Part shown: positions 1 through 64,000 of the stretch, one piece after another
Layout of the letters: each line of letters opens with the position of its first letter
Numbering within the stretch: position 1 is the first letter of the stretch
Assembly: GCA_963695095.1 (NCBI GenBank)
Contig: CAVOFT010000001.1
Span: 1,472,001 to 1,536,000, forward strand
Reading direction: 5' to 3'
DNA from: an uncultured bacterium
GTDB lineage: Bacteria > Krumholzibacteriota > Krumholzibacteriia > JACNKJ01
DNA length: 64,000 bases
The notes under the pieces: generated by a model
The model's input: the letters and a program-made list of their open reading frames with translations, nothing else
What the model was told of the DNA's origin: nothing
Databases searched by the model: none
Translations under genes and position numbers: made by a program

Positions 1-933
1 CCTGCGGCACGAGCTGGCACGCCGCCCTGATCGGCGAGTACATGCATCGAGCGACCTGGCGCGCATCCCCGTGGAAGTCGAGTACGCCTCCGAGTTCCGC
101 TACCGCAACCCCATCATCGCCCAGCAGAACATCGCCTGGTCGATCAGCCAGTCCGGCGAGACGGTGGACACCCTGGCCGCCATGCGCGAGGCGCGCACCA
201 AGGGCGCCAAGGCGCTGGGCCTGGTCAACGTGGTGGGCAGCACCATCGCCCGCGAGAGCGACGGCGGCGTCTACATCCACGCGGGGCCGGAGATCGGCGT
301 GGCCACCACCAAGGCCTTCACCAGCCAGGTGACGGTGCTCGCCATCCTCGCTCTCCTGCTGGGCCGCATGCGCGCCATGTCCAAGCGATCAGGGCCAGGA
401 GCTGGTGCGCGAGCTGCAGGCCATCCCCGACAAGGTGGCGGAGATCTTGACGATGGACGCCAAGATCCGCAGCATCGCGCGAGATCTATGCGGGCGCGAA
501 CAACTTCCTCTACCTCGGCCGGGGCATCAATTTCCCGGTCGCGCTGGAGGGCGCGCTCAAGCTCAAGGAGATCTCCTACATCCACGCCGAGGGCTACCCG
601 GCGGCCGAGATGAAGCACGGGCCCATCGCGCTCATCGACGACAACATGCCCGTGGTCTTCGTCTGCCCCCGCGGCAACGCCTACGAGAAGATCCTCGGCA
701 ACATGGAAGAGGTGCGGGCGCGCAAGGGCAAGATCATCGCCGTGGTCAACGAGGGCGACACGGCGGCCGCCAGCCTGGCCGACCACGTGATCTCGATTCC
801 CGAGACGGTGGAGTACCTCTCGCCGCTGCTCACGGTGATCCCGCTGCAGCTGCTCGCCTACCACATTGCCGTCCTGCGCGGCTGCAACGTGGACCAGCCG
901 CGCAATCTGGCCAAGAGCGTGACGGTGGAGTGA
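1..933 (+). CDS. glmS: Glutamine-fructose-6-phosphate aminotransferase, C-terminal SIS domains (5' partial, several frameshifts)
   Basis: Motifs [42 protein letters not shown] and C-terminal [15 protein letters not shown] spread over ORFs 71-613, 405-947 and 610-933. Confidence 0.95.
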
Positions 934-943
934 GGAGGAACCC

Positions 944-1334
944 ATGAGGCGCAAAGTGATCCAGACACCGGCCGCACCGGCGGCGGTCGGGCCCTACAGC
1001 CAGGCGGTCGCCAGCGGCGATCTCCTGTTGCACCGCCGGCCAGGTGCCGCTGGATCCGGCCACCGGCAAGCTCGTGCCCGGCGACATCGGCGCCCAGACC
1101 CACCAGGTGATGAAGAACCTGGCCGCCGTGCTGGCGGCGGCCGGCGCCGGCTGGCCCGACGTCGTCAAGACCACCTGCTTCCTGGCCGACATGGCGGACT
1201 TCGCCGCCTTCAATGCCGTCTACGCGGAGTACTTCGCCGGGCTGGCGCCGCCGGCCCGCTCGACGGTCGCCGTGGCCGGCCTGCCCCTGGGCGCCCGCGT
1301 CGAAGTGGAACTGCTCGCGCGGCTGCCGGAATAA
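944..1334 (+). CDS. ridA: RidA/YjgF family enamine deaminase (frameshift near 1030)
   Basis: APAAVGPYSQAV in one frame, then GQVPLDP...VVKTTCFL...FNAVY...PPARSTVAV...LPLGARVEVE in the next; SD GAGGAGG upstream. Confidence 0.9.
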
Positions 1335-1380
1335 GGGCCCGGCCGGCGCCGGCGCGCCGCTCCCGCCCCCGTCTGCGCAC

Positions 1381-1409
1381 TGGACGGCGCCGGAATTGCC
1401 CACTACACT
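1381..1409 (+). promoter_or_regulatory. Putative sigma70 promoter of selC
   Basis: TGGACG-17 nt-TACACT, ending 14 nt before the tRNA. Confidence 0.5.
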
Positions 1410-1423
1410 GCCGCGATGCTTGA

Positions 1424-1521
1424 GGGAGTGGATGGGTCCTGGTGGATCCCGAGGACTTCAAATCCTTCTGCCGGGTGCTAATCCCATCCGGGGTGGGTTC
1501 GATTCCCACGCATTCCCGCCA
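1424..1521 (+). tRNA. selC: tRNA-Sec (anticodon TCA)
   Basis: Acceptor GGGAGTG/CATTCCC with GCCA end; 6-bp D stem with TGGT loop; anticodon loop CTTCAAA; long variable arm CCGGGTG/CATCCGG; T arm GTGGG-TTCGATT-CCCAC. Confidence 0.95.
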
Positions 1522-1540
1522 TTTCAACCCTCGAGGTGCC

Positions 1541-2116
1541 ATGCGCCCGTCCTTGCGTTGCCTGCTCGCCGGCCTCTTCCTGCTGGTCGCCCTGCCGCTA
1601 GTGGCGCAGGCTCAGACCGAGCAGGAGATCGGGTCCGCCGGCCACGGCCGCCTGAGCGCCGAAGGCCTGCGCGAAGCGCCGCCTGCGAGCCGCAACGCGC
1701 GCCTGGCGATGGCGGCCAGCGTCGCCTTCCCCGGGCTCGGGCAACTCTACAATAGCGAGGGGATGCGGACGCTGGTCGTCTTCGGCTGGGAGGCCTACTA
1801 CCTCTCGGTAATCCTGCGCGAAGGCCAGCGCGCCGATCTCTACAAGCGCCATGCCGCGGCCCTCGCCGAGGGCGACACCTGGCTTGGCTTGAGTCGCGCC
1901 GAGCTGCGCGCCCGCTTCCACCAGCACGAGGAGCGGCAGACCGATTACGTCTGGTACACGGGCGCCCTGGTCCTGGCGAGCATCCTGGACGCCTACGTTT
2001 TCGCCCACCTGCACGGCTTCGAGACCGACGACATTCGCGGGCAGCGGGCGGCCCTGCTGCCCCGTCTCGATCCCGGCGAGCGCAGCGTGGGCCTCCAGCT
2101 GCGGCTCTCGTTCTAG
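1541..2116 (+). CDS. DUF5683-like membrane/exported protein
   Basis: Signal peptide; SVAFPGLGQLYN and SILDAYVFAHL motifs. Confidence 0.65.
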   Translation: MRPSLRCLLAGLFLLVALPLVAQAQTEQEIGSAGHGRLSAEGLREAPPASRNARLAMAASVAFPGLGQLYNSEGMRTLVVFGWEAYYLSVILREGQRADLYKRHAAALAEGDTWLGLSRAELRARFHQHEERQTDYVWYTGALVLASILDAYVFAHLHGFETDDIRGQRAALLPRLDPGERSVGLQLRLSF

Positions 2117-2122
2117 GCGGCC

Positions 2123-3925
<1,803 letters not shown>

Positions 3926-3931
3926 GCAAGC

Positions 3932-4549
3932 ATGGCCAAGCGGGCTGTGGGCAAGAAGAAGTCGTCGTTCCGGGAAACCGTCGATGTCGTGGTCTGGGCC
4001 GTCGTCATGGCCTTCCTCGCGCGAAGCTTCCTGATCCAGGCCTTCCGCATTCCCAGCGGCAGCATGGAGGACACCTTGCTCGTGGGGGACTTCCTCTTCG
4101 TGAACAAGTTCCTCTACGGGCCGCAGATTCCCTTCACGGACGTGCGCCTGCCGGGCCTGCGCGAGCCGCGGCCCGGGGACATCATCGTCTTCCGCTTCTC
4201 GGGCGAGAAGGACGACTACATCAAGCGCTGCGTGGCCGTGGGCGGGCAGACGATCGAGGTGCGCAACGGCGTCATCTACCTGGACGGCCAGCCCCAGGAC
4301 GAGGACTACACCAAGTTCATCTACGGCGATCAGCCGGGGCGGGCGGCGCGCAACTTCGGGCCCTACAAGGTGCCGGAAGGCAAGATCTTCATGATGGGGG
4401 ACAACCGCGACAACAGCCGCGACAGCCGCGTGCTGGGGCCGGTGGACTGGCGGGATGCGGTGCGGGGCAAGGCCATTTTCATCTACTGGTCCTGGGATGG
4501 CGCGAAGAAGCTCCCGCGCCTGAGCCGCCTGGGCGACCTCATTCGATAG
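3932..4549 (+). CDS. lepB: Signal peptidase I
   Basis: IPSGSMEDTL (Ser), YIKRC (Lys), GDNRDNSRDSR; follows lepA. Confidence 0.96.
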   Translation: MAKRAVGKKKSSFRETVDVVVWAVVMAFLARSFLIQAFRIPSGSMEDTLLVGDFLFVNKFLYGPQIPFTDVRLPGLREPRPGDIIVFRFSGEKDDYIKRCVAVGGQTIEVRNGVIYLDGQPQDEDYTKFIYGDQPGRAARNFGPYKVPEGKIFMMGDNRDNSRDSRVLGPVDWRDAVRGKAIFIYWSWDGAKKLPRLSRLGDLIR

Positions 4550-4560
4550 GGCCCTCGCCG

Positions 4561-5656
4561 ATGATCGGGCTCTACGTCCACGTGCCCTTCTGCGCCAGCC
4601 GCTGCAGCTACTGCGGCTTCTACACGGAGACGGCCGGCAGCCAGGAGCGCTACCTCGAGGCGCTGCTGGCCCAGCTCGAGCGGGAGGCGCTGCGCTTGGG
4701 GGGCGTGCCCGCGGCCAGCATCTACCTGGGCGGCGGCACGCCGAGCTGGCTGGCGCCGGCCGCGCTCGCCCGCCTGCTGGGCGCCCTCGCCGCGCGGCTC
4801 GCCCCGGCCGGTGAGTTCAGCATCGAGTGCAATCCCGAGGACGTCGACGCCGCCCTGCTCGAGCGGCTGGCGGCGGGCGGAATCACGCGGGTGAGCCTGG
4901 GCCTGCAGTCCACCGCCGACGCGGAGCTCGCCGCCGTGGGCCGCCGGCACGACGCCGCCCGCGGCCTGGCAGCCCTGGACCTCCTGGCCGCCTCTGCCTT
5001 CGCGCTCTCCGTGGACCTCATGCTCGGCCTGCCCGAGCAAACGGAGGCCAGCTTCGCCGCGAGCCTGGCAGCCGTGCTCGCGCGGCGGCCCGCGCATCTG
5101 TCCCTCTACTGCCTTGAACTGGAGGCCGACGCGCCCCTCAGGCGCCAGTTCGCGCTCCGTCCTCAGCTCGACCCCGGCGAGGACTTCCGCGCCGACCGCT
5201 ATCTCGATGCCCATGCGCGGCTGGCAGCGGCGGGCTACGAGGCCTACGAGGTCTCCAACTGGTGCCTGCCGGGCGGCGAGTGCCGTCACAACCTGGCCAT
5301 CTGGCAGGGCGGCGAGTTCCTCGGCCTGGGGCCCGGCGCGCACTCGCGCCTGGGCGGGCGGCGCTGGTCCTGGGCGCCGGATCTCGCCGCCTGGCAGGAG
5401 GCGCTGCTGGCGGGCCGCGTCGCTCCCAGCGAGGAGGACCTGCCCGATGCGCGAGGCGCTCGCCCTCGAGCGCCTCCTGCTGGGCCTGCGCACCCGCGAG
5501 GGGCTGCCGCTGGCCGAGCCCCTGCTCGCCGGCCATGCCAGCTTCCTCTCCCGCTGCGAGGCGGCCGGCTGGGCCCGGCGCGAGGCCGGCTGCTGGCGCC
5601 TCAATCCCAGCGGCTGGCTGCGCCTGGACGGCATCCTCGCCGCCCTGGCCACTTGA
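4561..5656 (+). CDS. hemW: HemW/HemN-like radical SAM heme chaperone (frameshift near 5447)
   Basis: YVHVPFCASRCSYC, GGGTPS, YEVSNW, HNLAIW; C-terminus continues in ORF 5114-5656. Confidence 0.88.
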
Positions 5657-5681
5657 CAGGGGCCCGGGCCTGCCCTAAATT
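5653..5681 (+). promoter_or_regulatory. Putative sigma70 promoter of hrcA-grpE-dnaJ
   Basis: TTGACA-17-TAAATT. Confidence 0.65.
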
Positions 5682-5711
5682 CTGACAACCCTCCCGAACA
5701 GGTTGATTTTC

Positions 5712-6503
5712 ATGGACTTCAGGTACTACGCCAGTCCCCAGGATCGTCAGCTGCGCATCCTGGACTCTGTCATCCGTCTCTATACGGAGCGGGCGGAGCC
5801 TGTCAGCTCGGCAGCTGTCGCGCGGGACCTGGAGCACAGCTGGTCCTCGGCGACGGTGCGCAATGTCTTCACCGAGCTGGACGAGCTGGGCTGGCTGGTG
5901 CAGCCGCACCGGGCGGCAGGGCGCATTCCCACCGACCTCGGCTACCGCGTCTACGTGGAGCGGGTCATCCGGCCGGCTCGATCGGCGAATCCCTGGCAGC
6001 CCCTGCTGGCCTCGGAACTCGGCGCCCGCGAGGACAGCTTGGCCGCTCAGCTCGAGCGGGCCGCGCGCCTCATCAGCCGCCTCAGCCATGCCCTGGGGAT
6101 CTCGCTGCTCGTCGTCTCCACGCCCGACGAAGCGCCGGACGCCGCCGGTGAGCGGCGGCGGCCGAGCATCACCGGCGTCGAGGGACTGCTCGGTCTACCC
6201 GAGTTCGCGGATCCCGGTCGCCTGCGAGTCCTCGTGCACTTGCTCGACGATGCGACCAGCGTGGGCGAATCCCTGCGCGTGCTCTCGGATCCGCCGGGGG
6301 AGGTCTGCGTGCGCATCGGCAGCGAGAACACCCTGAGCGAGCTGGGGCAGTTCAGTCTCGTGGGGGTGCGCATCCAGCGCTCGCAGGAGAGCGCGATCAT
6401 GGGCATGCTCGGTCCGGTGCGCATGGAGTATCCCCTGGTACTCGGCAGCATGGAGGGTCTGGTGAGCCTGCTCCACGATGGCGATGGCGAACACTGGTGC
6501 TGA
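5712..6503 (+). CDS. hrcA: Heat-inducible repressor HrcA (short form)
   Basis: SSATVRN, QPHRAAGRIPTDLGYRVYV, IGSEN, GPVRMEY; sits upstream of grpE. Confidence 0.88.
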   Translation: MDFRYYASPQDRQLRILDSVIRLYTERAEPVSSAAVARDLEHSWSSATVRNVFTELDELGWLVQPHRAAGRIPTDLGYRVYVERVIRPARSANPWQPLLASELGAREDSLAAQLERAARLISRLSHALGISLLVVSTPDEAPDAAGERRRPSITGVEGLLGLPEFADPGRLRVLVHLLDDATSVGESLRVLSDPPGEVCVRIGSENTLSELGQFSLVGVRIQRSQESAIMGMLGPVRMEYPLVLGSMEGLVSLLHDGDGEHWC

Positions 6504-6504
6504 G

Positions 6505-7107
6505 ATGAGCGCGAAGCGCCACCGCGATTCCAAGCCCAACGCGGTCCCCGAGAAGCCGCTGGAGCCGGCCGCCGAGGTGGCTTCTCCCGCTGACGCGGCG
6601 CCCGCTGCCGCCCTGCCTGAGGAACTCGCCGCGAGCGCCGAGGGAGCCTCGGCTGCCGGCGAGGCCGAGGCCGGCGCGGAGCTGGCCGCCCTGAGCCAGG
6701 ACCGCGAACGCCTCCTGCGCCTGCTCGCCGACCGGGACAACCAGGTCAAGCGCATGGAGCGCGAACAGGAGCGCGAGGCCCAGCGCCTGCGCGGGGATCT
6801 CGCCCTGCTGCTCCTGCCCGTTCTGGATGACCTCGAGCGCGCCCTGGCCCAGCTGCCCGCGGACGAGGACGCCGCCCACGGCGATGGCCTGCGCCTCATC
6901 GCCCGGCGCTTCCAGGAGCAGCTGGCGGCCTTCGGCCTCACGCCCATCGCCGCCCTCGGCGAGCGCTTCGATCCCCGCTGCCACGAGGCTCTGGTCCAGC
7001 TGCCGGCCACGGAGGCCGAGAAGGGCACCGTGATCCAGGAACTGCAGAAGGGCTATCGCCTGGGCGAGCTGCTCATCCGCCCGGCCAAGGTCGCCGTGGC
7101 GGGCTAG
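6505..7107 (+). CDS. grpE: Nucleotide exchange factor GrpE
   Basis: LLPVLDDLERAL, FDPRCHEAL, QKGYRLGELLIRPAKVAV. Confidence 0.93.
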   Translation: MSAKRHRDSKPNAVPEKPLEPAAEVASPADAAPAAALPEELAASAEGASAAGEAEAGAELAALSQDRERLLRLLADRDNQVKRMEREQEREAQRLRGDLALLLLPVLDDLERALAQLPADEDAAHGDGLRLIARRFQEQLAAFGLTPIAALGERFDPRCHEALVQLPATEAEKGTVIQELQKGYRLGELLIRPAKVAVAG

Positions 7108-7114
7108 GAGGAGC

Positions 7115-8239
7115 ATGCCCCAGCGCGACTACTACGAGGTCCTCGGCCTCGCCCGCGAGGCCGACGAGGCGGCCATCCGCAAGGCCTACCGCAAGCTGGC
7201 CATGCAGTACCATCCGGACCGCAATCCCGACGACAAGAGCGCCGAGGAGAAGTTCAAGGAGGCCGCCGAGGCCTACGAGGTGCTCAAGGACCCCCAGAAG
7301 CGCCAGGCCTACGACCAGTTCGGCCACGCCGGGGTCTCGGGCCAGGGCTTCGGCGGCGCCGGCCCCTTCGCCGGCGGCCAGGGCATCGATCTCGAGGACG
7401 CGCTCCGGTCGTTCATGCGCGACTTCGGCTTCGAGTCCTTCTTCGGCGGCGGCGGCGGTCGCCGGCAGGCCGGGCCCGATCGCGGCGGCCGCGATCTGCG
7501 CGTGCGCGTTCGCCTCTCGCTCGAAGAGGTCGCCGCGGGGGTGGACAAGCAGATCCGCATCAAAAAGAAGCAAACCTGCGCGACCTGCGCCGGCAGCGGC
7601 CAGCGCCCCGGCAGTCGCTCCCAGCGCTGCAGCGAGTGCCAGGGCAGCGGACAGGTGCGCCGCGTGCAGCGGTCGATCCTCGGTCAGTTCGTGAGCGTCA
7701 GCCCCTGCCCGCGCTGCCACGGGGAAGGGATGCTGATCGGCGACCCCTGCGCGGATTGCCAGGGCGAGGGCCGCGTGGCCGGCGGCGAGACCATCGAGGT
7801 GAACATCCCGCCGGGGGTGTCGACCGGGGACTACATCCCGCTGCGCGGCCAGGGCGAGGCCGGCCTGCGCGGCGGACCGGCAGGCGACGTGATCGTGCTC
7901 GTCGAGGTGGACGAGCACCCGCTCTTCCAGCGCGTGCGCCAGGATCTCTTCCTCGAATTGCCGGTCGGCTTCGCCACGCTCGCCCAGGGCGGCAAGGTGG
8001 AAGTGCCCACCCTCGACGGCGCGGCCAAGCTGAGCGTGCCGGCCGGCACGCAGAGCCATCAGCTCTTCCGTCTGCGCGACAAGGGCCTGCCCCAGCTCAA
8101 CTCGCGGCGCCGCGGCGACCTCATCGTGCGCCTCGTCTGCTGGACCCCCGCGCGACTGGGCCGCGACGAGCAGAAGCTCCTCGCCGAACTGGAAAAGCTG
8201 CAGGCCGGCAAGCTGCCGGGCCCGCGGCGACCGGCCTGA
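7115..8239 (+). CDS. dnaJ: Chaperone DnaJ
   Basis: DYYEVLG, HPD motif, four CxxCxGxG zinc-finger repeats. Confidence 0.97.
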   Translation: MPQRDYYEVLGLAREADEAAIRKAYRKLAMQYHPDRNPDDKSAEEKFKEAAEAYEVLKDPQKRQAYDQFGHAGVSGQGFGGAGPFAGGQGIDLEDALRSFMRDFGFESFFGGGGGRRQAGPDRGGRDLRVRVRLSLEEVAAGVDKQIRIKKKQTCATCAGSGQRPGSRSQRCSECQGSGQVRRVQRSILGQFVSVSPCPRCHGEGMLIGDPCADCQGEGRVAGGETIEVNIPPGVSTGDYIPLRGQGEAGLRGGPAGDVIVLVEVDEHPLFQRVRQDLFLELPVGFATLAQGGKVEVPTLDGAAKLSVPAGTQSHQLFRLRDKGLPQLNSRRRGDLIVRLVCWTPARLGRDEQKLLAELEKLQAGKLPGPRRPA

Positions 8240-8313
8240 GGTCCGCGTCTCCGGCCTCCGCGGAGCGCCAGACACCCCAACGCCCGCAGGGCGCCAGGCA
8301 CAGGTGAGCGCGC

Positions 8314-9057
8314 ATGAAGGAAGCCCCCGTCCTGCTCTGGCCCGGCCTCGATGCGCAGCAGGGCAGCCTGCGCCTGGAGGGCCAGGCTCTGCACCATCTC
8401 TGCCGGGTGCTGCGCCTGCGCGCGGGCGATGCGCTCGAACTGCGCGACGGCCGCGGGCTCTGCGCGCGGGGCGAGCTCAGGGCGGTCGCCAGGACCAGCG
8501 CGCAGGTCGCACTCAGCGACTTCGTGCGGCGAGAGCCGCCCGCGCAGCCCTGCGTGCACCTCGCCCTGCCCCTGCTCAAGGGCCGGCGTCTGGACTGGGC
8601 GCTCGAGAAGGGCACGGAGCTCGGGGTCGCCGCCTTCCACCTCTACCAGGGCCGCCACGGCGTCGTGCAGCGCGAGACGCGGCCGGAGCGCTATGACGAG
8701 ATTCTCGCCTCCGCCTTCGCTCAGAGCCGCAGGCTCATCCTGCCCAGCCTCGACGGCCCGGTGGACTTCGCCGCCCTGCTGGCGCGGGGGCAAGCCGAGG
8801 GCTGGCGGCAGTGCTGGGCGGATGAGCGCCGCGCGGGCAGCGGCCAGGCGGCCTTTGCGCCGGAGCCGGGGCGGCCTCTCCTCGCCTGGGTCGGACCGGA
8901 GGGCGGTTACGCCGCCGAGGAGCGGGAGGCGCTGGCGCTCGCCGCGGCGTTCGTGATCGATCTGGGCCCGCAGCGCCTGCGCGCGGAAACCGCGGCCCTG
9001 GCCGTGGCCTGCCGCCTCTTGCTGCCCGTGGCGGACGAGTCCCTGGGGTCGCGTTGA
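8314..9057 (+). CDS. rsmE: 16S rRNA m3U1498 methyltransferase
   Basis: HHLCRVLR, EKGTELGV, VGPEGG, LRAETAA. Confidence 0.92.
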   Translation: MKEAPVLLWPGLDAQQGSLRLEGQALHHLCRVLRLRAGDALELRDGRGLCARGELRAVARTSAQVALSDFVRREPPAQPCVHLALPLLKGRRLDWALEKGTELGVAAFHLYQGRHGVVQRETRPERYDEILASAFAQSRRLILPSLDGPVDFAALLARGQAEGWRQCWADERRAGSGQAAFAPEPGRPLLAWVGPEGGYAAEEREALALAAAFVIDLGPQRLRAETAALAVACRLLLPVADESLGSR

Positions 9058-9082
9058 CAGCGCGGAAATGCGCGTCTATAAT
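9054..9082 (+). promoter_or_regulatory. Consensus sigma70 promoter for yqeY-cvpA-mutS2-dnaG-rpoD
   Basis: Exact TTGACA-17-TATAAT. Confidence 0.85.
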
Positions 9083-9141
9083 GGCTAAGTTTTTTACTTT
9101 CTATGCTTTTCTGCCAAGGGACCCTGCGGGTCGGGAGGGGC

Positions 9142-9588
9142 ATGAGTCTGCAAGCACGCCTCGATGAGGATCTGAAGACGGCGCTCAAGGCCGGCGAGAA
9201 GGCGCGCGTGAGCGTCATCCGCATGCTGCGGGGCGAACTGGCCAATGCGCGTATCGAGCAGAGGCAGGAGCTCGGCGAGCAGGAGGCGCTGGAGGTGCTG
9301 GCTCGCTATGCGCGCAAGCGGCGCGACGCGGCCGCCGAGTATGCCAAGGGCGGCCGCCAGGATCTCGTGGACAAGGAGCTGGCGGAGGCCGAGATCACGC
9401 AGGCCTATCTGCCCAGTGCGCTGACGGACGAGGCCCTGGCTGCGCTCGTCGAGGCCGTGGTGGGCGAGCTGGGGGCGACGAGCTTGAAGGACATGGGGCG
9501 CGTGATGAAGGAGGTCCTCCAGCGAGCGGCCGGGCGTGCCGACGGGGCGGCGGTCAGCGCCCTCGTCAAGTCCCGGCTCGCGAGCTGA
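9142..9588 (+). CDS. GatB/YqeY domain protein
   Basis: LKTALKAGEK, YLPSAL, KDMGRVMK, GRADG; SD GGAGG. Confidence 0.9.
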   Translation: MSLQARLDEDLKTALKAGEKARVSVIRMLRGELANARIEQRQELGEQEALEVLARYARKRRDAAAEYAKGGRQDLVDKELAEAEITQAYLPSALTDEALAALVEAVVGELGATSLKDMGRVMKEVLQRAAGRADGAAVSALVKSRLAS

Positions 9589-9594
9589 CCCGGC

Positions 9595-10122
9595 ATGAGC
9601 GCGATCCTGGGTACGCATCTCCTCGTCGGCGCGCTGGCGGCGGTTCTGGTCCTCGGCCTCTATCACGGCCTCCGCGGCGGGCTGATCCGCACGGCCTTCA
9701 AGCTGCTCGGCTTCCTCGCGGGCCTCTTGCTCGCGCGGCCCCTGGCCACGGCCATCCTGCCCCACCAGCCGGCTGGCTTCGACTTCCCGGGCAGCGGCAT
9801 CATTCTCCTCCTGCTCTGCTTCGCCGGCATCGCCGCCGCCTTCGCCCTGGTCGGCTGGCTGCTCGCCAAGAGCCTGAGCTGGACGCCGCTGGCCTGGCTC
9901 GACCGCGTGGGCGGCGGCCTGCTCGGCGTGTCGATCGGCGTCATCCTGGCGGGTCTGTTGCTCGGCATACTCGATCGCCTCGGCGCGGCAGGACCGCTGA
10001 TCGGCGCGGCTCGCGGCTGGGAGGCCGACTTCCTGCGCGGCCTCGCGGCCGTGTCGGCCGACCTCTTCGCGGCCGTCGAGCGGCTGGGCGGCGGCGGCCC
10101 GATCCCGCCGGGCGCGGTCTGA
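9595..10122 (+). CDS. CvpA/colicin V production family membrane protein
   Basis: GLRGGLI and LDRVGGGLLG motifs; four hydrophobic segments; precedes mutS2. Confidence 0.8.
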   Translation: MSAILGTHLLVGALAAVLVLGLYHGLRGGLIRTAFKLLGFLAGLLLARPLATAILPHQPAGFDFPGSGIILLLLCFAGIAAAFALVGWLLAKSLSWTPLAWLDRVGGGLLGVSIGVILAGLLLGILDRLGAAGPLIGAARGWEADFLRGLAAVSADLFAAVERLGGGGPIPPGAV

Positions 10123-12549
10123 TGCCCTGGCTCGTGCAGTCGCCGGGGCTGGTCTGCGGCGATGCCGCGCGGCGCCTGGAGTTCCCCGAACTGCTGGCGG
10201 AGCTCGCCGCGCGCGTGCGCTTCGCGCGCAGCGCGGCGGCCTTGACGGCCCTGACGCCGCTGGCGGAGCTGGGGGCCATCGAGGCCCGGCGCGCGCGCGT
10301 CGCCGCCTGGCAGCGCCTGCTCGAGGAAGGGCGCGAGCCCGAGCTGGAGGGACTCGTCGATCTCGGCGAGGGCATCGAGCGCTGCAAGACCCCGGGCGCC
10401 CAGCTGCCCGGCGAGGCCTTCTGGCAGCTCGCCCGCTGCCTGGGCGCCATCGCCCGCCTGGGCGACTTCCTCGCCGACGCCCGCCTGCTGGCGCCCGTCC
10501 TCCACGCGGACTGGGGCAATCCACCGGATCTGCGCGGCCTGGCCGGCGAGATCGAGCGCTGCGTCGACGAGGAGGGCCGCCTGCGGGACGGCGCGAGTCC
10601 CACCCTGGCCCGCCTGCGCGCGGCGATCCGCGAGAGCGAGTCGCGCGTGCGCGGGCGCCTGGACGCCCTCATCAAGGAGCGCCTGGCCGAAGGCGAGCGC
10701 GACCTGCGCCCACGCGTGCGCAGCGGTCGCCTCGTGCTGCCCGTGCGCCGCGAGCAGAAGAGCCAGCTGCCGGGCATCGTCCACGACGCCTCGGCCAGCG
10801 GCAAGACCCTCTTCGTCGAGCCGCTGGAGACCGTCGAGCTGAACAACGCGATCACGGCGCTGCTGGCCGAGGAGGCGCGCGAGTGCGCGCGCGTGCTCAG
10901 GGCGCTCACCGCCCGGGTCGGCGCCTGGGTGGATCCCATCCGCGCCTGCCTGGATGCCTTTCACCGGCTCGAACTGCCCCTGGCCGCCGCGCGCCTGGCC
11001 CGCGAGCGGGACTGGCAGTGGGCGGACTGGTCGCCGCCGGCCGAAGATCGCCTCGACCTGCGCGGGGCGCGGCATCCGCTGCTCGCGCGCTACTTGCCCG
11101 CCGGCGCGGCGCCCGTGCCGCTGGCGCTCGCGCTTGGCGCGGAGCAGCGCCTGCTGCTCGTCACCGGCCCCAACACGGGGGGCAAGACCGTCCTGCTCAA
11201 GACCCTCGGCCTGCTCGTGCTGATGAACCAGTGCGGGCTGCCCCTGCCCGTGGCCGAGGGCAGCCGCCTGCCGCTCTTCACGAGCCTCTTCGCGGATATC
11301 GGCGACGAGCAGTCCCTGCGCGATTCCCACTCCACCTTCAGCGCGCACCTCGCGCGGCTGGGGGAGATGGCGGCGGGCGCGGGACCGGGTGCGCTCATCC
11401 TCGTCGATGAGATCGGCGACGGCACCGATCCCGAGGAGGGGGCTGCGCTCGCGCAGGCCCTGATGGCCCACTGGATCGCCCGCGGGGCGCGGGCGGCCGT
11501 CACCACCCATTTCGGCGTGCTCAAGGGCTTCGCCCAGGGCGCGCCGGGGGCCGTCAATGCGGCGATGGACTTCGATCCCATCCAGCGGCGGCCCCTGTAC
11601 ACCCTCAGCCTCGGCGTGCCGGGGGCCAGCCGCGCGCTCGCCACCGCTCGCCGTCTGGGCATGGATGCCGACGTGCTCGCCGAGGCCGAGCGCCTGCTCG
11701 GCGCCGAGGCCATGCGACTCGAAAGCCTGCTCGAGCGTCTCGAGCGCGAGACGCAGGCGGCCGCCGCGGCCCGCGAGGCGGCCGAACAGCTGCGCGCCGA
11801 GCAGGAGGGCCTCGCCGCCGACTATCGCGATCGCCTCGCGCGGGTGCGCGCCCAGGAGCGCGCCATCCTCGCCGAAGCCCGCGAGCAGGCCGAGGGCTTC
11901 CTCGCGCAAGCTCGGCGTGACTTCGAGCAGGCCGTCCGCTCGCTGCGCGAGCGCGAGGCGGACCGGGAGAGCATCCGCGCCGGCCATGCCCTGCTCGAGA
12001 CCCTGGCGGCCCAGGCGCCCGCGCCGCCGCCGGCGGCTGAGCCGGGGCCTGTGCTCACCAGCTGGCGTGCCGGCGATCGCGTGCGCCTGCGCGCCACCGG
12101 TCAGACGGCGGAGATCCTCGAAGCGGCCGGCGGCGGCCGCCTGCGCGTCTCCCTGCGCGGGCTGCCCATGGTGCTGCCGCTCAGCGAGCTCAGCCCCCTG
12201 CCCGGCGGGAGCGAGGCGGAGGCGGCACGCCCGGCGGAGCGCTTCGCCGGCGTCAGCTACGAGGCCTCGGGTCCGGATTCCTACCGGCTCGACCTGCGCG
12301 GCATGCGCGCGGAGGAGGCGGCCGCGGCGATGGACGCCTTCCTCGACGCGGCCACGCTCGCGGGCTTCCACCTCGTGGAGATCCTCCACGGCAAGGGCGA
12401 GGGCATCCTGCGCGAGGAAGTGCGCCGGGCCCTGGCCCGGGATCCGCGCGTGGGGCGTTTCACGCTCGCCGATCAGAATCGCGGCGGCAGCGGCGTCACC
12501 GTGGCGCGCCTGGCGGGGGACCCGGAGCCCGCGGGGAGGCCGGCCGTGA
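10122..12549 (+). CDS. mutS2: MutS2 endonuclease with Smr domain (appears fused in frame to dnaG in this assembly)
   Basis: VHDASASGKTLFVEP, Walker A GPNTGGKT, STFSAH, DEIGDGTDP, Smr LDLRG...HGKGEG. Confidence 0.92.
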
Positions 12550-14387
12550 CTAGGCCCGATCCCGGCGCTGCCCAGAGCGATTTCAAGGAGAAGGTGCGCG
12601 CGGCCACCGACATCGTCGAGCTGATCGGCCAGTACCTGAAGCTGCGCCGGGCCGGGAGCAACTGGGTGGGCCTGTGCCCCTTCCATCACGAGAACAGCCC
12701 GAGCTTCAACGTGAACCAGGAGCGGCAGAACTTCTACTGCTTCGGCTGCGCGAAGGGCGGCGACGTCTTCAGCTTCGTCATGGAGCAGGAGGGCCTTGCC
12801 TTCCGCGAGGCGCTCGAGCACCTGGCGCGGCGGGCGGGGATCCCCATCGAGGCGGCCGGGGGCGGCAGCGGCGAGAGCAGCCGGGCCGAACTCTATCAGC
12901 GCATCAATGCCGCCAGCGCCGACTTCTATGGCCGCCAGCTGCGCGAATCGCCGGCCGCCGAGCGCGCGCGGGACTACCTGCGCCGGCGCGACGTGGGCGA
13001 GGAGGCCTGGCGCGACTGGGGCCTGGGCTACGCCGGGCAGTCCTGGCGCGACCTCCACCAGCAGCTCGCCCGGCAGGGCTTCCCGCCCGAGCGCTGCGAG
13101 GAACTGGGGCTCATCCGCCGCAAGGCCTCGAGTCCGGGCCACTACGACGCCTTTCGCAATCGTGTCATGTTTCCTGTCCGCTCGGTGGCCGGGCGGGTGC
13201 TGGGCTTCGGCGCCCGCGTGCTCGACGACAGCCTGCCCAAGTACATCAACTCGGCCGACAGCCCGGTCTACACGAAGAAGGCCATCCTCTACGGCCTGGA
13301 CCGCGCCTGGCGGGAAATCCGCCGCGCCAAGCTCGGCATTCTCGTGGAGGGCTACTTCGACGTGATCAGCCTGCATCTGGCGGGCGTCCCCCTGGCCGTC
13401 GCCGCCTGCGGCACCGCCTTCAGCAGCGATCAGGCCAAGCTCCTGGGCCGCTACACCGAGCGGGTCTGCGTCGTCACCGACGGCGACGCCGCCGGGCAGA
13501 AGGCGGCGGTGCGGGCGGCGGGCGTGCTGATCACCGTCGGCCTCAGGCCCAGCGTGCTCGCGCTGCCGGCCGGCGAGGATCCGGACAGCCTGATCCGCGC
13601 CGAGGGCGGCGAGGCCTTCCGCGAGCGGCTGCGCGGGGCGCCGGATTACTTCGACTACATGCGCGGCCTGGTCAGGGCCCGCGGCGACAAGCCGGCCGAG
13701 CGGGAGCGCGCCGTGCGCCGGATACTGGAGGACTTGACCGCTTTCTCCGAAGGCGACCTGCGCCTGGAGAGCCTGCTCGAGGAGCTCACGGCGGCCTTCG
13801 GGGTCGAGCGCACGGTGCTCGTGCACACCCTGCGCGAGACGCGGCGCCGCGCCGGCGACGGCAGGCGCGGGGCGCGGCGGCCGCCCGCGGCCGCCGGCGA
13901 GGCCGAAGCCGCCGTCGAGGCGGGCAGCCCCGAGCAGGAGCGCCTGGAGAAGCTGATGCTGGCCGTGCTGCTCGCTGCGGGTCCGGAGCGGGAGACGGTC
14001 TTCAGCCTGCTGCGGCCCGAGCACTTCGCCGACCCCTTGCGCGCCCGGCTCTACTCCGTGCTGGCGGCCCTGGGCCGGGCGCCGGACAGCCGGGAGCTGG
14101 GCGAGCTGTTTCCCGACCCGGCCGCGGCGCGGGCCGTCACCGAGCTGACCTTCCTGCGCCTGCCGGCAGGAAGCGCGCAAGATTGGGTGCGCACGAGCGC
14201 CCTGCGACTTAAATTGAAGCGGATGCTCGACCTCAACCGCGACTTCCAGGGCCGGGTACAGGCCCTGGAACTGGCGGGCGAGGAGGTCTCGGCGGATCTT
14301 CTCGCCGAGTGGCGACACGTGGGCGAAGCCATTCGCGGCCTGCGGGCCGAGATCGATCGCATTCTCGAAGCACAGAAGGGGTCCTGA
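12546..14387 (+). CDS. dnaG: DNA primase
   Basis: CHC2 zinc finger CPFHHENSPSF...CFGC, FRNRVMFP, KYINS, VEGYFDV, DGDAAG, DPD; own SD GGGGAGG before GTG at 12546. Confidence 0.95.
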   Translation: MTRPDPGAAQSDFKEKVRAATDIVELIGQYLKLRRAGSNWVGLCPFHHENSPSFNVNQERQNFYCFGCAKGGDVFSFVMEQEGLAFREALEHLARRAGIPIEAAGGGSGESSRAELYQRINAASADFYGRQLRESPAAERARDYLRRRDVGEEAWRDWGLGYAGQSWRDLHQQLARQGFPPERCEELGLIRRKASSPGHYDAFRNRVMFPVRSVAGRVLGFGARVLDDSLPKYINSADSPVYTKKAILYGLDRAWREIRRAKLGILVEGYFDVISLHLAGVPLAVAACGTAFSSDQAKLLGRYTERVCVVTDGDAAGQKAAVRAAGVLITVGLRPSVLALPAGEDPDSLIRAEGGEAFRERLRGAPDYFDYMRGLVRARGDKPAERERAVRRILEDLTAFSEGDLRLESLLEELTAAFGVERTVLVHTLRETRRRAGDGRRGARRPPAAAGEAEAAVEAGSPEQERLEKLMLAVLLAAGPERETVFSLLRPEHFADPLRARLYSVLAALGRAPDSRELGELFPDPAAARAVTELTFLRLPAGSAQDWVRTSALRLKLKRMLDLNRDFQGRVQALELAGEEVSADLLAEWRHVGEAIRGLRAEIDRILEAQKGS

Positions 14388-14389
14388 GC

Positions 14390-16150
14390 GTGAGCAAGTC
14401 CAAGACCAGCCGCATCATCGTCGCCCTCAAGAAGCTCGTCAGCAAGAAGAACTACATCCTCCACGACGACATCTACGAGCAGTTCTCGGAGGACTTCGAT
14501 ATCGATGCCGTGGACGTGGTCTACTCCCGCATCGCCGAGCTCGGCATCGAGGTCTTCGACAGCGAGGAGGAGGCCAAGACCAAGCTGCGCGCCCAGGAGG
14601 CGCGGGCCAAGAAGCTCAACGAGAAGATGAGCCAGGCCGCCGCCCAGAGCATGCGCTACGACGACCCCGTGCGCATGTACCTGCGCGAGATGGGCAAGGT
14701 GCCGCTCCTGGACCGCGAGGGCGAGATCGCCATCGCCAAGCGCATCGAGGCCGGCAAGCACCAGGTGCTCGAAGCGCTCTTCCGTTCGCCCTTCTCCGAG
14801 GCCCATGTCGATCAGTGGGTGGAGGCCCTCGCGAACGGCACGCTCAGCGTCGAGGACCTGATCCAGGTGGACACGGGCGGCTACCAGGAGCACCACACGC
14901 CCCAGAAGCGGGACAAGGCCACGGCCGTGCGCACGCTGCGCCGCCTGCGCAAGCTGGGCGAGGAGATCCTGGCCTGCGAGGAGAAGCTGGCCAGGGCCGA
15001 CACCGAGCGCAAGAAGCAGGCCGCCGAGAAGGCCCTGCAGACGCGGCGCGAATCCTGGCTGGAGTTGCTGCACGGGCTCAGCCTGCAGCCCAAGCGCGTG
15101 GACGAGCTGGTCCTCGCCCTGCGCGAGGTGCACGACGAGTTCCAGGCGGCGGCCAAGCAGGTGCACCACTACGAGAAGTTCCTCGGCATGGACTACGATG
15201 GCTTGCGCGAGACCATCGCCCGCATGAAGGACCGCGGCTGGAAGAACATCCAGCTGCGCGGCAAGGGGCGCTGGACGCTCACGGCGCTCGAGGACCTGCG
15301 CCGCAAGCAGTACGGCCTGCATCCGCAGCCTCAAGACCCTGGAGAAGGAGCGCGGCGTCACCCGCGAGCAACTCGAGGCGCTGCTCACCCGCGTCGAGCA
15401 GGGGGAGCGCCGCGGCGAGCAGGCCAAGAAGGAGATGATCGAGGCCAACGTGCGCCTGGTGATCTCCATCGCCAAGCGCTACACGAACCGCGGCCTCGAG
15501 TTCCTGGACCTGATCCAGGAGGGCAACGGCGGCCTGATGCGCGCCGTCGACAAGTTCGACTACCGCAAGGGCTACAAGTTCTCCACCTACGCGCACCTGG
15601 TGGATCCGGCAGGCGATCACGCGCGCCATCGCCGACCAGGCGCGCACCATCCGCGTGCCCGTGCACATGATCGAGGCCATCAACAAGGTGAGCCGGGCCA
15701 GCCGCAAGCTCATCCAGGAGTACGGCCGCGAGCCGACCCCGGAGGAGGTGGCCAAGTACCTCGCCTTCCCCGTGGAGAAGGTGAAGAGGGTCATGAAGGC
15801 CAGCATGGAGCCGATCAGCCTGGACCGGCCCATCGGCGAGGACGAGGACAGCAACCTCGGCGACTTCATCGAGGACACTGCACGCCGACAGCCCGGCCTC
15901 ACTCGGCCGCGCACTCGATGCTGCAGGATCAGACTCACCAAGGTGCTGTCCACGCTGACCCGGCGCGAGGAGAAGGTGATCCGCCTGCGCTTCGGCCTCG
16001 GCGACGGCACGCCCGCGCACCCTGGAGGAGGTGGGCACCATCTTCCAGGTCACCCGCGAGCGCGTGCGGCAGATCGAGGCCAAGGCGATTCGCAAGCTCC
16101 AGCACCCCAGCCGCGCCCGCAAGCTCAAGGGCTACGTGGAGAACTACTAG
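14390..16150 (+). CDS. rpoD: RNA polymerase primary sigma factor (several frameshifts)
   Basis: [52 protein letters not shown], region 4 [10 protein letters not shown]. Confidence 0.96.
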
Positions 16151-16163
16151 GCGTCAGTCCGGG

Positions 16164-16194
16164 GGCGGGCCGGGCAAAGCGGCCCGCCAATCTT
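16164..16194 (+). terminator. Hairpin after rpoD (putative terminator)
   Basis: GGCGGGCCG-7 nt loop-CGGCCCGCC followed by AATCTT. Confidence 0.55.
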
Positions 16195-16233
16195 GATTAT
16201 TCGGTCGATTACTCGCTAATTATGGCCTATCCT
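16193..16233 (+). promoter_or_regulatory. AT-rich promoter region of the cytochrome accessory operon
   Basis: Locally AT-rich; TCGATT-17-TATCCT, with a second TTGATT upstream. Confidence 0.45.
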
Positions 16234-16302
16234 TAGTGGGCTCGAACCCGGACTCCGCACCCGGCGCCGCCCTCCGGGCGGCCTCGCGCAGCAACGAAGG
16301 CC

Positions 16303-18495
16303 ATGGCCAGCCCCTCCCGCCAGCATCTTGCGCTCCCGTCCCGCCTCTGTGCGCAGGGGCTGCTCCTGGCCGCCCTCGCCCTCGCTTGGCCCGGCAGCGC
16401 CCGCGCCCTGGACGGCAAGCTCGGCTTCCGCCAGAGCCAGCAGGATGGCGGTTTCGGCGCTCAGGACTACAGCCTGCAGGTGATCACCCGCGATGCCTAC
16501 GCCCAGCAGCTGGTGGGCCTCTGGCCGGGCCTGTCCCTGCGCCTGGAGGCCCAGGTCCGGGATGAGGCCACGCAGAGCCGGGTCGGCGCGACGAGCTCGG
16601 CCTGGAATCAGCTCAATCGGCGCGCGGGCATGGCCCTGCGCTACGGGGACCCGCGCCTGCATCTCGAACTCCGAGCCAGCGGCCGCCGCCGGGAACAGGA
16701 GCCCGATCCCGGACCCCGTCTGAGCCAGGACCTCGGCCAGCTCGGCCTCTGGAGCCAGCTGCGGGCCGCTCGCTGGCTTCGCCTGCAGGGCAGCTGGCTC
16801 GAGACGCGGGCCTGGCGCGAGGAGGACGCCCTCGCCGACGTGGAGACCCGCGAATCCCTGCGCTCGGCCAGCGCCGAGAGTCCGCTGTCGATCGGCACCC
16901 TGCGCTACGGCTACTCCCGACAGGCCACCGAGAACCTCGCCCGCGGCAACCTGAGCGTCCACGCGAGCCACCTCGTCGGCTACGACGGCGGCTTCGGCTT
17001 CCAGGACCAGCGCGGCCGGGTGTCCCTGAGCGCCCGCGCCCGCCGCTTCCAGCAGACCCTGACCCAGAGCGAGCTGACGGGCCGCCTCCTGCTCGAACCC
17101 GCGACGGCGGGCCTGCGCATCGACGCCTCGCCGGAGGTGGACGATCCCCTCGAGGAGCCCCTGAGCCTGGTGCCGGCGCTCATCGATCTGGATCGCCGCA
17201 GCGCCACGGTGGTCGATCTGGGCGACGATGCGCCCGTCGGCCTGCAGCTCGGCGGCGACTACCGGAACCTGCAAATCGATCTCGGCGCGCCCACTGCCGT
17301 GGCGGCGGTGCTGCTCTACGTGGACCGCCGTCCCACCGCGCCCCAGCTCATGCAGTGGAGCCTCTACGTGGCCGAGGATCCCGAGGGCCGCCTCTGGACC
17401 CGCCACGAGGCAGCCAGCGCGAGCGCCCGCTATCGAGACTGGGACGAGGACCTTCAGGGCTGGGAGTTCACCTTGCCGGGCGAGCTCGTCCTGCGCCACT
17501 TCAAGCTCGTCAATGCGAAGCTGGGACCGGTGGAGCCCGAGCTGCGGGTCACCGAGATCGAGGCCTACACCGCGGAGACCTTGCCCGCCGGCGAGCGCCA
17601 GGAGACGAGCGACAGCCAGCGCCTGCAGGCGGGCCTCGACTACCGGCTCAGCCAGGACTGGCGCGTACGGGCGGACCTCGCGCTTCGTCTGCGCAACTAC
17701 GCGACGGGGCGGGCGGACCAGGACGATCGCAGCGAGGGCCTGGGTCTCTTCTGGGCCCGGGACGTTTGGTCCGCCGCCGGTCGGCTGGAATGGCGCCGTC
17801 TCGAGAGCGGCGGCCAGCTCGACAGCGACGTCGACACGCGCAGCCTTTCGCTGCGGCGGCGGCTGGCGGGCCGCCACGCCCTCAGCCTGCACCTCGATCA
17901 GCTGGCGGACCGGGGCCGCGGCGCCGATCGCCGGTCCCGGACGATCAGCCTGGGCAGCGAGTGGCAGTTCGCCCCCGGCCTGCGCCTGGATCAGCGGCTG
18001 AGCCACGGCTGGCTGCGCGACGAGGGGCAGAGCTTGAGCTCGCGCTCGCTCACCTCCTACACGGCCCTGCACAGCGTGCCCTTCAGCTGGCTCTTCCTGG
18101 AACTCAGCCGCGTGGATCGCTGGGTGGAGCGGGAGGCGGGCTACGGCTACTCGCGCTTCAACGACACGACGCTCACCCTCGGCTGGACGCCGGTGCCGCT
18201 GATCAGCCTGCGCAGCCACGTCGTCTACCAGGACCGCGGCAGCGGCGAGTGGCTGGTCAACCACAGCCTGGCGTGGACGCCCCTGCCGGGCGGGGACCTG
18301 TCTCTGCGTTTGAACGCCAGCCAGTTCTCTGATACTCGTGTAGATTCCCGCCAGAACGGCGCGGGCGCGACGCTGGCCTGGACGCCGCGCCCGCGGCTGC
18401 TCCTGGAGACCGGCGTGGACGCTCAGCGCTATCGGCGCCCGGAGGGCGTCAGCTCGCCGGTGAACGGCTTCGTGAAGGGCAGCCTCGCCTTCTGA
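16303..18495 (+). CDS. Outer-membrane beta-barrel protein with an inserted discoidin/F5-8-like domain
   Basis: Signal peptide ending ARA; alternating amphipathic strands; C-terminal VKGSLAF; central NLQIDLG...HFKLVN...VTEIEAY segment. Confidence 0.65.
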   Translation: MASPSRQHLALPSRLCAQGLLLAALALAWPGSARALDGKLGFRQSQQDGGFGAQDYSLQVITRDAYAQQLVGLWPGLSLRLEAQVRDEATQSRVGATSSAWNQLNRRAGMALRYGDPRLHLELRASGRRREQEPDPGPRLSQDLGQLGLWSQLRAARWLRLQGSWLETRAWREEDALADVETRESLRSASAESPLSIGTLRYGYSRQATENLARGNLSVHASHLVGYDGGFGFQDQRGRVSLSARARRFQQTLTQSELTGRLLLEPATAGLRIDASPEVDDPLEEPLSLVPALIDLDRRSATVVDLGDDAPVGLQLGGDYRNLQIDLGAPTAVAAVLLYVDRRPTAPQLMQWSLYVAEDPEGRLWTRHEAASASARYRDWDEDLQGWEFTLPGELVLRHFKLVNAKLGPVEPELRVTEIEAYTAETLPAGERQETSDSQRLQAGLDYRLSQDWRVRADLALRLRNYATGRADQDDRSEGLGLFWARDVWSAAGRLEWRRLESGGQLDSDVDTRSLSLRRRLAGRHALSLHLDQLADRGRGADRRSRTISLGSEWQFAPGLRLDQRLSHGWLRDEGQSLSSRSLTSYTALHSVPFSWLFLELSRVDRWVEREAGYGYSRFNDTTLTLGWTPVPLISLRSHVVYQDRGSGEWLVNHSLAWTPLPGGDLSLRLNASQFSDTRVDSRQNGAGATLAWTPRPRLLLETGVDAQRYRRPEGVSSPVNGFVKGSLAF

Positions 18496-18521
18496 GGCGG
18501 GCCCCTGGCAAGGAGAGTCAG

Positions 18522-19154
18522 ATGATGGCATGTGAAGGGCGCGAGAAGGGCCGACCGGCCAGGGCAGGGCGCGCGCAGCCGGCAGGCGGCCGCCTGCTGC
18601 CGAGCCTGCTCCTGCTCGTGGGCCTCGCGTCGGCGCTGGGCGCCTGCGCGGCCTCCGTGACGAGCTACCAGCATCCCGGGGTGGATCTGAGCCACGTCCG
18701 GCGCGTGGCCGTGCTGCCCTTCGCCAACCTCAGCGGCGACGAGTTCGCCGATGAGCGGATCGCCTCGCTCTTCCTCACGCGCCTCTTGCGCGCCCAGGTG
18801 GTGGAAGTCGTGGAGGCGGGCGCCGTGCGCGAGGCGCTCATCGCCCAGCGCTTGAGCGCCGGCGCGATCGCCACGCCCGAGCAGCTGGTCGCCCTGGGCG
18901 CCGCCCTGGGCGTGGATGGGCTCTTCGGCGGCACCGTCGAGGAATGCGGCCTGCTGCGCAGCAACCGCGAGTCCCTCAGCCAGGTCACCCTGAGCTTCAC
19001 CCTGACGGAGACCCAGCACGGGGTGCTGGTCTGGCGCGCCCAGACCCACGCCTCGAGCGCCTCCTTCTGGCGCCGGCTCTTCGGCACCGAGGCGCGCTCC
19101 CTGCACGCGGTCAGCGCGGAGGCCGTGGACCGCGCCCTGGGCACCCTGTTTTGA
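18522..19154 (+). CDS. Lipoprotein of CsgG/DUF799 (GNA1162)-like fold
   Basis: Lipobox LGAC; RVAVLPFANLS, LGAALGVDGLFGGTVEE, GVLVW. Confidence 0.7.
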   Translation: MMACEGREKGRPARAGRAQPAGGRLLPSLLLLVGLASALGACAASVTSYQHPGVDLSHVRRVAVLPFANLSGDEFADERIASLFLTRLLRAQVVEVVEAGAVREALIAQRLSAGAIATPEQLVALGAALGVDGLFGGTVEECGLLRSNRESLSQVTLSFTLTETQHGVLVWRAQTHASSASFWRRLFGTEARSLHAVSAEAVDRALGTLF

Positions 19155-20260
19155 GCCTGCGCGCCGGCATCCTGCTCCTCGCGGCGCTGCTGATGGCGCC
19201 CGCCCTGACGGCGCCCGCTCCAGCGGCTGCCGAGACCGGCGGGCTGCCCGCAGCGGCGCTGGTTCTCTTCCTGGACGCGGAGAGCGACGCGGCCCTGCCG
19301 GCGGCGCCGGCTCTCCTGCGCGAAACGGCCCGACAGGCGCTGGTGGCGGCCCTGGCCGCCCCGGGCCGGCGCCTGTGCGCCGGTGACGAGGTGGAGGGCT
19401 TGCTTGCCGACGCGCGCGTGCGCTCGCGCCGCGGACTGAGCCGCGAGGTCGTGGCGGCACTCGGCGAGCGCTGCGGCGCCGAGCAGGTCATCATCGCGCG
19501 CCTGGCCTGCGGCCAGGGCAAGCTCTTCCTCGCCCTGCGCGGCCTCGCGGCCGCCGACGGCCGCCTGCTCCAGGTTGCCGTCGCCGAGCAGGACCTCGCC
19601 GGCGGCGAGGACTGGCGGCGGGCCATCGGCGATGCCAGCCTCGAGCTCGCGGCCCGCTGGCAGGAGCCGGCGCCGGATGCCGCCGCGGCCGGCCTCCTGG
19701 TGCTGCCCGCGCGGGGGCCGGGCGTCGATCCCCTGCTCCTGTCGCTCGTCGAGGAGAGCCTGCTCGCGGAACTCCTCGCCCAGGGGCGCTGGCGCATTCC
19801 CGATCCGGCCCTGCTGGTCAGCGCGCTGCGGCAGGCCGGCATCCATCCGGCCAGCATCGGTGCCGCGAGCCGGCGCGCCCTGGCCGCCGAGCTGGGCGCC
19901 GAGTCCCTGCTGCGTCTGAGCGTGAGCGAGTACGAGGCCGGCCTGCCCGGCGCCGGGCTGCGCGGCGCCGGCAGCGGGGACATCGCGGACGAGGACGGGC
20001 GGCGCGGTAGCGCTTCCCGGCGCCCGGGAGCCTCGCCGGCCGCGCGGCAGATCGGTCGGCCGCTCCTGGCGACCCTGGAGCTCGTGAGCGCGGAGAGCGG
20101 ACTGCTCGGCCTGGCCGCCGAGCAGTACCTGCCGGCGCTGTCGCTGCGCGGGAGCTTCGGCCGTGCGCGGCGGCTGCCCTGGGCCGCGCGCTGCGCGGAG
20201 TTGACTGCACCCCTGGCCGCCGCCTTCGCCGTCGCCAGCGCCCCCGGGGGGCAGCCATGA
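19151..20260 (+). CDS. Exported protein with two CsgG/TolB-N-like repeats
   Basis: TTG start overlapping the upstream TGA; signal peptide; repeated pattern (ALGERCGAEQVII / ALAAELGAESLL). Confidence 0.5.
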   Translation: MSLRAGILLLAALLMAPALTAPAPAAAETGGLPAAALVLFLDAESDAALPAAPALLRETARQALVAALAAPGRRLCAGDEVEGLLADARVRSRRGLSREVVAALGERCGAEQVIIARLACGQGKLFLALRGLAAADGRLLQVAVAEQDLAGGEDWRRAIGDASLELAARWQEPAPDAAAAGLLVLPARGPGVDPLLLSLVEESLLAELLAQGRWRIPDPALLVSALRQAGIHPASIGAASRRALAAELGAESLLRLSVSEYEAGLPGAGLRGAGSGDIADEDGRRGSASRRPGASPAARQIGRPLLATLELVSAESGLLGLAAEQYLPALSLRGSFGRARRLPWAARCAELTAPLAAAFAVASAPGGQP

Positions 20261-20316
20261 AGCCGAGGCCCGCCCGCGGCCCCTGCCCGAAACTGCGCAC
20301 GAGAAAGGTAAGCGGC

Positions 20317-22036
20317 ATGCTCAAGCGCTCCCCGCCTGTCCCGCCTGCTGCCCGCAGCCTCCCTGCTGGCGCTGCTCCTGTCCCTGGCCGCGGCGCCCGC
20401 TCCGCAGGACGGCGACGAGCGGCTGCTCGCCTGGGTCAACGGCGAGGCGATCACCCTCGACGATCTCGAGGCGGAGCTGAAGCGGCTGCCGGCGCCGGAT
20501 AGCGCCGCCACGCCGCCCGCGGCCACCGCCGTGCTCCGGCGGCTCGTGCAGGATCGGCTGCTGGAGCAGGAGGGCTATCGCATCGGCGCCGATGGCGAGC
20601 CCGCCGTGCGCAACCAGGTGCAGGATCTCCTGCGCCTGCGCAGCGTGGTCGCGCTGCTGGACTCGATCTCCGCGCCGGGCGCCGAGGAGGGCGCTGCCGA
20701 ACTGGACAGCCTGATGAGCAAGGAGAGCCGGCTCATGCATCTGGCACACATCCTCGTGGCCGAGGAAGGCACCTCCCGCGCCTTGCTGGACAGCCTGGCC
20801 GCCGGCCTGCCCTTCGCGGACCTGGCGCGCCGTCACTCCACCGACGGCAATGCGGCCCGCGGCGGGGATCTCGGCTGGGCGGCCGCAGGCGCCTATGTCC
20901 CCGAGTTCGAAACCGCGCTGGCGCCGCTGGCGCCGGGCGAGGTGTCCGGTCCCGTGCGCACGGAGTTCGGCTGGCACCTGATCAAGCTGCTCGAGGTCCG
21001 CAGCGAGACGGTGGGCCAGTCGCCCGCCATGCGCGAGGCCATGCACAAGACCCTCGAGCGCGAGCAGCGCATGGCCGCCGTGCGCGACTACGTGGCCGGG
21101 CTCCGGGCGCGCTACGGCGTCGCCGTCGACGACTCGCTGCTGGCGAGCCTCGACTTCGGCAGCGAAGACCCGGCGGTTCAGGCCGGCCTGCGCGAGAGCG
21201 ACGCAACGCTGGCCGTGCTGCCCACGGGGCGGCTCACCGTGCAGGGCCTCTACCGGCAGCTCATCTTCAAGTACTTCCACGGGCTGGCCGGGCGCCCCGA
21301 GGCCGCCAGTCTGCGCGACAGGGTCTTCCGCGAGTGGGTGGACGAGGCGCTGCTCAGCCACGAGGCCCGCATCCTGGGCCTGCCCGAGCGGCCGGCGCTC
21401 CGCGCCGAGGCGAAGCGCCTGGAGCGCTCGCTGCTCCGCGAAGAAGTCCTGAAGACCCTGCTGCTCGGCCTCTCGACCGCGGCGCCCGCGGAGGCGGAGC
21501 TGACGGCCTTCTACGCCGCCGATCCCGGCCGCTTCGCCGCGCCGGCGCGCGTCAAGCTGCGCAGCTTGCGCTTCGCCGCGCCCGAGAGCGCCCAGGGCTT
21601 TCGCGCAAAGCTCGAACAGGGAGCCCAGTTCAGCTGGCTCGCCGCGCGCGACCCCGCCGTGCTGGCCGGGCCGCCGCCCTTCGGCGAGGACTGGCTGGAC
21701 CCGGCGACCCTCGACCTGCCGGCTGCAGAGCTCGTGGAGGGGGCCGTGCTGGGTCCGCTCGCCCTCGAGGAGGGCTGGGCGCTGATCCTGGTCCAGGCCC
21801 GCGAGCGGGTGGAGCCGCCGCCCTTCGCCAGCTGCCGCGCCGAGGTCCTGGCGGCCTATCAGCGGGAGCAGAAGCAGGAGGCCATCCGCCGCGCGCTGAA
21901 TCGGCTGGAGCAGGCGGCCACGATCACGATGCTGCCGGCGGCCGAAGCGCGCGTCGCCGCGCGCCTGGCGGCACTCGGCGGGGGCGGGGCGGGCGGCAGC
22001 GGGAACGGCAATCAGCCCAGCGGAGGTCAGCACTGA
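20317..22036 (+). CDS. SurA/PrsA-like parvulin peptidyl-prolyl isomerase chaperone (frameshift near 20330)
   Basis: LAWVNGEAIT, HILV, FADLARRHSTD, GGDLGW, SGPVRTEFGWHLIK; a second degenerate rotamase domain follows. Confidence 0.85.
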
Positions 22037-25000
22037 TGAAGACGCGTGCAATCCCGGCCCAGCCCAGCGCTCGCCGCGCGGGCTTGCTCGGACTCGGGGC
22101 CCTGATCCTGCTGCTTGCCGGCATCGGGCTGCCGCGGCCCGCGGCGGCGCCGGGCAAGGGTCTGGGCTCTCGCGACTGCCTGGACTGCCACGAGGAACTC
22201 AAGCGCGAGCTCGGGCGCAAGCATGCCCACGCGCCCTTCGCCGGCAAGGACTGCGAAGCCTGCCACAAGCCGCATGGCCTCATGGGGGGCCTGATCCTGA
22301 AGACCGAGATCAATACGCTCTGCCTGGAGTGCCACGCCGGCGTCAAGGACGCGCGCGAGGCGGCCGTGCTGCATGGTCCCTTCGCGAAGGGCAAGTGCAC
22401 GGACTGCCACGATCCCCATGGCTCGGGCGAGGCGGGGCTCCTGCCCGGCAAGGGCGCCGGGGCCTGCACCGGCTGCCACGACGGCGCCGCCTTCACGGGC
22501 GCCACCCTGCACGCGCCCCTGCGCGACGGGGATTGCGCGGCCTGCCACGCCGGCCATGGCGCGCCCGAACCGGGCCTGCTGCGCAAGCCGGCGACGGCGC
22601 TCTGCCTGGACTGCCACGCGGCCGACCAGGCCCTGCGCAGCCGCCATGGCGGCGTGGACGTGAGCGCGGCGGCCTGTGTCAGCTGCCACGATCCCCACAG
22701 TGCCGCGACGCCGGCCCTGCTCGCCCGCTCCATTCACCCGCCGGTGGCCGACCTCGACTGCGCGAGCTGCCACGAGCTGGATGCAGCCGGCCGCGTCTCG
22801 CCGAGCGGGGATCCCGCCGCCAGCTGCGCCGCCTGCCACGACGAGGGCGAGCGGCGACCGTCGGTACCGCACCCCGCCTTCGCCGACGGCGCCTGCACGG
22901 ACTGCCATTCGCCCCACGGCAGCAGTCAGCCGGCCCTGCTCAGGGATCGTGAGGATCGGCTCTGTCTCGATTGCCACGACGACCAGGGGCGGGACTTCGC
23001 CCGCGCGCACACGCACGCGCCGGCGGCCGCAGGCCGCTGCAGCGCCTGCCACGACGCCCATGGCGCCGAGCAGCCGGCGCTGCTGCGGCAGGAACTCGGC
23101 GCGCTCTGCCGGTCCTGCCATCAGGAAGCGAGCATCACCGCGGGCCCCGGCCAGCACGAGCACAGCGCCACGGCCAGGCGCGCCTGCACGACCTGCCATG
23201 AGCCCCATGGCTCCGAGCAGCCGCAGCTGCTCAACGCCCCGGCGGGCGATCTCTGCCTGTCCTGCCACCTCAAGATCAAGTTGCTCAACGCCTCCGCGCA
23301 TCCCCATGCCGTCGTGGCCAGCGGCGACTGCCTCGCCTGCCACGAAGCGCACGTGGGCACGACGAGCGCGCTGCTCAAGGCGGCGCCGGGCACGCTCTGC
23401 CTGAGCTGCCATGCCGACTTCGCCCAGGCGCCGGCGGGGGGCAGCGTGCATCCACCGGCGGCGGCGGGCGATTGCCTGGACTGCCATGAGCCCCACGGCG
23501 GCGAGCGGCCGGCCATGCTGAGCCAGGCGCCGGAGGCGCTCTGCCTCGCTTGCCACGACACCGGGGCCGGGCTGCCCGTGCCGCATGCGCCGGTGGCCGG
23601 CGGCCGCTGCACGGAATGCCACGATGCCCATCGGGCGCCCGGCCAGCACTTGCTGGCGGCGCCGCCGGCGCTGCTCTGCGCCGGCTGCCATGCGGAGACG
23701 GCGGCCAGCGAGGGCAAGGTCTCCCTGCACCCGCCGGCAGCGGCGGGCGATTGCCTGGACTGCCACCTGCCGCACGGCGGCGAGGCCAAGGGCCTGCTCA
23801 GCCAGGCGCAGCCGGCCCTCTGCTTCGATTGTCACGACGGCGGACGGCGCCGCCTTCCGCGGCGCCCACCTGGGCAGCGCGGACCCCGGCTCGCTGGACT
23901 GCATGGGCTGCCACGAGCCGCACACGGCCGCCGCGCCGGCGCTCATGCATGCCAAGGCGCACCCACCCTTCGCCGATCGCGACTGCCAGGCCTGCCACAA
24001 GGCCGGCGAGACGGCGGTGCCGCGGGGTGTCTGCCTGGACTGCCATGACGATCCCATTGCCGGCCGCAAGCACGTCCACGCACCCGTTGCCTCGGGCGAC
24101 TGCCAGGCCTGCCACAACCCCCATGCCGCCGCCGGTGAGCATCTCTTCGCAGGCAGCGTGGGGGAGAGCTGCTATGGCTGCCATGAGCCCCAGGCCCTCG
24201 CCCCGGTGCCGGCCCTCGCCCACGCGCCGCTGCGCGAGGGGCGCTGCGAGGCCTGTCACGACGGCCATGCCTCGAATCAGCCCGCGCTGCTGCGCCAGAG
24301 CGCGGGCACGCTCTGCCTGAGCTGCCATGCCGAGCTGGGGGACCCGGCTCAGGGCAAGGCCCATGCGCCCGTGGCCCGGGGCGATTGCAGCGTCTGCCAC
24401 GACGCCCACGGCAGCGCGGAGCCGGCCATGCTGAAGAGGGCGCTGCCCGGACTCTGCCTGGACTGCCATAAACTCGGCGCCGCGGGGATGTCCACCGCCC
24501 ATCGCGGCTTCGATCTCGCGGGTGCGGACTGCGCCGGTTGCCACGAGCCCCACCGCTCCCGGCTACCCGCCCTGGGCCGGCAGGGCTCCGTCCACACGCC
24601 CTACGCCGAGAGGCGCTGCGCCGACTGCCATGCCGGGAGCAAGGCGCCGGCGAAGCCCGAGCGGGAACTCTGCCTGGGTTGCCACCGCAGCCTCGGCGAG
24701 GAATTGAAGACGGGCCGCGTGCATCCGGCGCTCGAGCAGGGGGCGGCTTGCAGCAACTGCCATGTACCGCACGCTGCCGCCCAGCCCTGGCTGCTAGCCA
24801 AGGAGCAGGGCGCGCTCTGCGGCCGCTGCCATGCGGAGCAGCAGGACGCCCTGGCGAGCGCGGCTTTCGCGCACCCGCCCGGACCCCGGGGGCTCTGCGC
24901 AAGCTGTCACGACCCCCATGCCGAATCCACCGAGCAGCTGGGACCGACGCCCGAGCTCTGCAGCAAGTGCCACGATTTCAGCAAGCACGTGAGCCATCCG

Positions 25001-25156
25001 CTGGGCGCCGGCGTGCTCGACCCGCGCACTGGCGAGGAGCTGGGCTGTCTGAGCTGCCACGCCGCCCACGGCTCCGTCCAGAAGTACTTCCTCCTGGACG
25101 ACCCGCACGGACGGCTCTGCGTGCAGTGCCACACGGACAAGATCCGCAGCCGCTAG
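22036..25156 (+). CDS. Giant paired-CxxCH multiheme cytochrome c, 42 heme-binding motifs, ~1039 aa (frameshift near 23840)
   Basis: Signal peptide; 24 CxxCH counted before and 18 after the frameshift; repeat unit HxP..CxxCHxxH..LL..LCxxCH. Confidence 0.92.
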
Positions 25157-25185
25157 GGCGGAAGCGTTCGAACGATCGTACCCAA

Positions 25186-25214
25186 AGGGCCGCCTCCATC
25201 CCGGGGGCGGCCCT
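25186..25214 (+). terminator. Hairpin after the 42-heme cytochrome gene
   Basis: AGGGCCGCCTCC-ATCCC-GGGGGCGGCCCT; weak U tract. Confidence 0.55.
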
Positions 25215-25270
25215 CCCTATTAGCGCCGCAGCCCGGCTGCCTGGGGCCGGCGCGGGCACTTGCGCGGGTC

Positions 25271-25396
25271 TTCAGTGTCGTTTCATGATTCGTAAACTAT
25301 GTAATTTCAACGAACTGAATTATCGACCGAAGTGAGAGAATATGGATCCAAGATTAGATGATGTTCTTGACCGATATGATGTGAATTAGGTAACAT
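25271..25396 (+). promoter_or_regulatory. AT-rich regulatory region and promoter of the NHL-omcS unit
   Basis: Visibly AT-rich stretch; TTGACC-18-TAACAT (25367-25396); inverted repeat at 25271-25319. Confidence 0.55.
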
Positions 25397-25450
25397 ACAT
25401 ACCGGTCAGCGACGCTAACCCGCGCTGGTCCGAGGCACCGAGTACCGCGC

Positions 25451-26583
25451 ATGGAGTCCAGGCCGATGTCCAGCCGATCCATTGCTCGCCTGCTGCTCGT
25501 CCTCATCCAGGTTCCGCTCATCGCGATGCCCGCGGCAGCCACCTGGGTGATGGACTACGCGGGACAACTGTCACCGAATTTTCACGAGCAGGCCTGCAAG
25601 CGGCCCGTCGGGGTGAGCTACGCGCCGACGGGCGATGAAGCTCTGCGTCACCGATGCCGGCGAGCGCAGCCTGCGCGTCTACTCGGGCGAGGGCATCTTC
25701 ACCTTCGCGACCGGGGGCGTGGCCGAACTCGCACAGCCCGGCGACGCCCTGCTCGACGCGATGGGCGGCTTCGTGCTTCTGGACAGCCACAGCGGGCTCG
25801 GCCGCACCCTGCGCCGGCTGGACTATCGCGGCGAGCCGCAGGCCTTCAGCGTCGAGCGCCCCCGCGCGGACTGGAGTCCCCAGCATCTTCTGCTCACTCG
25901 CGACGGCGGCCTGGTGACCGTGGACAACGCGCACCGGCTGCTGTGCAAGCACGACGGCGCCAGCGGCGCCCTGCTCTGGAGCCGCGAGAGTTGTCGGCGG
26001 CCCCGAGGACGTAGACCGCGATCTGGGCCTGGGTCGTCCCGCTGAGACAGCCGATGGCCGCCTCTATCTGCCCAGCGGACTCCTGCACCGCGTGCTCGTG
26101 CACGACGGCGAGGGTCAGCCGCAGGGCGCGTTCGGCCGCTTCGGCTCCGCCCGCGGGCAGTTCGTCTTCCCCGTCGGCGTGGCGATCGGTCCCGAGGGCA
26201 CCGTGCTCGTGCTGGACCGCCTGCGCCATGCGATCCTGCTCTTCGATGCCGAGCAGCATTTCCTGGCCGAGTACGGCAGCTTCGGCGGCCGTCCGGGCCA
26301 GTTCTACCACCCGAACGCCATCGCCGCGATGCCCGATGGCCGCGTCGTCGTGACCCAGGGTTACCTGGGCCGCGTCCAGAGCTTCCGGCTCTACGACGCG
26401 AGCGAGCGGGCCGAGGCCGCCCACTCTGGAGCGCCGGCCTGGCCCTTCGGTCGCGAGCAAACCGTCACTCGCCACGATGTACCAAGGGGGTGCAGCCTTT
26501 CGGTGCCGGCAGCCGGCGCCAACCAAACGCATGCTATCGACTTTTTCCCGCAGTGTCTCCTAGTCCTGAACCCAACATCATGA
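25451..26583 (+). CDS. Exported NHL-repeat beta-propeller protein (two frameshifts, near 25635 and 26000)
   Basis: Signal peptide; FGSARGQFVFPVGVAI, GGRPGQFYHPNAIA. Confidence 0.8.
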
Positions 26584-26593
26584 GGTAACCGCA

Positions 26594-27697
26594 ATGAGAC
26601 TGTTCAAGCTCATGGGCCTCGCTGCCGCTCTGGTCCTCGCGTCCAGCGGCGCCGCGCTGGCCTTCCACGACGGCGGCGTCGCCGACTGCCAGGGCTGCCA
26701 CACCATGCACAACAGCATGGACGGCGAGCAGGTGGCCGACGTCGCAACCGGCAACGCGTACCTGCTCATCGACGGCAACTCCAGCGACACCTGCCTCAAC
26801 TGCCATGCGGCCTACGGCCAGTTCCTCGGCGGCACGGGCTACGGCCCGGGCGGCGACTTCTACTGGCTCACCAAGACCTACTCCTGGGATGCCCACGGCA
26901 GCACCGTGGAGAGCTCGGGCGACAGCCACGGCCACAACGTCATTTCGCCGGCCTATGGCCTGGCCGAGGACATGACCCTCAGCGAGGCCCCGGGTGGCGA
27001 CTTCCTGTCCACCTACCTGCGCTGCACGAGCTGCCACGATCCCCACGGCAACCAGAGCTTCCGTCTGCTCTACGGCACCGCCATGGGCCCGGTCTACAAC
27101 GGCGGCCGCTATGACTTCGACAGCGATGCGCCCGAGGCCAAGGGCAACAGCCGGCGCACCTACGTCGGCGGCGGCGGCAACGAGACCAACGCTCGCCACA
27201 CCGTCTACAAGTCGGGCATGAGCGAGTGGTGCGCGAACTGCCACACCACCTTCCACTCCGACAACACCAACAACTTCGTGCACCCCACGGGCGAGAACCT
27301 GGGCTCGACGATCGCGGCGGCCTACAACGCCTACATCAGCACGGACGAAGTGGTGGGCGGCGATCCGGCGACCTCCTACTGGGGCATCGTGCCCTTCGAG
27401 GCCGTCAACGTGGACCTGGAGACCGTCAGCACGACCAACAACACGCAGGGTCCGGGCGGCACCGATCAGGTGATGTGCCTGTCCTGCCACCGCGCGCACG
27501 CCTCGGCCTTCGGCGACGCGGGCCGCTGGGACTTCGGCGAGACCTTCATCGCGGAATCCCATCCCCAGCCCACGGACACCGGCTGGACGCAGGAAGACGC
27601 GGACAACATGTACTATGACTACACCTTCGTCCACAACCAGCGCTCGCTGTGCAACAAGTGCCATGTGAAGGACCTGGGTGATGCCCCTTTGGAGTAG
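26594..27697 (+). CDS. omcS: OmcS/OmcT-family hexaheme cytochrome c (nanowire-type)
   Basis: Signal peptide then FHDGGVADCQGCHTMHNS; CLNCH, PGGDFYW, GHNV, APGG, CTSCHDPHG, GMSEWCANCH, HP, YNAY, PFE, CLSCHRAHASAF, QRSLCNKCHVKD; six CxxCH in OmcS order. Confidence 0.92.
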   Translation: MRLFKLMGLAAALVLASSGAALAFHDGGVADCQGCHTMHNSMDGEQVADVATGNAYLLIDGNSSDTCLNCHAAYGQFLGGTGYGPGGDFYWLTKTYSWDAHGSTVESSGDSHGHNVISPAYGLAEDMTLSEAPGGDFLSTYLRCTSCHDPHGNQSFRLLYGTAMGPVYNGGRYDFDSDAPEAKGNSRRTYVGGGGNETNARHTVYKSGMSEWCANCHTTFHSDNTNNFVHPTGENLGSTIAAAYNAYISTDEVVGGDPATSYWGIVPFEAVNVDLETVSTTNNTQGPGGTDQVMCLSCHRAHASAFGDAGRWDFGETFIAESHPQPTDTGWTQEDADNMYYDYTFVHNQRSLCNKCHVKDLGDAPLE

Positions 27698-27771
27698 TGG
27701 TCACGGGAATTCCCCTCGGCTTCTAGCGAGGGGGCGGCCTTGAGGTCCCCGTGACCTCGATGGACATCTGG

Positions 27772-27801
27772 CGGGCGGCTCCGCGAGGAGCCGCCCGTTT
27801 T
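27772..27801 (+). terminator. Rho-independent terminator after omcS
   Basis: CGGGCGGCTCC-GCGA-GGAGCCGCCCG-TTTT. Confidence 0.85.
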
Positions 27802-27819
27802 CGTACCCACCCCTCGCGC

Positions 27820-27848
27820 TTGACGCCCGCGCGCGCAGCGCCTAGCCT
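27820..27848 (+). promoter_or_regulatory. sigma70 promoter of the tRNA gene
   Basis: TTGACG-17-TAGCCT, 8 nt before the tRNA. Confidence 0.65.
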
Positions 27849-27856
27849 GGGCTGAC

Positions 27857-27929
27857 GGGCCCATAGCTCAGTGGTGAGAGCAGACGACTCATAATCGTTG
27901 GGTCGCAGGTTCAAATCCTGCTGGGCCCA
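27857..27929 (+). tRNA. tRNA with CAT anticodon, most likely tRNA-Ile2 (lysidine); CCA not encoded
   Basis: GGGCCCA/TGGGCCC acceptor; GACGA-CTCATAA-TCGTT anticodon arm of ileX type; GCAGG-TTCAAAT-CCTGC T arm. Confidence 0.93.
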
Positions 27930-27960
27930 CTGGCCGTTCACCCCCTTTGTCGCGGTGCGC

Positions 27961-28671
27961 ATGCAAAACAGCGAGCAGCTCCTGGCCCTCTATCACCTCG
28001 ACCGCCGCCTGGACTTCATCCTCCGCCGTCTCGCCGAGATTCCGGGCGCGCAGCGCGCACTGCAGAAGGAGCGCGCGGTGCGCGAGGCGAGGCAGCGGGG
28101 GCGCGAGCAGGCGGCCGCCGAGCTGGTGGAAGCGCTCCGGCGGCTCGAACGGGACAGCGCGAGCCTGGCCGCCGAGCGCCGTCGCCTCGAGACCCAGCAG
28201 AGCGCGGTGACCGACATGCAGGCCCTGGCCGCCAGCGAGCATCAGCTGGCGCGCTGTGACGAGCGCATTGCCGGCGTGGAGGCGACCATCCTGGTCAAGC
28301 TCGAGGCCCAGGAGATCCACGAGCGGGAGCTCAGCTTGCGCGCGGCGCGGGAGGCCGAGGAGGCGCGCGCCGCCGCCGCGGAGCTCGCTGCCCTGGCCGG
28401 CGAGGCGGCCGAGTGCGCAGCGGAGCGGGACCAGGCCCTCGCCGAGCGCGAGGCCACGCTCGCCGCCATGCCCGCCGCCGACGCCCGGCTCTACCGGCGC
28501 CTCTTCGGCAACCATGGCCATCGCAGCCTGGCCGGCCTGCGCGGGGACGCCTGCGGCGCCTGCGGCGCCGCGCTGCCGCCCCAGGAATTGCTCGAATTGC
28601 GCAAGGACAACCGCGTGCTCAGCTGCCAGGGCTGCGGACGCCTCGTGCTGCGCGCGGAAGGGGAGGCCTGA
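27961..28671 (+). CDS. Coiled-coil protein with C4-type zinc ribbon (DUF164-like)
   Basis: Long coiled coil; C-terminal CGAC...CQGCGRLV; typical context before RNase H and rnpB. Confidence 0.85.
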   Translation: MQNSEQLLALYHLDRRLDFILRRLAEIPGAQRALQKERAVREARQRGREQAAAELVEALRRLERDSASLAAERRRLETQQSAVTDMQALAASEHQLARCDERIAGVEATILVKLEAQEIHERELSLRAAREAEEARAAAAELAALAGEAAECAAERDQALAEREATLAAMPAADARLYRRLFGNHGHRSLAGLRGDACGACGAALPPQELLELRKDNRVLSCQGCGRLVLRAEGEA

Positions 28672-29294
28672 TGCCCGCGCCTGCTGCCGAACTCCTGGAT
28701 GCCCTGCTGGAGTACCTCCGCGGCGAGACAGCGCCGGCTGGGCCTGCCCGCCGAGGCCCGCGCGCGCCTGGCCGCCTGGCTGCAGGCGGAGCTCGCCCCT
28801 GCCGCCCACTCGCCGGCGCCGGCGATGCCGGGCGCGACGGCGGCGCCGGCGGTTACTGCAGCACCGGGAGCCGGCAAGGGGCCCGCGGTGGCGCCGGGCT
28901 GGTTGCTCGTCTTCACGGATGGCGCGAGCCGCGGCAATCCCGGCCTCGCCGCCGCGGGGGTGCGTCATCTACGCCGCGACTGGCGAGCTGCACCGGGAGG
29001 GCAAGGCGCTCGGGCGTCCTCACCAACAACCAGGCGGAGTACCGCGCCCTGCTGCTCGGCCTCGCCGCGGCCCGGCAGCTGGGGGGCGAGCGGGTCGAGG
29101 TGGCCATGGACAGCGAGCTCATCGTGCGCCAGCTCGAGGGCCGCTACAAGGTGAAGCACCCGCAGCTCAAGCCGCTCTACGAGGAAGCGCGCCTCGCCCT
29201 GGCGGCTTTTCGAGCCTGGCGCGTGCGCCACGTGCCGCGGGCGGAGAATGCCCTGGCCGATGCCCTTGCGAATCAGGCGCTGGACTCCCTATAA
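28671..29294 (+). CDS. Ribonuclease HI family with N-terminal extension (about three frameshifts)
   Basis: FTDGASRGNPG, TNNQAEY, DSELIVRQL, HVPRAENALADALAN. Confidence 0.88.
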   Translation: MPAPAAELLDALLEYLRGETAPAGPARRGPRAPGRLAAGGARPCRPLAGAGDAGRDGGAGGYCSTGSRQGARGGAGLVARLHGWREPRQSRPRRRGGASSTPRLASCTGRARRSGVLTNNQAEYRALLLGLAAARQLGGERVEVAMDSELIVRQLEGRYKVKHPQLKPLYEEARLALAAFRAWRVRHVPRAENALADALANQALDSL

Positions 29295-29295
29295 T
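29266..29295 (+). promoter_or_regulatory. sigma70 promoter of rnpB
   Basis: TTGCGA-18-TATAAT, 6 nt before the RNA start. Confidence 0.7.
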
Positions 29296-29301
29296 CGCCG
29301 C

Positions 29302-29662
29302 GGAAGCGAACCGGATGGTCGCGGAGCTCGTCTCCGAGGAAAGTCCGGGCTCCACAGGGCAGGGTGCTGGGTAACTCCCAGGGGAAGCGATTCCACGGAA
29401 AGTGCCACAGAAAACAAACCGCCCGCTTCATCGCGAGATGGACGGGTAAGGGTGAAAAGGTGAGGTAAGAGCTCACCGGGCGTCCGGCGACGGCGGCCGC
29501 ACGGTAAACCCCACCCGGAGCAAGACCAAATAGGGGAAGAGAGGCGGCCCGCCTCGTTCGACTCCCGGGTAGGTCGCTCGAGGCCGTCGGTAACGGCGGT
29601 CCTAGATAAATGGCCATCCCTCCCCACGGGGAGGACAGAACCCGGCTTACAGGTTCGCTTCC
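29302..29662 (+). ncRNA. rnpB: RNase P RNA, class A
   Basis: GAGGAAAGTCCGGGCTC, AGTGCCACAGAAAA, GGTAAACCCC, ACAGAACCCGGCTTA; terminal P1 GGAAGCGAACC/GGTTCGCTTCC. Confidence 0.97.
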
Positions 29663-29733
29663 ACTTTCTGCCCGCCTGGGCGCCGCGCCTGCCCGGAACG
29701 GTGACGAGCCTTGCCTCTAGCGGAGGAGCACCC

Positions 29734-31506
29734 TTGCAGCAGGCCCCAGCCCCGATCCTGCGCCTCCGCGAGCCGCCGCCGGCGGGCGAGGTCGAGTCCC
29801 TGGCCCTGGCGCTCGAGCTGCCTCGCGCCGTGGCCGCCCTCGCCTGGCAGCGCGGTCTGCGGGACGCGGCGGCCTGGCGCCTCTGGCGCGAGAGCGACCC
29901 CGGTCAGCAACACGATCCCTTCCTGCTGCCGGACATGGCGCCGGCCGTCGATCGCCTGCGCTTCGCGCGCGAGCACGATCAGAAGGTGCTCATCCACGGC
30001 GACTACGACGTGGACGGCCTCACCGGTGCCGCCCTCCTGCGCCGCGCGCTGCGCGGTCTGGGCCTGGCCGCCGAGGCCTTCGTTCCCCATCGCGAGCGCG
30101 ATGGCTACGGCCTTTCCCGCCGCGCCCTGGAGAACGCGGCCGGGGCCGGCTGCAGCCTTGTCGTCACCGTCGATTGCGGCTCCTCCGAAGGCGCGCTGAT
30201 CGAGGAGTTCGCCCTGCGCGGGGTGGACACCATCATCACCGACCATCACCTCAGCACGGAGCGGCCCGAGGCCCTGGCCTTCGTCAGTCCCAAGCGGGCG
30301 GCGAGTCGCTACCCCTACGCCGAGCTCTGCGGCAGCGCCCTGGCCTACAAGCTGGCCCGCGCCCTGCACGAGGCGCTGGGCCGGCCCCTGCCCGCCGAGA
30401 CCTGGCTGGATTTCGTGGCCCTGGGCACGGTGGCCGACGTCTCGCCGCTCACGGGCGAGAACCGCTTGCTGGTGATGGCCGGCCTGCGCGAGATGAGCCG
30501 CCGTCTCACGGCGCGCCCGGGCTCTCGCGCCGACCGCCATCCCGCCTGGCGAGCCCTGGCCCGCGTGGCCGGCCTGGAGGCCGGCGAGCTGAGCGCTCAG
30601 GATCTGGCCTACCGCTTGGCGCCGCGACTGAACGCGCCGGGGCGCCTCGGCTCCGCCCAGCTCGCCCTGCAGCTCCTGATCAGCGAGGACAGCGGCGAGG
30701 CCGCGGCCCTGGCCACCCGCATCGAGGCCCTCAATTCGCGGCGGCGCGAGCTGGAGGGCGAGATCACGGAGGCCGCCCGCGGGCAGGCCCGCGAGCGGAT
30801 GGCCAGGGCCACCGAGGCCGAGCAGGCGCTGGGCCTGCTCGCCCTGGCCGACACCGGCTGGCACCCCGGCGTGCTGGGGATCAGCGCCGCGCGACTCAGC
30901 GAGGAGTTCGGGCGGCCGGTGATCCTGGCCGGTCTGGACAGCGCGGGCGGCGCGCGCGGATCGGGCCGCGGACCCGAGAGCCAGACGCTCGACCTCAAGG
31001 CCCTGCTGGATGCCTGCGCCCGCCACCTCGAGCGCCACGGCGGCCACCGGCGCGCCGTGGGCTTCTCCGTGCGGCCGGGCGCCTGGGCGGACTTCGCCGC
31101 CGCCCTCGAGCGCGAAGCCCCGCCCTTGCCGGCGCCGGCGCCGCTGACCGCCGACCTCGTCATCGCGGCGGCCGAGCTGGACCGCCGCTTCCTCGACGGC
31201 CTCGAGCGGCTCGGCCCCTTCGGCGAGGGCAATCCCGAGCCGCTGCTGCTGCTGCGCGAGGCGGTGCCACTGGACAGCCGCGTCCTCAAGGGCCAGCACC
31301 TGCGTCTGGACGTCCAGGCGCCCGGCGGCGAGCGCTTCAAGGTGATGGCCTTCGGGCGCGCGGCCGCGCTGGAAGGGCGCCTGCATCGGGGCGTCGCCCT
31401 GGATCTGTGCCTGCGCGTGAGCCGGGACACCTTCCAGCGCGCGCCGGGCGAGCATGGGCTCGCCCTGCAGCTCGTCGACCTGGCTCCGGCGGGGACGGCG
31501 GCATGA
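29734..31506 (+). CDS. recJ: Single-stranded DNA exonuclease RecJ
   Basis: GDYDVDG, TVDCG, TDHH, LGTVADV, PRLNAPGRL, GGH, PFGEGNPEP; TTG start with SD GGAGGAG. Confidence 0.93.
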   Translation: MQQAPAPILRLREPPPAGEVESLALALELPRAVAALAWQRGLRDAAAWRLWRESDPGQQHDPFLLPDMAPAVDRLRFAREHDQKVLIHGDYDVDGLTGAALLRRALRGLGLAAEAFVPHRERDGYGLSRRALENAAGAGCSLVVTVDCGSSEGALIEEFALRGVDTIITDHHLSTERPEALAFVSPKRAASRYPYAELCGSALAYKLARALHEALGRPLPAETWLDFVALGTVADVSPLTGENRLLVMAGLREMSRRLTARPGSRADRHPAWRALARVAGLEAGELSAQDLAYRLAPRLNAPGRLGSAQLALQLLISEDSGEAAALATRIEALNSRRRELEGEITEAARGQARERMARATEAEQALGLLALADTGWHPGVLGISAARLSEEFGRPVILAGLDSAGGARGSGRGPESQTLDLKALLDACARHLERHGGHRRAVGFSVRPGAWADFAAALEREAPPLPAPAPLTADLVIAAAELDRRFLDGLERLGPFGEGNPEPLLLLREAVPLDSRVLKGQHLRLDVQAPGGERFKVMAFGRAAALEGRLHRGVALDLCLRVSRDTFQRAPGEHGLALQLVDLAPAGTAA

Positions 31507-33702
31507 ACAGCGCAGGACCGCCTCCCATCGCCCGCGATCCGGACGGCGCCGCCGAGCTGGCGGAGCTGCTGGCCACGGCCCGCCGGCTATCGCCGCAGGT
31601 GAACGCGGAGATCGTCGAGAAGGCCTACCGGCGCGCGCATGCCGCGCATGCCGAGCAGCGGCGGGTCTCCGGCGAGCCCTACTTCGTCCACGTGCTCGCC
31701 GTCGCCCGCACCTGCGCCGAGCTGAACCTGGGCTCCAACGCCATCGCCGCCGCGCTCCTGCACGACACCGTCGAGGATGCCGGACTCAGCCCCGATCAGC
31801 TGCGCGAGGAGTTCAACCCGACGGTGGCCCTGCTCGTCGACGGCGTGAGCAAGATCGGCGCCCTGCGCTTCGAGAGCGCCGAGCGCGCCCAGGCGGAGAA
31901 CTTCCGCAAGCTGCTCCTGCACATGAGCCGCGACATCCGCATCCTGCTCATCAAGCTGGCGGACCGGCTGCACAACATGGCCACGCTCGAGCACCTGCCG
32001 CTGGACAAGCAGGAGCGCATCGCCCGGGAGACGATGGAGATCTACGCGCCGCTCGCCCACCGCCTGGGCATCGGCCGGGTCAAGTGGCAGCTGGAGGACA
32101 TGGCCTTCAAGTTCCTGGAGCCCGAGGCCTACGAGCGCGTCGCCGAGACGATGGGCATGCGGCGGGAGGGGCGCGAGAGCCTGATCGACGTCCATGCGCG
32201 ACCGCATCCAGGCCGCCATGGACGAGAACGGCATCGAGTGCGCGGTGGAGGGGCGCGCCAAGCACCTCTACAGCGTCTGGCGCAAGATGCAGGACCAGCA
32301 CCTGGGCGCGGACGAGATCCTGGACCTGATGGCCATCCGCATCATCACCGAGAGCGTGGCCGACTGCTATCACGCGCTCGGCGTGGTGCACACGCTCTTC
32401 AAGCCGCTGCCCCAGCGCTTCAAGGACTACATCGCCACGCCCAAGCGCAACGGCTACCAGAGCCTGCACACGGCGGTGATCGGGGAGGACGGCAGCGTCT
32501 TCGAGGTCCAGATCCGCACCTACCAGATGCACGAGATCGCCGAGTTCGGCATCGCCGCGCACTGGCGCTACAAGGCCGGCGCCGCCGGCGCCGAGAAGCT
32601 CGAGGACCTGGGCACCAGCCGCGAGCTGGACTTCCTGCGCACCTTCCTCGACGAGCTCAAGGGCGGCGAGTGGAGCGAGGATCCCTCCGAGTTCATGGCC
32701 CACCTGAAGATCAACCTGTTCCAGGACGGCATCTTCGTCTTCACGCCGCGCGGGGATCTGCACATCCTGCCCGTCGGCGCGACGGCGCTGGACTTCGCCT
32801 ATGCCATCCACACGCAGGTGGGCGACCGCTGCATGGGCGCCAAGATCGACGGCAAGATCGTGCCCCTGCGCCGGCCGCTGGAGAGCGGCGAAGTGGTGGA
32901 GATCCTCACGCGCAAGGACGCGCGGCCCAGCCGCGACTGGCTCGGCTACGTCAAGACGAGCAAGGCGGTCAGCCGCATCAAGCGGCGCCTGCGCGAAGGC
33001 GAGCTGGCCCAATCCCTGCTGCTCGGCCGCGAGCTGCTCGAGCGCGAGTTCAAGCGCCACCATCGGCCACCGCCCGATGAGGCGCAACTCGCCGCCGTGG
33101 CGGAGGCGCTCGGCGTGGAGAACGCGGAGCACGTGGTGGAGGGCGTCGGCCGGGGCAACCTCTCGGCGGCCTCGGTGCTGAACCGCGTCTACCCGCCCGA
33201 GGAGCGGGAGCCGGCGCTCTTCGACGAGGAGCGGGCCACCCGCATCCGCCGCGACTCGGTGCGCGGCGTGCGCGTTGAAGGCCACGGCAACCTGATGATC
33301 CGCTTCGCCGGCTGCTGCAGCCCGGTGCCGGGCGACGGCATCGTCGGCGTGGTCACCCGCGGCCGGGGCATCAGCGTGCACCGCAGCGACTGCCTGAACC
33401 TGGTCCAGGATCCCGGCCTCGAGGACCGGCGGGTGGCCGTCGAGTGGGATGTCGGCAAGAGCGAGACCTTCCTGGTCGGCCTCGAGGTGAGCGCGGAGGA
33501 TCGGCCCGACCTGCTCGTGGACATCACGGGCAAGATCTCCAAGACGGGCACCAACATCAGGAGCGGCAGCTTCGACCGCGACGAGCGCGACCTGCTCAAC
33601 CACTTCCACTTCACGCTCGAGGTGAAGGACACCGAGCAGATCGAGGAGATCCTGCGCCAGGTGCGCGGCGTGCGGGGGGTGCAGGATGTCTATCGCCGCT
33701 AG
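31503..33702 (+). CDS. rel: Bifunctional (p)ppGpp synthetase/hydrolase (frameshift near 32190)
   Basis: LLHDTVED, KLADRLHN, RFKDYI, YQSLHT, EVQIRT, TGS domain (DFAYAIHT), CCSPVPGD, ACT domain. Confidence 0.95.
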
Positions 33703-33735
33703 GGTCGCGGCCGGCCCCGCCGCCGGCGGCCCGCC

Positions 33736-34215
33736 GTGAGGGTCGTGGCGCAGCGGGTCGCGCGCGCGGCCGTGCGCGTCGAGGGCGAGACGGTGGGCGC
33801 CATCGAGCGCGGCCTCCTTCTGCTCTGCGCGTTCCAGGCCAGCGACGATACCGCGTGCGTGCAGTGGATGGCGGCCAAGCTGGCCGAGCTGCGCATCTTC
33901 CCAGATGCCGCGGGCAAGATGAACCGCTCCCTGCGCGAGGTGGGGGGCGCCGCGCTGGCGGTGAGCCAGTTCACGCTCTACGGCGACTGCCGCAAGGGCC
34001 GCCGGCCCAGCTTCGTGGGCTCGGCGCCGGCCGCCCAGGCCGCGGCGCTCTACGCGGAGTTCCTCGCCGCCCTGCGCGAGGAAGGGCTGCCGGTGGCCAG
34101 CGGCGTCTTCCAGGCGATGATGGAGGTCGAGCTGGTGAACGACGGCCCGGTCACGCTCATCCTGGATCGCGAGGCCCGGGACGCCGCTCCGCCGCCGTCC
34201 GGAGGCGAAGCGTGA
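33736..34215 (+). CDS. dtd: D-aminoacyl-tRNA deacylase
   Basis: MRVVAQRV, VSQFTL, NDGPVT. Confidence 0.95.
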   Translation: MRVVAQRVARAAVRVEGETVGAIERGLLLLCAFQASDDTACVQWMAAKLAELRIFPDAAGKMNRSLREVGGAALAVSQFTLYGDCRKGRRPSFVGSAPAAQAAALYAEFLAALREEGLPVASGVFQAMMEVELVNDGPVTLILDREARDAAPPPSGGEA

Positions 34216-34819
34216 ATCCCTTCGTCCCCGCCCGCGTGCAGGCGGATCTGGTGCTGGCTTCGGCCAGCCCGCGGCGGCGGGAACTGCTGGCCGGCCTCGG
34301 CTTCGACTTCCGTGTGCTGCCCAGCGACTACCGCGAGGACGACGGGGACCTGGCGCCGGCCGCGGCGGCCCGCGCCCATGCGCGCGGCAAGGCCGAGGCG
34401 GTGGCGCTCAGCGAGCCCGGGGCCCTCGTCATCGGCGCCGACACCCTGGTGGTGGTCGATGAAACGGCCTTGGGCAAGCCCCGCGACGCCGACGAGGCCC
34501 GCGCCATGCTGCGCCGCCTGGCCGGGCGCGCCCACACGGTGATCACCGGCCTGGCTCTGGCCCGCTACGAGCCCGGCTGCCAGCGCCTGACGAGCCGCGT
34601 GGAGGCCAGCCTCAGCGAGGTGCGCTTCCGCGCGCTGGCCGAAGCCGAAATCGCCGCCTATGTCGCGAGCGGCGAGCCCTTCGACAAGGCCGGCGCCTAC
34701 GGCATCCAGGGCCTGGCCGCGCAGTTCGTCACCGGGATCACGGGCTGCTACTTCAACGTGATGGGCCTGCCGCTGGAGCTGCTCACGCGCATGCTCTGCG
34801 CCTGGGACGGGGAGGGACC

Positions 34820-34823
<4 letters not shown>
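34212..34823 (+). CDS. maf: Maf-family nucleoside triphosphate pyrophosphatase
   Basis: LASASPRRRELL, IGADT, GKP, DKAGAYGIQG, NVMGLP. Confidence 0.93.
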
Positions 34824-35922
<1,099 letters not shown>

Positions 35923-35926
<4 letters not shown>

Positions 35927-36396
35927 CCATGACCGAAGCTCTCGTCCTCAAGACCCTGCACGCGCTGGGCGCCATTCTGCTGATCGGCAATGGCATGGTG
36001 AGCGCTCTCTGGAAGGGCCTGGCCGACCGCACGGGCGATGCGCGCATCGTCGCCCGCGCCCAGCGCAGCGTGGCGGTGGCCGACTGGGTCTTCAGCCTGC
36101 CCGGCGCGCTGCTCCTGCTGGTAACGGGCCTTGCGCGCATGGGCGAACTCGGCGGCATGGGCGCCCAGCCCTGGATCCGCCGCGGACTGGAGATCTACGC
36201 GCTGGTGGTCCTGCTCTGGCTGGCCGTGCTGGTGCCTGTGCAGGCCAAGCAGGGCAAGCTGGCCAAGGCCTTCGGCGCGGGCGGCGAGATCCCGCCGGCC
36301 TACCGGCGGCTGCGCCTCATCTGGAATCTGGTGGGGGGCATCGTGCTGCTGCTCTTGCTTGCGGCGCTGGTGTTCATGGTGCTCAGGCCGCTCTAG
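35923..36396 (+). CDS. DUF2269-family membrane protein
   Basis: LKTLHALG, ADWVF, LVPVQ, C-terminal LVFMVLRP; four TM segments. Confidence 0.75.
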
Positions 36397-36875
36397 CGCT
36401 CGGCCAGCAGGCGCCGGAGCTGGAAGGCGTGGCGCATCGGGTGCGTCACTGCGTGCTCGAGCATGGCGTCGATGCAGTAGGTCACGTTCCAGCGGGACTT
36501 GTACTCCTCGCCGAAGCGCTCCTCGTCGACCTCGACGAGCGGAGCGCGCCAGCCCGCCAGCACCTGTTCGAGGTAGCCGTCCGCTTCGGCCGCGATGCGC
36601 GCCACGGGCGGGGCCTCGGGGATGCCGGGCTCGGGCAGGCCGAGGCTCGCGCAGCACCAGACCATGTAGCCGCGGGCGCAGGCGAGCACGTGGCGCAGCA
36701 GGGTCTCCAGCGAGGCGTAGTCGGGATCTGCCGTCGCGGGCAGGGCCAGCTGCGTCGCGGCGGCCTCGCGCCACGCGGTGAGGAAGTCGCGCATCTGCTC
36801 CTCGTGCAGCAGCACGAGGGCGCGGGCGCCCTGGTACTGGTAGGCGGGCAGTGCGCTGGCTTCGGGCGCGGGCAT
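36393..36875 (-). CDS. DinB-like putative metalloprotein
   Basis: LLRHVL and MLEHAVTHPMRH His pattern. Confidence 0.6.
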   Translation of the reverse strand: MPAPEASALPAYQYQGARALVLLHEEQMRDFLTAWREAAATQLALPATADPDYASLETLLRHVLACARGYMVWCCASLGLPEPGIPEAPPVARIAAEADGYLEQVLAGWRAPLVEVDEERFGEEYKSRWNVTYCIDAMLEHAVTHPMRHAFQLRRLLAER

Positions 36876-36883
36876 GGCGTCTC

Positions 36884-37790
36884 CTAGACCTCGAGAAAGG
36901 TGCCGCGATCGAGCTGGGCGTAGGCCTCGCGCAGCTCCTGATCGCTGTTCATCACGATGGGACCGCGCCAGGCGACGGGCTCCCTCAGCGGCCGGCCCGA
37001 GACGAGCAGGAAGCGCAGGCCCTCCGCGCCGGCGGTCACGACCACCTCGTCGCCCCGATCGAAGAGGACGAGTGCGCGATTGGCCGCGCTGAGCCCGGGG
37101 TCAGGGCCGTCGACGCCCGCCGCGTTCTCCGTGGGCATGGCTTGTGGCGCGGACGCCCCGCCGAAGCGGCCCTCCCCGGCGAAGACGTAGGCGAAGGCGC
37201 TCGCCTCCAGGGCGACGGGCAGGCGCCGCCGCCGCCCGGCCGGTACGTCGACATCCAGGTAGACCGGATCGGCGGCGATGCCCTCCACCGGGCCGCGCTT
37301 GCCCCAGAACTCGCCGCAGACGATGCGCACGCGCGTGCCGTCGTCGTCGACGAGTTCGGGAATGTCGGCGGCGGCAATCTCCTGATAGCGCGGCGCCGTC
37401 ATCTTGAGCGCGGCGGGCAGGTTGGCCCACAGCTGGAAGCCGTGCATGCGGCCGCTCGCGTCGCCCCTGGGCATCTCCTGGTGGAGGATGCCCCGGCCGG
37501 CCGTCATCCACTGGATGTCGCCGGCGCCGATCGACGCCGCGGTTGCCCAGGCTGTCGCCGTGGGCGACCTCGCCGGCGAGCACGTAGGTGATCGTCTCGA
37601 TGCCGCGATGGGGGTGCCAGGGGAAGCCGGCCTCGTAGTCCGCCGGCTGCTCGCCGCGGAAATCGTCGAGGAGCAGGAAGGGGTCGGTCGCCGCCGTGTC
37701 GCCGAAGCCGAAGGCCCGCCTGAGCCGCACGCCCGCGCCCTCGAGGGTTGGCCGCGACTCGGTGAGTCGCTTCACGGGTCGAATGGACAC
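36884..37790 (-). CDS. Pirin family protein (frameshift near 37530)
   Basis: EGAGVRLRR, DPFLLLD, HPHRGIETITY, WMTAGRGILHQEMP, FQLWANLP, GPIVMN. Confidence 0.92.
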
Positions 37791-37857
37791 GGTCGACTCC
37801 TTTCGCTCCGGGTCAGTGGCCGGCAGCGCGACACGCGTGATGCCGCCGGTGCATTGC

Positions 37858-37923
37858 GCGGTCGCCGGGACCTCTCGCGCGCGCCTGTGAAGCGGCGCCA
37901 GCGCGGGAGGTCCCGGCGACCGC
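37858..37923. other. Long GC-rich inverted repeat directly after the peptidase stop codon
   Basis: 23-nt arms GCGGTCGCCGGGACCTCTCGCGC / GCGCGGGAGGTCCCGGCGACCGC with one non-Watson-Crick position. Confidence 0.8.
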
Positions 37924-40005
37924 TTATTTCACGAGCAGCATCTTGCGCGTCGCGCTGCCGTCGGCGGTCACGAGGCGGTAGAAGTAGACGCCCGAGCCCA
38001 CGGACTTGCCCGCGGCGTCGCGGCCGTCCCACTCGACCTCGTTGTCACCGGCGGCGAAGTCGCCGTCGGCGAGGACAGCCAGCCGGCGGCCGGCGACGTC
38101 GAAGACGCTAAGCGTCGCCTGGCCCGCGGCGGGCAGCGTGAAGCGGATCGTCGTCTTCGGGTTGAAGGGGTTGGGGCTGTTCTGCGCCAAGAGCAAACCG
38201 GCGGCCGGCGTGCCGCCCTCGCCGCCCGGCACCGCCGTCAGGTCCTCGACGATGTTGTGGTGCGCGAACTTCTGCGTGAAGACCGCCGCATGCGGCTGGC
38301 CGGGCTGCAGGGCCTGGGCCGCCGCGATCGTGGCGTAGGCCAGATCGCGCATCTTGGGCCCGAAGCCGATGCCGAAGTGGGACTCGAGCACGATCTGATC
38401 CACGCTGTCGCGCGTCTGGCCGTGGGTGCCGACCAGGGTGATCAGGCTCTGGAAGAGCGGCGTCGACCACAGCTCGTCGCTCTGGCCGCCGGGGATGCTC
38501 TGGTGGGCGCCGTAGGTGGTGCTGTGCACGTAGACCAGGTTCAGCTTGTTCATCAAGCGGCCGGACCAGCACAGGTTGCCCGTGCCGTGGCCGTCCCAGG
38601 AGAAGATCCACTCCGGGTGGTAGATGGCGCCGTTGGGCGTGCTGTAGCTGTAGGAGCCCGCCCAGTAGTCGCCGAAGCCCTCGCCGATGCCGCCCGTGTC
38701 GCCGCCGCTCCAGTTGCTGTTGATGCTGTAGTGGATGGCGTGGCCGTACTCGTGCAGCATGACGTCGCTGTCCTCGCTGTCGTCCACGCAGCCGTGGCCG
38801 AAGGACATGCGATTCGTACCGGAGGTGTAGTAGGAGTTGTCGGCGCCGTTGACGCCGTCGGTGTCGGTGCCGATCGAGCCCTCCTGGATGCCGGTGGCGC
38901 CGGTGAAGCCGAGCGCCTGCATGTAGCGCTGGTTCTGGTCGATCATGAAGTAGGTCATCGCGTCATTGAAGGCGTTGTTGCCGCGCGTGGCCGTCCAGTT
39001 GCCGTCGACCGTCGTGCTGGGCGCCGTTGCCGGCGGATCCCAGTTGATGATGTTCACCCAGGGGCCGGTCACGCGATAGAGGCCGCCGCTGAGGGTGATG
39101 TCATTCAAAGTGCGCGTGAAGTAGGCGGCCGTGAAGCTGGAGGCCGGGCTGCCGTCCTGCAGGCCGTCGTTCATCAGCGTGGCGCGAGGGTCGGGATCGA
39201 AGACGACGCCCGATCCGGTGGCGCGGCTGCCGCCCGCGGGGGCGCTCTCCAGCGTGGCGCGGGCCGCGAAGCGGGCGAAGGCCGCGGCGCGGTCGCCGGC
39301 CGGCCCGGCCAGGGCGCCGATGCGCTCGGCGGGCGTGGCCGTCGTGAAGTCGTCCGCCACGCGATAGAGGCGGCTGTCCGCGATGCCGAGCAGCTCGCCG
39401 CTGATGGCGTCCACCGTGAGCGCCCAGTGGCCGTAGGGTTCGGCGACCTCGAGCGCGAGCTGCCAGACGAGCCGGGGATGGCCGTCCGCCGCCTGCCAGA
39501 GCAGCGTCGCGCCGGGCGCGCTGAGCAGCTCGCCGCGCGCCCGCAGGGTCTGCCAGACGATCTCGTAAGCGGCCTCGCTGTCCAGGTGGGCGGTCGCGTC
39601 GGGCCGCTCGCTCAGGGGGTAGTAGTTGTTGTAGCTCTGGTAGACGCGGCCGTCCGCCTTGGCGATGGAGACGATCACCTCGCCGTGCTCGACGGCGAGG
39701 CCGGCCAGACGCTGCGCGAAGTGGTAGTGCGTGCCCAGCAGGCTCTCCTGGACGCTGGCCAGCTCGAGGTCGGTTAGATCCGTGGCGAGGCGGAAGCTCG
39801 CCACGCGGTCGGCGAGGAAGGCGCGGGCCAGCGCCTCGCCGGCCAGGTCGCCGGGCTGGCTCCAGGCGGGCTCGATCTGCAGCCGCGGCGTGCCGCGCCA
39901 GTCGTCGTGCCGAGTGTCGGGGAGCGTGCCGGCGGCCATGGCGGCCGCCGGCAAGACGACGGCGAGCAGGCAGAGCGCGAGGAGGCGGTGCGGGTTGCGC
40001 AGCAT
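37924..40005 (-). CDS. Secreted M36/M4-like zinc metallopeptidase with propeptide and FlgD/T9SS-like C-terminal domain
   Basis: Signal peptide; FTP-like propeptide; HEYGH and EGFGD; C-terminal QNSPNPFNP...SGVYFYRL...RKMLLVK. Confidence 0.85.
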   Translation of the reverse strand: MLRNPHRLLALCLLAVVLPAAAMAAGTLPDTRHDDWRGTPRLQIEPAWSQPGDLAGEALARAFLADRVASFRLATDLTDLELASVQESLLGTHYHFAQRLAGLAVEHGEVIVSIAKADGRVYQSYNNYYPLSERPDATAHLDSEAAYEIVWQTLRARGELLSAPGATLLWQAADGHPRLVWQLALEVAEPYGHWALTVDAISGELLGIADSRLYRVADDFTTATPAERIGALAGPAGDRAAAFARFAARATLESAPAGGSRATGSGVVFDPDPRATLMNDGLQDGSPASSFTAAYFTRTLNDITLSGGLYRVTGPWVNIINWDPPATAPSTTVDGNWTATRGNNAFNDAMTYFMIDQNQRYMQALGFTGATGIQEGSIGTDTDGVNGADNSYYTSGTNRMSFGHGCVDDSEDSDVMLHEYGHAIHYSINSNWSGGDTGGIGEGFGDYWAGSYSYSTPNGAIYHPEWIFSWDGHGTGNLCWSGRLMNKLNLVYVHSTTYGAHQSIPGGQSDELWSTPLFQSLITLVGTHGQTRDSVDQIVLESHFGIGFGPKMRDLAYATIAAAQALQPGQPHAAVFTQKFAHHNIVEDLTAVPGGEGGTPAAGLLLAQNSPNPFNPKTTIRFTLPAAGQATLSVFDVAGRRLAVLADGDFAAGDNEVEWDGRDAAGKSVGSGVYFYRLVTADGSATRKMLLVK

Positions 40006-40080
40006 GGTGGTCTCCGGGGCTGGGGCGGGGAGCTGGGGCAGGCACGCTGGACGCGCGTTACGAGAAAACGAGATCCTCCA

Positions 40081-40109
40081 ATTATCCCAGATTCGCGCGC
40101 TTCTGGCAA
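40081..40109 (-). promoter_or_regulatory. sigma70 promoter of the peptidase gene
   Basis: TTGCCA-17-GATAAT on the minus strand. Confidence 0.6.
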
Positions 40110-40137
40110 GCTCGCGGGTGGGGGCGGGGCGGTCCCG

Positions 40138-40167
40138 TTGACAGCGCAAAAAACGCTGTGCTAGCGT
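40138..40167 (+). promoter_or_regulatory. sigma70 promoter of the TonB/PorV operon with overlapping palindrome
   Basis: TTGACA-18-TAGCGT with TG extension; ACAGCG-N7-CGCTGT at 40141-40159. Confidence 0.6.
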
Positions 40168-40227
40168 GCACTACGCGAGCGGTTTCCTTCGCCCGCGCCT
40201 GTGCCGCCCTCGCCAAGGAAAGCCCAG

Positions 40228-43083
40228 ATGCTGTCTTCGGCGCCCCGGCCGCTTCGGGCGGCCCTCATCGTCCTCGCTCTGCTCAGCCTGGCCGGGCCCC
40301 TGCCCCAGGCAGCCTTCGCGCAGGCCGACGGCGCCACGCTGACCGGCGTCCTCCTCGATGCCGCTACCGGCAAGCCGCTCGCCTACGGCAACATCGTCCT
40401 GCTCGGCACGCAGTTCGGCGGCATGAGCCTGGACGACGGCACCTTCCTCATCACCCAGATCCCGCCCGGCACCTACACGGTGCGCGCCAGCTACATGGGC
40501 TACAGGATGGCCGAGCGCACGCTGGTGCGGCTGCGCAACGGCACCGTGCTCGAGATCGAGTTCGACCTCGAGCCGACGGTGATCCAGACCGAGAAGATCA
40601 CCGTCTTCGGCGAGAAACCCCTGGTGGACGTGACCGAGGCCAGCAGCACCAAGAACCTGGCGGCCGACGAGATCGGCAAGATGCCGGTGGAGACGGTGGA
40701 AGAGGTGGTGGTCACCCAGCCCGGCGTGGTCAAGCAGGACGATGAGTTGCACATCCGCGGCGGCCGCGCGGACGAGACCCTGGTGCTCGTCGACGGCGTG
40801 CCGATGAAGGACGCGCTCGCCGGCACGAGCAGCGCCAAGGGCATCGACTCCAAGTCGGTTTCCAACCTGGACCTGATCACCGGCGGCTGGCGGGCCGAGT
40901 ACGGCGACGCCATGGCGGGCGTGATCAACGTCACGCTCAAGGAGGGCGGCGAGACCTTCAGCGGCTTCGCCGAGTACGGCATCGACCACTTGCCGGGCGT
41001 GGTCACGGACTGGGAGCACTATTACACCGACACCTACAAGTTCCAGCTCAGCGGCCCGCTGCCGGGCAGCGGCACCTGGTTTCCCGGCGAGCGGCTGAGC
41101 TTCTTCGCCAACTTCGCCGGCGAGCTGCTCGACACGCGCTATCCCAACATCCGCGACATGCCGGGCGGCGGCCGCAACCTGAACACCCGCTACGAGGACA
41201 GCTTCCTCGGCCTGCCGATCATCTGGCAGAGCGGCAGCGCGGCGCCCCGACAGAACAACGAGTGGAATCTGACGGGCAAGTTCGCCTGGAAGCTGAATCG
41301 CGACCACAAGCTCAGCCTGACGATGACCAAGTACCTGGCCATGGACCAGGGCTTCGACCGCCACGACATCAGCGACCTCACGCGCGAGAGCAACAAGTAC
41401 CCCTACCAGTGGTCGCAGTACCTGGATCACTACAGTGCCTTCGTCGAGGACCGCAACACGGCCGTGCTCAACTACCGGCAGAACTTCGCCGGCAACATGT
41501 TCCAGGAGCTGCAGCTTTCCCGCTTCTTCGTGCGCATCCGCCAGAATTCGCAGCTGCCGGAGCAGGCGGACCTGCGCGACTACCTCGCCCAGTACGCGCC
41601 GCAGGTCTACGACTGGCCGGACCCGGCCCAGGGCGACGACTGGCGCTTCCATCCCTACTTCTACCTGAACGGGGACTACAACCAGTACCGCGACCGCTAC
41701 GTCGAGCGCTGGACGGGCAAGTGGGCGCTGACGAAGAAGTGGTATCCGCATCACCAGGGCAAGGTGGGCCTGGGCGTCGACTACGAGACGATCCAGAACA
41801 TCGAAATCCGCGACCCCTGGATCCAGCGCGCCGACGGACTCGGCCGCAAGGACATCTTCCGCGCTCATCCGACCAAGGCCGAGCTCTATGTCCAGGACGA
41901 CATCGAGTACAAGGGCTTCGTCGCCAACGTCGGGATGCGCTCGGACTTCTGGTTTCCCGGCCAGATGGCCGAGCGCGCGGCCCAGGCGGCCATCGACGGC
42001 ACGGCGGGGGATCTGTTCAGCGCCGAGGTCGGTGAGCAGTACTTCGCCGAGACCCAGTCCTTCTTCGGCAATCGCTACAAGTACACGGTGAGCCCGCGGG
42101 TGGCCGTCAGCTATCCGGTCAGCGAACGGGACAACCTCTTCTTCAACTACGGCCACTTCAGCCAGTGGCCCACCTACTACTACGTCTACACCCACGTCGC
42201 CAGCGGCGTGGAGGACCTCTTCGGCAATCTGGGCAACATCAACCTGGATCCGCAGATCACCATCCAGTACGAGCTGGGCGCGCGGCGCACCTTTCGCGAC
42301 GGCCTCGCGGGCGACGTGACGGTGTTCGTCAAGGACATCTTCAACTACCCGACCAGCGAGCGCTTCACGGTGCAGTACTACGATCCGGTGGAGGGCAGCA
42401 AGGAGGCCACCTACTTCCTCTACCGCAACAGCGACTACTCCCGCAGCCGCGGCGTCGAGCTCTCCCTGCGCAAGCGGCGGGGCCGCTACCTCTCCGGTTC
42501 GCTGAACTACACCTACTCCATCGCCACCGGGCGCAGCAGCGACCCCAATGCGCAGCGCGAGCAATACATCGGCGGCGCCACCGGCGAGGTCGAGCTGGGC
42601 GAGGGCTTCCTCTGGTGGAACCGGCCGCACAGCGTCAGCGCCACCTTCGACTACCGCGTGGATGAGCACCGCGGCCCGCGACTCCTCGGCCTGCCGCTGC
42701 CCGGCCACTGGGGCATCAACGGCTACTACAGCCTCTCCAGCGGTCGCGCCTACACCAAGCAGGATCTCTCGGGCCAGCCGATCAGCGAGGACTACGCGCA
42801 CAACGGACCGATCGAGCAGAATCTCAATCTGAAGCTGCAGAAGTGGGTGCTCTGGGGGAACTACCGGATCGATTTCACGCTGCAGGGGTGGAACGTCTTC
42901 AACTGGAACCAGCCGCGCAGCGTCGATCCCATGACCGGCGAGCCTTACCGGGACGGCGCCGGCAGCTACCTCAACCCGCCCACGGATCCCGATGCGCGCC
43001 TGGCCCGCTACCTGTCGCTGGCCGATCCCTCGCGCCTGGGCGCGCCGCGCCGCTTCAAGTTCAGCATGGGGGTGAACTTCTGA
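40228..43083 (+). CDS. TonB-dependent receptor-like outer-membrane protein with N-terminal CarboxypepD_reg-like domain
   Basis: PPGTYTVRASYMGY, plug HIRGGRADE...VDG, ITGGWRAEYGDAMAGVIN, SPRVAVSYP, C-terminal PRRFKFSMGVNF. Confidence 0.88.
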   Translation: MLSSAPRPLRAALIVLALLSLAGPLPQAAFAQADGATLTGVLLDAATGKPLAYGNIVLLGTQFGGMSLDDGTFLITQIPPGTYTVRASYMGYRMAERTLVRLRNGTVLEIEFDLEPTVIQTEKITVFGEKPLVDVTEASSTKNLAADEIGKMPVETVEEVVVTQPGVVKQDDELHIRGGRADETLVLVDGVPMKDALAGTSSAKGIDSKSVSNLDLITGGWRAEYGDAMAGVINVTLKEGGETFSGFAEYGIDHLPGVVTDWEHYYTDTYKFQLSGPLPGSGTWFPGERLSFFANFAGELLDTRYPNIRDMPGGGRNLNTRYEDSFLGLPIIWQSGSAAPRQNNEWNLTGKFAWKLNRDHKLSLTMTKYLAMDQGFDRHDISDLTRESNKYPYQWSQYLDHYSAFVEDRNTAVLNYRQNFAGNMFQELQLSRFFVRIRQNSQLPEQADLRDYLAQYAPQVYDWPDPAQGDDWRFHPYFYLNGDYNQYRDRYVERWTGKWALTKKWYPHHQGKVGLGVDYETIQNIEIRDPWIQRADGLGRKDIFRAHPTKAELYVQDDIEYKGFVANVGMRSDFWFPGQMAERAAQAAIDGTAGDLFSAEVGEQYFAETQSFFGNRYKYTVSPRVAVSYPVSERDNLFFNYGHFSQWPTYYYVYTHVASGVEDLFGNLGNINLDPQITIQYELGARRTFRDGLAGDVTVFVKDIFNYPTSERFTVQYYDPVEGSKEATYFLYRNSDYSRSRGVELSLRKRRGRYLSGSLNYTYSIATGRSSDPNAQREQYIGGATGEVELGEGFLWWNRPHSVSATFDYRVDEHRGPRLLGLPLPGHWGINGYYSLSSGRAYTKQDLSGQPISEDYAHNGPIEQNLNLKLQKWVLWGNYRIDFTLQGWNVFNWNQPRSVDPMTGEPYRDGAGSYLNPPTDPDARLARYLSLADPSRLGAPRRFKFSMGVNF

Positions 43084-44072
43084 TGCGCCGCGCGCTCGTC
43101 GCCCTCTGCCTGCTCGCCCTCGCCGCCGGCTCCGCGCCGGCCGTGCAGGAGCTGGGCGGCCTGCGCGTGGCAACCAGCAGCGGCACCTTCCTGAAGATCG
43201 ACATCAGCCCGCGGGCCGCGGCCATGGGCGGCGCCTGGGTGGCCGTCGCCAGCGACGCCACGGCGGTCTGGTACAACCCCGCCGGTCTGGGCCAGCTGCC
43301 CCATCGGCAGTTCTTCGCCAGCTACGTGGCCTGGCCGGCGGACATCCACTACGCCAATGCGCTCCTCAGCCTGCCGCAGCCGCTGCTCCGCGGCAACGTC
43401 GCCTTCCAGATCGGCAGCCTGAGCACGAGCATCGACGAGACGGACGAGTACCACCCCTACGGCACCGGGCGCAGCTTCCGCTTCAGCGACCTGGTGCTCG
43501 GCGCCGCCTACGCGCGCCCGATGACCGATCAGCTCTACCTCGGCGTGGCGCTCAAGTACGTCCGCGAGGATCTCGGCTCGGCCATCGGCGGGCCGGTGAC
43601 CAACGCCTGGACCGTCGACGTGGGCACGCTCTACCACATTCCCTACCTCAACACGCGCATCGGCATGGCCATCACCAACTTCGGGCCCGAGTTCAAGCCG
43701 GCGGGCAGCTACTGGAACCACAGCGAGGAGAAGAGCGAGGAGTACGAGGGCTTCCCGCCGCCCTCGACCTTCAAGCTGGGCCTGGCCTTCGAGCCCTGGA
43801 AGCGCTATCCGTGGCTGCTCACGCAGAGCCTCGAGATGAACCACCTGGCCGACAACCAGGAGACCCTGGCCACGGGCTTCGAGCTGAGCTACCTCGGCGG
43901 CCTGCTTGCGCTGCGCTCGGGCTACAACTTCATGGCCGACGAGATGGGGATCGCCGCCGGCTTCGGCGCCAACTTCATGCTCAGCGGCGCCATGGCCGGG
44001 CTCGACTACGCCTTCACCGACGGCAACAGCCTGGGCGGCATCCACCGCTGGGCGATCCGGGTGGACTTCTGA
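43083..44072 (+). CDS. PorV/PorQ (FadL-like barrel) family protein
   Basis: FLKIDISPRAAAMGGA, DATAVWYNPAGL, LRSGY, DYAF, C-terminal HRWAIRVDF. Confidence 0.85.
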   Translation: MRRALVALCLLALAAGSAPAVQELGGLRVATSSGTFLKIDISPRAAAMGGAWVAVASDATAVWYNPAGLGQLPHRQFFASYVAWPADIHYANALLSLPQPLLRGNVAFQIGSLSTSIDETDEYHPYGTGRSFRFSDLVLGAAYARPMTDQLYLGVALKYVREDLGSAIGGPVTNAWTVDVGTLYHIPYLNTRIGMAITNFGPEFKPAGSYWNHSEEKSEEYEGFPPPSTFKLGLAFEPWKRYPWLLTQSLEMNHLADNQETLATGFELSYLGGLLALRSGYNFMADEMGIAAGFGANFMLSGAMAGLDYAFTDGNSLGGIHRWAIRVDF

Positions 44073-45025
44073 TGCGCGCTCGCTCACTGCTGTCTCTGCT
44101 CGCGGCGGCCATCGTGGCCGGGGCCTGCGGCATCAAGCCCGAGCTGCCCAGCCAGATCCCGAGCACGGAGGTGCTGGGCGACGAGAGCTACGAGGTCGCC
44201 TACCGCTGGCTCGTCACCGGCGTCACCGACATGCTCGTGCATCGCAGCACGAGCATCTTCTACGTGATCCAGGACGCCGAGAGCCTCTCGATCTACCCGA
44301 CCTACAAGCGCGAAGACCTGGTGACGCCCAACCACAAGCGCATCTTCAAGGGGCTGACGGCTCCGCGGCTGCTGGCCGACGGCAGCGACCACGACTTCCG
44401 CATCTGGGTCTACGACGCGGCCGACGACCGCGTGAAGGGCTACGACGGCGGCGAGTTTCTCGACACGCTGACCGTGCAGGTGAGCTTCACCGACCCCGCC
44501 TGGCAGCAGGTGATCGCCCTGGCCGCCGATGACGCCGGGCGCGTCTTCGTCGCCGACCGCGGCCTCAATCGCATCTATCGCTACCGCGTCGGGGGCACGG
44601 CGGCCAGCCCCACGGTCAGCGCCGACGGCCAGCTCAGCTGGACCAGCCAGGCCGGCGGCGCCACGGTGCGCGACATCGCGATCGCCGCGGGCCGGCTCTA
44701 CCTGCTCGACGACGGGCTGCACACGATCCAGGCGCTGGACCCGGCCACCGGCCCCCTCAACCCGCCGCTCTTCGCCTACTTCGACGAGCTGCTGGACGAT
44801 CCGGTCGCGATCACGGCCGCGGCCGAGCACCTGTTCGTCATCAACCGGGCGGACACCACCGTCTGGGAGCTGTCAGCCCAGCTGGATCCGGAGGGCCAGC
44901 TGCGCGTCAACACGCACACCAAGGAAATCCTGCGCGCGCCGGCGGCCCTGACCGTGGTGGCCGGGCGCGTCTACGTGGCCGATCCGGAGCTGGGGAAGAT
45001 CATCGACTATGAAAAGCGCCAGTAA
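44072..45025 (+). CDS. Lipoprotein with NHL/beta-propeller repeats
   Basis: Lipobox AGAC; GRVFVADRGLNRI, GRLYLLD, GRVYVAD. Confidence 0.7.
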   Translation: MRARSLLSLLAAAIVAGACGIKPELPSQIPSTEVLGDESYEVAYRWLVTGVTDMLVHRSTSIFYVIQDAESLSIYPTYKREDLVTPNHKRIFKGLTAPRLLADGSDHDFRIWVYDAADDRVKGYDGGEFLDTLTVQVSFTDPAWQQVIALAADDAGRVFVADRGLNRIYRYRVGGTAASPTVSADGQLSWTSQAGGATVRDIAIAAGRLYLLDDGLHTIQALDPATGPLNPPLFAYFDELLDDPVAITAAAEHLFVINRADTTVWELSAQLDPEGQLRVNTHTKEILRAPAALTVVAGRVYVADPELGKIIDYEKRQ

Positions 45026-47291
45026 GCCGCGCCTGCCGCGCCGGTCCGCCCGCCGCTCGGCGGTGGCGGGCCTCGCCGCCCTGCTCGCCCTGAGCCTGAG
45101 CGGCGCGGCGCCGGAGCCCCATGCGCCCCCGGTGCCCCTCTTGCCCGCGGAGCCCGGGCCCTTCTGGGCGCGCCTGGACGAAACGCTCCTGCTCGACTAC
45201 GTCTTCAAGACGCAGAACGCGGGCAACCTGGCCCTGACCATCACGAACCACGGCTTCTTCGGCAACAACTTCGCCGAGCGGGCCGCCTCGATGGAGTACC
45301 CCAAGGGCTCCGAGGTGGACCACATGATCCGCGGCGGCCTCTGGGTCGGCGGCATCAACACCGACTTCGACACCCTGGTGACGACCGGCGTGCAGGACGG
45401 CTACTGGGGCACCTATACGCGGCCGACGGAGTGGGTGCCGGTTTCGATTCCGCCGGCCGAGCAGGCGCTGGGCTGGATTCGCGAGCGCAGCACGCTGCCG
45501 ACGAGTCCCTACTACGATCCCCTCGGCGCGATCAGCGAGCAGGACCTGGTCACGGCCTTCCTCGACACCCTGGATCACCAGCACACGCCCGAGACCGGCA
45601 ACGCCGACAACTGGCACAGCGCGAGCGGGCTCGTCGTCACGCAGGAGAGCTACGCCTGGAGCTACGAGCCCGCCGACGCCATGGTTCTCGTCAAGTGGAC
45701 GGTGGTGCCCACGCGCACGCTCTTGAACGCTCTCTTCGGCGTCTACGCGGAGATGACCACGGGCTGGAAGGGGAAGTACCCCCTGGGCACCTGGCCGCCG
45801 GCCAGCGCCAACTGGTTCTACCACCACAACGTCTACTGGCTGGACGACATGCCCGAGTACGCGGGCCTGAGCGAAGACCCCTACAACCTGATGGCCGAGC
45901 ACCACTGGACCTATGACGAGGGCCGCGCGCCCCAGCATGCCGGCATCAAGTTCCTGGGCGCCAAGTACAAGCCCGGCGGCGGCGAGTGGACGCAGGAGGT
46001 CGGCCGCGTCGCCTGGCGCTGGTGGGACTGGGAGCCGGGCAGCTACGCCCGCGACAACGACGACGAGAAGTACGCGGTGCTCAGCGAGGACGGCTTCGAC
46101 GACTGGACCGAGATCACGCCGAGTCCCGACACCTCCGGGGACAGCCCCGTCGAGCTGCTGAACGTCGGGCCCTGGGACCTCTTCCCGGGCGGGGGCGGCC
46201 AGGAGCCGGACAGCCTCGTGCTTGCCTTCGCCTTCCTGGCCGGCGACAACTTCGCGGATCTGGTGGACAACGCCCTCTACGCGCAGAAGGTCTACAGCTT
46301 CAACTTCACGGTGCCGACGCCGCCCTATTCGCCGCGCATCAAGGTGGCCACGGATGCCGGCCGCATCCAGATCCGCTGGGGCGACGGCCCCGAGCGCAGC
46401 GTGGACGCGGTGACACGCGACTACGACTTCGAGGGCTATCGCGTCTACGTCGGCCGCGGCCCCGAGGCGGGCAGCTTCGATCTGCTCACCCAGGTCGACC
46501 TGGCCGAGATCCCGGCCAAGAACCCCCTCTTTGACAGCTACTTCACGCAGGGCTGGCTGGAGGCGGCCGTCGCCCCCGAGCCACTGGACGCGGACAATGG
46601 CCAGGCCGCGCTCGATGCGCTCTGGCCGGACGCCTACAGCTTCCACTTCGGCGCCCGGGAACCCTTCCTGGTCACCGAGCCCGACTCGGTGGGCTACAAC
46701 ACGGGCTTGAGCCGGGTGCTGCTGCCCGAGGCGGAGTGGGAATACGAGGCCGCCGGCGCCGATACGATCGTCTACAAGTACGGCAGCACGCTGGCCCCGG
46801 TGAAGGATGGCCACCACTACTGGGTTGCGGTCACCAGCTACGACCTCGGCAATCCCGAGACGCCCAGCCTCGAGAGCGGCGTCGGCCAGAACCTGCTGCA
46901 CGTGGTGCCCGGCCGCAGCCCGGCGCAGGCGGCCGGACGCGGCGTCACGGTCTTCCCCAATCCCTACCGGGGCAGCGCCGTCTGGGACGCCAATCCCGCC
47001 ACCGGCCGCTACATCTGGTTTGCGGGCTTGCCGGCCCGCGCCCTGATCAAGATCTTCACCCTGGCGGGGGACCGCGTCGCCGAGATCGACTTCGACCGCG
47101 CCGAGTACCGCGGCGAGAATGCCGCCGGCCTGCTGGTAGGAGGCGAAGCGCCCCAGCTCTCGGGCACCATGGCCGCCTGGGACCTGCGCAGCGAGAGCGG
47201 CCAGCCGGTGGCCACGGGACTCTACCTCTATTCCGTCACCGACCGCGCGAGCGGCGAATCGCAGCAGGGCAAGTTCCTGATCCTGAAATGA
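45009..47291 (+). CDS. Secreted hypothetical protein with FN3-like region and VFPNPY-type C-terminal sorting domain
   Basis: Signal peptide; TITNHGFFG, YDFEGYRVY, YWVAVTSYD, VFPNPY...IKIFTLAGD...WDL...ATGLYLY...GKFLILK. Confidence 0.7.
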   Translation: MKSASKPRLPRRSARRSAVAGLAALLALSLSGAAPEPHAPPVPLLPAEPGPFWARLDETLLLDYVFKTQNAGNLALTITNHGFFGNNFAERAASMEYPKGSEVDHMIRGGLWVGGINTDFDTLVTTGVQDGYWGTYTRPTEWVPVSIPPAEQALGWIRERSTLPTSPYYDPLGAISEQDLVTAFLDTLDHQHTPETGNADNWHSASGLVVTQESYAWSYEPADAMVLVKWTVVPTRTLLNALFGVYAEMTTGWKGKYPLGTWPPASANWFYHHNVYWLDDMPEYAGLSEDPYNLMAEHHWTYDEGRAPQHAGIKFLGAKYKPGGGEWTQEVGRVAWRWWDWEPGSYARDNDDEKYAVLSEDGFDDWTEITPSPDTSGDSPVELLNVGPWDLFPGGGGQEPDSLVLAFAFLAGDNFADLVDNALYAQKVYSFNFTVPTPPYSPRIKVATDAGRIQIRWGDGPERSVDAVTRDYDFEGYRVYVGRGPEAGSFDLLTQVDLAEIPAKNPLFDSYFTQGWLEAAVAPEPLDADNGQAALDALWPDAYSFHFGAREPFLVTEPDSVGYNTGLSRVLLPEAEWEYEAAGADTIVYKYGSTLAPVKDGHHYWVAVTSYDLGNPETPSLESGVGQNLLHVVPGRSPAQAAGRGVTVFPNPYRGSAVWDANPATGRYIWFAGLPARALIKIFTLAGDRVAEIDFDRAEYRGENAAGLLVGGEAPQLSGTMAAWDLRSESGQPVATGLYLYSVTDRASGESQQGKFLILK

Positions 47292-48877
47292 GCACACCTT
47301 ACCGGGACCTTCGACCTGCCACTCCGTGCCGTCGGGCACTGGCCGCCCTTTGCGTGCTGGCGGCTCTCGGGCTAGGCGCCTGCGACGAGCAGCAGTCGCT
47401 CCTGCCCAACCAGCCGCCGCAGACCTTCCTGTCGGTGGAAGGCGGCGAGCTGGCGCCCACGCACTACCGGCAGATCCTGAGCTGGCACGGCGAGGATGTC
47501 GACGGCGAGGTGGTCCGCTTCGAGATCCAGTGGCGGCTGGACCCCGCCACGCCGCCCGTGGCCTTCGATACGACCTGGGTGGGCCTGACCCCGCCCTACC
47601 TCACGGCCACGCGCGACACCTTCTTCCTGCCCGTGCCCACGGCCGGCGCCGACACGCTCGTCCATCGCTTCCGCGTGCGGGCCGTGGACAATCAGGGGCT
47701 CGGCGATCCCGAGCCGGCGGAGCAGGCAGTGCCCGTCTTCAACCGCGCGCCGCGCCTCTGGGCCGTGACGAGCGCGGGAGACACGACGAGCACGCTCAGC
47801 CTGCCGGCCAGCATCCTGCCCGTGCTCACGATCCGCTTCAAGGTGGGGGATCCGGACAACCCGGCGACGGACCCCGAGGAGGCGCTGGCCTACATCGAGT
47901 CGGTGCGCTTCTGGTTCGAGGATCCGGATGCCGCCATCACCGTGGCCGGCACCGACACCCTGATCAGTCTCGTCCCGGCGGACTTCGGCCAGCTCGTGGG
48001 CGTCCAGCGCGAATTCCACCTGCAGGCCCGGGATCTGGGCGGGGCCCTGAGCAACGTGCTCACGGCCACGGCCTTCGTGCGGGACATCCGCCAGGCCCGG
48101 GTGCTGCTGATGGACGGTGCCGGGCAGGCCAGCCCCCAGAACCTGACCGTGGTCGACCCCTTCTGGCACGACCGGTTCACGGGCCTCTTCGCGCCGCAGG
48201 AGGTGCTCCTGCACGAGATCGCCGCCAGCGGGCCGATCGGGGCGCCGGAGAACCTGCACGCCATCTTCTCCCTCTTCGAGCTCGTCGTATGGTATAATGG
48301 GACGGATGGCGCGCCGCTCGCCTTCACGAACCCGCCCAGCCTCAACCTGCGCGCGGCCGAAGCCGGCTTGCGCGTGTACCTGGAAGGGGGAGGCAAGGTC
48401 TTGCTCGAGGGCTACAACCTGGTCGGAGCCAGCCGTGGCGCCTACTCCGGAGGCAGCTTCAGCGTCGACTTCGAGCAGGAGGTGCTCAAGGCCGACAGCC
48501 TGCAGGCCCACAACACGAGCACCGGCGGGGTGATGACCTCGAACTTCTGGGTCTTCGGACCCAAGCAGTTCCAGGGTTTCGCGACTGCCGGCACAGCGGC
48601 GCTCGGCCTTGCCGCTGGTGTCCAGCTCAAGGGCATCGATCGCCTGGCCTTGAATCCGGAGGCGCTCTCCACGGGAATCGTGGCAGAGCTCTATCGTGTG
48701 ACCGGCGACCAGACCTACCCGCCGAGCCTCTTCGCGGGGGCCGTGGGGGTCAGGCGCCATTTCGAGTCGGGCGGTCAGCTCGTGCTGCTGACCTTCCCGA
48801 TCAGCCTGACCTGGAGCAACGACAACGTGCTCGATCAGGTCCGGGGATTCTGCGAGGAATTCGGCGTCCTGCCCTAG
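47288..48877 (+). CDS. Lipoprotein, hypothetical (Ig/FN3-like N-terminus, GATase-like C-terminal region)
   Basis: Lipobox LGAC; NQPPQT, WHGEDVDG, FRVRAVDNQG, YLEGGGKVLLEG. Confidence 0.6.
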   Translation: MSTPYRDLRPATPCRRALAALCVLAALGLGACDEQQSLLPNQPPQTFLSVEGGELAPTHYRQILSWHGEDVDGEVVRFEIQWRLDPATPPVAFDTTWVGLTPPYLTATRDTFFLPVPTAGADTLVHRFRVRAVDNQGLGDPEPAEQAVPVFNRAPRLWAVTSAGDTTSTLSLPASILPVLTIRFKVGDPDNPATDPEEALAYIESVRFWFEDPDAAITVAGTDTLISLVPADFGQLVGVQREFHLQARDLGGALSNVLTATAFVRDIRQARVLLMDGAGQASPQNLTVVDPFWHDRFTGLFAPQEVLLHEIAASGPIGAPENLHAIFSLFELVVWYNGTDGAPLAFTNPPSLNLRAAEAGLRVYLEGGGKVLLEGYNLVGASRGAYSGGSFSVDFEQEVLKADSLQAHNTSTGGVMTSNFWVFGPKQFQGFATAGTAALGLAAGVQLKGIDRLALNPEALSTGIVAELYRVTGDQTYPPSLFAGAVGVRRHFESGGQLVLLTFPISLTWSNDNVLDQVRGFCEEFGVLP

Positions 48878-48953
48878 CCGGTCGGGGCGCCCGGGCCGTC
48901 TGGCCCAGCGAGCGTACAGCCTTGCCGTAACATCGTCAGCCTAGGGGGCGCAC

Positions 48954-50879
48954 ATGAAGAGCAGAGTTCTATTCCTGGTCGCGGCCGCGCTGAGTCTGGC
49001 AGCGGTCGCCTCGGCCCAGCCCATCGTCACGATCTACGATCTGCAGACGGATCTGATCGCCGACAACACCGTGGTCACGGTCGAGGGCAAGGTCGTCACC
49101 GCCGTCGATGACATCCCCTCCGGGATGGGCTTCTTCATCCAGGAGCCGGCCGGCGGCCCGAATAGCGGCCTTTACGTGTTCGTGGGCACGGTGAACGTGC
49201 CGACCGTGATCATCGGCGACGTCGTCGACGTCACCGGTCTCTATGACGACTACTTTCCCGCCGGCGCCCCCGGCACCGGTCTCGCGGAGCTGAATCTCTC
49301 CGTGCCGCACGGCGGCCAGGGCAGCTACACCGTGGTCGGCAGCGGCCAGGTGCCCCAGCCCGTGCTCCTGCGCGCCTGGCAGACCCGGACCGCCAATCCG
49401 CTCGAGGCGGAGAAGTGGGAATCCGTGCTCGTCCGCCATGAGAGCGTGGCCAAGATCGCCACCGATCCCGGCTTCGGCGAGTGGTTCGGAGCGGAGTTCG
49501 GCTTCGCGGTCAACGACACCACCCGCTTCGACGACGGCCTGGGCACCTCCGGCCCGCCGGTGGGCACGCAGATGAGCTCGGTCACGGGCGTCCTCAACTT
49601 CACCTTCAACGACTTCAAGGTGACGCCCCGCGGCCAGTATGACATCGTCTACGTCGGCGCGGCGCCGGCCCCCAGCCTGCTCTGGGCGGCGGCCACCGGT
49701 GAGTCCAGCATCGACGTGCGCTTCGATCGGCCGGTGGAGGAGACCTCGGCCGAGAATTCGGGCAACTACTTCCTCGATCTGGGCGCCGTGAGCACGGCCA
49801 CCCTCGATCCGGGCGATCCCGAACTCGTCCACCTGGCGCTCGCCAGCCCGATGCTGACGGAAGTCCTGCTCACGCTCACGGTCATCGACGTGCAGAACAC
49901 GGACGGCGTGGCCATGGCGCCTGAAGCGACGCAGTTCTGGGGCGGCATCAATACCGTCGCCTTCTCGCAGTACCCGGATGCCGGCGGCGACTCCTCCGCC
50001 GTGGCTGGACAGATCGTCACCGTCAGGGGCGTCATCCACAGCAAGTACGATGTCTGGGGCAACCACGTCTACCTGCAGGAAGTCAACGGGGCGGCCGGGG
50101 CGCGCACGCCCTACAACGGCCTCGAGGTCTACCTGCCCGCCTACCTGCCGCAGCTCGCCGTGGGCGACATCGTCATCATCGCCGACGCGCAGACCGAGTA
50201 CTTCAACATGACCTCCTTCGTGCAGCCCTTCTACTACTTCGAGAAGGTGTCCAGCGGCAATCCGGTGCTCGCGCCCGAGGTGATCACCATCGGCGACATG
50301 AGCGACCCGAGCGTCTGGGAGCCCTACGAGGGCGCGCTGGTCCGCGTGGAGAACGTGACGGTGGTGGAGCGCGCGGGCGCCTGGAACTTCTACGACTGGA
50401 GCGTTACCCAGGACGACCTCAACTGGCTCAAGATCGGCGACATGGGCGACTACAGCTATCTCGAGGGCCTGGGCGACGAGCTCAACATCACGGGCACGCT
50501 GCGCTACGAGTTCGGCAACTTCGTGCTGATGCCGCGCAGCGACGCCGACATCGAGATCCTCTACCAGAACCCGCTGGGCGCGGACGGCCTGCCCGCGGGC
50601 GCCAGGATCGCGCTGGCGCAGAACCACCCGAATCCCTTCAACCCGAGCACGAAGATCAGCTTCGTCCTCGCCGAGCCCGGCGAGGCGCGCCTGGAGATCT
50701 TCGACACGGCCGGCCGTCTGGTGCAGACCCTCGCCGCGGGCCAGCTCGCGGCGGGCGGCCACGAGTTCGTCTGGGGCGGTGCGTCAGCCGCCGGCGGCCA
50801 GGCTCCCAGCGGCCTGTACTACTATCGGCTGAGCGCCAACGGCGAGAGCCAGACGCGCAAGATGCTGATGCTCAAGTAA
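48954..50879 (+). CDS. Secreted protein with repeated OB-fold-like modules and FlgD/T9SS-like C-terminal domain
   Basis: TIYDLQ..VTVEGKVV..FFIQE..SGLYVF..IGDVVDVTG, repeated as VTVRGVI..YLQE..GLEVY..VGDIV; QNHPNPFNP...RKMLMLK. Confidence 0.7.
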   Translation: MKSRVLFLVAAALSLAAVASAQPIVTIYDLQTDLIADNTVVTVEGKVVTAVDDIPSGMGFFIQEPAGGPNSGLYVFVGTVNVPTVIIGDVVDVTGLYDDYFPAGAPGTGLAELNLSVPHGGQGSYTVVGSGQVPQPVLLRAWQTRTANPLEAEKWESVLVRHESVAKIATDPGFGEWFGAEFGFAVNDTTRFDDGLGTSGPPVGTQMSSVTGVLNFTFNDFKVTPRGQYDIVYVGAAPAPSLLWAAATGESSIDVRFDRPVEETSAENSGNYFLDLGAVSTATLDPGDPELVHLALASPMLTEVLLTLTVIDVQNTDGVAMAPEATQFWGGINTVAFSQYPDAGGDSSAVAGQIVTVRGVIHSKYDVWGNHVYLQEVNGAAGARTPYNGLEVYLPAYLPQLAVGDIVIIADAQTEYFNMTSFVQPFYYFEKVSSGNPVLAPEVITIGDMSDPSVWEPYEGALVRVENVTVVERAGAWNFYDWSVTQDDLNWLKIGDMGDYSYLEGLGDELNITGTLRYEFGNFVLMPRSDADIEILYQNPLGADGLPAGARIALAQNHPNPFNPSTKISFVLAEPGEARLEIFDTAGRLVQTLAAGQLAAGGHEFVWGGASAAGGQAPSGLYYYRLSANGESQTRKMLMLK

Positions 50880-50952
50880 AACGGGCAGACCCGCCTCCTC
50901 CCGCGCACGAAACAACGTGCGCGTCCGGAGGCGGGCCAGCCCGCTCCGATTC

Positions 50953-50986
50953 GAGCCCGGCGGCTTCCGCGCCGGGCTCTGTTGTT
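50953..50986 (+). terminator. Putative terminator
   Basis: GAGCCCGGCG-7 nt-CGCCGGGCTC-TGTTGTT. Confidence 0.65.
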
Positions 50987-51089
50987 CCCAGGCGCGACCT
51001 CAGGTGTGGCCGCGCGCTTGCAAGGGGGGAAAGGCCGCGCGCGGCTCCGGATGTATCCGGGGCGGCAAGCGCCGGCGGGGGAGGGGACG

Positions 51090-52139
51090 ATGAAGCGCAT
51101 TGCTGCCTGTCTGTTCCTGCTGTGCCTGAGCGCCCCTGTTGGGGCGGCCATCGTGGCCGATCACGCCGCCGTCGCCGAGTGGGCCGAAATTCCGGCGGCG
51201 AGCTTCGCAGCGGTCCGCGATGAGTTCCACCTATTCTACGGCCACACTTCCCACGGCAGCCAGCTGATGACCGGCCTCGCCATGCTGGCCGGCGAAGACC
51301 CGGTGCTCTATGCGCTGCCGGCCATCCAGGAGACCGGCGGTGATCTCGGCCACATGGGCGACACGAGCTGGGTGGCGCCCACGCGCAGCTACCTCGATCA
51401 GCACCCGGAATGCAACGTGGTCGCCTGGTCCTGGTGCGGCGGCTGCTCGGACAATACGGAAGCCGGCATTGCGGCCTATCTCGCCGCCATGAGCCAGCTC
51501 GAGCTGGACTACCCGAACGTGCACTTCGTCTACATGACCGGGCACCTGGACGGCACGGGACCGAACGGCAACCTCTATCGCAGCAACGAACAGATCCGCG
51601 CCTACTGCGCCGCCCAAGACAAGGTGCTCTTCGACTTCGCTGACATCGAGAGCTGGGATCCGGACGGCGTCTATTATCCCGAGGACACCGATGCCTGCCT
51701 CTGGTGCGCGGACTGGTGCGCCGTCAATCCCTGCCCGGGCTGCGGCGGTTGCGCCCACTCGCACTGCTTCAACTGCTACCTGAAGGGCAAGGGCTTCTGG
51801 TGGCTGCTGGCGCGGCTCAGCGGTTGGCAGGCTGCGAGTGCGCCGCCCGCCGAGTTGCCGGCACCGCCGCGCCTGAGCCGGAACCATCCCAACCCCTTCA
51901 ATCCCGGCACCGCCTTCACCGTCACCCTGGGCGCGCCTGCTTGGGCCCGGCTCGAAGTGATCGACCTCGGCGGCCGCCGCGTCGCCCTGCTGCACGACGG
52001 CGAGCTGGAGGCCGGCGAGCAGCGCTTCCGCTGGGACGGCCGCGATGCCAGCGGCCTTGCCCTGGGCTCCGGCGTCTACCTTTGCCGGCTACGGGCGGCG
52101 GGTCGGGAGGAATGCCGCAAGCTGACCCTGCTCAAATAA
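51090..52139 (+). CDS. Secreted Cys/His-rich hypothetical protein with C-terminal sorting domain
   Basis: Signal peptide; YGHTSHGSQ, WSWCG, MTGHLDG, FDFADIES, CAHSHCFNC; NHPNPFNP...RKLTLLK. Confidence 0.7.
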   Translation: MKRIAACLFLLCLSAPVGAAIVADHAAVAEWAEIPAASFAAVRDEFHLFYGHTSHGSQLMTGLAMLAGEDPVLYALPAIQETGGDLGHMGDTSWVAPTRSYLDQHPECNVVAWSWCGGCSDNTEAGIAAYLAAMSQLELDYPNVHFVYMTGHLDGTGPNGNLYRSNEQIRAYCAAQDKVLFDFADIESWDPDGVYYPEDTDACLWCADWCAVNPCPGCGGCAHSHCFNCYLKGKGFWWLLARLSGWQAASAPPAELPAPPRLSRNHPNPFNPGTAFTVTLGAPAWARLEVIDLGGRRVALLHDGELEAGEQRFRWDGRDASGLALGSGVYLCRLRAAGREECRKLTLLK

Positions 52140-52229
52140 GTGCGCGCCCCTGGCGCTGCCGGCCAGGGCGCGCCGCTTCCGCCTGGGGTCGGCCATGGCG
52201 GCGATCCGGAATGTCGGCGCCTTGCCGGT

Positions 52230-52258
52230 TTGCAGGTGCTTCACCGCCGTGCTATCCT
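52230..52258 (+). promoter_or_regulatory. sigma70 promoter, probably giving a leaderless transcript
   Basis: TTGCAG-17-TATCCT with TG extension; ATG 7 nt downstream; no SD. Confidence 0.55.
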
Positions 52259-52265
52259 CCCCGGT

Positions 52266-54315
52266 ATGAACACGACCAGCACCCGCCGCCGCGTAGCCCT
52301 TCTCCTCCTCGCTTGCGGCCTCCTGGCTGGCGCGGCGGGTGGGGCCCGGGCCGGCTTCCTGCACCCCGAGGCGCCGCGCCTCATGAACTACTACCTGCGC
52401 ACGGATATTCCCGGCAAGGAGGTCTTCCTGGCCAACTGGGATCTGGTCGTGCTGCCCTACCAGCTCATCGACTGGGAGCCGATGAGCCTGGCCCTCATGA
52501 GACAGACCAATCCCGACCTGCGCATCCTGGCTTACATTGACCCGGTGCTGATCACGGACGCCCTGGGCGTGGACGACACGCCCGGCACGCTGCGCTACGA
52601 CTTCGTCACCGGGGTGCCGCCCGAGTGGCTGGCCTACACCGAGACCGGCGAGGTGATCTCCTTCTGGGCGCACGCCGAGCACGTCAACATCACTCCCGTC
52701 TGCCCGGTGGTGGGCGGCAAGCAGTTCCGCGACTACTTTGTCGACTTCCTCGCCCAGCGCTTCGGTCCGCTCATCGAGGCGGGCGTGATCCATGGCATCT
52801 TTCTCGACGAGATGAGCAGCGGCGGCTACCTCTGGTGGGACCCGCTGTTCGATGGCAGCTTCGACTACAACAACAACGGGCTCGCCGATCTCTACGAGGG
52901 CGGCATCGGCAGCGCGGGCATCCAGGCCTGGCTGGCCGACTCGCAGCGGATGATCGCCGACGGACTGCGCGCCGCCCTGCCCGCGGCGGCGGTGGTGATG
53001 GGCAACAACTCGCGGCCGCGCTTCGATGCCCTGCACGGCAAGCTCTACGAGGCCTTCCCCGGCGGTCGGGGCGAGGGCTACTTCGACGGCACCCTGATGG
53101 ACATGGACATCTGGAACTCCCTCGAGTTCGGGGACAACGTCACCTCCATCAACGCGGTCTATCCCTACGAGGAGCTGGGGGGCAGCCCCACGGACAAGCC
53201 GCCCTTCCGCTTCCGCTTCGCGGGCAGCCTGCTCGCGGACAACTACTTCAGCTACGACTTCACCACCTTCGATCACTACCAGGTCTGTCTGGTACGACCT
53301 CTTCAACCACGATCTCGGCCTGCCCCTGGGCCAGCGCTTCACGCTGGGCGAGAGCCCTCTGTTCGTCGACACCTTCGAGGGCGCCGTCGGACCCCACGTC
53401 GCGCCCTTCGCCCCGCACACGGCGACGAGCATCACCAGCGAGCCGGGACTCGTGCTGCAGGGGAACTCCTCGCTGCTCGTCACCACGAACAGCGTCGATC
53501 CCTTCCCGACGCTCTTCTACCTGCAGCCGCCCGGGGGCTTCCTGCCGGACACGAGCTACGTCATCTCCTTCCGCTACCGCGCCCTGGAAGTGGCGCAGGG
53601 CGAGACGCAGCTGTTCTTCAAGAAGAGCCCGGCGGATCCGGGCTCGCCCCCGGACCCGCCCACGACGACCACCCTCGTGCGCCCGGAGCCGGGCGCCGAA
53701 GGGCTCTACCGGGCCAAGGTCTACCTGGGCTCGCAGTCGAACTACAGCGTGCGGCTGATGACCAAGGGCGTCGTGAGCATGGTGATCGACTCGCTGAGCG
53801 TGGTCTTCGGCAACGGCGGCCTGCTCGCCCGCGAGTACGAGAACGGGCTCGTCGTCTGCAACGCCTCGGAGGAAGGCCAGGTCCTGGCCTACGATCCGCA
53901 GTGGCTGCTGCTGGGCGGCGACGGACAGGCGCAGGACTTCGCCCCCTGGCTGAGCGGGAGCCCGATCGTCCTGCCCAATGAAGACGGGGTGATCTTCGCC
54001 CGCAGCGGGACCGGTGCCGAGTTGCCGCCGCCGCCCGCCCGCCTGGGCCTGAGCGAGCCCTGGCCGAACCCCGGCAATCCGAGCTTCAGCCTGCGGGTCT
54101 GGGCCGAGGAGGGGCGCACCCTTGCCCTGGGCTTGCACGACATCCGGGGCCGCCGGCTGGCGCAGCTCTGGACCGGGCGGCCCGGGCCGAGCGGCCGCGT
54201 CCTCAGCTTCTCGCCGGGCGCCGGCGGGCTGCCGAGCCTGAGCTCGGGGGTCTACCTGCTGCGGGTCGAGGGCGGCGGGCTCAGCGCTCAGCGTCGCTGG
54301 GTCCTGCTGCGCTAG
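52266..54315 (+). CDS. Secreted putative glycoside-hydrolase-like TIM-barrel protein with C-terminal sorting domain (frameshift near 53288)
   Basis: WDLVVL, NPDLRILAY, GIFLDE, MGNN, REYENGLVVCN; degenerate PWPNPGNP...SSGVYLL...RRWVLLR. Confidence 0.6.
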
Positions 54316-54325
54316 GGCCCGCGGC

Positions 54326-55162
54326 ATGCACCAGCTCTACATCAGCCTGCCGCTCACCCAGTACCGCCGCTACGAGGCGGAGCTGTCCGTTCTGCCCGCG
54401 GGGCTCGAGATCCTCATCGACGAGGCCGCCCTCGCCCCGGCCTTCGCCGGCGAGCGCGCCGCCATCGCCGCGGCCCTGCGCGCCCAGGGCCGCCCCTGCC
54501 GCTTCCACGCCCCCTTCCGCGACCTCGCGCCCGGCGGGCAGGACAGCGAGGCTGTCCAGCTGGCCCGGCGGCGCCTGGGGGCGGCCATCGACCTCGCCCC
54601 CGACTTTGGCGTCACGGCGATGACCGCCCATCCCGGCTGGGATCCCCAGGGCAGCGGCACCGCCGAGGAGCGAGCGGGCTGGCTCGAGCGGAGCATCGCC
54701 TTCTGGTCGGCGCTGGGGGAGCGGGCCGCGGCGCGCGGCCTGCGCATCGACCTGGAGAACATCTTCGATCGCGATCCCGGCGCCCTCGGCGCGCTGCTCG
54801 CCGCCCTGCCCGCCGACCGCTTCGCCTGGCTCCTGGATCTCGGCCACTGGCACGCCTTCAGCTTCGCGCCCTTGAGCGAGTGGCTGGCCGCCCTCGGCCC
54901 CCGCCTGAGCAGCCTGCACCTGCACGACAACGGTGGCGCCTCGGATGACCACCGGGCCCTCGGCGCGGGCAGCCTGCCGCGGCGGGAGGCCCTGGCGGCA
55001 CTGCGGGGCCTGGCGCGGCCCCTGGACTGGGTGCTGGAGAACCGCAGCGCGGCGGATATCGCCACGAGCGTCCGCCATCTCGCCCAGGAATCAGGCATCG
55101 CTGAATTCGAGGGCCTCGCGGGGGCGGGGGAAAGGGCGGCGCCGCCCCCGCAGCGCCCTTGA
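54326..55162 (+). CDS. Sugar phosphate isomerase/epimerase (xylose isomerase-like/AP endonuclease 2 TIM barrel)
   Basis: HAPF, HPG, LEN, LDLGH, HLHDN, DDH, LE. Confidence 0.85.
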   Translation: MHQLYISLPLTQYRRYEAELSVLPAGLEILIDEAALAPAFAGERAAIAAALRAQGRPCRFHAPFRDLAPGGQDSEAVQLARRRLGAAIDLAPDFGVTAMTAHPGWDPQGSGTAEERAGWLERSIAFWSALGERAAARGLRIDLENIFDRDPGALGALLAALPADRFAWLLDLGHWHAFSFAPLSEWLAALGPRLSSLHLHDNGGASDDHRALGAGSLPRREALAALRGLARPLDWVLENRSAADIATSVRHLAQESGIAEFEGLAGAGERAAPPPQRP

Positions 55163-55187
55163 CAGCGGCGTAACCCTTTGTTAGCTT
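55159..55187 (+). promoter_or_regulatory. sigma70 promoter of rplM-rpsI-rpsB-tsf
   Basis: TTGACA-17-TAGCTT with TG extension. Confidence 0.75.
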
Positions 55188-55282
55188 GGGCTTTCGTTTC
55201 GATCCACCGAAGCGCCGGAACCAGACCCCAGGGTGAACGAGGGGTCCGCCTCTGCGCGCGGCAATCCTCAGATGGAGGAAGA

Positions 55283-55717
55283 ATGAAGACCCACGTCGCG
55301 AAGGCGGGGCAGGTCGGGGAGCACTGGTACATCGTGGATGCCGAGGGTCAGACCCTGGGCCGCCTCGCCACGCGTGTCGCCAGCATCATCCGCGGCAAGC
55401 ACCGCCCCGACTTCACGCCCCACGTGGACATGGGCGACCACGTGATCATCGTCAACGCCGCGAAGATCCATGTCACCGGCACCAAGGCCACGTCGAAGGT
55501 CTACACGCGCTACACCGGCTACCAGAGCGGCCTGCGCACGACGCGCCTGGACACGATGCTCGCCACCAAGCCCGGCGATGTCATCAGCCACGCGGTGCGC
55601 GGCATGCTGCCCAAGGGTCGCCTCGGGCGCAAACTCTGCCGGAAGCTGCGCGTTTACGCCGGCCCCGGTCATCCGCATGCGGCCCAGCAGCCCGAGCCGC
55701 TCACGATCGAGCGCTAG
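55283..55717 (+). CDS. rplM: 50S ribosomal protein L13
   Basis: [43 protein letters not shown]. Confidence 0.98.
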
Positions 55718-55745
55718 AACGTCAATCGCAAGGAGTCCCGCTAAG

Positions 55746-56138
55746 ATGGCAGATTTCTTCAACGCCACCGGTCGCCGCAAGGAGTCGGTGGCCCGCGTGC
55801 GCGTGGTGATTCCCGGCCACGGCAAGCAGACCGTCAACGGCCGGCCCCTGGACGCCTACTTCGGCCGTCGCAACCTCATCATCGAGGTGCGCCAGCCGCT
55901 GGAGTACGTCGACATGATGGACTCCGTCGATGTCCACGCCACGGTGGCGGGCGGCGGCATCGCCGGCCAGGCGGGCGCGGTCCGCCTGGGCATCGCGCGG
56001 GCCTTGCTGACCAAGGACGAGGAGTTGAAGAAGACCCTGCGCGCCAGCGGCTGCTTGACCCGCGATCCGCGCATGAAGGAACGGAAGAAGTACGGTCAGC
56101 CCGGCGCCCGCAAGCGCTTCCAGTTCTCCAAGCGTTAG
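55746..56138 (+). CDS. rpsI: 30S ribosomal protein S9
   Basis: [33 protein letters not shown]...QFSKR. Confidence 0.98.
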
Positions 56139-56148
56139 TCGACCAAAC

Positions 56149-56228
56149 CACACACCGGTGGACTGGGCGCGCAGGTCTCCCCACGGGGAGCAACGCCCGG
56201 GATGAAGCCGGTGGCGGCAAGAACCTGC
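56149..56228 (+). ncRNA. rpsB (S2) leader, t44-like cis-regulatory RNA
   Basis: CACACACCGGT...GCCGGTG stem, inner GGGCG/CGCCC stem, possible pseudoknot GCAGGT/ACCTGC; directly upstream of rpsB. Confidence 0.7.
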
Positions 56229-56238
56229 AGGAGGCATC

Positions 56239-57108
56239 GTGAGCTATTCGATCACCATCAAGGACATGCTGGAGGCCGGCGTCCATTTCGGCCACCAGAC
56301 CCGACGCTGGAATCCGAAGATGAAGTCCTTCATCTTCGCCGAGAAGAACGGGATCTACATCCTGGATCTCCAGCAGACCCACCGGCTGGCCGCCATGGCC
56401 TACGAGAAGGTGCGCGAGATCTCCGGCGGGGGCGCGCCCATTCTCTTCGTCGGTCCCAAGAAGCAGGCCCAGGAGACGATCCGCGAGGAAGCCCAGCGCT
56501 GCGGGCAGTTCTTCGTCGTCGAGCGCTGGCTGGGCGGACTGCTCACCAATTTCCAGACGGTGCGCAAGAGCCTGGACAAGCTGGCCGACATCGAGAAGAT
56601 GGGGACCGACGGCCGCATCGAGCAGTTCAACAAGAAGGAGCGCATGCAGCTCGAGAAGACGCGGGACCGTCTGGAGCGCATGCTGGGCGGCATCCGGGGC
56701 ATGCAGAAGACCCCGGGCCTGATCTTCGTCGTCGACACCTCGCAGAGCGAGATCGCCATCAAGGAAGCGAACAAGCTCGGCGTGCCCGTCGTGGCCATGG
56801 TCGACACCAATTGCGACCCCGAGAAGGTGGACTTCCCGATTCCCGGCAACGATGACGCCATCCGCTCCATCCGGCTCTTCAGCCGCATGATCGCCGACGC
56901 CGTCATCGAGGGCGCGGCTGCCTTCAAGTCGCGCGAGCGCGAGGAGAAGGCGATGGTCGAGAAGGCTGCCGCCGAGAAGGCCGCCGAGCAGCGCCCGGCT
57001 CACCGCGCCGCCGGCGCCGAGGCCCGCGCGGAGGCCGCGCAGCGCGTGGCCGCCCGCATCAAGACCGCCGAGCCCGACGACGAGGCGCCGCTCGATCTGG
57101 ACGCCTAG
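56239..57108 (+). CDS. rpsB: 30S ribosomal protein S2
   Basis: [43 protein letters not shown]. Confidence 0.98.
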
Positions 57109-57164
57109 CCTGCCGATCACCACCGCGAAGACGCCGACGAGGCAGCGAGGAGGAGGAGCCGATC

Positions 57165-57770
57165 ATGGCCGAGATCACCGCCAAACTGGTGAAGGAGCTC
57201 CGGGAGAAGACCGGCGCGGGGATGATGGACTGCAAGAAGGCGCTGGCCGAGAGCGGCGGTGACTACGAGAAGGCCGTCGACTACCTGCGCACCAAGGGTC
57301 TGGCCGACGCCAAGAAGAAGTCGGGTCGGGCCACCAAGGAGGGCCTCGTCTTCAGCTACATCCACCCGGGCGGCAAGGTGGGCGTGCTCGTCGAGATCGC
57401 CTGCGAGACGGACTTCGTCGCCCGCACGGAGCAGTTCCAGGAGCTCTGCAAGAACGTCGCCATGCAGGTGGCCGCGGCCGCGCCCCTGGCCGTCGATCGC
57501 ACCGCCCTCGATCCCGCGGTGGTCGCCCACGAGCTCGAGATCGCCCGCCAGCAGGCCCAGCAGTCCGGCAAGCCGGCGGCCATCCTCGAGAAGATCGCCA
57601 CCGGGCGCATCGAGAAGTACTACAGCGAGGTTTGCCTGCTCGAGCAGGCCTTCGTGAAGGACCCCGGCATGACCGTCAAGGATGTGCTGGATTCGACCAT
57701 CGGCACCCTGGGCGAAAACATGATCATCCGCCGCTTCGCCCGCTTCCAGCTGGGCGAAGATCTCTCCTGA
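57165..57770 (+). CDS. tsf: Elongation factor Ts (short form)
   Basis: VKELREKTGAGMMDCKKAL, CETDFVAR, RRFARFQLGE. Confidence 0.97.
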   Translation: MAEITAKLVKELREKTGAGMMDCKKALAESGGDYEKAVDYLRTKGLADAKKKSGRATKEGLVFSYIHPGGKVGVLVEIACETDFVARTEQFQELCKNVAMQVAAAAPLAVDRTALDPAVVAHELEIARQQAQQSGKPAAILEKIATGRIEKYYSEVCLLEQAFVKDPGMTVKDVLDSTIGTLGENMIIRRFARFQLGEDLS

Positions 57771-57777
57771 GTCGCCC

Positions 57778-58491
57778 ATGACGACGGCCGCCTATCAGCG
57801 CGTCGTCCTCAAGCTGAGCGGGGAGACCCTCGGCGGACCCGACGGCCTGGGCCTCGATTTCGAGCGGGCCCGCTCCCTGGCCCAGGAGCTGGCGGCTCTG
57901 AAGCAGCTGAACTGCGGGCTGATCCTGGTCGTGGGCGGCGGCAACTTCCTGCGCGGGCGCGCCGCCAAGGCCGCGGGGCTCGCCGCCATCCAGTCCGATC
58001 GCATCGGCATGCTGGCCACCGTGATGAACGCCATCGCTCTCGGTTCCCTGCTCAGCGCCGCGGGCGCCGCCGCCCGGGTCTTCAGCGCCGTGCCGCTCGC
58101 GCCTTTCGCCGAGCCCTACACGAGCGAGGCCGCCTTCGCCGCCCTGGCGCGGGGCGAGATCGTCCTCAGCGCCGGCGGCATCGGCCATCCCTTCTTCTCG
58201 ACGGACACGACGGCCGCCCTGCGGGCGGTCGAGCTGGGCGCCGACTGCCTGCTCAAGGCGACCACGGTGGACGGCGTCTTCTCTGCCGATCCCCGGCGCG
58301 ATCCCGAGGCGATCCGCCTGCCGCAGCTCAGCTTCGCCGAGGTGCTCGAGCGGCGCCTGGCCGTGATGGACGCCACCGCCTTCGCCCTCTGTCAGGATCA
58401 TGGGGTGCCGATTCGCGTCTTTGATTTTTCGCAGCCGGGTGCGCTGGAGCGGGTGCTGAAAGGCGAACCGCTCGGCAGCCTGGTCAGCTAG
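57778..58491 (+). CDS. pyrH: UMP kinase
   Basis: LKLSGE, VGGGNFLRG, PFFSTDT, VMDATA. Confidence 0.96.
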   Translation: MTTAAYQRVVLKLSGETLGGPDGLGLDFERARSLAQELAALKQLNCGLILVVGGGNFLRGRAAKAAGLAAIQSDRIGMLATVMNAIALGSLLSAAGAAARVFSAVPLAPFAEPYTSEAAFAALARGEIVLSAGGIGHPFFSTDTTAALRAVELGADCLLKATTVDGVFSADPRRDPEAIRLPQLSFAEVLERRLAVMDATAFALCQDHGVPIRVFDFSQPGALERVLKGEPLGSLVS

Positions 58492-58500
58492 GAGGAGCGC

Positions 58501-59058
58501 ATGGACAACGAATTGCTCGTCGATGTCGAAGAGCGCATGAGCAAGACCGTCCGCAGTACCGAGCACGAGTTCAGCCAGATCCGCGCCGGCCGCGCCAGCA
58601 CCAATCTGCTCGATGGGATCCGCGTCGACTACTACGGCACGCCCTCGCCGCTGAACCAGGTGGCCACCCTGGCCGTGCCCGAGGCGCGCCTGATCACGGT
58701 CTCGCCCTGGGAGAAGAAGATGCTGGGCGCGATCGAGAAGGCGATCCTGGCCGCCAACATCGGCCTCACGCCGCAGAATGACGGCAGTGTCCTGCGCATC
58801 AACATCCCCACCCTGACGGAGGAGCGGCGCAAGGACCTGGTCAAGCGCGTCAAGCAGCTCGCCGAAGAGGGGCGCGTGGCCGTGCGCAATGTGCGGCGCG
58901 CGGGCATCGAGCAGGCGAAGCAGCAGGAGAAGGAGCAGACCCTCAGCGAGGACGAGCTCAAGCGAGCCACCGACGGCATCCAGAAGCTCACCGATCGCTT
59001 CGTGGCCGAGATCGACAGCGCGCTGGAGAAGAGGGTCGCCGAGATCATGGAAGTCTGA
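58501..59058 (+). CDS. frr: Ribosome recycling factor
   Basis: IRAGRA, VDYYG, LTEERRKDLVK, VAVRNVRR. Confidence 0.97.
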   Translation: MDNELLVDVEERMSKTVRSTEHEFSQIRAGRASTNLLDGIRVDYYGTPSPLNQVATLAVPEARLITVSPWEKKMLGAIEKAILAANIGLTPQNDGSVLRINIPTLTEERRKDLVKRVKQLAEEGRVAVRNVRRAGIEQAKQQEKEQTLSEDELKRATDGIQKLTDRFVAEIDSALEKRVAEIMEV

Positions 59059-59065
59059 GGAGCGC

Positions 59066-59809
59066 ATGGCAGCGGCCGCCAGCCCAGAACGTCAGATTCG
59101 CGATCAAGGCGGGCCGCCGGCCCACATCGCCGTGATCATGGACGGCAATGGCCGCTGGGCGCGCCAGCGCATGCTGCCGCGAATCATGGGGCATCGCGAA
59201 GGCCGCAAGGCCGTGCGCCGCACGGTGGAGGCGGCCGCCAGTCTCGGCGTCCGGCACCTCACTCTCTTCACCTTCTCGATGGAGAACTGGCGCCGGCCCG
59301 GCGCCGAGGTGAAGGCCCTCATGCAGTTCCTCGAGGACGTGCTCGACACCGAGTGCGCCGAGCTGGACAAGCAGGACATCAGCCTGCGCGGGATGGGTCG
59401 CCTCGAGCTGCTGCCGCCGGGCACCCTGGCCCGCTTGCGCGCGGCCGAGGCGGAGCTGGCCGACAACCGGGGCATGCAGCTCGTCCTCGCCCTCAGCTAT
59501 AGCGGTCGGGCCGAGATCGTGGACGCGGCGCGCGCCTTTGCCGCTGCGGTGGCCCGCGGCGAGGCGCGCCCTGCGGATCTGGACGAGGAGCGCTTCGCGA
59601 GCCACCTCTATCTGCCCGAGCTGCCGCCCGTGGATCTGCTCATCCGCACGAGCGGCGAGCAGCGCCTCAGCAATTTCTGCCTCTGGCAACTCGCCTACGC
59701 CGAGATCCACAACACGACGACCCTGTGGCCGGACTTCGCGGCGGCGGACCTCCACCAGGCCATCCTCGATTTCCTGGGCCGGGAGCGACGCTTTGGCAAA
59801 GTCCTCTGA
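59066..59809 (+). CDS. uppS: Undecaprenyl diphosphate synthase
   Basis: HIAVIMDGNGRWA, FSMENWRRP, LIRTSGEQRLSNF, RERRFG. Confidence 0.96.
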   Translation: MAAAASPERQIRDQGGPPAHIAVIMDGNGRWARQRMLPRIMGHREGRKAVRRTVEAAASLGVRHLTLFTFSMENWRRPGAEVKALMQFLEDVLDTECAELDKQDISLRGMGRLELLPPGTLARLRAAEAELADNRGMQLVLALSYSGRAEIVDAARAFAAAVARGEARPADLDEERFASHLYLPELPPVDLLIRTSGEQRLSNFCLWQLAYAEIHNTTTLWPDFAAADLHQAILDFLGRERRFGKVL

Positions 59810-60647
59810 AGCCCTCCTGCAACTGCCCAGCCTCGGCCGCCGGCTGCTGGCTGCCGCGCTGCTCCTGCCCCTGGTCGTCTGGGTCGCCCTGACCGGCGGC
59901 TGGCTCTTCCTCGGCGTGACGGCGCTGTGGACCCTGCGCATGATCTGGGAATTCGGGGCCATGCGCCGGGCGCGAGGGCGGCGCTCCGGCTTCTTCCCCC
60001 TGGCCCTGATCGCGCTGGCCCTGATCGCCGCCTGCCACTGGGGCGGCGCCGAGCAGGCGGCGGCCCTGTTCGCGCTCGTCGGACTCGGCCTCTTCGGCGC
60101 CGACGCGCTGCGCGGCCGCTGCGAGGGCGGCACCGAGCGGGCCGGCGAGAAGCTGCTTTTCGTCTTCTACCTGGCCTGGCTGCCGGGCCACTGGATCCTG
60201 CTGCGCGAACTGCCGGCCTCGCTGGGGCTGCCGGCCGCCGTGGGCGGGCGCTGGTTCCTCTTCGCCGCGGGCGTCACCTGGCTGGGGGATAGCTTCTCCT
60301 ACTTCGTGGGCAGTCTCTGGGGCCGCCACTCCCTGCGCTCCCCGGTGAGCCCGCGCAAGTCGCTGGAGGGGGTCATCGGCGGCATGGCCGGGGCCGCGCT
60401 CTGCGCCTGGCTGCTGGCCCCGGCCTGGGCGCCCTTCCTGGCCGGCTGGCTGGCCGTCCTCGTCGGGCTTCTGCTCTCCCTGGCCGGCCAGCTCGGCGAC
60501 CTCTTCGAGTCCCTGCTCAAGCGCGACGCGGCCATCAAGGACAGCGGCCGCATCCTGCCCGGCCACGGCGGCCTGCTGGATCGCGCCGACAGCATGCTCT
60601 TCTCGATCCCCGCCTTTTACTACCTGCTGCGCTGGGCTATTCTCTGA
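59793..60647 (+). CDS. cdsA: Phosphatidate cytidylyltransferase
   Basis: SPRKSLEG, GDLFESLLKR, KDSG..LPGHGGLLDRADS. Confidence 0.94.
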   Translation: MAKSSEALLQLPSLGRRLLAAALLLPLVVWVALTGGWLFLGVTALWTLRMIWEFGAMRRARGRRSGFFPLALIALALIAACHWGGAEQAAALFALVGLGLFGADALRGRCEGGTERAGEKLLFVFYLAWLPGHWILLRELPASLGLPAAVGGRWFLFAAGVTWLGDSFSYFVGSLWGRHSLRSPVSPRKSLEGVIGGMAGAALCAWLLAPAWAPFLAGWLAVLVGLLLSLAGQLGDLFESLLKRDAAIKDSGRILPGHGGLLDRADSMLFSIPAFYYLLRWAIL

Positions 60648-60649
60648 GC

Positions 60650-61813
60650 ATGAAACGGGTACTCCTCTTCGGCGCCTCCGGGAGCATCGGCGGCAGCACG
60701 CTGGACGTGCTGCGCAGCCGGCCGGACGAGTTCCGCCTGGTCGGGCTCAGCGTCCACCGCAACACGGCGCCCCTGGCGGGCTGGATCCGCGAGTTCGCCC
60801 CGGCGCGCGTCCAAGTGACCGACGCCGCCGCCCACCGCTCCTGGGCCGAGGCCCATCCCGAGCACGCCTCCCGCCTTCTGCCCGCGGACAGCCCGGCGGA
60901 GGCCTTGCTGGAGACGCCCGCCCAGATCGCCCTCAACGGCGTGCTCGGCTTCGCCGGGCTGGCCGTCACCCTGGCCGTGCTCGCGGCGGGGCTCGATCTC
61001 GCCCTGGCCAACAAGGAGTCCCTGGTCTGCGGCGGCGAGCTGCTGGCCGTGGCCCGGCGGCGTGCCCGCGGCCGGCTGCTGCCCGTCGACAGCGAGCACA
61101 GCGCGCTCGCCCAGCTGCTCGCCGGTCGCCCGCGCGAGCAGCTCAGGCGGGTCTGGCTCACCGCCTCCGGCGGCCCCTTCCGCGAGCTGCCGCTGGCGGC
61201 CCTGGCCGCTGTCACGCCCGAGCAGGCCCTGCGCCACCCGACCTGGCGCATGGGGCCCAAGATCAGCGTCGACTCGGCCACCCTGATGAACAAGGGCCTC
61301 GAGGTGATCGAGGCCGCCCAGCTCTTCGACCTGCCACCGGCGATGATCGGCGTGCTCGTCCACCCTGGCTCCCTGGCGCACGCCCTCGTCGAGCTCAGCG
61401 ACGCTTCCCTGCTCTGCCAGATGGCCGCCCCCGACATGCGCCAGCCCATCCTCGCCGCGCTCTGCGACCCCGAACGGCCGGCGGCCGACTATGGCCGCTT
61501 GAACCTGGAGGCGCCGCTCAGGCTGGACTTCGCGCCTCTGGACGCCACCCGCTTCCCCGCCGTGGACCTGGCCCGCAGCGCCCTGGCCGCCGGCGGCACG
61601 GCGCCGCTGGCCCTGAATGCCGCCGACGAGCTCGCCGTAGCTGCCTTCCTGGCCGGTGGCCTGCCCTTCACGGGCATCGTGGCCGTCGTCGAGCGGGTGC
61701 TGGCGGCGGGGGGCTGGGAACCCGCCGGCGATTACCCTGCTTTAGTCGAGGCCGATCAGCGGGCCCGTGCCCTTGCCGCCCATCAGGTGCGCGCTCTCGA
61801 AAGGACCGCATGA
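60650..61813 (+). CDS. dxr: 1-deoxy-D-xylulose 5-phosphate reductoisomerase
   Basis: GASGSIG, LANKESLV, PVDSEHSA, TASGGPF, HPTWRMGPKISVDSATLMNKGLE. Confidence 0.96.
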   Translation: MKRVLLFGASGSIGGSTLDVLRSRPDEFRLVGLSVHRNTAPLAGWIREFAPARVQVTDAAAHRSWAEAHPEHASRLLPADSPAEALLETPAQIALNGVLGFAGLAVTLAVLAAGLDLALANKESLVCGGELLAVARRRARGRLLPVDSEHSALAQLLAGRPREQLRRVWLTASGGPFRELPLAALAAVTPEQALRHPTWRMGPKISVDSATLMNKGLEVIEAAQLFDLPPAMIGVLVHPGSLAHALVELSDASLLCQMAAPDMRQPILAALCDPERPAADYGRLNLEAPLRLDFAPLDATRFPAVDLARSALAAGGTAPLALNAADELAVAAFLAGGLPFTGIVAVVERVLAAGGWEPAGDYPALVEADQRARALAAHQVRALERTA

Positions 61814-63147
61814 TCACCACCATCCTCGCGATGATCTTCACCCTGGGCCTGGTCGTGCTCGTTCACGAGCTGGGCCACTTTCTCGCCGCCCGCTCGGTGG
61901 GCATCCACGTCCATCGCTTCTCCATCGGGCTCGGCCCGGTGCTGCTCCGCTGGCGGGGGCTGGGCACCGAGTGGGCGCTGAGCCTGCTGCCCTTCGGCGG
62001 CTACGTGAAGATGGCCGGCATGCTCGAGGCCGTAGGCGAAGGCGAGGTGCCGGCCGAGGAGGCCACGCTGCCCCCGGAGCGGCTCTACCGCAACAAGCCC
62101 ATCCTGGCGCGCCTGTGGGCGATCCTCGCCGGGCCCCTGGCCAACCTGGTCCTGGCCGTGGTCCTCACCACGGGGATCTATGCCGTCCAGGGCTTCCCGA
62201 TCATTCCCGACGTCATTCTCAGCGAGCCGCCCGCGGATACGCCTGCCGCCCGCGCCGGCCTGGCGCGGGGCGATCGCGTGCTCAGCCTCGACGGCGAAGC
62301 GGTGGCCAACTGGAACGCGTTCGCCGAGCGGCTGAGCGCCGGCGGCGCCGGCCAGTATCGGCTCGGCGTGGAGCGGGCGGGCGAGCGGCTCGAGCTGACG
62401 CTCGTCTTGACGGCCACCGAGGGGCGCTTCGATCCCACCGGGCTCAGCGTGCTGGGCGACAACCGGGTCGGGCGAGTGCTCCGGAACGGTCCTGCCGACC
62501 GGCTGGGTCTGGCCACCGGCGACCGCATCCTCGAGCTGGACGGCCGTCCCGTCGCCCACTTCGACGAGATCGCGGCCATCGTCAATGCCAGCCCGGGCCG
62601 CGAGCTGGCCATCATCTGGGAACGTGAAGGCGAGCGGCACGAAGGCAGCATCACGCCCGAGCTGGCCCAGGTGCCGGATCCCGCCGACGAGGACAAGATC
62701 ATCGAGGCCGGGCGCATCTACTTCGAGCCCTACAGCGAGGGCACGGAGGCCATCGGCCTGCTCGATGCCGCCAAGTACGGGAGCCTGCAGGTCTTCTTCA
62801 CGGCCCGCAAGACGCTGGAGTGGGTGGTCAAGCAGGTCACCTTCCGCGGCAGCAAGGACGCCGTCGGCGGGCCGATCCTGATCGCGAAGGTGGCGGGGGA
62901 GATGGCGCGCTGGGGCTGGGACCGCCTGCTCGGCTTCATCGCCTTCTTCAGCACCCAGCTCTTCCTGCTCAATCTGCTGCCGGTGCCGGTGCTGGACGGC
63001 GGCCATGTCAGCTTCCTGCTCCTGGAGGCGGTCGGCCTGCCCGTGCGTGAGCAGTGGCGCTTGCGCCTGACGATGGCCGGCATGTTCCTCCTGCTCGGTC
63101 TGATGCTGTTCATCTTGGTGCTGGATCTGGGCCGCGTCCTGCCCTGA
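61810..63147 (+). CDS. rseP: RIP metalloprotease RseP
   Basis: HELGH, PFGGYVKM, AGPLAN, two PDZ domains, NLLPVPVLDGGH. Confidence 0.95.
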   Translation: MITTILAMIFTLGLVVLVHELGHFLAARSVGIHVHRFSIGLGPVLLRWRGLGTEWALSLLPFGGYVKMAGMLEAVGEGEVPAEEATLPPERLYRNKPILARLWAILAGPLANLVLAVVLTTGIYAVQGFPIIPDVILSEPPADTPAARAGLARGDRVLSLDGEAVANWNAFAERLSAGGAGQYRLGVERAGERLELTLVLTATEGRFDPTGLSVLGDNRVGRVLRNGPADRLGLATGDRILELDGRPVAHFDEIAAIVNASPGRELAIIWEREGERHEGSITPELAQVPDPADEDKIIEAGRIYFEPYSEGTEAIGLLDAAKYGSLQVFFTARKTLEWVVKQVTFRGSKDAVGGPILIAKVAGEMARWGWDRLLGFIAFFSTQLFLLNLLPVPVLDGGHVSFLLLEAVGLPVREQWRLRLTMAGMFLLLGLMLFILVLDLGRVLP

Positions 63148-63154
63148 GCCGGGG

Positions 63155-63508
63155 TCAGCGGGAGCTGCTGCCCTCGCCCTCGAGGATCTGCTTGCGGCGG
63201 ACGATCTCCTCGAAGAGCACCGGCCAGCGCTCGGGGCGCTCGGCGCTGATCCTGGCCGCGACGGCGCGCAGGGAATCGCCGGGGAGGGACGCGGCCAGGT
63301 GGTCGAAGCGCGCGTCCGCGAGGGTGTCGCCGAGCGCGGCCAGGCGACGGGCATCCACGATGCGCAGGTACTGCTGAACGAGGAATTCCTCCTCGGGGCT
63401 GAGCGCGGCGGCGCCATCCGACGGGCGATCGGCGCAAGCGCCGAGCCCCAGCGCCAGCGCGAGAAAGATGGGGACAGCGCGCGCGGGCATGGTTAAGAAT
63501 CGCATCAT
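63155..63508 (-). CDS. Small hypothetical lipoprotein
   Basis: Lipobox LGLGAC; SD GAGG; own promoter. Confidence 0.6.
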   Translation of the reverse strand: MMRFLTMPARAVPIFLALALGLGACADRPSDGAAALSPEEEFLVQQYLRIVDARRLAALGDTLADARFDHLAASLPGDSLRAVAARISAERPERWPVLFEEIVRRKQILEGEGSSSR

Positions 63509-63541
63509 GGTCCAGATCCTCACCGAGTTCGCAGCCGCGGC

Positions 63542-63570
63542 AGTCTACGGCGGCCGGCGGCGTCTGTCAA
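63542..63570 (-). promoter_or_regulatory. sigma70 promoter of the small lipoprotein gene
   Basis: TTGACA-17-TAGACT on the minus strand. Confidence 0.65.
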
Positions 63571-64000
63571 AGGCGGCCGCGCCGGGTCGTTGCGGCTGCC
63601 GTCAGCTGGCCTGCTTGCTAGCCCTGGCCGCCGCACCCGCCCTCGCCCTCGCGGCCGAGGATCAGCGTCCCCTGATCGGAGAGATCGCGATCGAGGGCAA
63701 CGAGACCTTCGGCGACGGCCAGCTCAAGGCCCTCCTGCGCACCCAGGAGCCCCGCTTCCTGCAGTTCAGCGGGCAGCCCCGCTTCGTGCGCGATTGGCTG
63801 CACAGCGACCTGACGACCCTGGCCGTCTACTATCGGCGCGCGGGCTTTCCGGAAGTCAGCGTCAGTTCCTTCCGCGAAGAAGATCTGCGCTACGATGCCG
63901 ATCGCGAGCGGCTGGACATCACCATCCACGTCGACGAGGGCAAGCGGCGCTACCTGCGCGCGCTGCGCATCAGCCCCGCTCTGGGCGAGGTTGAGCGGAA
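63564..64000 (+). CDS. BamA/TamA-family POTRA-domain protein (3' partial; start uncertain)
   Basis: Frame not in the ORF list: LLALAAAPALALAAE..IGEIAIEGNETFGDGQLK..YYRRAGF..ITIHVDEG. Confidence 0.8.
   Translation, partial: MSKAAAPGRCGCRQLACLLALAAAPALALAAEDQRPLIGEIAIEGNETFGDGQLKALLRTQEPRFLQFSGQPRFVRDWLHSDLTTLAVYYRRAGFPEVSVSSFREEDLRYDADRERLDITIHVDEGKRRYLRALRISPALGEVER

Follow-up and report, generated by a model that had tools for sequence, protein, structure and literature searches.

Introduction

The stretch of DNA analysed here (64,000 nucleotides, hereafter the window) carries a multiheme cytochrome gene with 42 CxxCH motifs that is interrupted by a frameshift, which raises the questions of whether the break is real, what kind of protein the gene encodes and which part that protein plays in electron transfer. 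In Geobacter sulfurreducens, a cluster of genes (GSU2500-GSU2493) accompanies omcS; this block is found in PMC12977616, and the Osc names used below come from PMC13194489. As the Geobacter reference we used a genome (G345) whose OmcS equals that of PDB 6EF8 over 407/407 residues.

Results and Discussion

Gene layout and reading frame

The genes discussed, all on the forward strand, are the following (window coordinates):

16303-18495, +: outer-membrane beta-barrel of 730 aa, OscE/OetI type; a beta-rich domain is inserted at roughly residues 258-427
18522-19154, +: lipoprotein-type gene of 210 aa, OscF (GSU2498) type, matching its syntenic counterpart in G345 at 31.7% identity (E = 1.3e-25)
18944-20260, +: OscG (GSU2497)-like gene, from its position and weak profile matches (genome G350, E = 1.6e-4; G345, E = 1.9e-3)
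20531-22036, +: PpiC-type peptidyl-prolyl isomerase (PPIase)/chaperone, OscH (GSU2496) type, with Pfam Rotamase, E = 1.2e-14 to the syntenic G345 gene
22036-23841, +: 42-heme cytochrome, first frame, with a signal peptide lacking a lipobox, hemes 1-24
23839-23843 (about 23842), +: one extra base (frameshift) between hemes 24 and 25, likely an assembly error
23843-25156, +: 42-heme cytochrome, second frame, hemes 25-42; the His-free linker of the fusion, which separates heme 26 from heme 27, is at about 23999-24031
25394-26583, +: NHL/beta-propeller protein in the place of OscK (GSU2493), split among three frames here and a single open frame in the same-genus genome G002
26594-27697, +: OmcS-like hexaheme cytochrome of 367 aa, E = 2.3e-53 to OmcS (PDB 6EF8)

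A six-frame scan places 24 CxxCH motifs in one forward frame (22177-23821) and 18 in the adjoining one (23900-25118), in agreement with the initial annotation; the third forward frame and all reverse frames hold no CxxCH in the whole window. The cytochrome starts with an ATG at 22036, overlapping the PPIase stop, and its own stop is at 25156. Its two halves add up to 602 + 437 = 1039 residues, that is, 24.7 residues per heme (23.6 when counted from the first motif), close to the earlier estimate of about 25. The single frameshift previously placed near 23840 is one extra base, located at about 23842 by register against the intact G002 gene and by a bridging public contig, and the one signal peptide lies at the N-terminus, with none after the break, as had also been noted. 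The variant modules do precede hemes 8, 25 and 34, and the internal block duplications suggested from them are reflected in block similarity within the cytochrome, which peaks at heme offsets 17, 9 and 26.

The break is likely an assembly error. G002 holds an intact 42-heme gene (66.5% identical), and the only public contig that bridges position ~23842 does so without the extra base. Across the 186.5 kb of genes that were compared with G002, 32 frame changes were counted, of which rpoD has three, and 16 of the 139 tested genes of the assembly are affected, rpoD included; at a simple Poisson rate, the chance of at least one frame change in a 3.1-kb gene is ~41%. Alternatively, the frameshift could be real in the source strain, so that the protein would be truncated after 24 hemes and end in 68 out-of-frame residues. 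The bridging contig belongs to a different strain (445 letters with 18 further differences), has a depth of 2.5 and may itself hold an error, and reads of the source strain were not found among three runs, which contained 0.06-0.10 of the words. Moreover, in G345 a frameshift near CDS base 868 interrupts the 16-heme gene as well (leaving 10+6 motifs), so genuine breaks may exist in the family and the distal part may not be needed. We nevertheless regard a real truncation as very improbable, given the background rate of frame changes, the ~66% identity to G002 that both halves still show with every motif kept, and the position of the break between hemes 24 and 25, away from the natural 26|27 split. 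That split also led us to reject two separate genes of 24 and 18 hemes.

A fusion of the 26-heme and 16-heme cytochromes

The initial annotation had pointed to 16- and 26-heme cytochromes near omcS (GSU2494 and GSU2495), and proteins of both types align one-to-one, heme by heme, to the 42-heme protein: the 26-heme protein of G345 covers hemes 1-26 at 35.6% identity, the 16-heme gene of that genome covers hemes 27-42 at a constant offset, and the two proteins of G350 map in the same way. When registers are slid, the best one starts at heme 1 for 3/3 26-heme proteins and at heme 27 for 2/2 16-heme proteins. On this heme-by-heme map, the cytochrome is a one-piece fusion of an OscI/GSU2495-type (26 hemes) and an OscJ/GSU2494-type (16 hemes) protein. 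Of the two possibilities offered earlier, a fused or an expanded equivalent, the former thus stands, while an expanded GSU2495 is rejected because 26+16 equals 42 exactly and the heme register is constant. The second signal peptide of the split pair is replaced by an 11-residue linker; this linker between hemes 26 and 27 is His-free in 80/80 proteins, and the internal linker between hemes 9 and 10 is alike.

Export, heme ligation and predicted fold

The predicted export route is Sec, with cleavage of the signal peptide and without lipid anchoring: no Cys precedes the first heme motif, either here or in the 26-heme protein of G345, whose signal peptide is likewise of the non-lipoprotein kind. 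A lipobox pattern occurs in 6/80 fused forms and, in its simple form, in 50/65 26-heme ORFs (mostly from Desulfobacterota loci). Over 93 proteins, 41 columns of His outside the motifs reach ≥80% conservation and no Met is conserved; bis-histidine ligation is predicted for all hemes.

The best match of the cytochrome in the PDB, both by sequence and by Foldseek of its model (E = 1.9e-5), is the decaheme MtrA (6R2Q chain A), of the MtrA/DmsE type, with which it shares the doubled-CxxCH repeat (PF09699, TIGR01905). An MtrA-like repeat fold with four histidine-balanced modules of 9+17+9+7 hemes is predicted; the AF2 model (pTM 0.39) gives no reliable overall shape, length or straightness. The differences from MtrA/DmsE are the heme number (10 versus 42), three tri-heme hinge modules and a partner barrel of the OscE/OetI family. 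TIGR03508 passes its cut-off solely through seven repeated stretches of the cytochrome.

The surrounding cluster

The genes follow the order barrel, two lipoprotein-type genes, PPIase, 42-heme cytochrome, NHL protein and OmcS-like hexaheme, which, judged by homology and position, puts the 42-heme gene in an osc/Oet cluster. Plain BLASTP and tblastn gave no match for the barrel; the syntenic 730-aa gene of G345 is recovered (E = 5.5e-12) by an HMM from which the Geobacter row was left out. The AF2 model of the barrel (pLDDT 78.8, pTM 0.70) has roughly 28 long strands (hand count of the DSSP list), and its structural matches are all outer-membrane barrels, generic and with an rmsd of 6-13; MtrB is absent among the 50 listed, which excludes nothing. 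The OscF-type gene has a weak LpoB Pfam match, below cut-off, the OscG-like gene likely starts near 19151 because of its overlap with the upstream stop, and the PPIase frame is open upstream from at least 20321.

The hexaheme protein keeps the N-terminal motif and 13/17 OmcS histidines, and is 45-46% identical to three G345 paralogs, slightly closest to the one at the GSU2501 position; homology cannot tell OmcS from its paralogs (PMC12977616). No terminator-like site was found at 24900-28000. Of the 57 genomes of the phylum that have an OmcS-like gene, 52 match the cytochrome too (these genomes are kin and non-independent), and 17/69 genomes with the cytochrome show no OmcS-like match at E ≤ 1e-30. 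In two of the latter that were inspected (L137 and L138), the cluster has other 5-7-heme proteins, most of which do not match OmcS.

Compared with the Geobacter cluster, the order barrel-lipoprotein-lipoprotein-PPIase-cytochrome-NHL is shared, as are the number, order and spacing of the hemes (at about 36-38% identity) and the presence of an OmcS-like hexaheme. However, OscI and OscJ are two separately exported polypeptides in Geobacter and one chain with a short linker here, the hexaheme lies upstream there and downstream of the cytochrome here, and GSU2500-like and GSU2502-like genes are absent from the present cluster (GSU2502-like matches occur elsewhere in the genome). The SEEP-SRB1 operon (PMC5539420) and the OetABI conduit (PMC10553843) have the same core (PPIase, 26-heme, 16-heme and beta-propeller proteins, plus a barrel), whereas here the cytochromes are fused and lack the lipobox; going by homolog labels, the present host likely belongs to the FCB group and is no sulfate reducer. 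The cluster is already published, and the 42-heme fusion is a variant of a known system.

Spread and history of the fused form

The 42-heme form is a widespread family, common as a fusion in related uncultured bacteria. There are 42 motifs in 79 of the best 120 homologs listed and in 79/82 top-ranked full-length matches (P0004-P0085), an intact fused gene with exactly 42 motifs is present in 9/19 relative loci, and the cytochrome is matched in 69/208 genomes of the phylum. The fused forms are not one clade (p-AU = 1.9e-70) and at least three changes (fusion or fission) at the 26|27 point are inferred on trees, which are quick ones of 60 and 22 hand-chosen rows, many with odd composition; a single origin was rejected on both grounds. 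The join always falls at the same His-free linker. Such repeated joins are evidence of the Rosetta-stone kind for OscI and OscJ likely functioning together, head to tail, in a single chain of hemes, and fix their topology, with the OscI C-terminus beside the OscJ N-terminus in one compartment or along one continuous path. Complex prediction for G350 (OscI hemes 18-26 with OscJ hemes 1-9) weakly favours end-to-end contact, with 0.39 against 0.00 for the best control, partner pLDDT ≥80 and runs agreeing in 0% of contacts; at values of 0.60 or below, the mark was attained by 18/157 solved complexes and likewise by the two mismatches that passed.

Proposed function

We lean towards a natural OscI+OscJ fusion, with a break likely due to assembly, that likely forms a single long periplasmic heme wire from the respiratory chain to the barrel and the putative OmcS-like filament encoded next to it. 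The hemes would form one continuous chain (up to ~39 nm if straight) docking at the barrel-lipoprotein complex, and electrons would pass to or from the surface hexaheme filament, in either direction; the periplasm-spanning and OmcS-feeding roles proposed in the initial annotation are putative. Small periplasmic Ppc cytochromes have been reported to charge OmcS directly, which speaks against a wire, as do the broken 16-heme gene of G345 and the 17 genomes without a close OmcS-like match. A further point against it is that four metal reducers did not express the pair while respiring metals, and that it has no known function in cultured organisms (PMC5539420).

One end of the chain might instead pass through the 730-aa barrel, in the manner of MtrA within MtrB, giving one polypeptide from periplasm to surface. 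The MtrA-like fold and a large barrel encoded in the same cluster fit such a conduit, but the barrel carries an inserted domain that is not known from MtrB, and neither this protein nor most of the fused forms has a lipid anchor. The model of PMC10553843 arranges OetA (periplasmic), OetI (porin) and OetB (an outward-facing lipoprotein) as a conduit, in which fused cytochromes would have to cross the membrane; the lipobox cysteine of OetB, which we equate with the 26-heme protein from lipobox counts, is missing from the 42-heme cytochrome. With OscEFG assigned to OmcS secretion in PMC13194489 (citing Shen et al. 2025), we consider this arrangement unlikely. The assignment of other cluster genes to folding and secretion (PMC13194489), together with the low or absent expression (PMC5539420) and the G345 break, would suit an accessory function off the main conduction path, either storing electrons or assisting filament assembly as a redox or scaffold factor; this function is quite unlikely in our judgement, since a nearly invariant heme number and a register that holds across phyla are easier to reconcile with a structure of fixed length than with a simple capacitor.

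Extending the wire reading to the whole family is a more doubtful, though possible, step: the 26- and 16-heme cytochromes may be halves of a fixed-length 42-heme cable (at most ~39 nm) from the inner membrane to the base of an OmcS-type filament, cut or joined several times at a ligand-free linker. The fused FCB version would then be the longest single-chain envelope wire of the family, overturning the model with the two cytochromes on opposite sides of the outer membrane unless the chain threads the barrel. The role of the pair bears on Geobacter nanowire biology and on methane-seep syntrophy, the natural fusion could serve directly as a one-chain construct in tests of structure and conduction, and the 69 matching genomes extend OmcS-type clusters across an uncultured phylum, likely of the FCB group. 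Our literature search returned no description of the fused 42-heme form, although Shen et al. 2025 may already show one. Higher motif counts (61, 86 and 113) are cited in PMC13013709, PMC12133095 and PMC11492766, so that 42 hemes are no record.

The cytochrome gene and its neighbours

A six-frame scan of the window places 24 CxxCH motifs in one plus-strand frame (22177-23821) and a further 18 in the frame that follows it (23900-25118), with zero CxxCH in the third plus-strand frame and in all minus-strand frames, in agreement with the motif counts and coordinates of the initial annotation. The gene and its neighbours, which match the Geobacter osc cluster gene for gene, are:

16303-18495, plus strand: OscE/OetI-type barrel, 730 aa (AF2 pLDDT 78.8; an HMM without the row of G345, a Geobacter genome, matches the G345 barrel, E 5.5e-12)
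after the barrel, plus strand: two OscF/OscG-type genes, the second match weak
directly before the cytochrome, plus strand: PPIase, its stop overlapping ATG 22036
22036..25156, plus strand: 42-heme cytochrome
25394-26583, plus strand: NHL propeller, after the cytochrome
after the NHL propeller, plus strand: OmcS-like hexaheme cytochrome (E 2.3e-53 to PDB 6EF8)

Across both frames the cytochrome has 602 + 437 = 1039 residues, and both halves match the doubled-CxxCH family (PF09699/TIGR01905). Only the 602-residue part carries a signal peptide (by eye, with an Ala-rich cleavage site and without a lipobox cysteine), so that none reappears past the break, as had been claimed. The cytochrome stop is followed by a GC hairpin of 12 bp that lacks a T tail (25186-25214) and then by an AT-rich stretch (25270-25400), in which a sigma-70-like site lies at 25367-25396; a separate promoter may serve the NHL-omcS pair. 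In the barrel, residues ~258-427 form an inserted beta-rich domain, to which most invariant residues of the family belong; it is a candidate site for docking of the filament or the wire.

The frameshift

The single frameshift that the initial annotation had put near 23840 is one extra base at ~23842, as placed by the register against G002 (a same-genus genome) and by a bridging contig. The G002 homolog is intact (1034 aa, 42 motifs, 66.5% identity) and keeps exact register across the break. No run of the source strain turned up among public sequencing data; the single public contig bridging the break (run X2, 445 bases, 18 other letters), one low-depth contig (2.5) from a different strain, is without the extra base. 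Frame changes occur in 16 of 139 G002 genes aligned to the window's assembly (168 candidate ORFs, 158 with matches, 139 kept), at 32 changes per 186.5 kb, which gives ~41% chance of at least one per 3.1-kb gene at a simple Poisson rate, errors in fact clustering. In the window they affect rpoD (14309-16236, three), the NHL gene (25394-26583, two), a zinc-ribbon gene (27898-28668 region) and a relA/spoT-like gene (31454-33702), the names rpoD and relA/spoT being read from translations, and they mark the assembly as prone to indels. The break lies between hemes 24 and 25; the natural split of the family lies elsewhere. Genuine breaks may nevertheless occur, since the 16-heme gene at the oscJ position of G345 (L131:1693-3030) is frameshifted near CDS base 868 (10 motifs in frame, 6 out), where PMC13194489 lists an oscJ frameshift between strains; the copy in G350, another genome with separate 26-heme and 16-heme genes, is intact. 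The extra base is very probably an assembly error, and a true truncation of the cytochrome very unlikely. Additionally, a 1421-aa ORF at 10122-14387 reads by eye as MutS2 then DnaG primase in the same frame, and is either a genuine fusion or a further indel.

Correspondence with the Geobacter 26-heme and 16-heme proteins

The initial annotation had suggested a fused or expanded equivalent of GSU2494/GSU2495; alignment to G345 and G350 upholds the fused one. At constant offset in each case, hemes 1-26 correspond to the 26-heme protein of G345 (35.6% identity) and hemes 27-42 to the 16-heme gene of that genome (10+6 motifs), and the two intact G350 proteins show 37.9% and 38.4% identity. When each protein was slid along the chain, the three 26-heme proteins tried all fitted best from heme 1 and the two 16-heme proteins from heme 27; neighbouring registers score just ~8-14% lower because the cytochrome is repetitive. 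The G345 OmcS is identical to PDB 6EF8 over 407 residues. As published, oscI is GSU2495 and oscJ is GSU2494 (PMC13194489), GSU2495 has ~70 kDa and 26 hemes (PMC12977616), and the same gene core is known from the SEEP-SRB1 operon (PMC5539420) and as OetABI (PMC10553843), both having core genes in common with the window cluster. Both the cluster and the 26+16 pair have been published before; no description of the fused 42-heme form was found in the literature searched, Shen et al. 2025 lying outside that search.

Anatomy of the heme chain

The chain is built of a ~48-residue di-heme repeat and three hinge modules (hemes 7-9, 24-26 and 33-35), and the three variant modules described initially are all as stated. 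With heme motifs masked, block similarity in 23 proteins is highest at heme offsets of 17 (score 82), 9 (75) and 26 (70), against a median of 2 (sd 19), which confirms the suggested internal block duplications and makes OscI and OscJ themselves paralogous block duplications. Conservation of at least 80% among 93 proteins is seen in 41 non-motif His columns and in no Met column. Two His each occur in the linkers after hemes 8, 25, 34 and 40, and no conserved His in those after hemes 9, 26 and 35; after heme 36 a His is present in the window, with no fixed column. The result is four ligand-balanced modules (9, 17, 9 and 7 hemes), with bis-His ligation predicted for all hemes and no ligand expected to cross the 26|27 junction. 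The 26|27 linker (16-29 residues motif to motif) is His-free in 80 of 80 proteins, a trait it shares with the internal 9-10 linker. By arithmetic scaling from the Mtr path (185 angstrom, 20 hemes; PMC8415449), a straight chain would span ~39 nm at most.

Distribution and repeated fusion

Exactly 42 motifs occur in 79 of the 120 best homologs of the G002 protein and 26 motifs in 22 (best 120 of 684 at E<=1e-30, from 8000 scored candidates of lengths 568-1810 only), with source labels, where given, of Zixibacteria, Krumholzibacteria, Latescibacterota, FCB group and Gemmatimonadaceae. These labels point to a host from the FCB group, probably Krumholzibacteriota. The second half is matched in 69 of 208 genomes of the window's phylum; for the 68 besides the window's own, the best match, counted by hand from the match table, lies in an open frame of at least 1000 aa in 47 (one with an internal stop) and in a 400-470-aa frame, the split size, in 11, the other 10 being truncated or unclear. 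In 25 of 30 fetched loci, 38-39 motifs share a single frame as far as the edge of the locus, and split 26+16 pairs are present inside the window's own family (L010, L018). Eighty mostly Desulfobacterota loci comprise 60 of 26+16 type, 4 fusions of 42 hemes and 16 truncated or variant.

Trees that combine fused proteins with concatenated pairs require, by their starred branches, three or more fusion-state changes: outside the large FCB-type fused group, a fused clade (L069-L071, L097) and a single protein (P0029) lie within the split Desulfobacterota group. One single fused clade was rejected (p-AU 1.9e-70, 22 rows). The lipobox is kept in 4 of 4 Desulfobacterota fusions, as in their 26-heme relatives; a simple lipobox pattern was found in 50 of 65 split 26-heme ORFs versus 6 of 80 42-heme proteins of the homolog set. 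The strongest case for a head-to-tail arrangement of the working 26-heme and 16-heme proteins is that they have been joined repeatedly at one linker. When the two G350 halves were modelled as a complex, the score was 0.39 against 0.00 for the best control (partner pLDDT at least 80, contact agreement between runs 0%); at values of 0.60 or below, 18 of 157 solved complexes and both passing mismatches reached the mark. The predicted complex gives the pairing weak support, and its signal may be a mere reflection of the internal repeat. What this analysis adds is recurrent fusion at a ligand-free linker and the topological limit that it sets on the OetABI model.

Related giants have other layouts (P0010, P0088, P0104, P0109, P0103), among them a protein of 1629 aa with 52 motifs, one of ~980 aa with 38, and a 1217-aa fusion of a PPIase with the 26-heme type. 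On the window's own contig (C1) there are also an adjoining 20+16-motif multiheme pair (1613601-1616440), an 18-motif gene (3213951-3215303) and a cluster of 17/5/11-motif genes (3480596-3486720).

Possible role in electron transfer

We slightly favour a soluble periplasmic, all-bis-His heme cable, which would connect the respiratory chain with the complex of barrel and lipoproteins and with the hexaheme filament. The sole significant fold match of the G002 AF2 model (pLDDT 70, pTM 0.39) is MtrA (E 1.9e-5). That the cytochrome threads the barrel as MtrA does is unlikely. PMC12977616 ties the eight-gene block GSU2500-GSU2493 to OmcS maturation and secretion. An accessory role, as electron store or assembly helper, is distinctly unlikely. 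As for the filament end of the proposed cable, the cytochrome is present in 52 of 57 phylum genomes having an OmcS-like match (E<=1e-30), and such a match is missing in 17 of 69 with the cytochrome, which counts against a strict tie to OmcS. A further point against it comes from PMC5539420, which reports that four cultured species did not express the 26+16 pair while respiring metal. Two further OmcS-like genes lie outside the cluster in the window's assembly, at C1:3043630-3044850 and on its 28.9-kb second contig (C2:23360-24361).

Follow-up and report, generated by a model that had tools for sequence, protein, structure and literature searches.

A window of 64,000 nucleotides from a GC-rich, uncultured, Krumholzibacteriota-like bacterium, the whole stretch of DNA that was analyzed here, carries the gene of a hexaheme cytochrome that, considering its sequence, its predicted structure and its analogy with OmcS, is probably the wire-type cytochrome of an osc-like extracellular electron-transfer cluster and would polymerize as OmcS does. 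We regard it as a good candidate wire protein of a known, widespread kind. The osc-like assembly cluster that adjoins the gene, an argument absent from an earlier note on this DNA, speaks most strongly for a filament role.

The gene is an intact open reading frame that starts with ATG, has GAGG 8–11 nt upstream of the start, and follows the end of the preceding NHL-repeat frame after 10 nt (all features are collected in Table 1). Residues 1–23 of the precursor look like a Sec-type signal peptide ending in A-L-A, with the cleavage site placed by alignment to the mature OmcS chain 6ef8_A. The mature protein thereby begins with FHDGGVADCQGCHTMHNS (FHDGG...) and has a histidine at position 16, as the earlier note had claimed and as the codon confirms. 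That note had also counted six CxxCH motifs, and our reading of the frame gives the same number, the motif histidines lying at mature positions 13, 48, 125, 194, 276, and 334, colinear in the alignment with OmcS 13, 51, 144, 243, 332, and 404. Its estimate of ~343 mature residues was close to the 344 obtained here, and the motif that it gave as the C-terminal end, QRSLCNKCHVKD, is indeed present but is not terminal, the seven residues LGDAPLE lying beyond it. Across the 103 full-length family sequences that form our conservation set (the query plus 102 representatives), the 12 cysteines and six histidines of the CxxCH motifs are invariant (103/103).

Outside of the heme motifs, the histidine columns conserved across the family are exactly six, at mature positions 2 (101/103), 16 (95/103), and 91, 128, 207, and 279 (103/103 each); the remaining histidine columns of the hexaheme hold His in just 1 to 64 of the 103 sequences. 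The six align with OmcS His2, 16, 110, 147, 257, and 335, and the alignment to OmcS and OmcT, which the earlier note had proposed as a check on the distal ligands, thus finds every family-conserved histidine in place, His16 included. From this conservation, together with the count of 12 histidine axial ligands in OmcS (PMC6584659) and not from coordinates, we infer that the six are the distal ligands. In OmcS, each subunit itself supplies 11 of the 12 ligands of its hemes, the remaining one, that of heme 5, being contributed by the neighboring subunit, and the hemes are stacked in motif order (PMC6584659). With six hemes and six conserved distal histidines, the protein would have no spare intramolecular ligand, and His16, only three residues from the heme-1 ligand, would be located at the end of the stack opposite heme 5. 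The residue number of the inter-subunit heme ligand in OmcS is itself reportedly 16, as Wang et al. are said to have described in 2019.

The weight that the earlier note placed on this residue does not hold up. It had treated His16 as a special retention and deduced from it that the protein can polymerize, yet the residue is shared by the great part of the family counted above and, by alignment, by both OmcT and OscC of a Geobacter-family genome (G021). For neither of these two has wire formation been demonstrated, according to a 2026 paper (PMC12977616). Because His16 is widespread in the family and occurs even in two proteins, OmcT and OscC, that are not known wire formers, it cannot alone support polymerization, and the features used here do not separate wire formers from non-formers.

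Judged by sequence and by structural model, the protein is a true full-length OmcS-family cytochrome with the OmcS fold. OmcS (6ef8/6nef) is its sole sequence match in the PDB (phmmer E 2.3e-53, query residues 24–360 on chain residues 1–407 in two stretches), and blastp against the OmcS of G021, which is identical to the PDB chain (938 bits, 407/407), gives 35% identity over 435 columns (E 4.5e-66). The AF2 model (pLDDT 91.4, pTM 0.86) likewise returns one significant Foldseek match to the PDB, 6ef8_A, with an E-value of 7.2e-25, TMq of 0.78, and TMt of 0.71, the next match being at E 3.3; since AF2 was trained after the deposition of OmcS, the model and that structure are not wholly independent of each other. 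An OmcS-specific model was sought in Pfam and NCBIfam and none was found, just the generic paired-CXXCH domain scoring above the cut-off.

On the tree, the hexaheme is not an orthologue of OmcS itself. In a quick IQ-TREE phylogeny of 112 rows (LG+G4, with a midpoint root for drawing only), OmcS plus OmcT (support 98) and OscC fall inside one 66-row clade (97), and the hexaheme belongs to a separate, 15-row clade of short forms (96) outside of it; a grouping with OmcS that excludes OmcT, OscC, and other paralogs does not appear in this tree. Blastp against G021 gives 37% identity to OscC (221 bits), 36% to OmcT, and 35% to OmcS, and on such sequence evidence function is being transferred over a deep split at 35–37% identity. 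The short form is no peculiarity of this gene but the rule among its relatives: the best 120 database matches, at 64–92% identity, have a median length of 367 aa, and the nearest of them is 92% identical at equal length. The short acidic clade is large, with members in MAGs of Krumholzibacteriota, Eisenbacteria, and Gemmatimonadota and in MAGs labelled Fibrobacteraceae.

At 344 versus 407 aa, the mature hexaheme is 63 residues shorter than OmcS. By inter-heme stretch, the losses amount to 30 residues between hemes 3 and 4, 16 between 2 and 3, 14 between 5 and 6, 7 between 4 and 5, and 3 between 1 and 2; the earlier note had placed the shortening after heme 3, which is indeed where the largest loss lies. 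It had also described the protein as strongly acidic, in agreement with the pI of 4.66 calculated here (43 D+E versus 14 K+R), against 6.64 for mature OmcS. The thinner wire of altered surface chemistry that the note imagined from these traits is speculative. The C-terminal tail is a clade-specific feature. It begins three residues after the heme-6 ligand, at the very point where 86 of the 102 family representatives terminate (three residues past the last CxxCH), and tails of the xGDAP pattern predominate in the hexaheme and its 120 close homologs. In OmcS, the heme-6 end is the subunit end that meets the next subunit, and the tail could either extend or block the interface.

Table 1. Features of the hexaheme gene and its surroundings (positions within the window)
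Feature	Position	Strand	Evidence
OscE-like outer-membrane protein, 730 aa, signal peptide, C-terminal ...SLAF	16303..18495	+	Profile match to OscE-position ORF of G021
OscF-like lipoprotein, 210 aa	18522..19154	+	blastp to 199-aa OscF-position ORF of G021: 33% over 165 aa, E 2.4e-26
OscG-like protein (lipoprotein); start uncertain, listed ORF 18944..20260	19199..20260	+	Profile match to OscG-position ORF
OscH-like PpiC-type prolyl isomerase, 501 aa as listed	20531..22036	+	Pfam Rotamase / Rotamase_2 / Rotamase_3, E ~1e-20
Giant multiheme cytochrome, OscI/OscJ-like, two frames overlapping ~23585-24048	22030..25156	+	Pfam Paired_CXXCH_1, E 1e-130 and 2e-74
NHL-repeat beta-propeller protein, three frames (25451.., 25635.., 26092..)	25451..26583	+	Pfam NHL, E 3.3e-7, last piece
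OmcS-family hexaheme cytochrome gene (the finding)	26594..27697	+	Intact ORF; precursor 367 aa, mature 344 aa
Putative signal peptide, 23 aa, ...GAALA before FH	26594..26662	+	Residue 24 = residue 1 of mature OmcS chain 6ef8_A in alignment
Codon of mature His16 (CxxCH-x-x-H of heme motif 1)	26708..26710	+	His in 95/103 family sequences
C-terminal tail after ...CHVKD: LGDAPLE, clade pattern xGDAP + aromatic/Leu	27677..27694	+	Tail comparison with homologs
GC-rich 13-bp hairpin, then GUUUUCG; terminator-like operon end	27770..27800	+	RNA fold
tRNA-Met (CAT), downstream border of cluster	27857..27930	+	-

As read from the sequence, the hexaheme closes a conserved block resembling an operon, in which it follows OscE-, OscF-, OscG-, and OscH-like genes, a 42-heme OscI/J-like cytochrome, and the NHL gene. 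The osc letters E–I were assigned here by counting along the genes from oscC and oscI, which PMC13194489 equates with GSU2501 and GSU2495; the same paper, citing Shen et al. (2025), ascribes OmcS folding to OscH, secretion to OscE/F/G, and morphology to OscD. The OscE-like protein has no match in Pfam; a profile built from its homologs at related loci matches the 730-aa OscE-position ORF of G021 (locus L094) with an E-value of 6.9e-76 in round 1. Its nearest ESM-Atlas clusters by features (0.98–0.99) comprise 683–729-aa proteins auto-named as outer membrane proteins and serve as a lead only. For the OscG-like protein, the E-value of the profile match to the 397-aa OscG-position ORF of G021 improves from 7.2e-7 in the first round to 2.6e-77 in the second. 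The OscH-like isomerase matches the 578-aa OscH-position ORF by blastp (E 1.7e-11) and by profile (E 1.2e-144), and the giant cytochrome is 34% identical over 606 aa to the 26-heme OscI-position ORF (blastp E 1e-102). The NHL profile matches the ORF directly upstream of omcS in G021 (E 5.9e-68) and picks up the OscD-position ORF from round 2 only.

These neighbors recur with the hexaheme. Of 77 related loci searched by tblastn, 53 have the NHL protein, 51 the OscF-like protein, 51 the giant cytochrome, 36 the PPIase gene, and 27 an OscE-like homolog, the last rising to 54 of 78 loci by profile; profile counts for the NHL, OscF/G-like, PPIase, and outer-membrane genes range from 48 to 63 of the 78 loci, and 16 of the 77 are fully colinear with the window (tblastn with neighbors). 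Profile and genome searches for OscB and for the heme-binding propeller OscD found no in-situ counterparts in the cluster. OscB-like sequences lie outside of it, at C1:485985-488321 and C1:1629857-1632304, and matches to OscD in the genome are weak ones only (C1:1134106-1134591).

Downstream of the hexaheme, the RNA of 27698-27815 folds with −67.4 kcal/mol (z −4.15), and none of 200 shuffles is equally stable. This strong hairpin and the 10-nt gap ahead of the gene are both operon signals. A simple promoter and terminator scan of 26300-28000 found nothing, missing the hairpin because its T run has only four T. No sequencing run searched for sampled words of the gene reaches half of them, the best standing at 0.26. 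Contigs that lie on the hexaheme ORF come from one DNA run of a bioreactor and from three RNA libraries of sediments, and mostly represent relatives less than 95% alike; three short and nearly identical pieces in X3 (27093-27244, 27333-27501, and 27472-27632, with 2–3 differences each) attest to presence in an RNA library and are not proof of transcription.

The earlier note had stated that only one copy is present, without an omcT-like paralog, which is true within the window but not of the genome, where two further matches to the hexaheme occur at 40–42% identity (C1:3043996-3044913 and C2:23321-24358). Elsewhere in the genome is a 7-heme OmcS-like paralog that has the CxxCH-x-x-H signature plus one extra heme motif. 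The upstream cluster genes of the window recur at 12 loci where the OmcS-like gene is followed by a second one in tandem, and the genome's paralog is 50–55% identical to these tandem copies where matched (9 loci). As for the wider cytochrome capacity of the genome, it has a CcsA/CcmF-type cytochrome c assembly gene and ~29 open frames with at least two CxxCH motifs. A crude search for a PpcA-like small triheme cytochrome found no frame of at least 60 and fewer than 190 aa with at least two CxxCH, which in an indel-rich assembly leaves absence unproven. The control genomes of the genome search included no Geobacter.

If the protein is a wire subunit, its path can be sketched from the genes around it. 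The precursor would be exported by Sec and cleaved after ALA, and six hemes would be loaded onto it in the periplasm, where the prolyl isomerase may aid its folding before the outer-membrane protein/lipoprotein module passes it through. Subunits would then polymerize head to tail as in OmcS, with His16 completing the bis-His ligation of the neighbor's heme 5 to form one continuous heme chain, which the giant periplasmic cytochrome would feed.

It is rather unlikely, though far from negligible, that the hexaheme is instead a non-polymerizing electron carrier. It would then be secreted or exposed at the surface by way of the osc-like module, act as a monomer or small oligomer, and draw on the 42-heme cytochrome for electrons that it hands on to minerals, shuttles, or partner cells, as OmcT and OscC may do in Geobacter. 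OmcS alone is known as a wire former, and PMC12977616 treats the role of the cluster-linked GSU2501 (oscC) as open; the hexaheme is no closer to OmcS than to OscC or OmcT and lies outside their common clade; and the conserved C-terminal tail beside heme 6 could cap the stacking face. A carrier of this kind is difficult to reconcile with six distal histidines serving six hemes, one of which, if the hemes are ordered as in OmcS, would lie out of reach of heme 5 in its own chain (PMC6584659), so that a monomer would have one heme without a sixth ligand. Nor does it sit easily with the dedicated barrel/lipoprotein/PPIase module being conserved with the hexaheme across phyla. The same His16-to-heme contact could in principle be made with a different partner, the hexaheme docking end to end with the 7-heme paralog or with the giant cytochrome, but such hetero-assembly, which would give a short defined conduit or mixed filament in place of a homopolymer, seems improbable to us. 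The tandem second gene speaks for it, as do the retention in this genome of one member of that second clade, itself carrying the CxxCH-x-x-H signature, and the sister relation of the second clade to the short-form clade (support 96 in the 112-row tree). On the other side, some relatives with a full cluster, for example at L016 and L018, have a single copy within the fetched flanks, and the paralog is here unlinked, adjoining a thiol peroxidase-like and a subtilase-like ORF.

The broken frames upstream raise a further question, namely whether the locus is decaying, with a cluster that is non-functional in this organism and an intact hexaheme as its remnant. The giant cytochrome is divided over two frames and the NHL gene over three, and of seven relatives examined, six have each of them as one uninterrupted ORF, of 1077–1147 aa (1480 in L011) with 42 CxxCH for the former and 341–410 aa for the latter. 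Decay is nevertheless a most improbable explanation. Within the window, rpoD is split over at least three frames, and a MutS2-DnaG "fusion" ORF and a broken relA/spoT are also seen, all of which point to indel errors, the assembly consisting of two contigs and probably being built from long reads; because even the essential rpoD is broken, the breaks in the giant cytochrome and NHL genes are probably assembly errors as well. Moreover, the two cytochrome frames carry 24 and 18 CxxCH motifs, together keeping the 42 of the intact relatives, and the hexaheme matches its nearest relative at full length, as noted above.

A further idea, which we put forward tentatively and with some doubt, is that the short acidic clade forms a nanowire type of its own, built from a ~37-kDa minimal subunit from which the OmcS surface loops have been removed, with the xGDAP-aromatic tail in the interface by heme 6, and fed by a single 42-heme periplasmic cytochrome. 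If true, this would be the OmcS-type wire with the smallest amount of protein per heme, and would bring nanowires into a superphylum without cultured electroactive members. Should the hexaheme polymerize, OmcS-type conductive wires would be found beyond Geobacter and its relatives, in uncultured bacteria of the FCB group, common inhabitants of sediments and soils, and the short form would offer a natural minimal scaffold for structural work and engineering, with 15% less protein and six hemes as before. The wide spread of OmcS homologs with their assembly cluster has already been published (PMC10954620) and is attributed by citing papers to Shen et al. (2025), and the gain from this locus is incremental for that reason. 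What it adds is one well-documented locus, the observation that wire formers are not set apart by His16, and a clade-specific tail at a likely interface.

Compared with known systems, the nearest structural counterpart is OmcS (GSU2504 of Geobacter sulfurreducens; PDB 6EF8/6NEF), which like the hexaheme has six CxxCH motifs in identical order, and which shares with it the post-signal N-terminus FH.GGVA.C.GCHTMHNS, the C-terminal QR.LCNKCH.KD, the fold (TM 0.78), the six family-conserved distal histidines, and an NHL gene directly upstream. The hexaheme differs from OmcS in being only 35% identical, in its mature length (344 versus 407 aa), every stretch between heme motifs being shortened, in its pI (4.7 versus 6.6), in its additional conserved C-terminal tail, and in its place across a well-supported branch from OmcS, OmcT, and OscC. 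OscC (GSU2501) and OmcT (GSU2503) are hexahemes of this family that are likewise cluster-linked and carry all of the conserved histidines, OscC being marginally the closest, and the hexaheme travels with the assembly block as GSU2501 does (PMC12977616); both, however, are long forms of 405–410 aa mature length and pI 6.6–7.0 that group with OmcS and not with the query. With the tetraheme nanowire protein OmcE of Geobacter and Desulfuromonas, the hexaheme would have in common the principle of an insulated heme chain in which one heme is ligated by a histidine of the neighbor (PMC12307469), whereas OmcE has four hemes and is unrelated in sequence and fold, giving no match to the hexaheme in the phmmer or Foldseek PDB searches. 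The closest parallel for the locus as a whole is the osc (omcS-companion) cluster of G. sulfurreducens (attributed to Shen et al., 2025, by PMC13194489, PMC12977616, and PMC13712944). Although the hexaheme and its NHL gene stand at the downstream end here and at the upstream end in G. sulfurreducens, OscI and OscJ are represented by one 42-heme protein, and the cluster is without OscB, OscD, and a tandem omcT-like copy, OscE, F, G, H, I/J, and NHL all have counterparts here, and the order of the E-F-G-H-I core is identical.

The hexaheme cytochrome of the window is well supported as a member of the OmcS family, encoded in a Krumholzibacteriota-like genome alongside an osc-like assembly cluster. 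Its ORF is intact, starting 10 nt past the end of the NHL-repeat ORF with GAGG upstream, and its residues 1-23 resemble a Sec signal peptide with an A-L-A end. Mature OmcS, as in the PDB chain, begins opposite residue 24 in the alignment, which makes the mature hexaheme 344 aa long, with the N-terminus FHDGGVADCQGCHTMHNS. An earlier note had described six CxxCH motifs, a free histidine at mature position 16 and strong acidity, all of which hold: the motif histidines lie at mature positions 13, 48, 125, 194, 276 and 334, His16 is present, and the pI is 4.66 (Asp+Glu 43 vs. Lys+Arg 14). Only its reading of the C-terminus as QRSLCNKCHVKD was slightly off, as seven further residues, LGDAPLE, come after. 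When all PDB sequences were searched with phmmer, the sole distinct match was OmcS of Geobacter sulfurreducens (6ef8/6nef; E 2.3e-53), which spans the entire mature hexaheme; Pfam and NCBIfam return only a generic paired-CXXCH domain. A confident AlphaFold2 model (pLDDT 91.4, pTM 0.86; 122-sequence alignment) again has OmcS as its only significant Foldseek match in the PDB (E 7.2e-25, TM 0.78, 34% identity), the next standing at E 3.3. As reference we used the omcS region (L094) of a Geobacter-family genome, G021, in which OmcS and the PDB chain are the same (938 bits, 407/407 residues); the hexaheme shares 35% identity with this OmcS, 36% with the neighbouring OmcT and 37% with a third hexaheme at the OscC/GSU2501 position.

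The earlier note had drawn the capacity of the protein to polymerise from the retained His16. According to Filman et al. (PMC6584659), histidines supply all 12 axial ligands in OmcS, 11 from its own subunit and one (heme 5) from a neighbour, and the hemes stack in motif order. Our family alignment comprised the query and 102 full-length representatives (one per 50%-identity cluster, >=6 CxxCH, >=330 aa), which come from the top 150 among 845 clusters reaching E <= 1e-3. The cysteines and histidines of CxxCH are invariant (103/103), and exactly six other histidine columns are conserved, at mature positions 2 (101/103), 16 (95/103) and 91, 128, 207 and 279 (103/103 each), followed in conservation by positions 89 (64/103) and 198 (49/103). 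By direct alignment, the six correspond to OmcS His2, 16, 110, 147, 257 and 335, and OmcS His 53, 63, 139 and 309 have no counterpart in the hexaheme. From their conservation and the count of twelve, the six are the putative distal ligands, and since all six columns are filled in the hexaheme, every candidate distal ligand is present. His16 itself is thus in place but is not diagnostic, being shared by 95 of the 103 aligned sequences and, by direct alignment, by OmcT and OscC of G021. It is the residue that Wang et al. reportedly named in OmcS in 2019. With six hemes, six conserved putative distal histidines and a spacing of just three residues between His16 and the heme-1 ligand, one heme would not be completable within the chain, which suggests that an intermolecular heme contact is a property of the whole OmcS family; the counting argument leaves unsaid whether the partner is another copy of the same protein.

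The hexaheme is indeed shorter than OmcS, as had been proposed, with a net loss of 63 residues of which the largest part, 30, falls between hemes 3 and 4; a further 3, 16, 7 and 14 are lost between hemes 1-2, 2-3, 4-5 and 5-6, and 7 are gained at the C-terminus. Family representatives are 340-524 aa long, with no more than 5 of the 102 shorter than the query. A word-indexed search found at least 4019 proteins with E <= 1e-5 among 8000 candidates scored. The best 120 of these matches are all 64-92% identical to the hexaheme (median length 367 aa), the few named ones carrying the labels Krumholzibacteriia/Krumholzibacteria or Eisenbacteria, and they are acidic throughout (median pI 4.9, range 4.3-6.2); OmcS stands at 6.6 and the family as a whole at a median of 6.0. 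A C-terminal tail of xGDAP plus an aromatic residue or Leu, after the final ...CH.KD, is common to the hexaheme and its close homologs P0002-P0121, and 86 of the 102 representatives terminate exactly at ...CH.KD. The tail was seen in the short-form clade of the query only. In a maximum-likelihood tree (112 rows, LG+G4, short search, SH-aLRT support only, arbitrary root), the query clade (7 rows, support 100) has as its sister group another clade of short forms (7 rows, support 99) containing the source genome's other OmcS-like paralog, and OmcS and OmcT (support 98) fall together with OscC in a 66-row long-form clade (97). The hexaheme lies outside that clade and is therefore a family member rather than an orthologue of OmcS. 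The short form characterises a whole clade and is no peculiarity of this one protein.

Features of the window and of the source genome G000 (contigs C1 and C2); positions without a contig prefix are window positions
Feature	Position	Strand
MutS2-DnaG ORF, 1421 aa	10122-14387	
rpoD (sigma-70)	14309-16236	
rpoD piece, regions 1.1/1.2	14309-15670	
rpoD pieces, later regions	15435-16196, 15655-16236	
730-aa secreted protein, ...SLAF end	16303-18495	+
210-aa lipoprotein	18522-19154	+
~350-aa protein	to 20260	+
PpiC-type prolyl isomerase	20531-22036	+
Giant multiheme cytochrome	22030-25156	+
Overlap of its two frames	around 23585-24048	
NHL-repeat protein	25451-26583	+
Hexaheme, 367 codons	26594-27697	+
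Hexaheme C-terminal tail	27677-27694	
RNase P RNA	29303-29665	
OmcS-like matches	C1:3043996-3044913, C2:23321-24358	
Paralog loci L002, L003	C1:3043633-3045195, C2:22997-24358	
Second giant multiheme cytochrome	C1:1612491-1616437	
OscB-like sequence	C1:1629857-1632304	

Several window genes are broken. The giant cytochrome lies in two frames (24 and 18 CxxCH) and the NHL gene in three, and in 6 of 7 relatives examined each is one ORF (L007, L010, L011, L016, L018 and L029; cytochrome 1077-1480 aa with 42 CxxCH, NHL 341-410 aa). As the essential rpoD is likewise split, over at least three frames, a sign of indel errors during assembly (genome 3.64 Mb, two contigs, 70% GC), the frame breaks, including that of relA/spoT, are likely caused by assembly indels rather than by decay. 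An ORF joining MutS2 domains (MutS_V, Smr) to a complete DnaG primase (zinc ribbon, catalytic core, Toprim) is either a read-through from an indel or an unusual fusion. The hexaheme has its full length and shares 92% identity with the nearest database relative.

The closest named relatives of the window's RecJ come from MAGs with the labels Latescibacteria (73%) and Krumholzibacteriota (64%), with identity falling to 41% outside a tight group, in agreement with the labels on the hexaheme's relatives. A bacterial class A RNase P RNA (319.7 bits) is flanked by an RNase H-like gene and recJ. None of the public sequencing runs contained even half of the hexaheme gene's sampled words. Contigs from three sediment RNA libraries of different studies match the ORF; they are mostly relatives, and one of the libraries includes three short pieces near-identical to the window, which gives only a hint of expression.

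The statement that only one copy exists, with no omcT-like paralog, stands for the window, which has no tandem hexaheme, but not for the genome, which has two more OmcS-like matches. Both represent a single locus in two versions, which agree at 89% over 3.4 kb with 49 gap openings, and contig C2 (29 kb) may represent a strain variant of a stretch of C1. The paralog carries a seventh heme motif at its C-terminus (the C1 copy keeps only five CxxCH in frame, the last two being lost to a frame change) and neighbours thiol-peroxidase-like and subtilase-like ORFs, labels read by eye from translations. Where matched (9 loci), it is 50-55% identical to relatives' tandem second copies; the genome thus has a member of the partner clade, at an unlinked site. 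Another giant multiheme cytochrome (20 + 16 CxxCH, two frames) lies ~76 kb beyond the window, and one of the genome's two OscB-like sequences ~13 kb past it. The genome has a cytochrome c assembly gene and ~29 open frames with >=2 CxxCH.

Downstream of the hexaheme come a strong hairpin, tRNA-Met and unrelated housekeeping genes. Species-representative genomes hold at least 617 stretches encoding relatives, the best 80 of which gave 77 loci spanning Krumholzibacteriia, Eisenbacteria, Gemmatimonadota, Zixiibacteriota, Ignavibacteriales, Calditrichaeota, Acidobacteriota, Nitrospirae, Desulfobacterota, Geomonas, Geobacter and Anaeromyxobacter. Neighbours recur at these loci (tblastn, E <= 1e-5): NHL at 53, giant cytochrome and lipoprotein at 51 each, isomerase at 36 and the 730-aa protein at 27, with the whole series in the window's order at 16. 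Some loci without neighbour matches are short contigs, and several long ones are unlinked extra copies (L024, L025, L037, L062, L069, L073, L075). In two Gemmatimonadota-labelled MAGs (L012, L036) the entire OscE-to-NHL block is inverted and precedes the hexaheme on the other strand, which shows more than one rearrangement of the cluster. Twelve loci with the same upstream cluster genes as the window have a second OmcS-like gene in tandem (L004, L005, L008-L011, L013-L015, L017, L019, L027), ~200-400 nt downstream of the hexaheme and 36-56% identical to the query; by a 250-aa HSP criterion, none occupies that position in the window, L016, L018, L028 or L029.

Each upstream gene has a counterpart in the osc region of G021, with letters assigned by counting from oscC=GSU2501 and oscI=GSU2495: the 730-aa protein at the OscE position, also a 730-aa ORF (E 7e-76, profile), the lipoprotein at OscF (E 2e-26), the ~350-aa protein at OscG (E 7e-7, then 3e-77), the isomerase at OscH (E 1.7e-11 by blastp, 1e-144 by profile), the giant cytochrome at OscI (E 1e-102) and the NHL protein at the ORF directly upstream of omcS (E 6e-68). 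The OscE-like protein shares with its Geobacter counterpart a strongly conserved middle segment (residues ~290-420; invariant residues include G317 G318 D319 R321 N322 and W352...K401 V403), distinct from the barrel-like C-terminal part. PMC13194489, citing Shen et al. 2025, gives the roles of the osc (omcS-companion) operon for OmcS as folding for OscH, secretion for OscE/F/G and morphology for OscD. A hexaheme filament is the most likely reading, with moderate confidence, and the gene context backs it better than His16 does. Unlike Geobacter osc, the window's cluster contains no OscB or OscD, lacks the tandem second hexaheme, has OscI and OscJ as a single protein, and places the hexaheme and NHL gene at its downstream end. 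The wide distribution of OmcS homologs and of their machinery has been published before (PMC10954620; also Shen et al. 2025, by title and citations).
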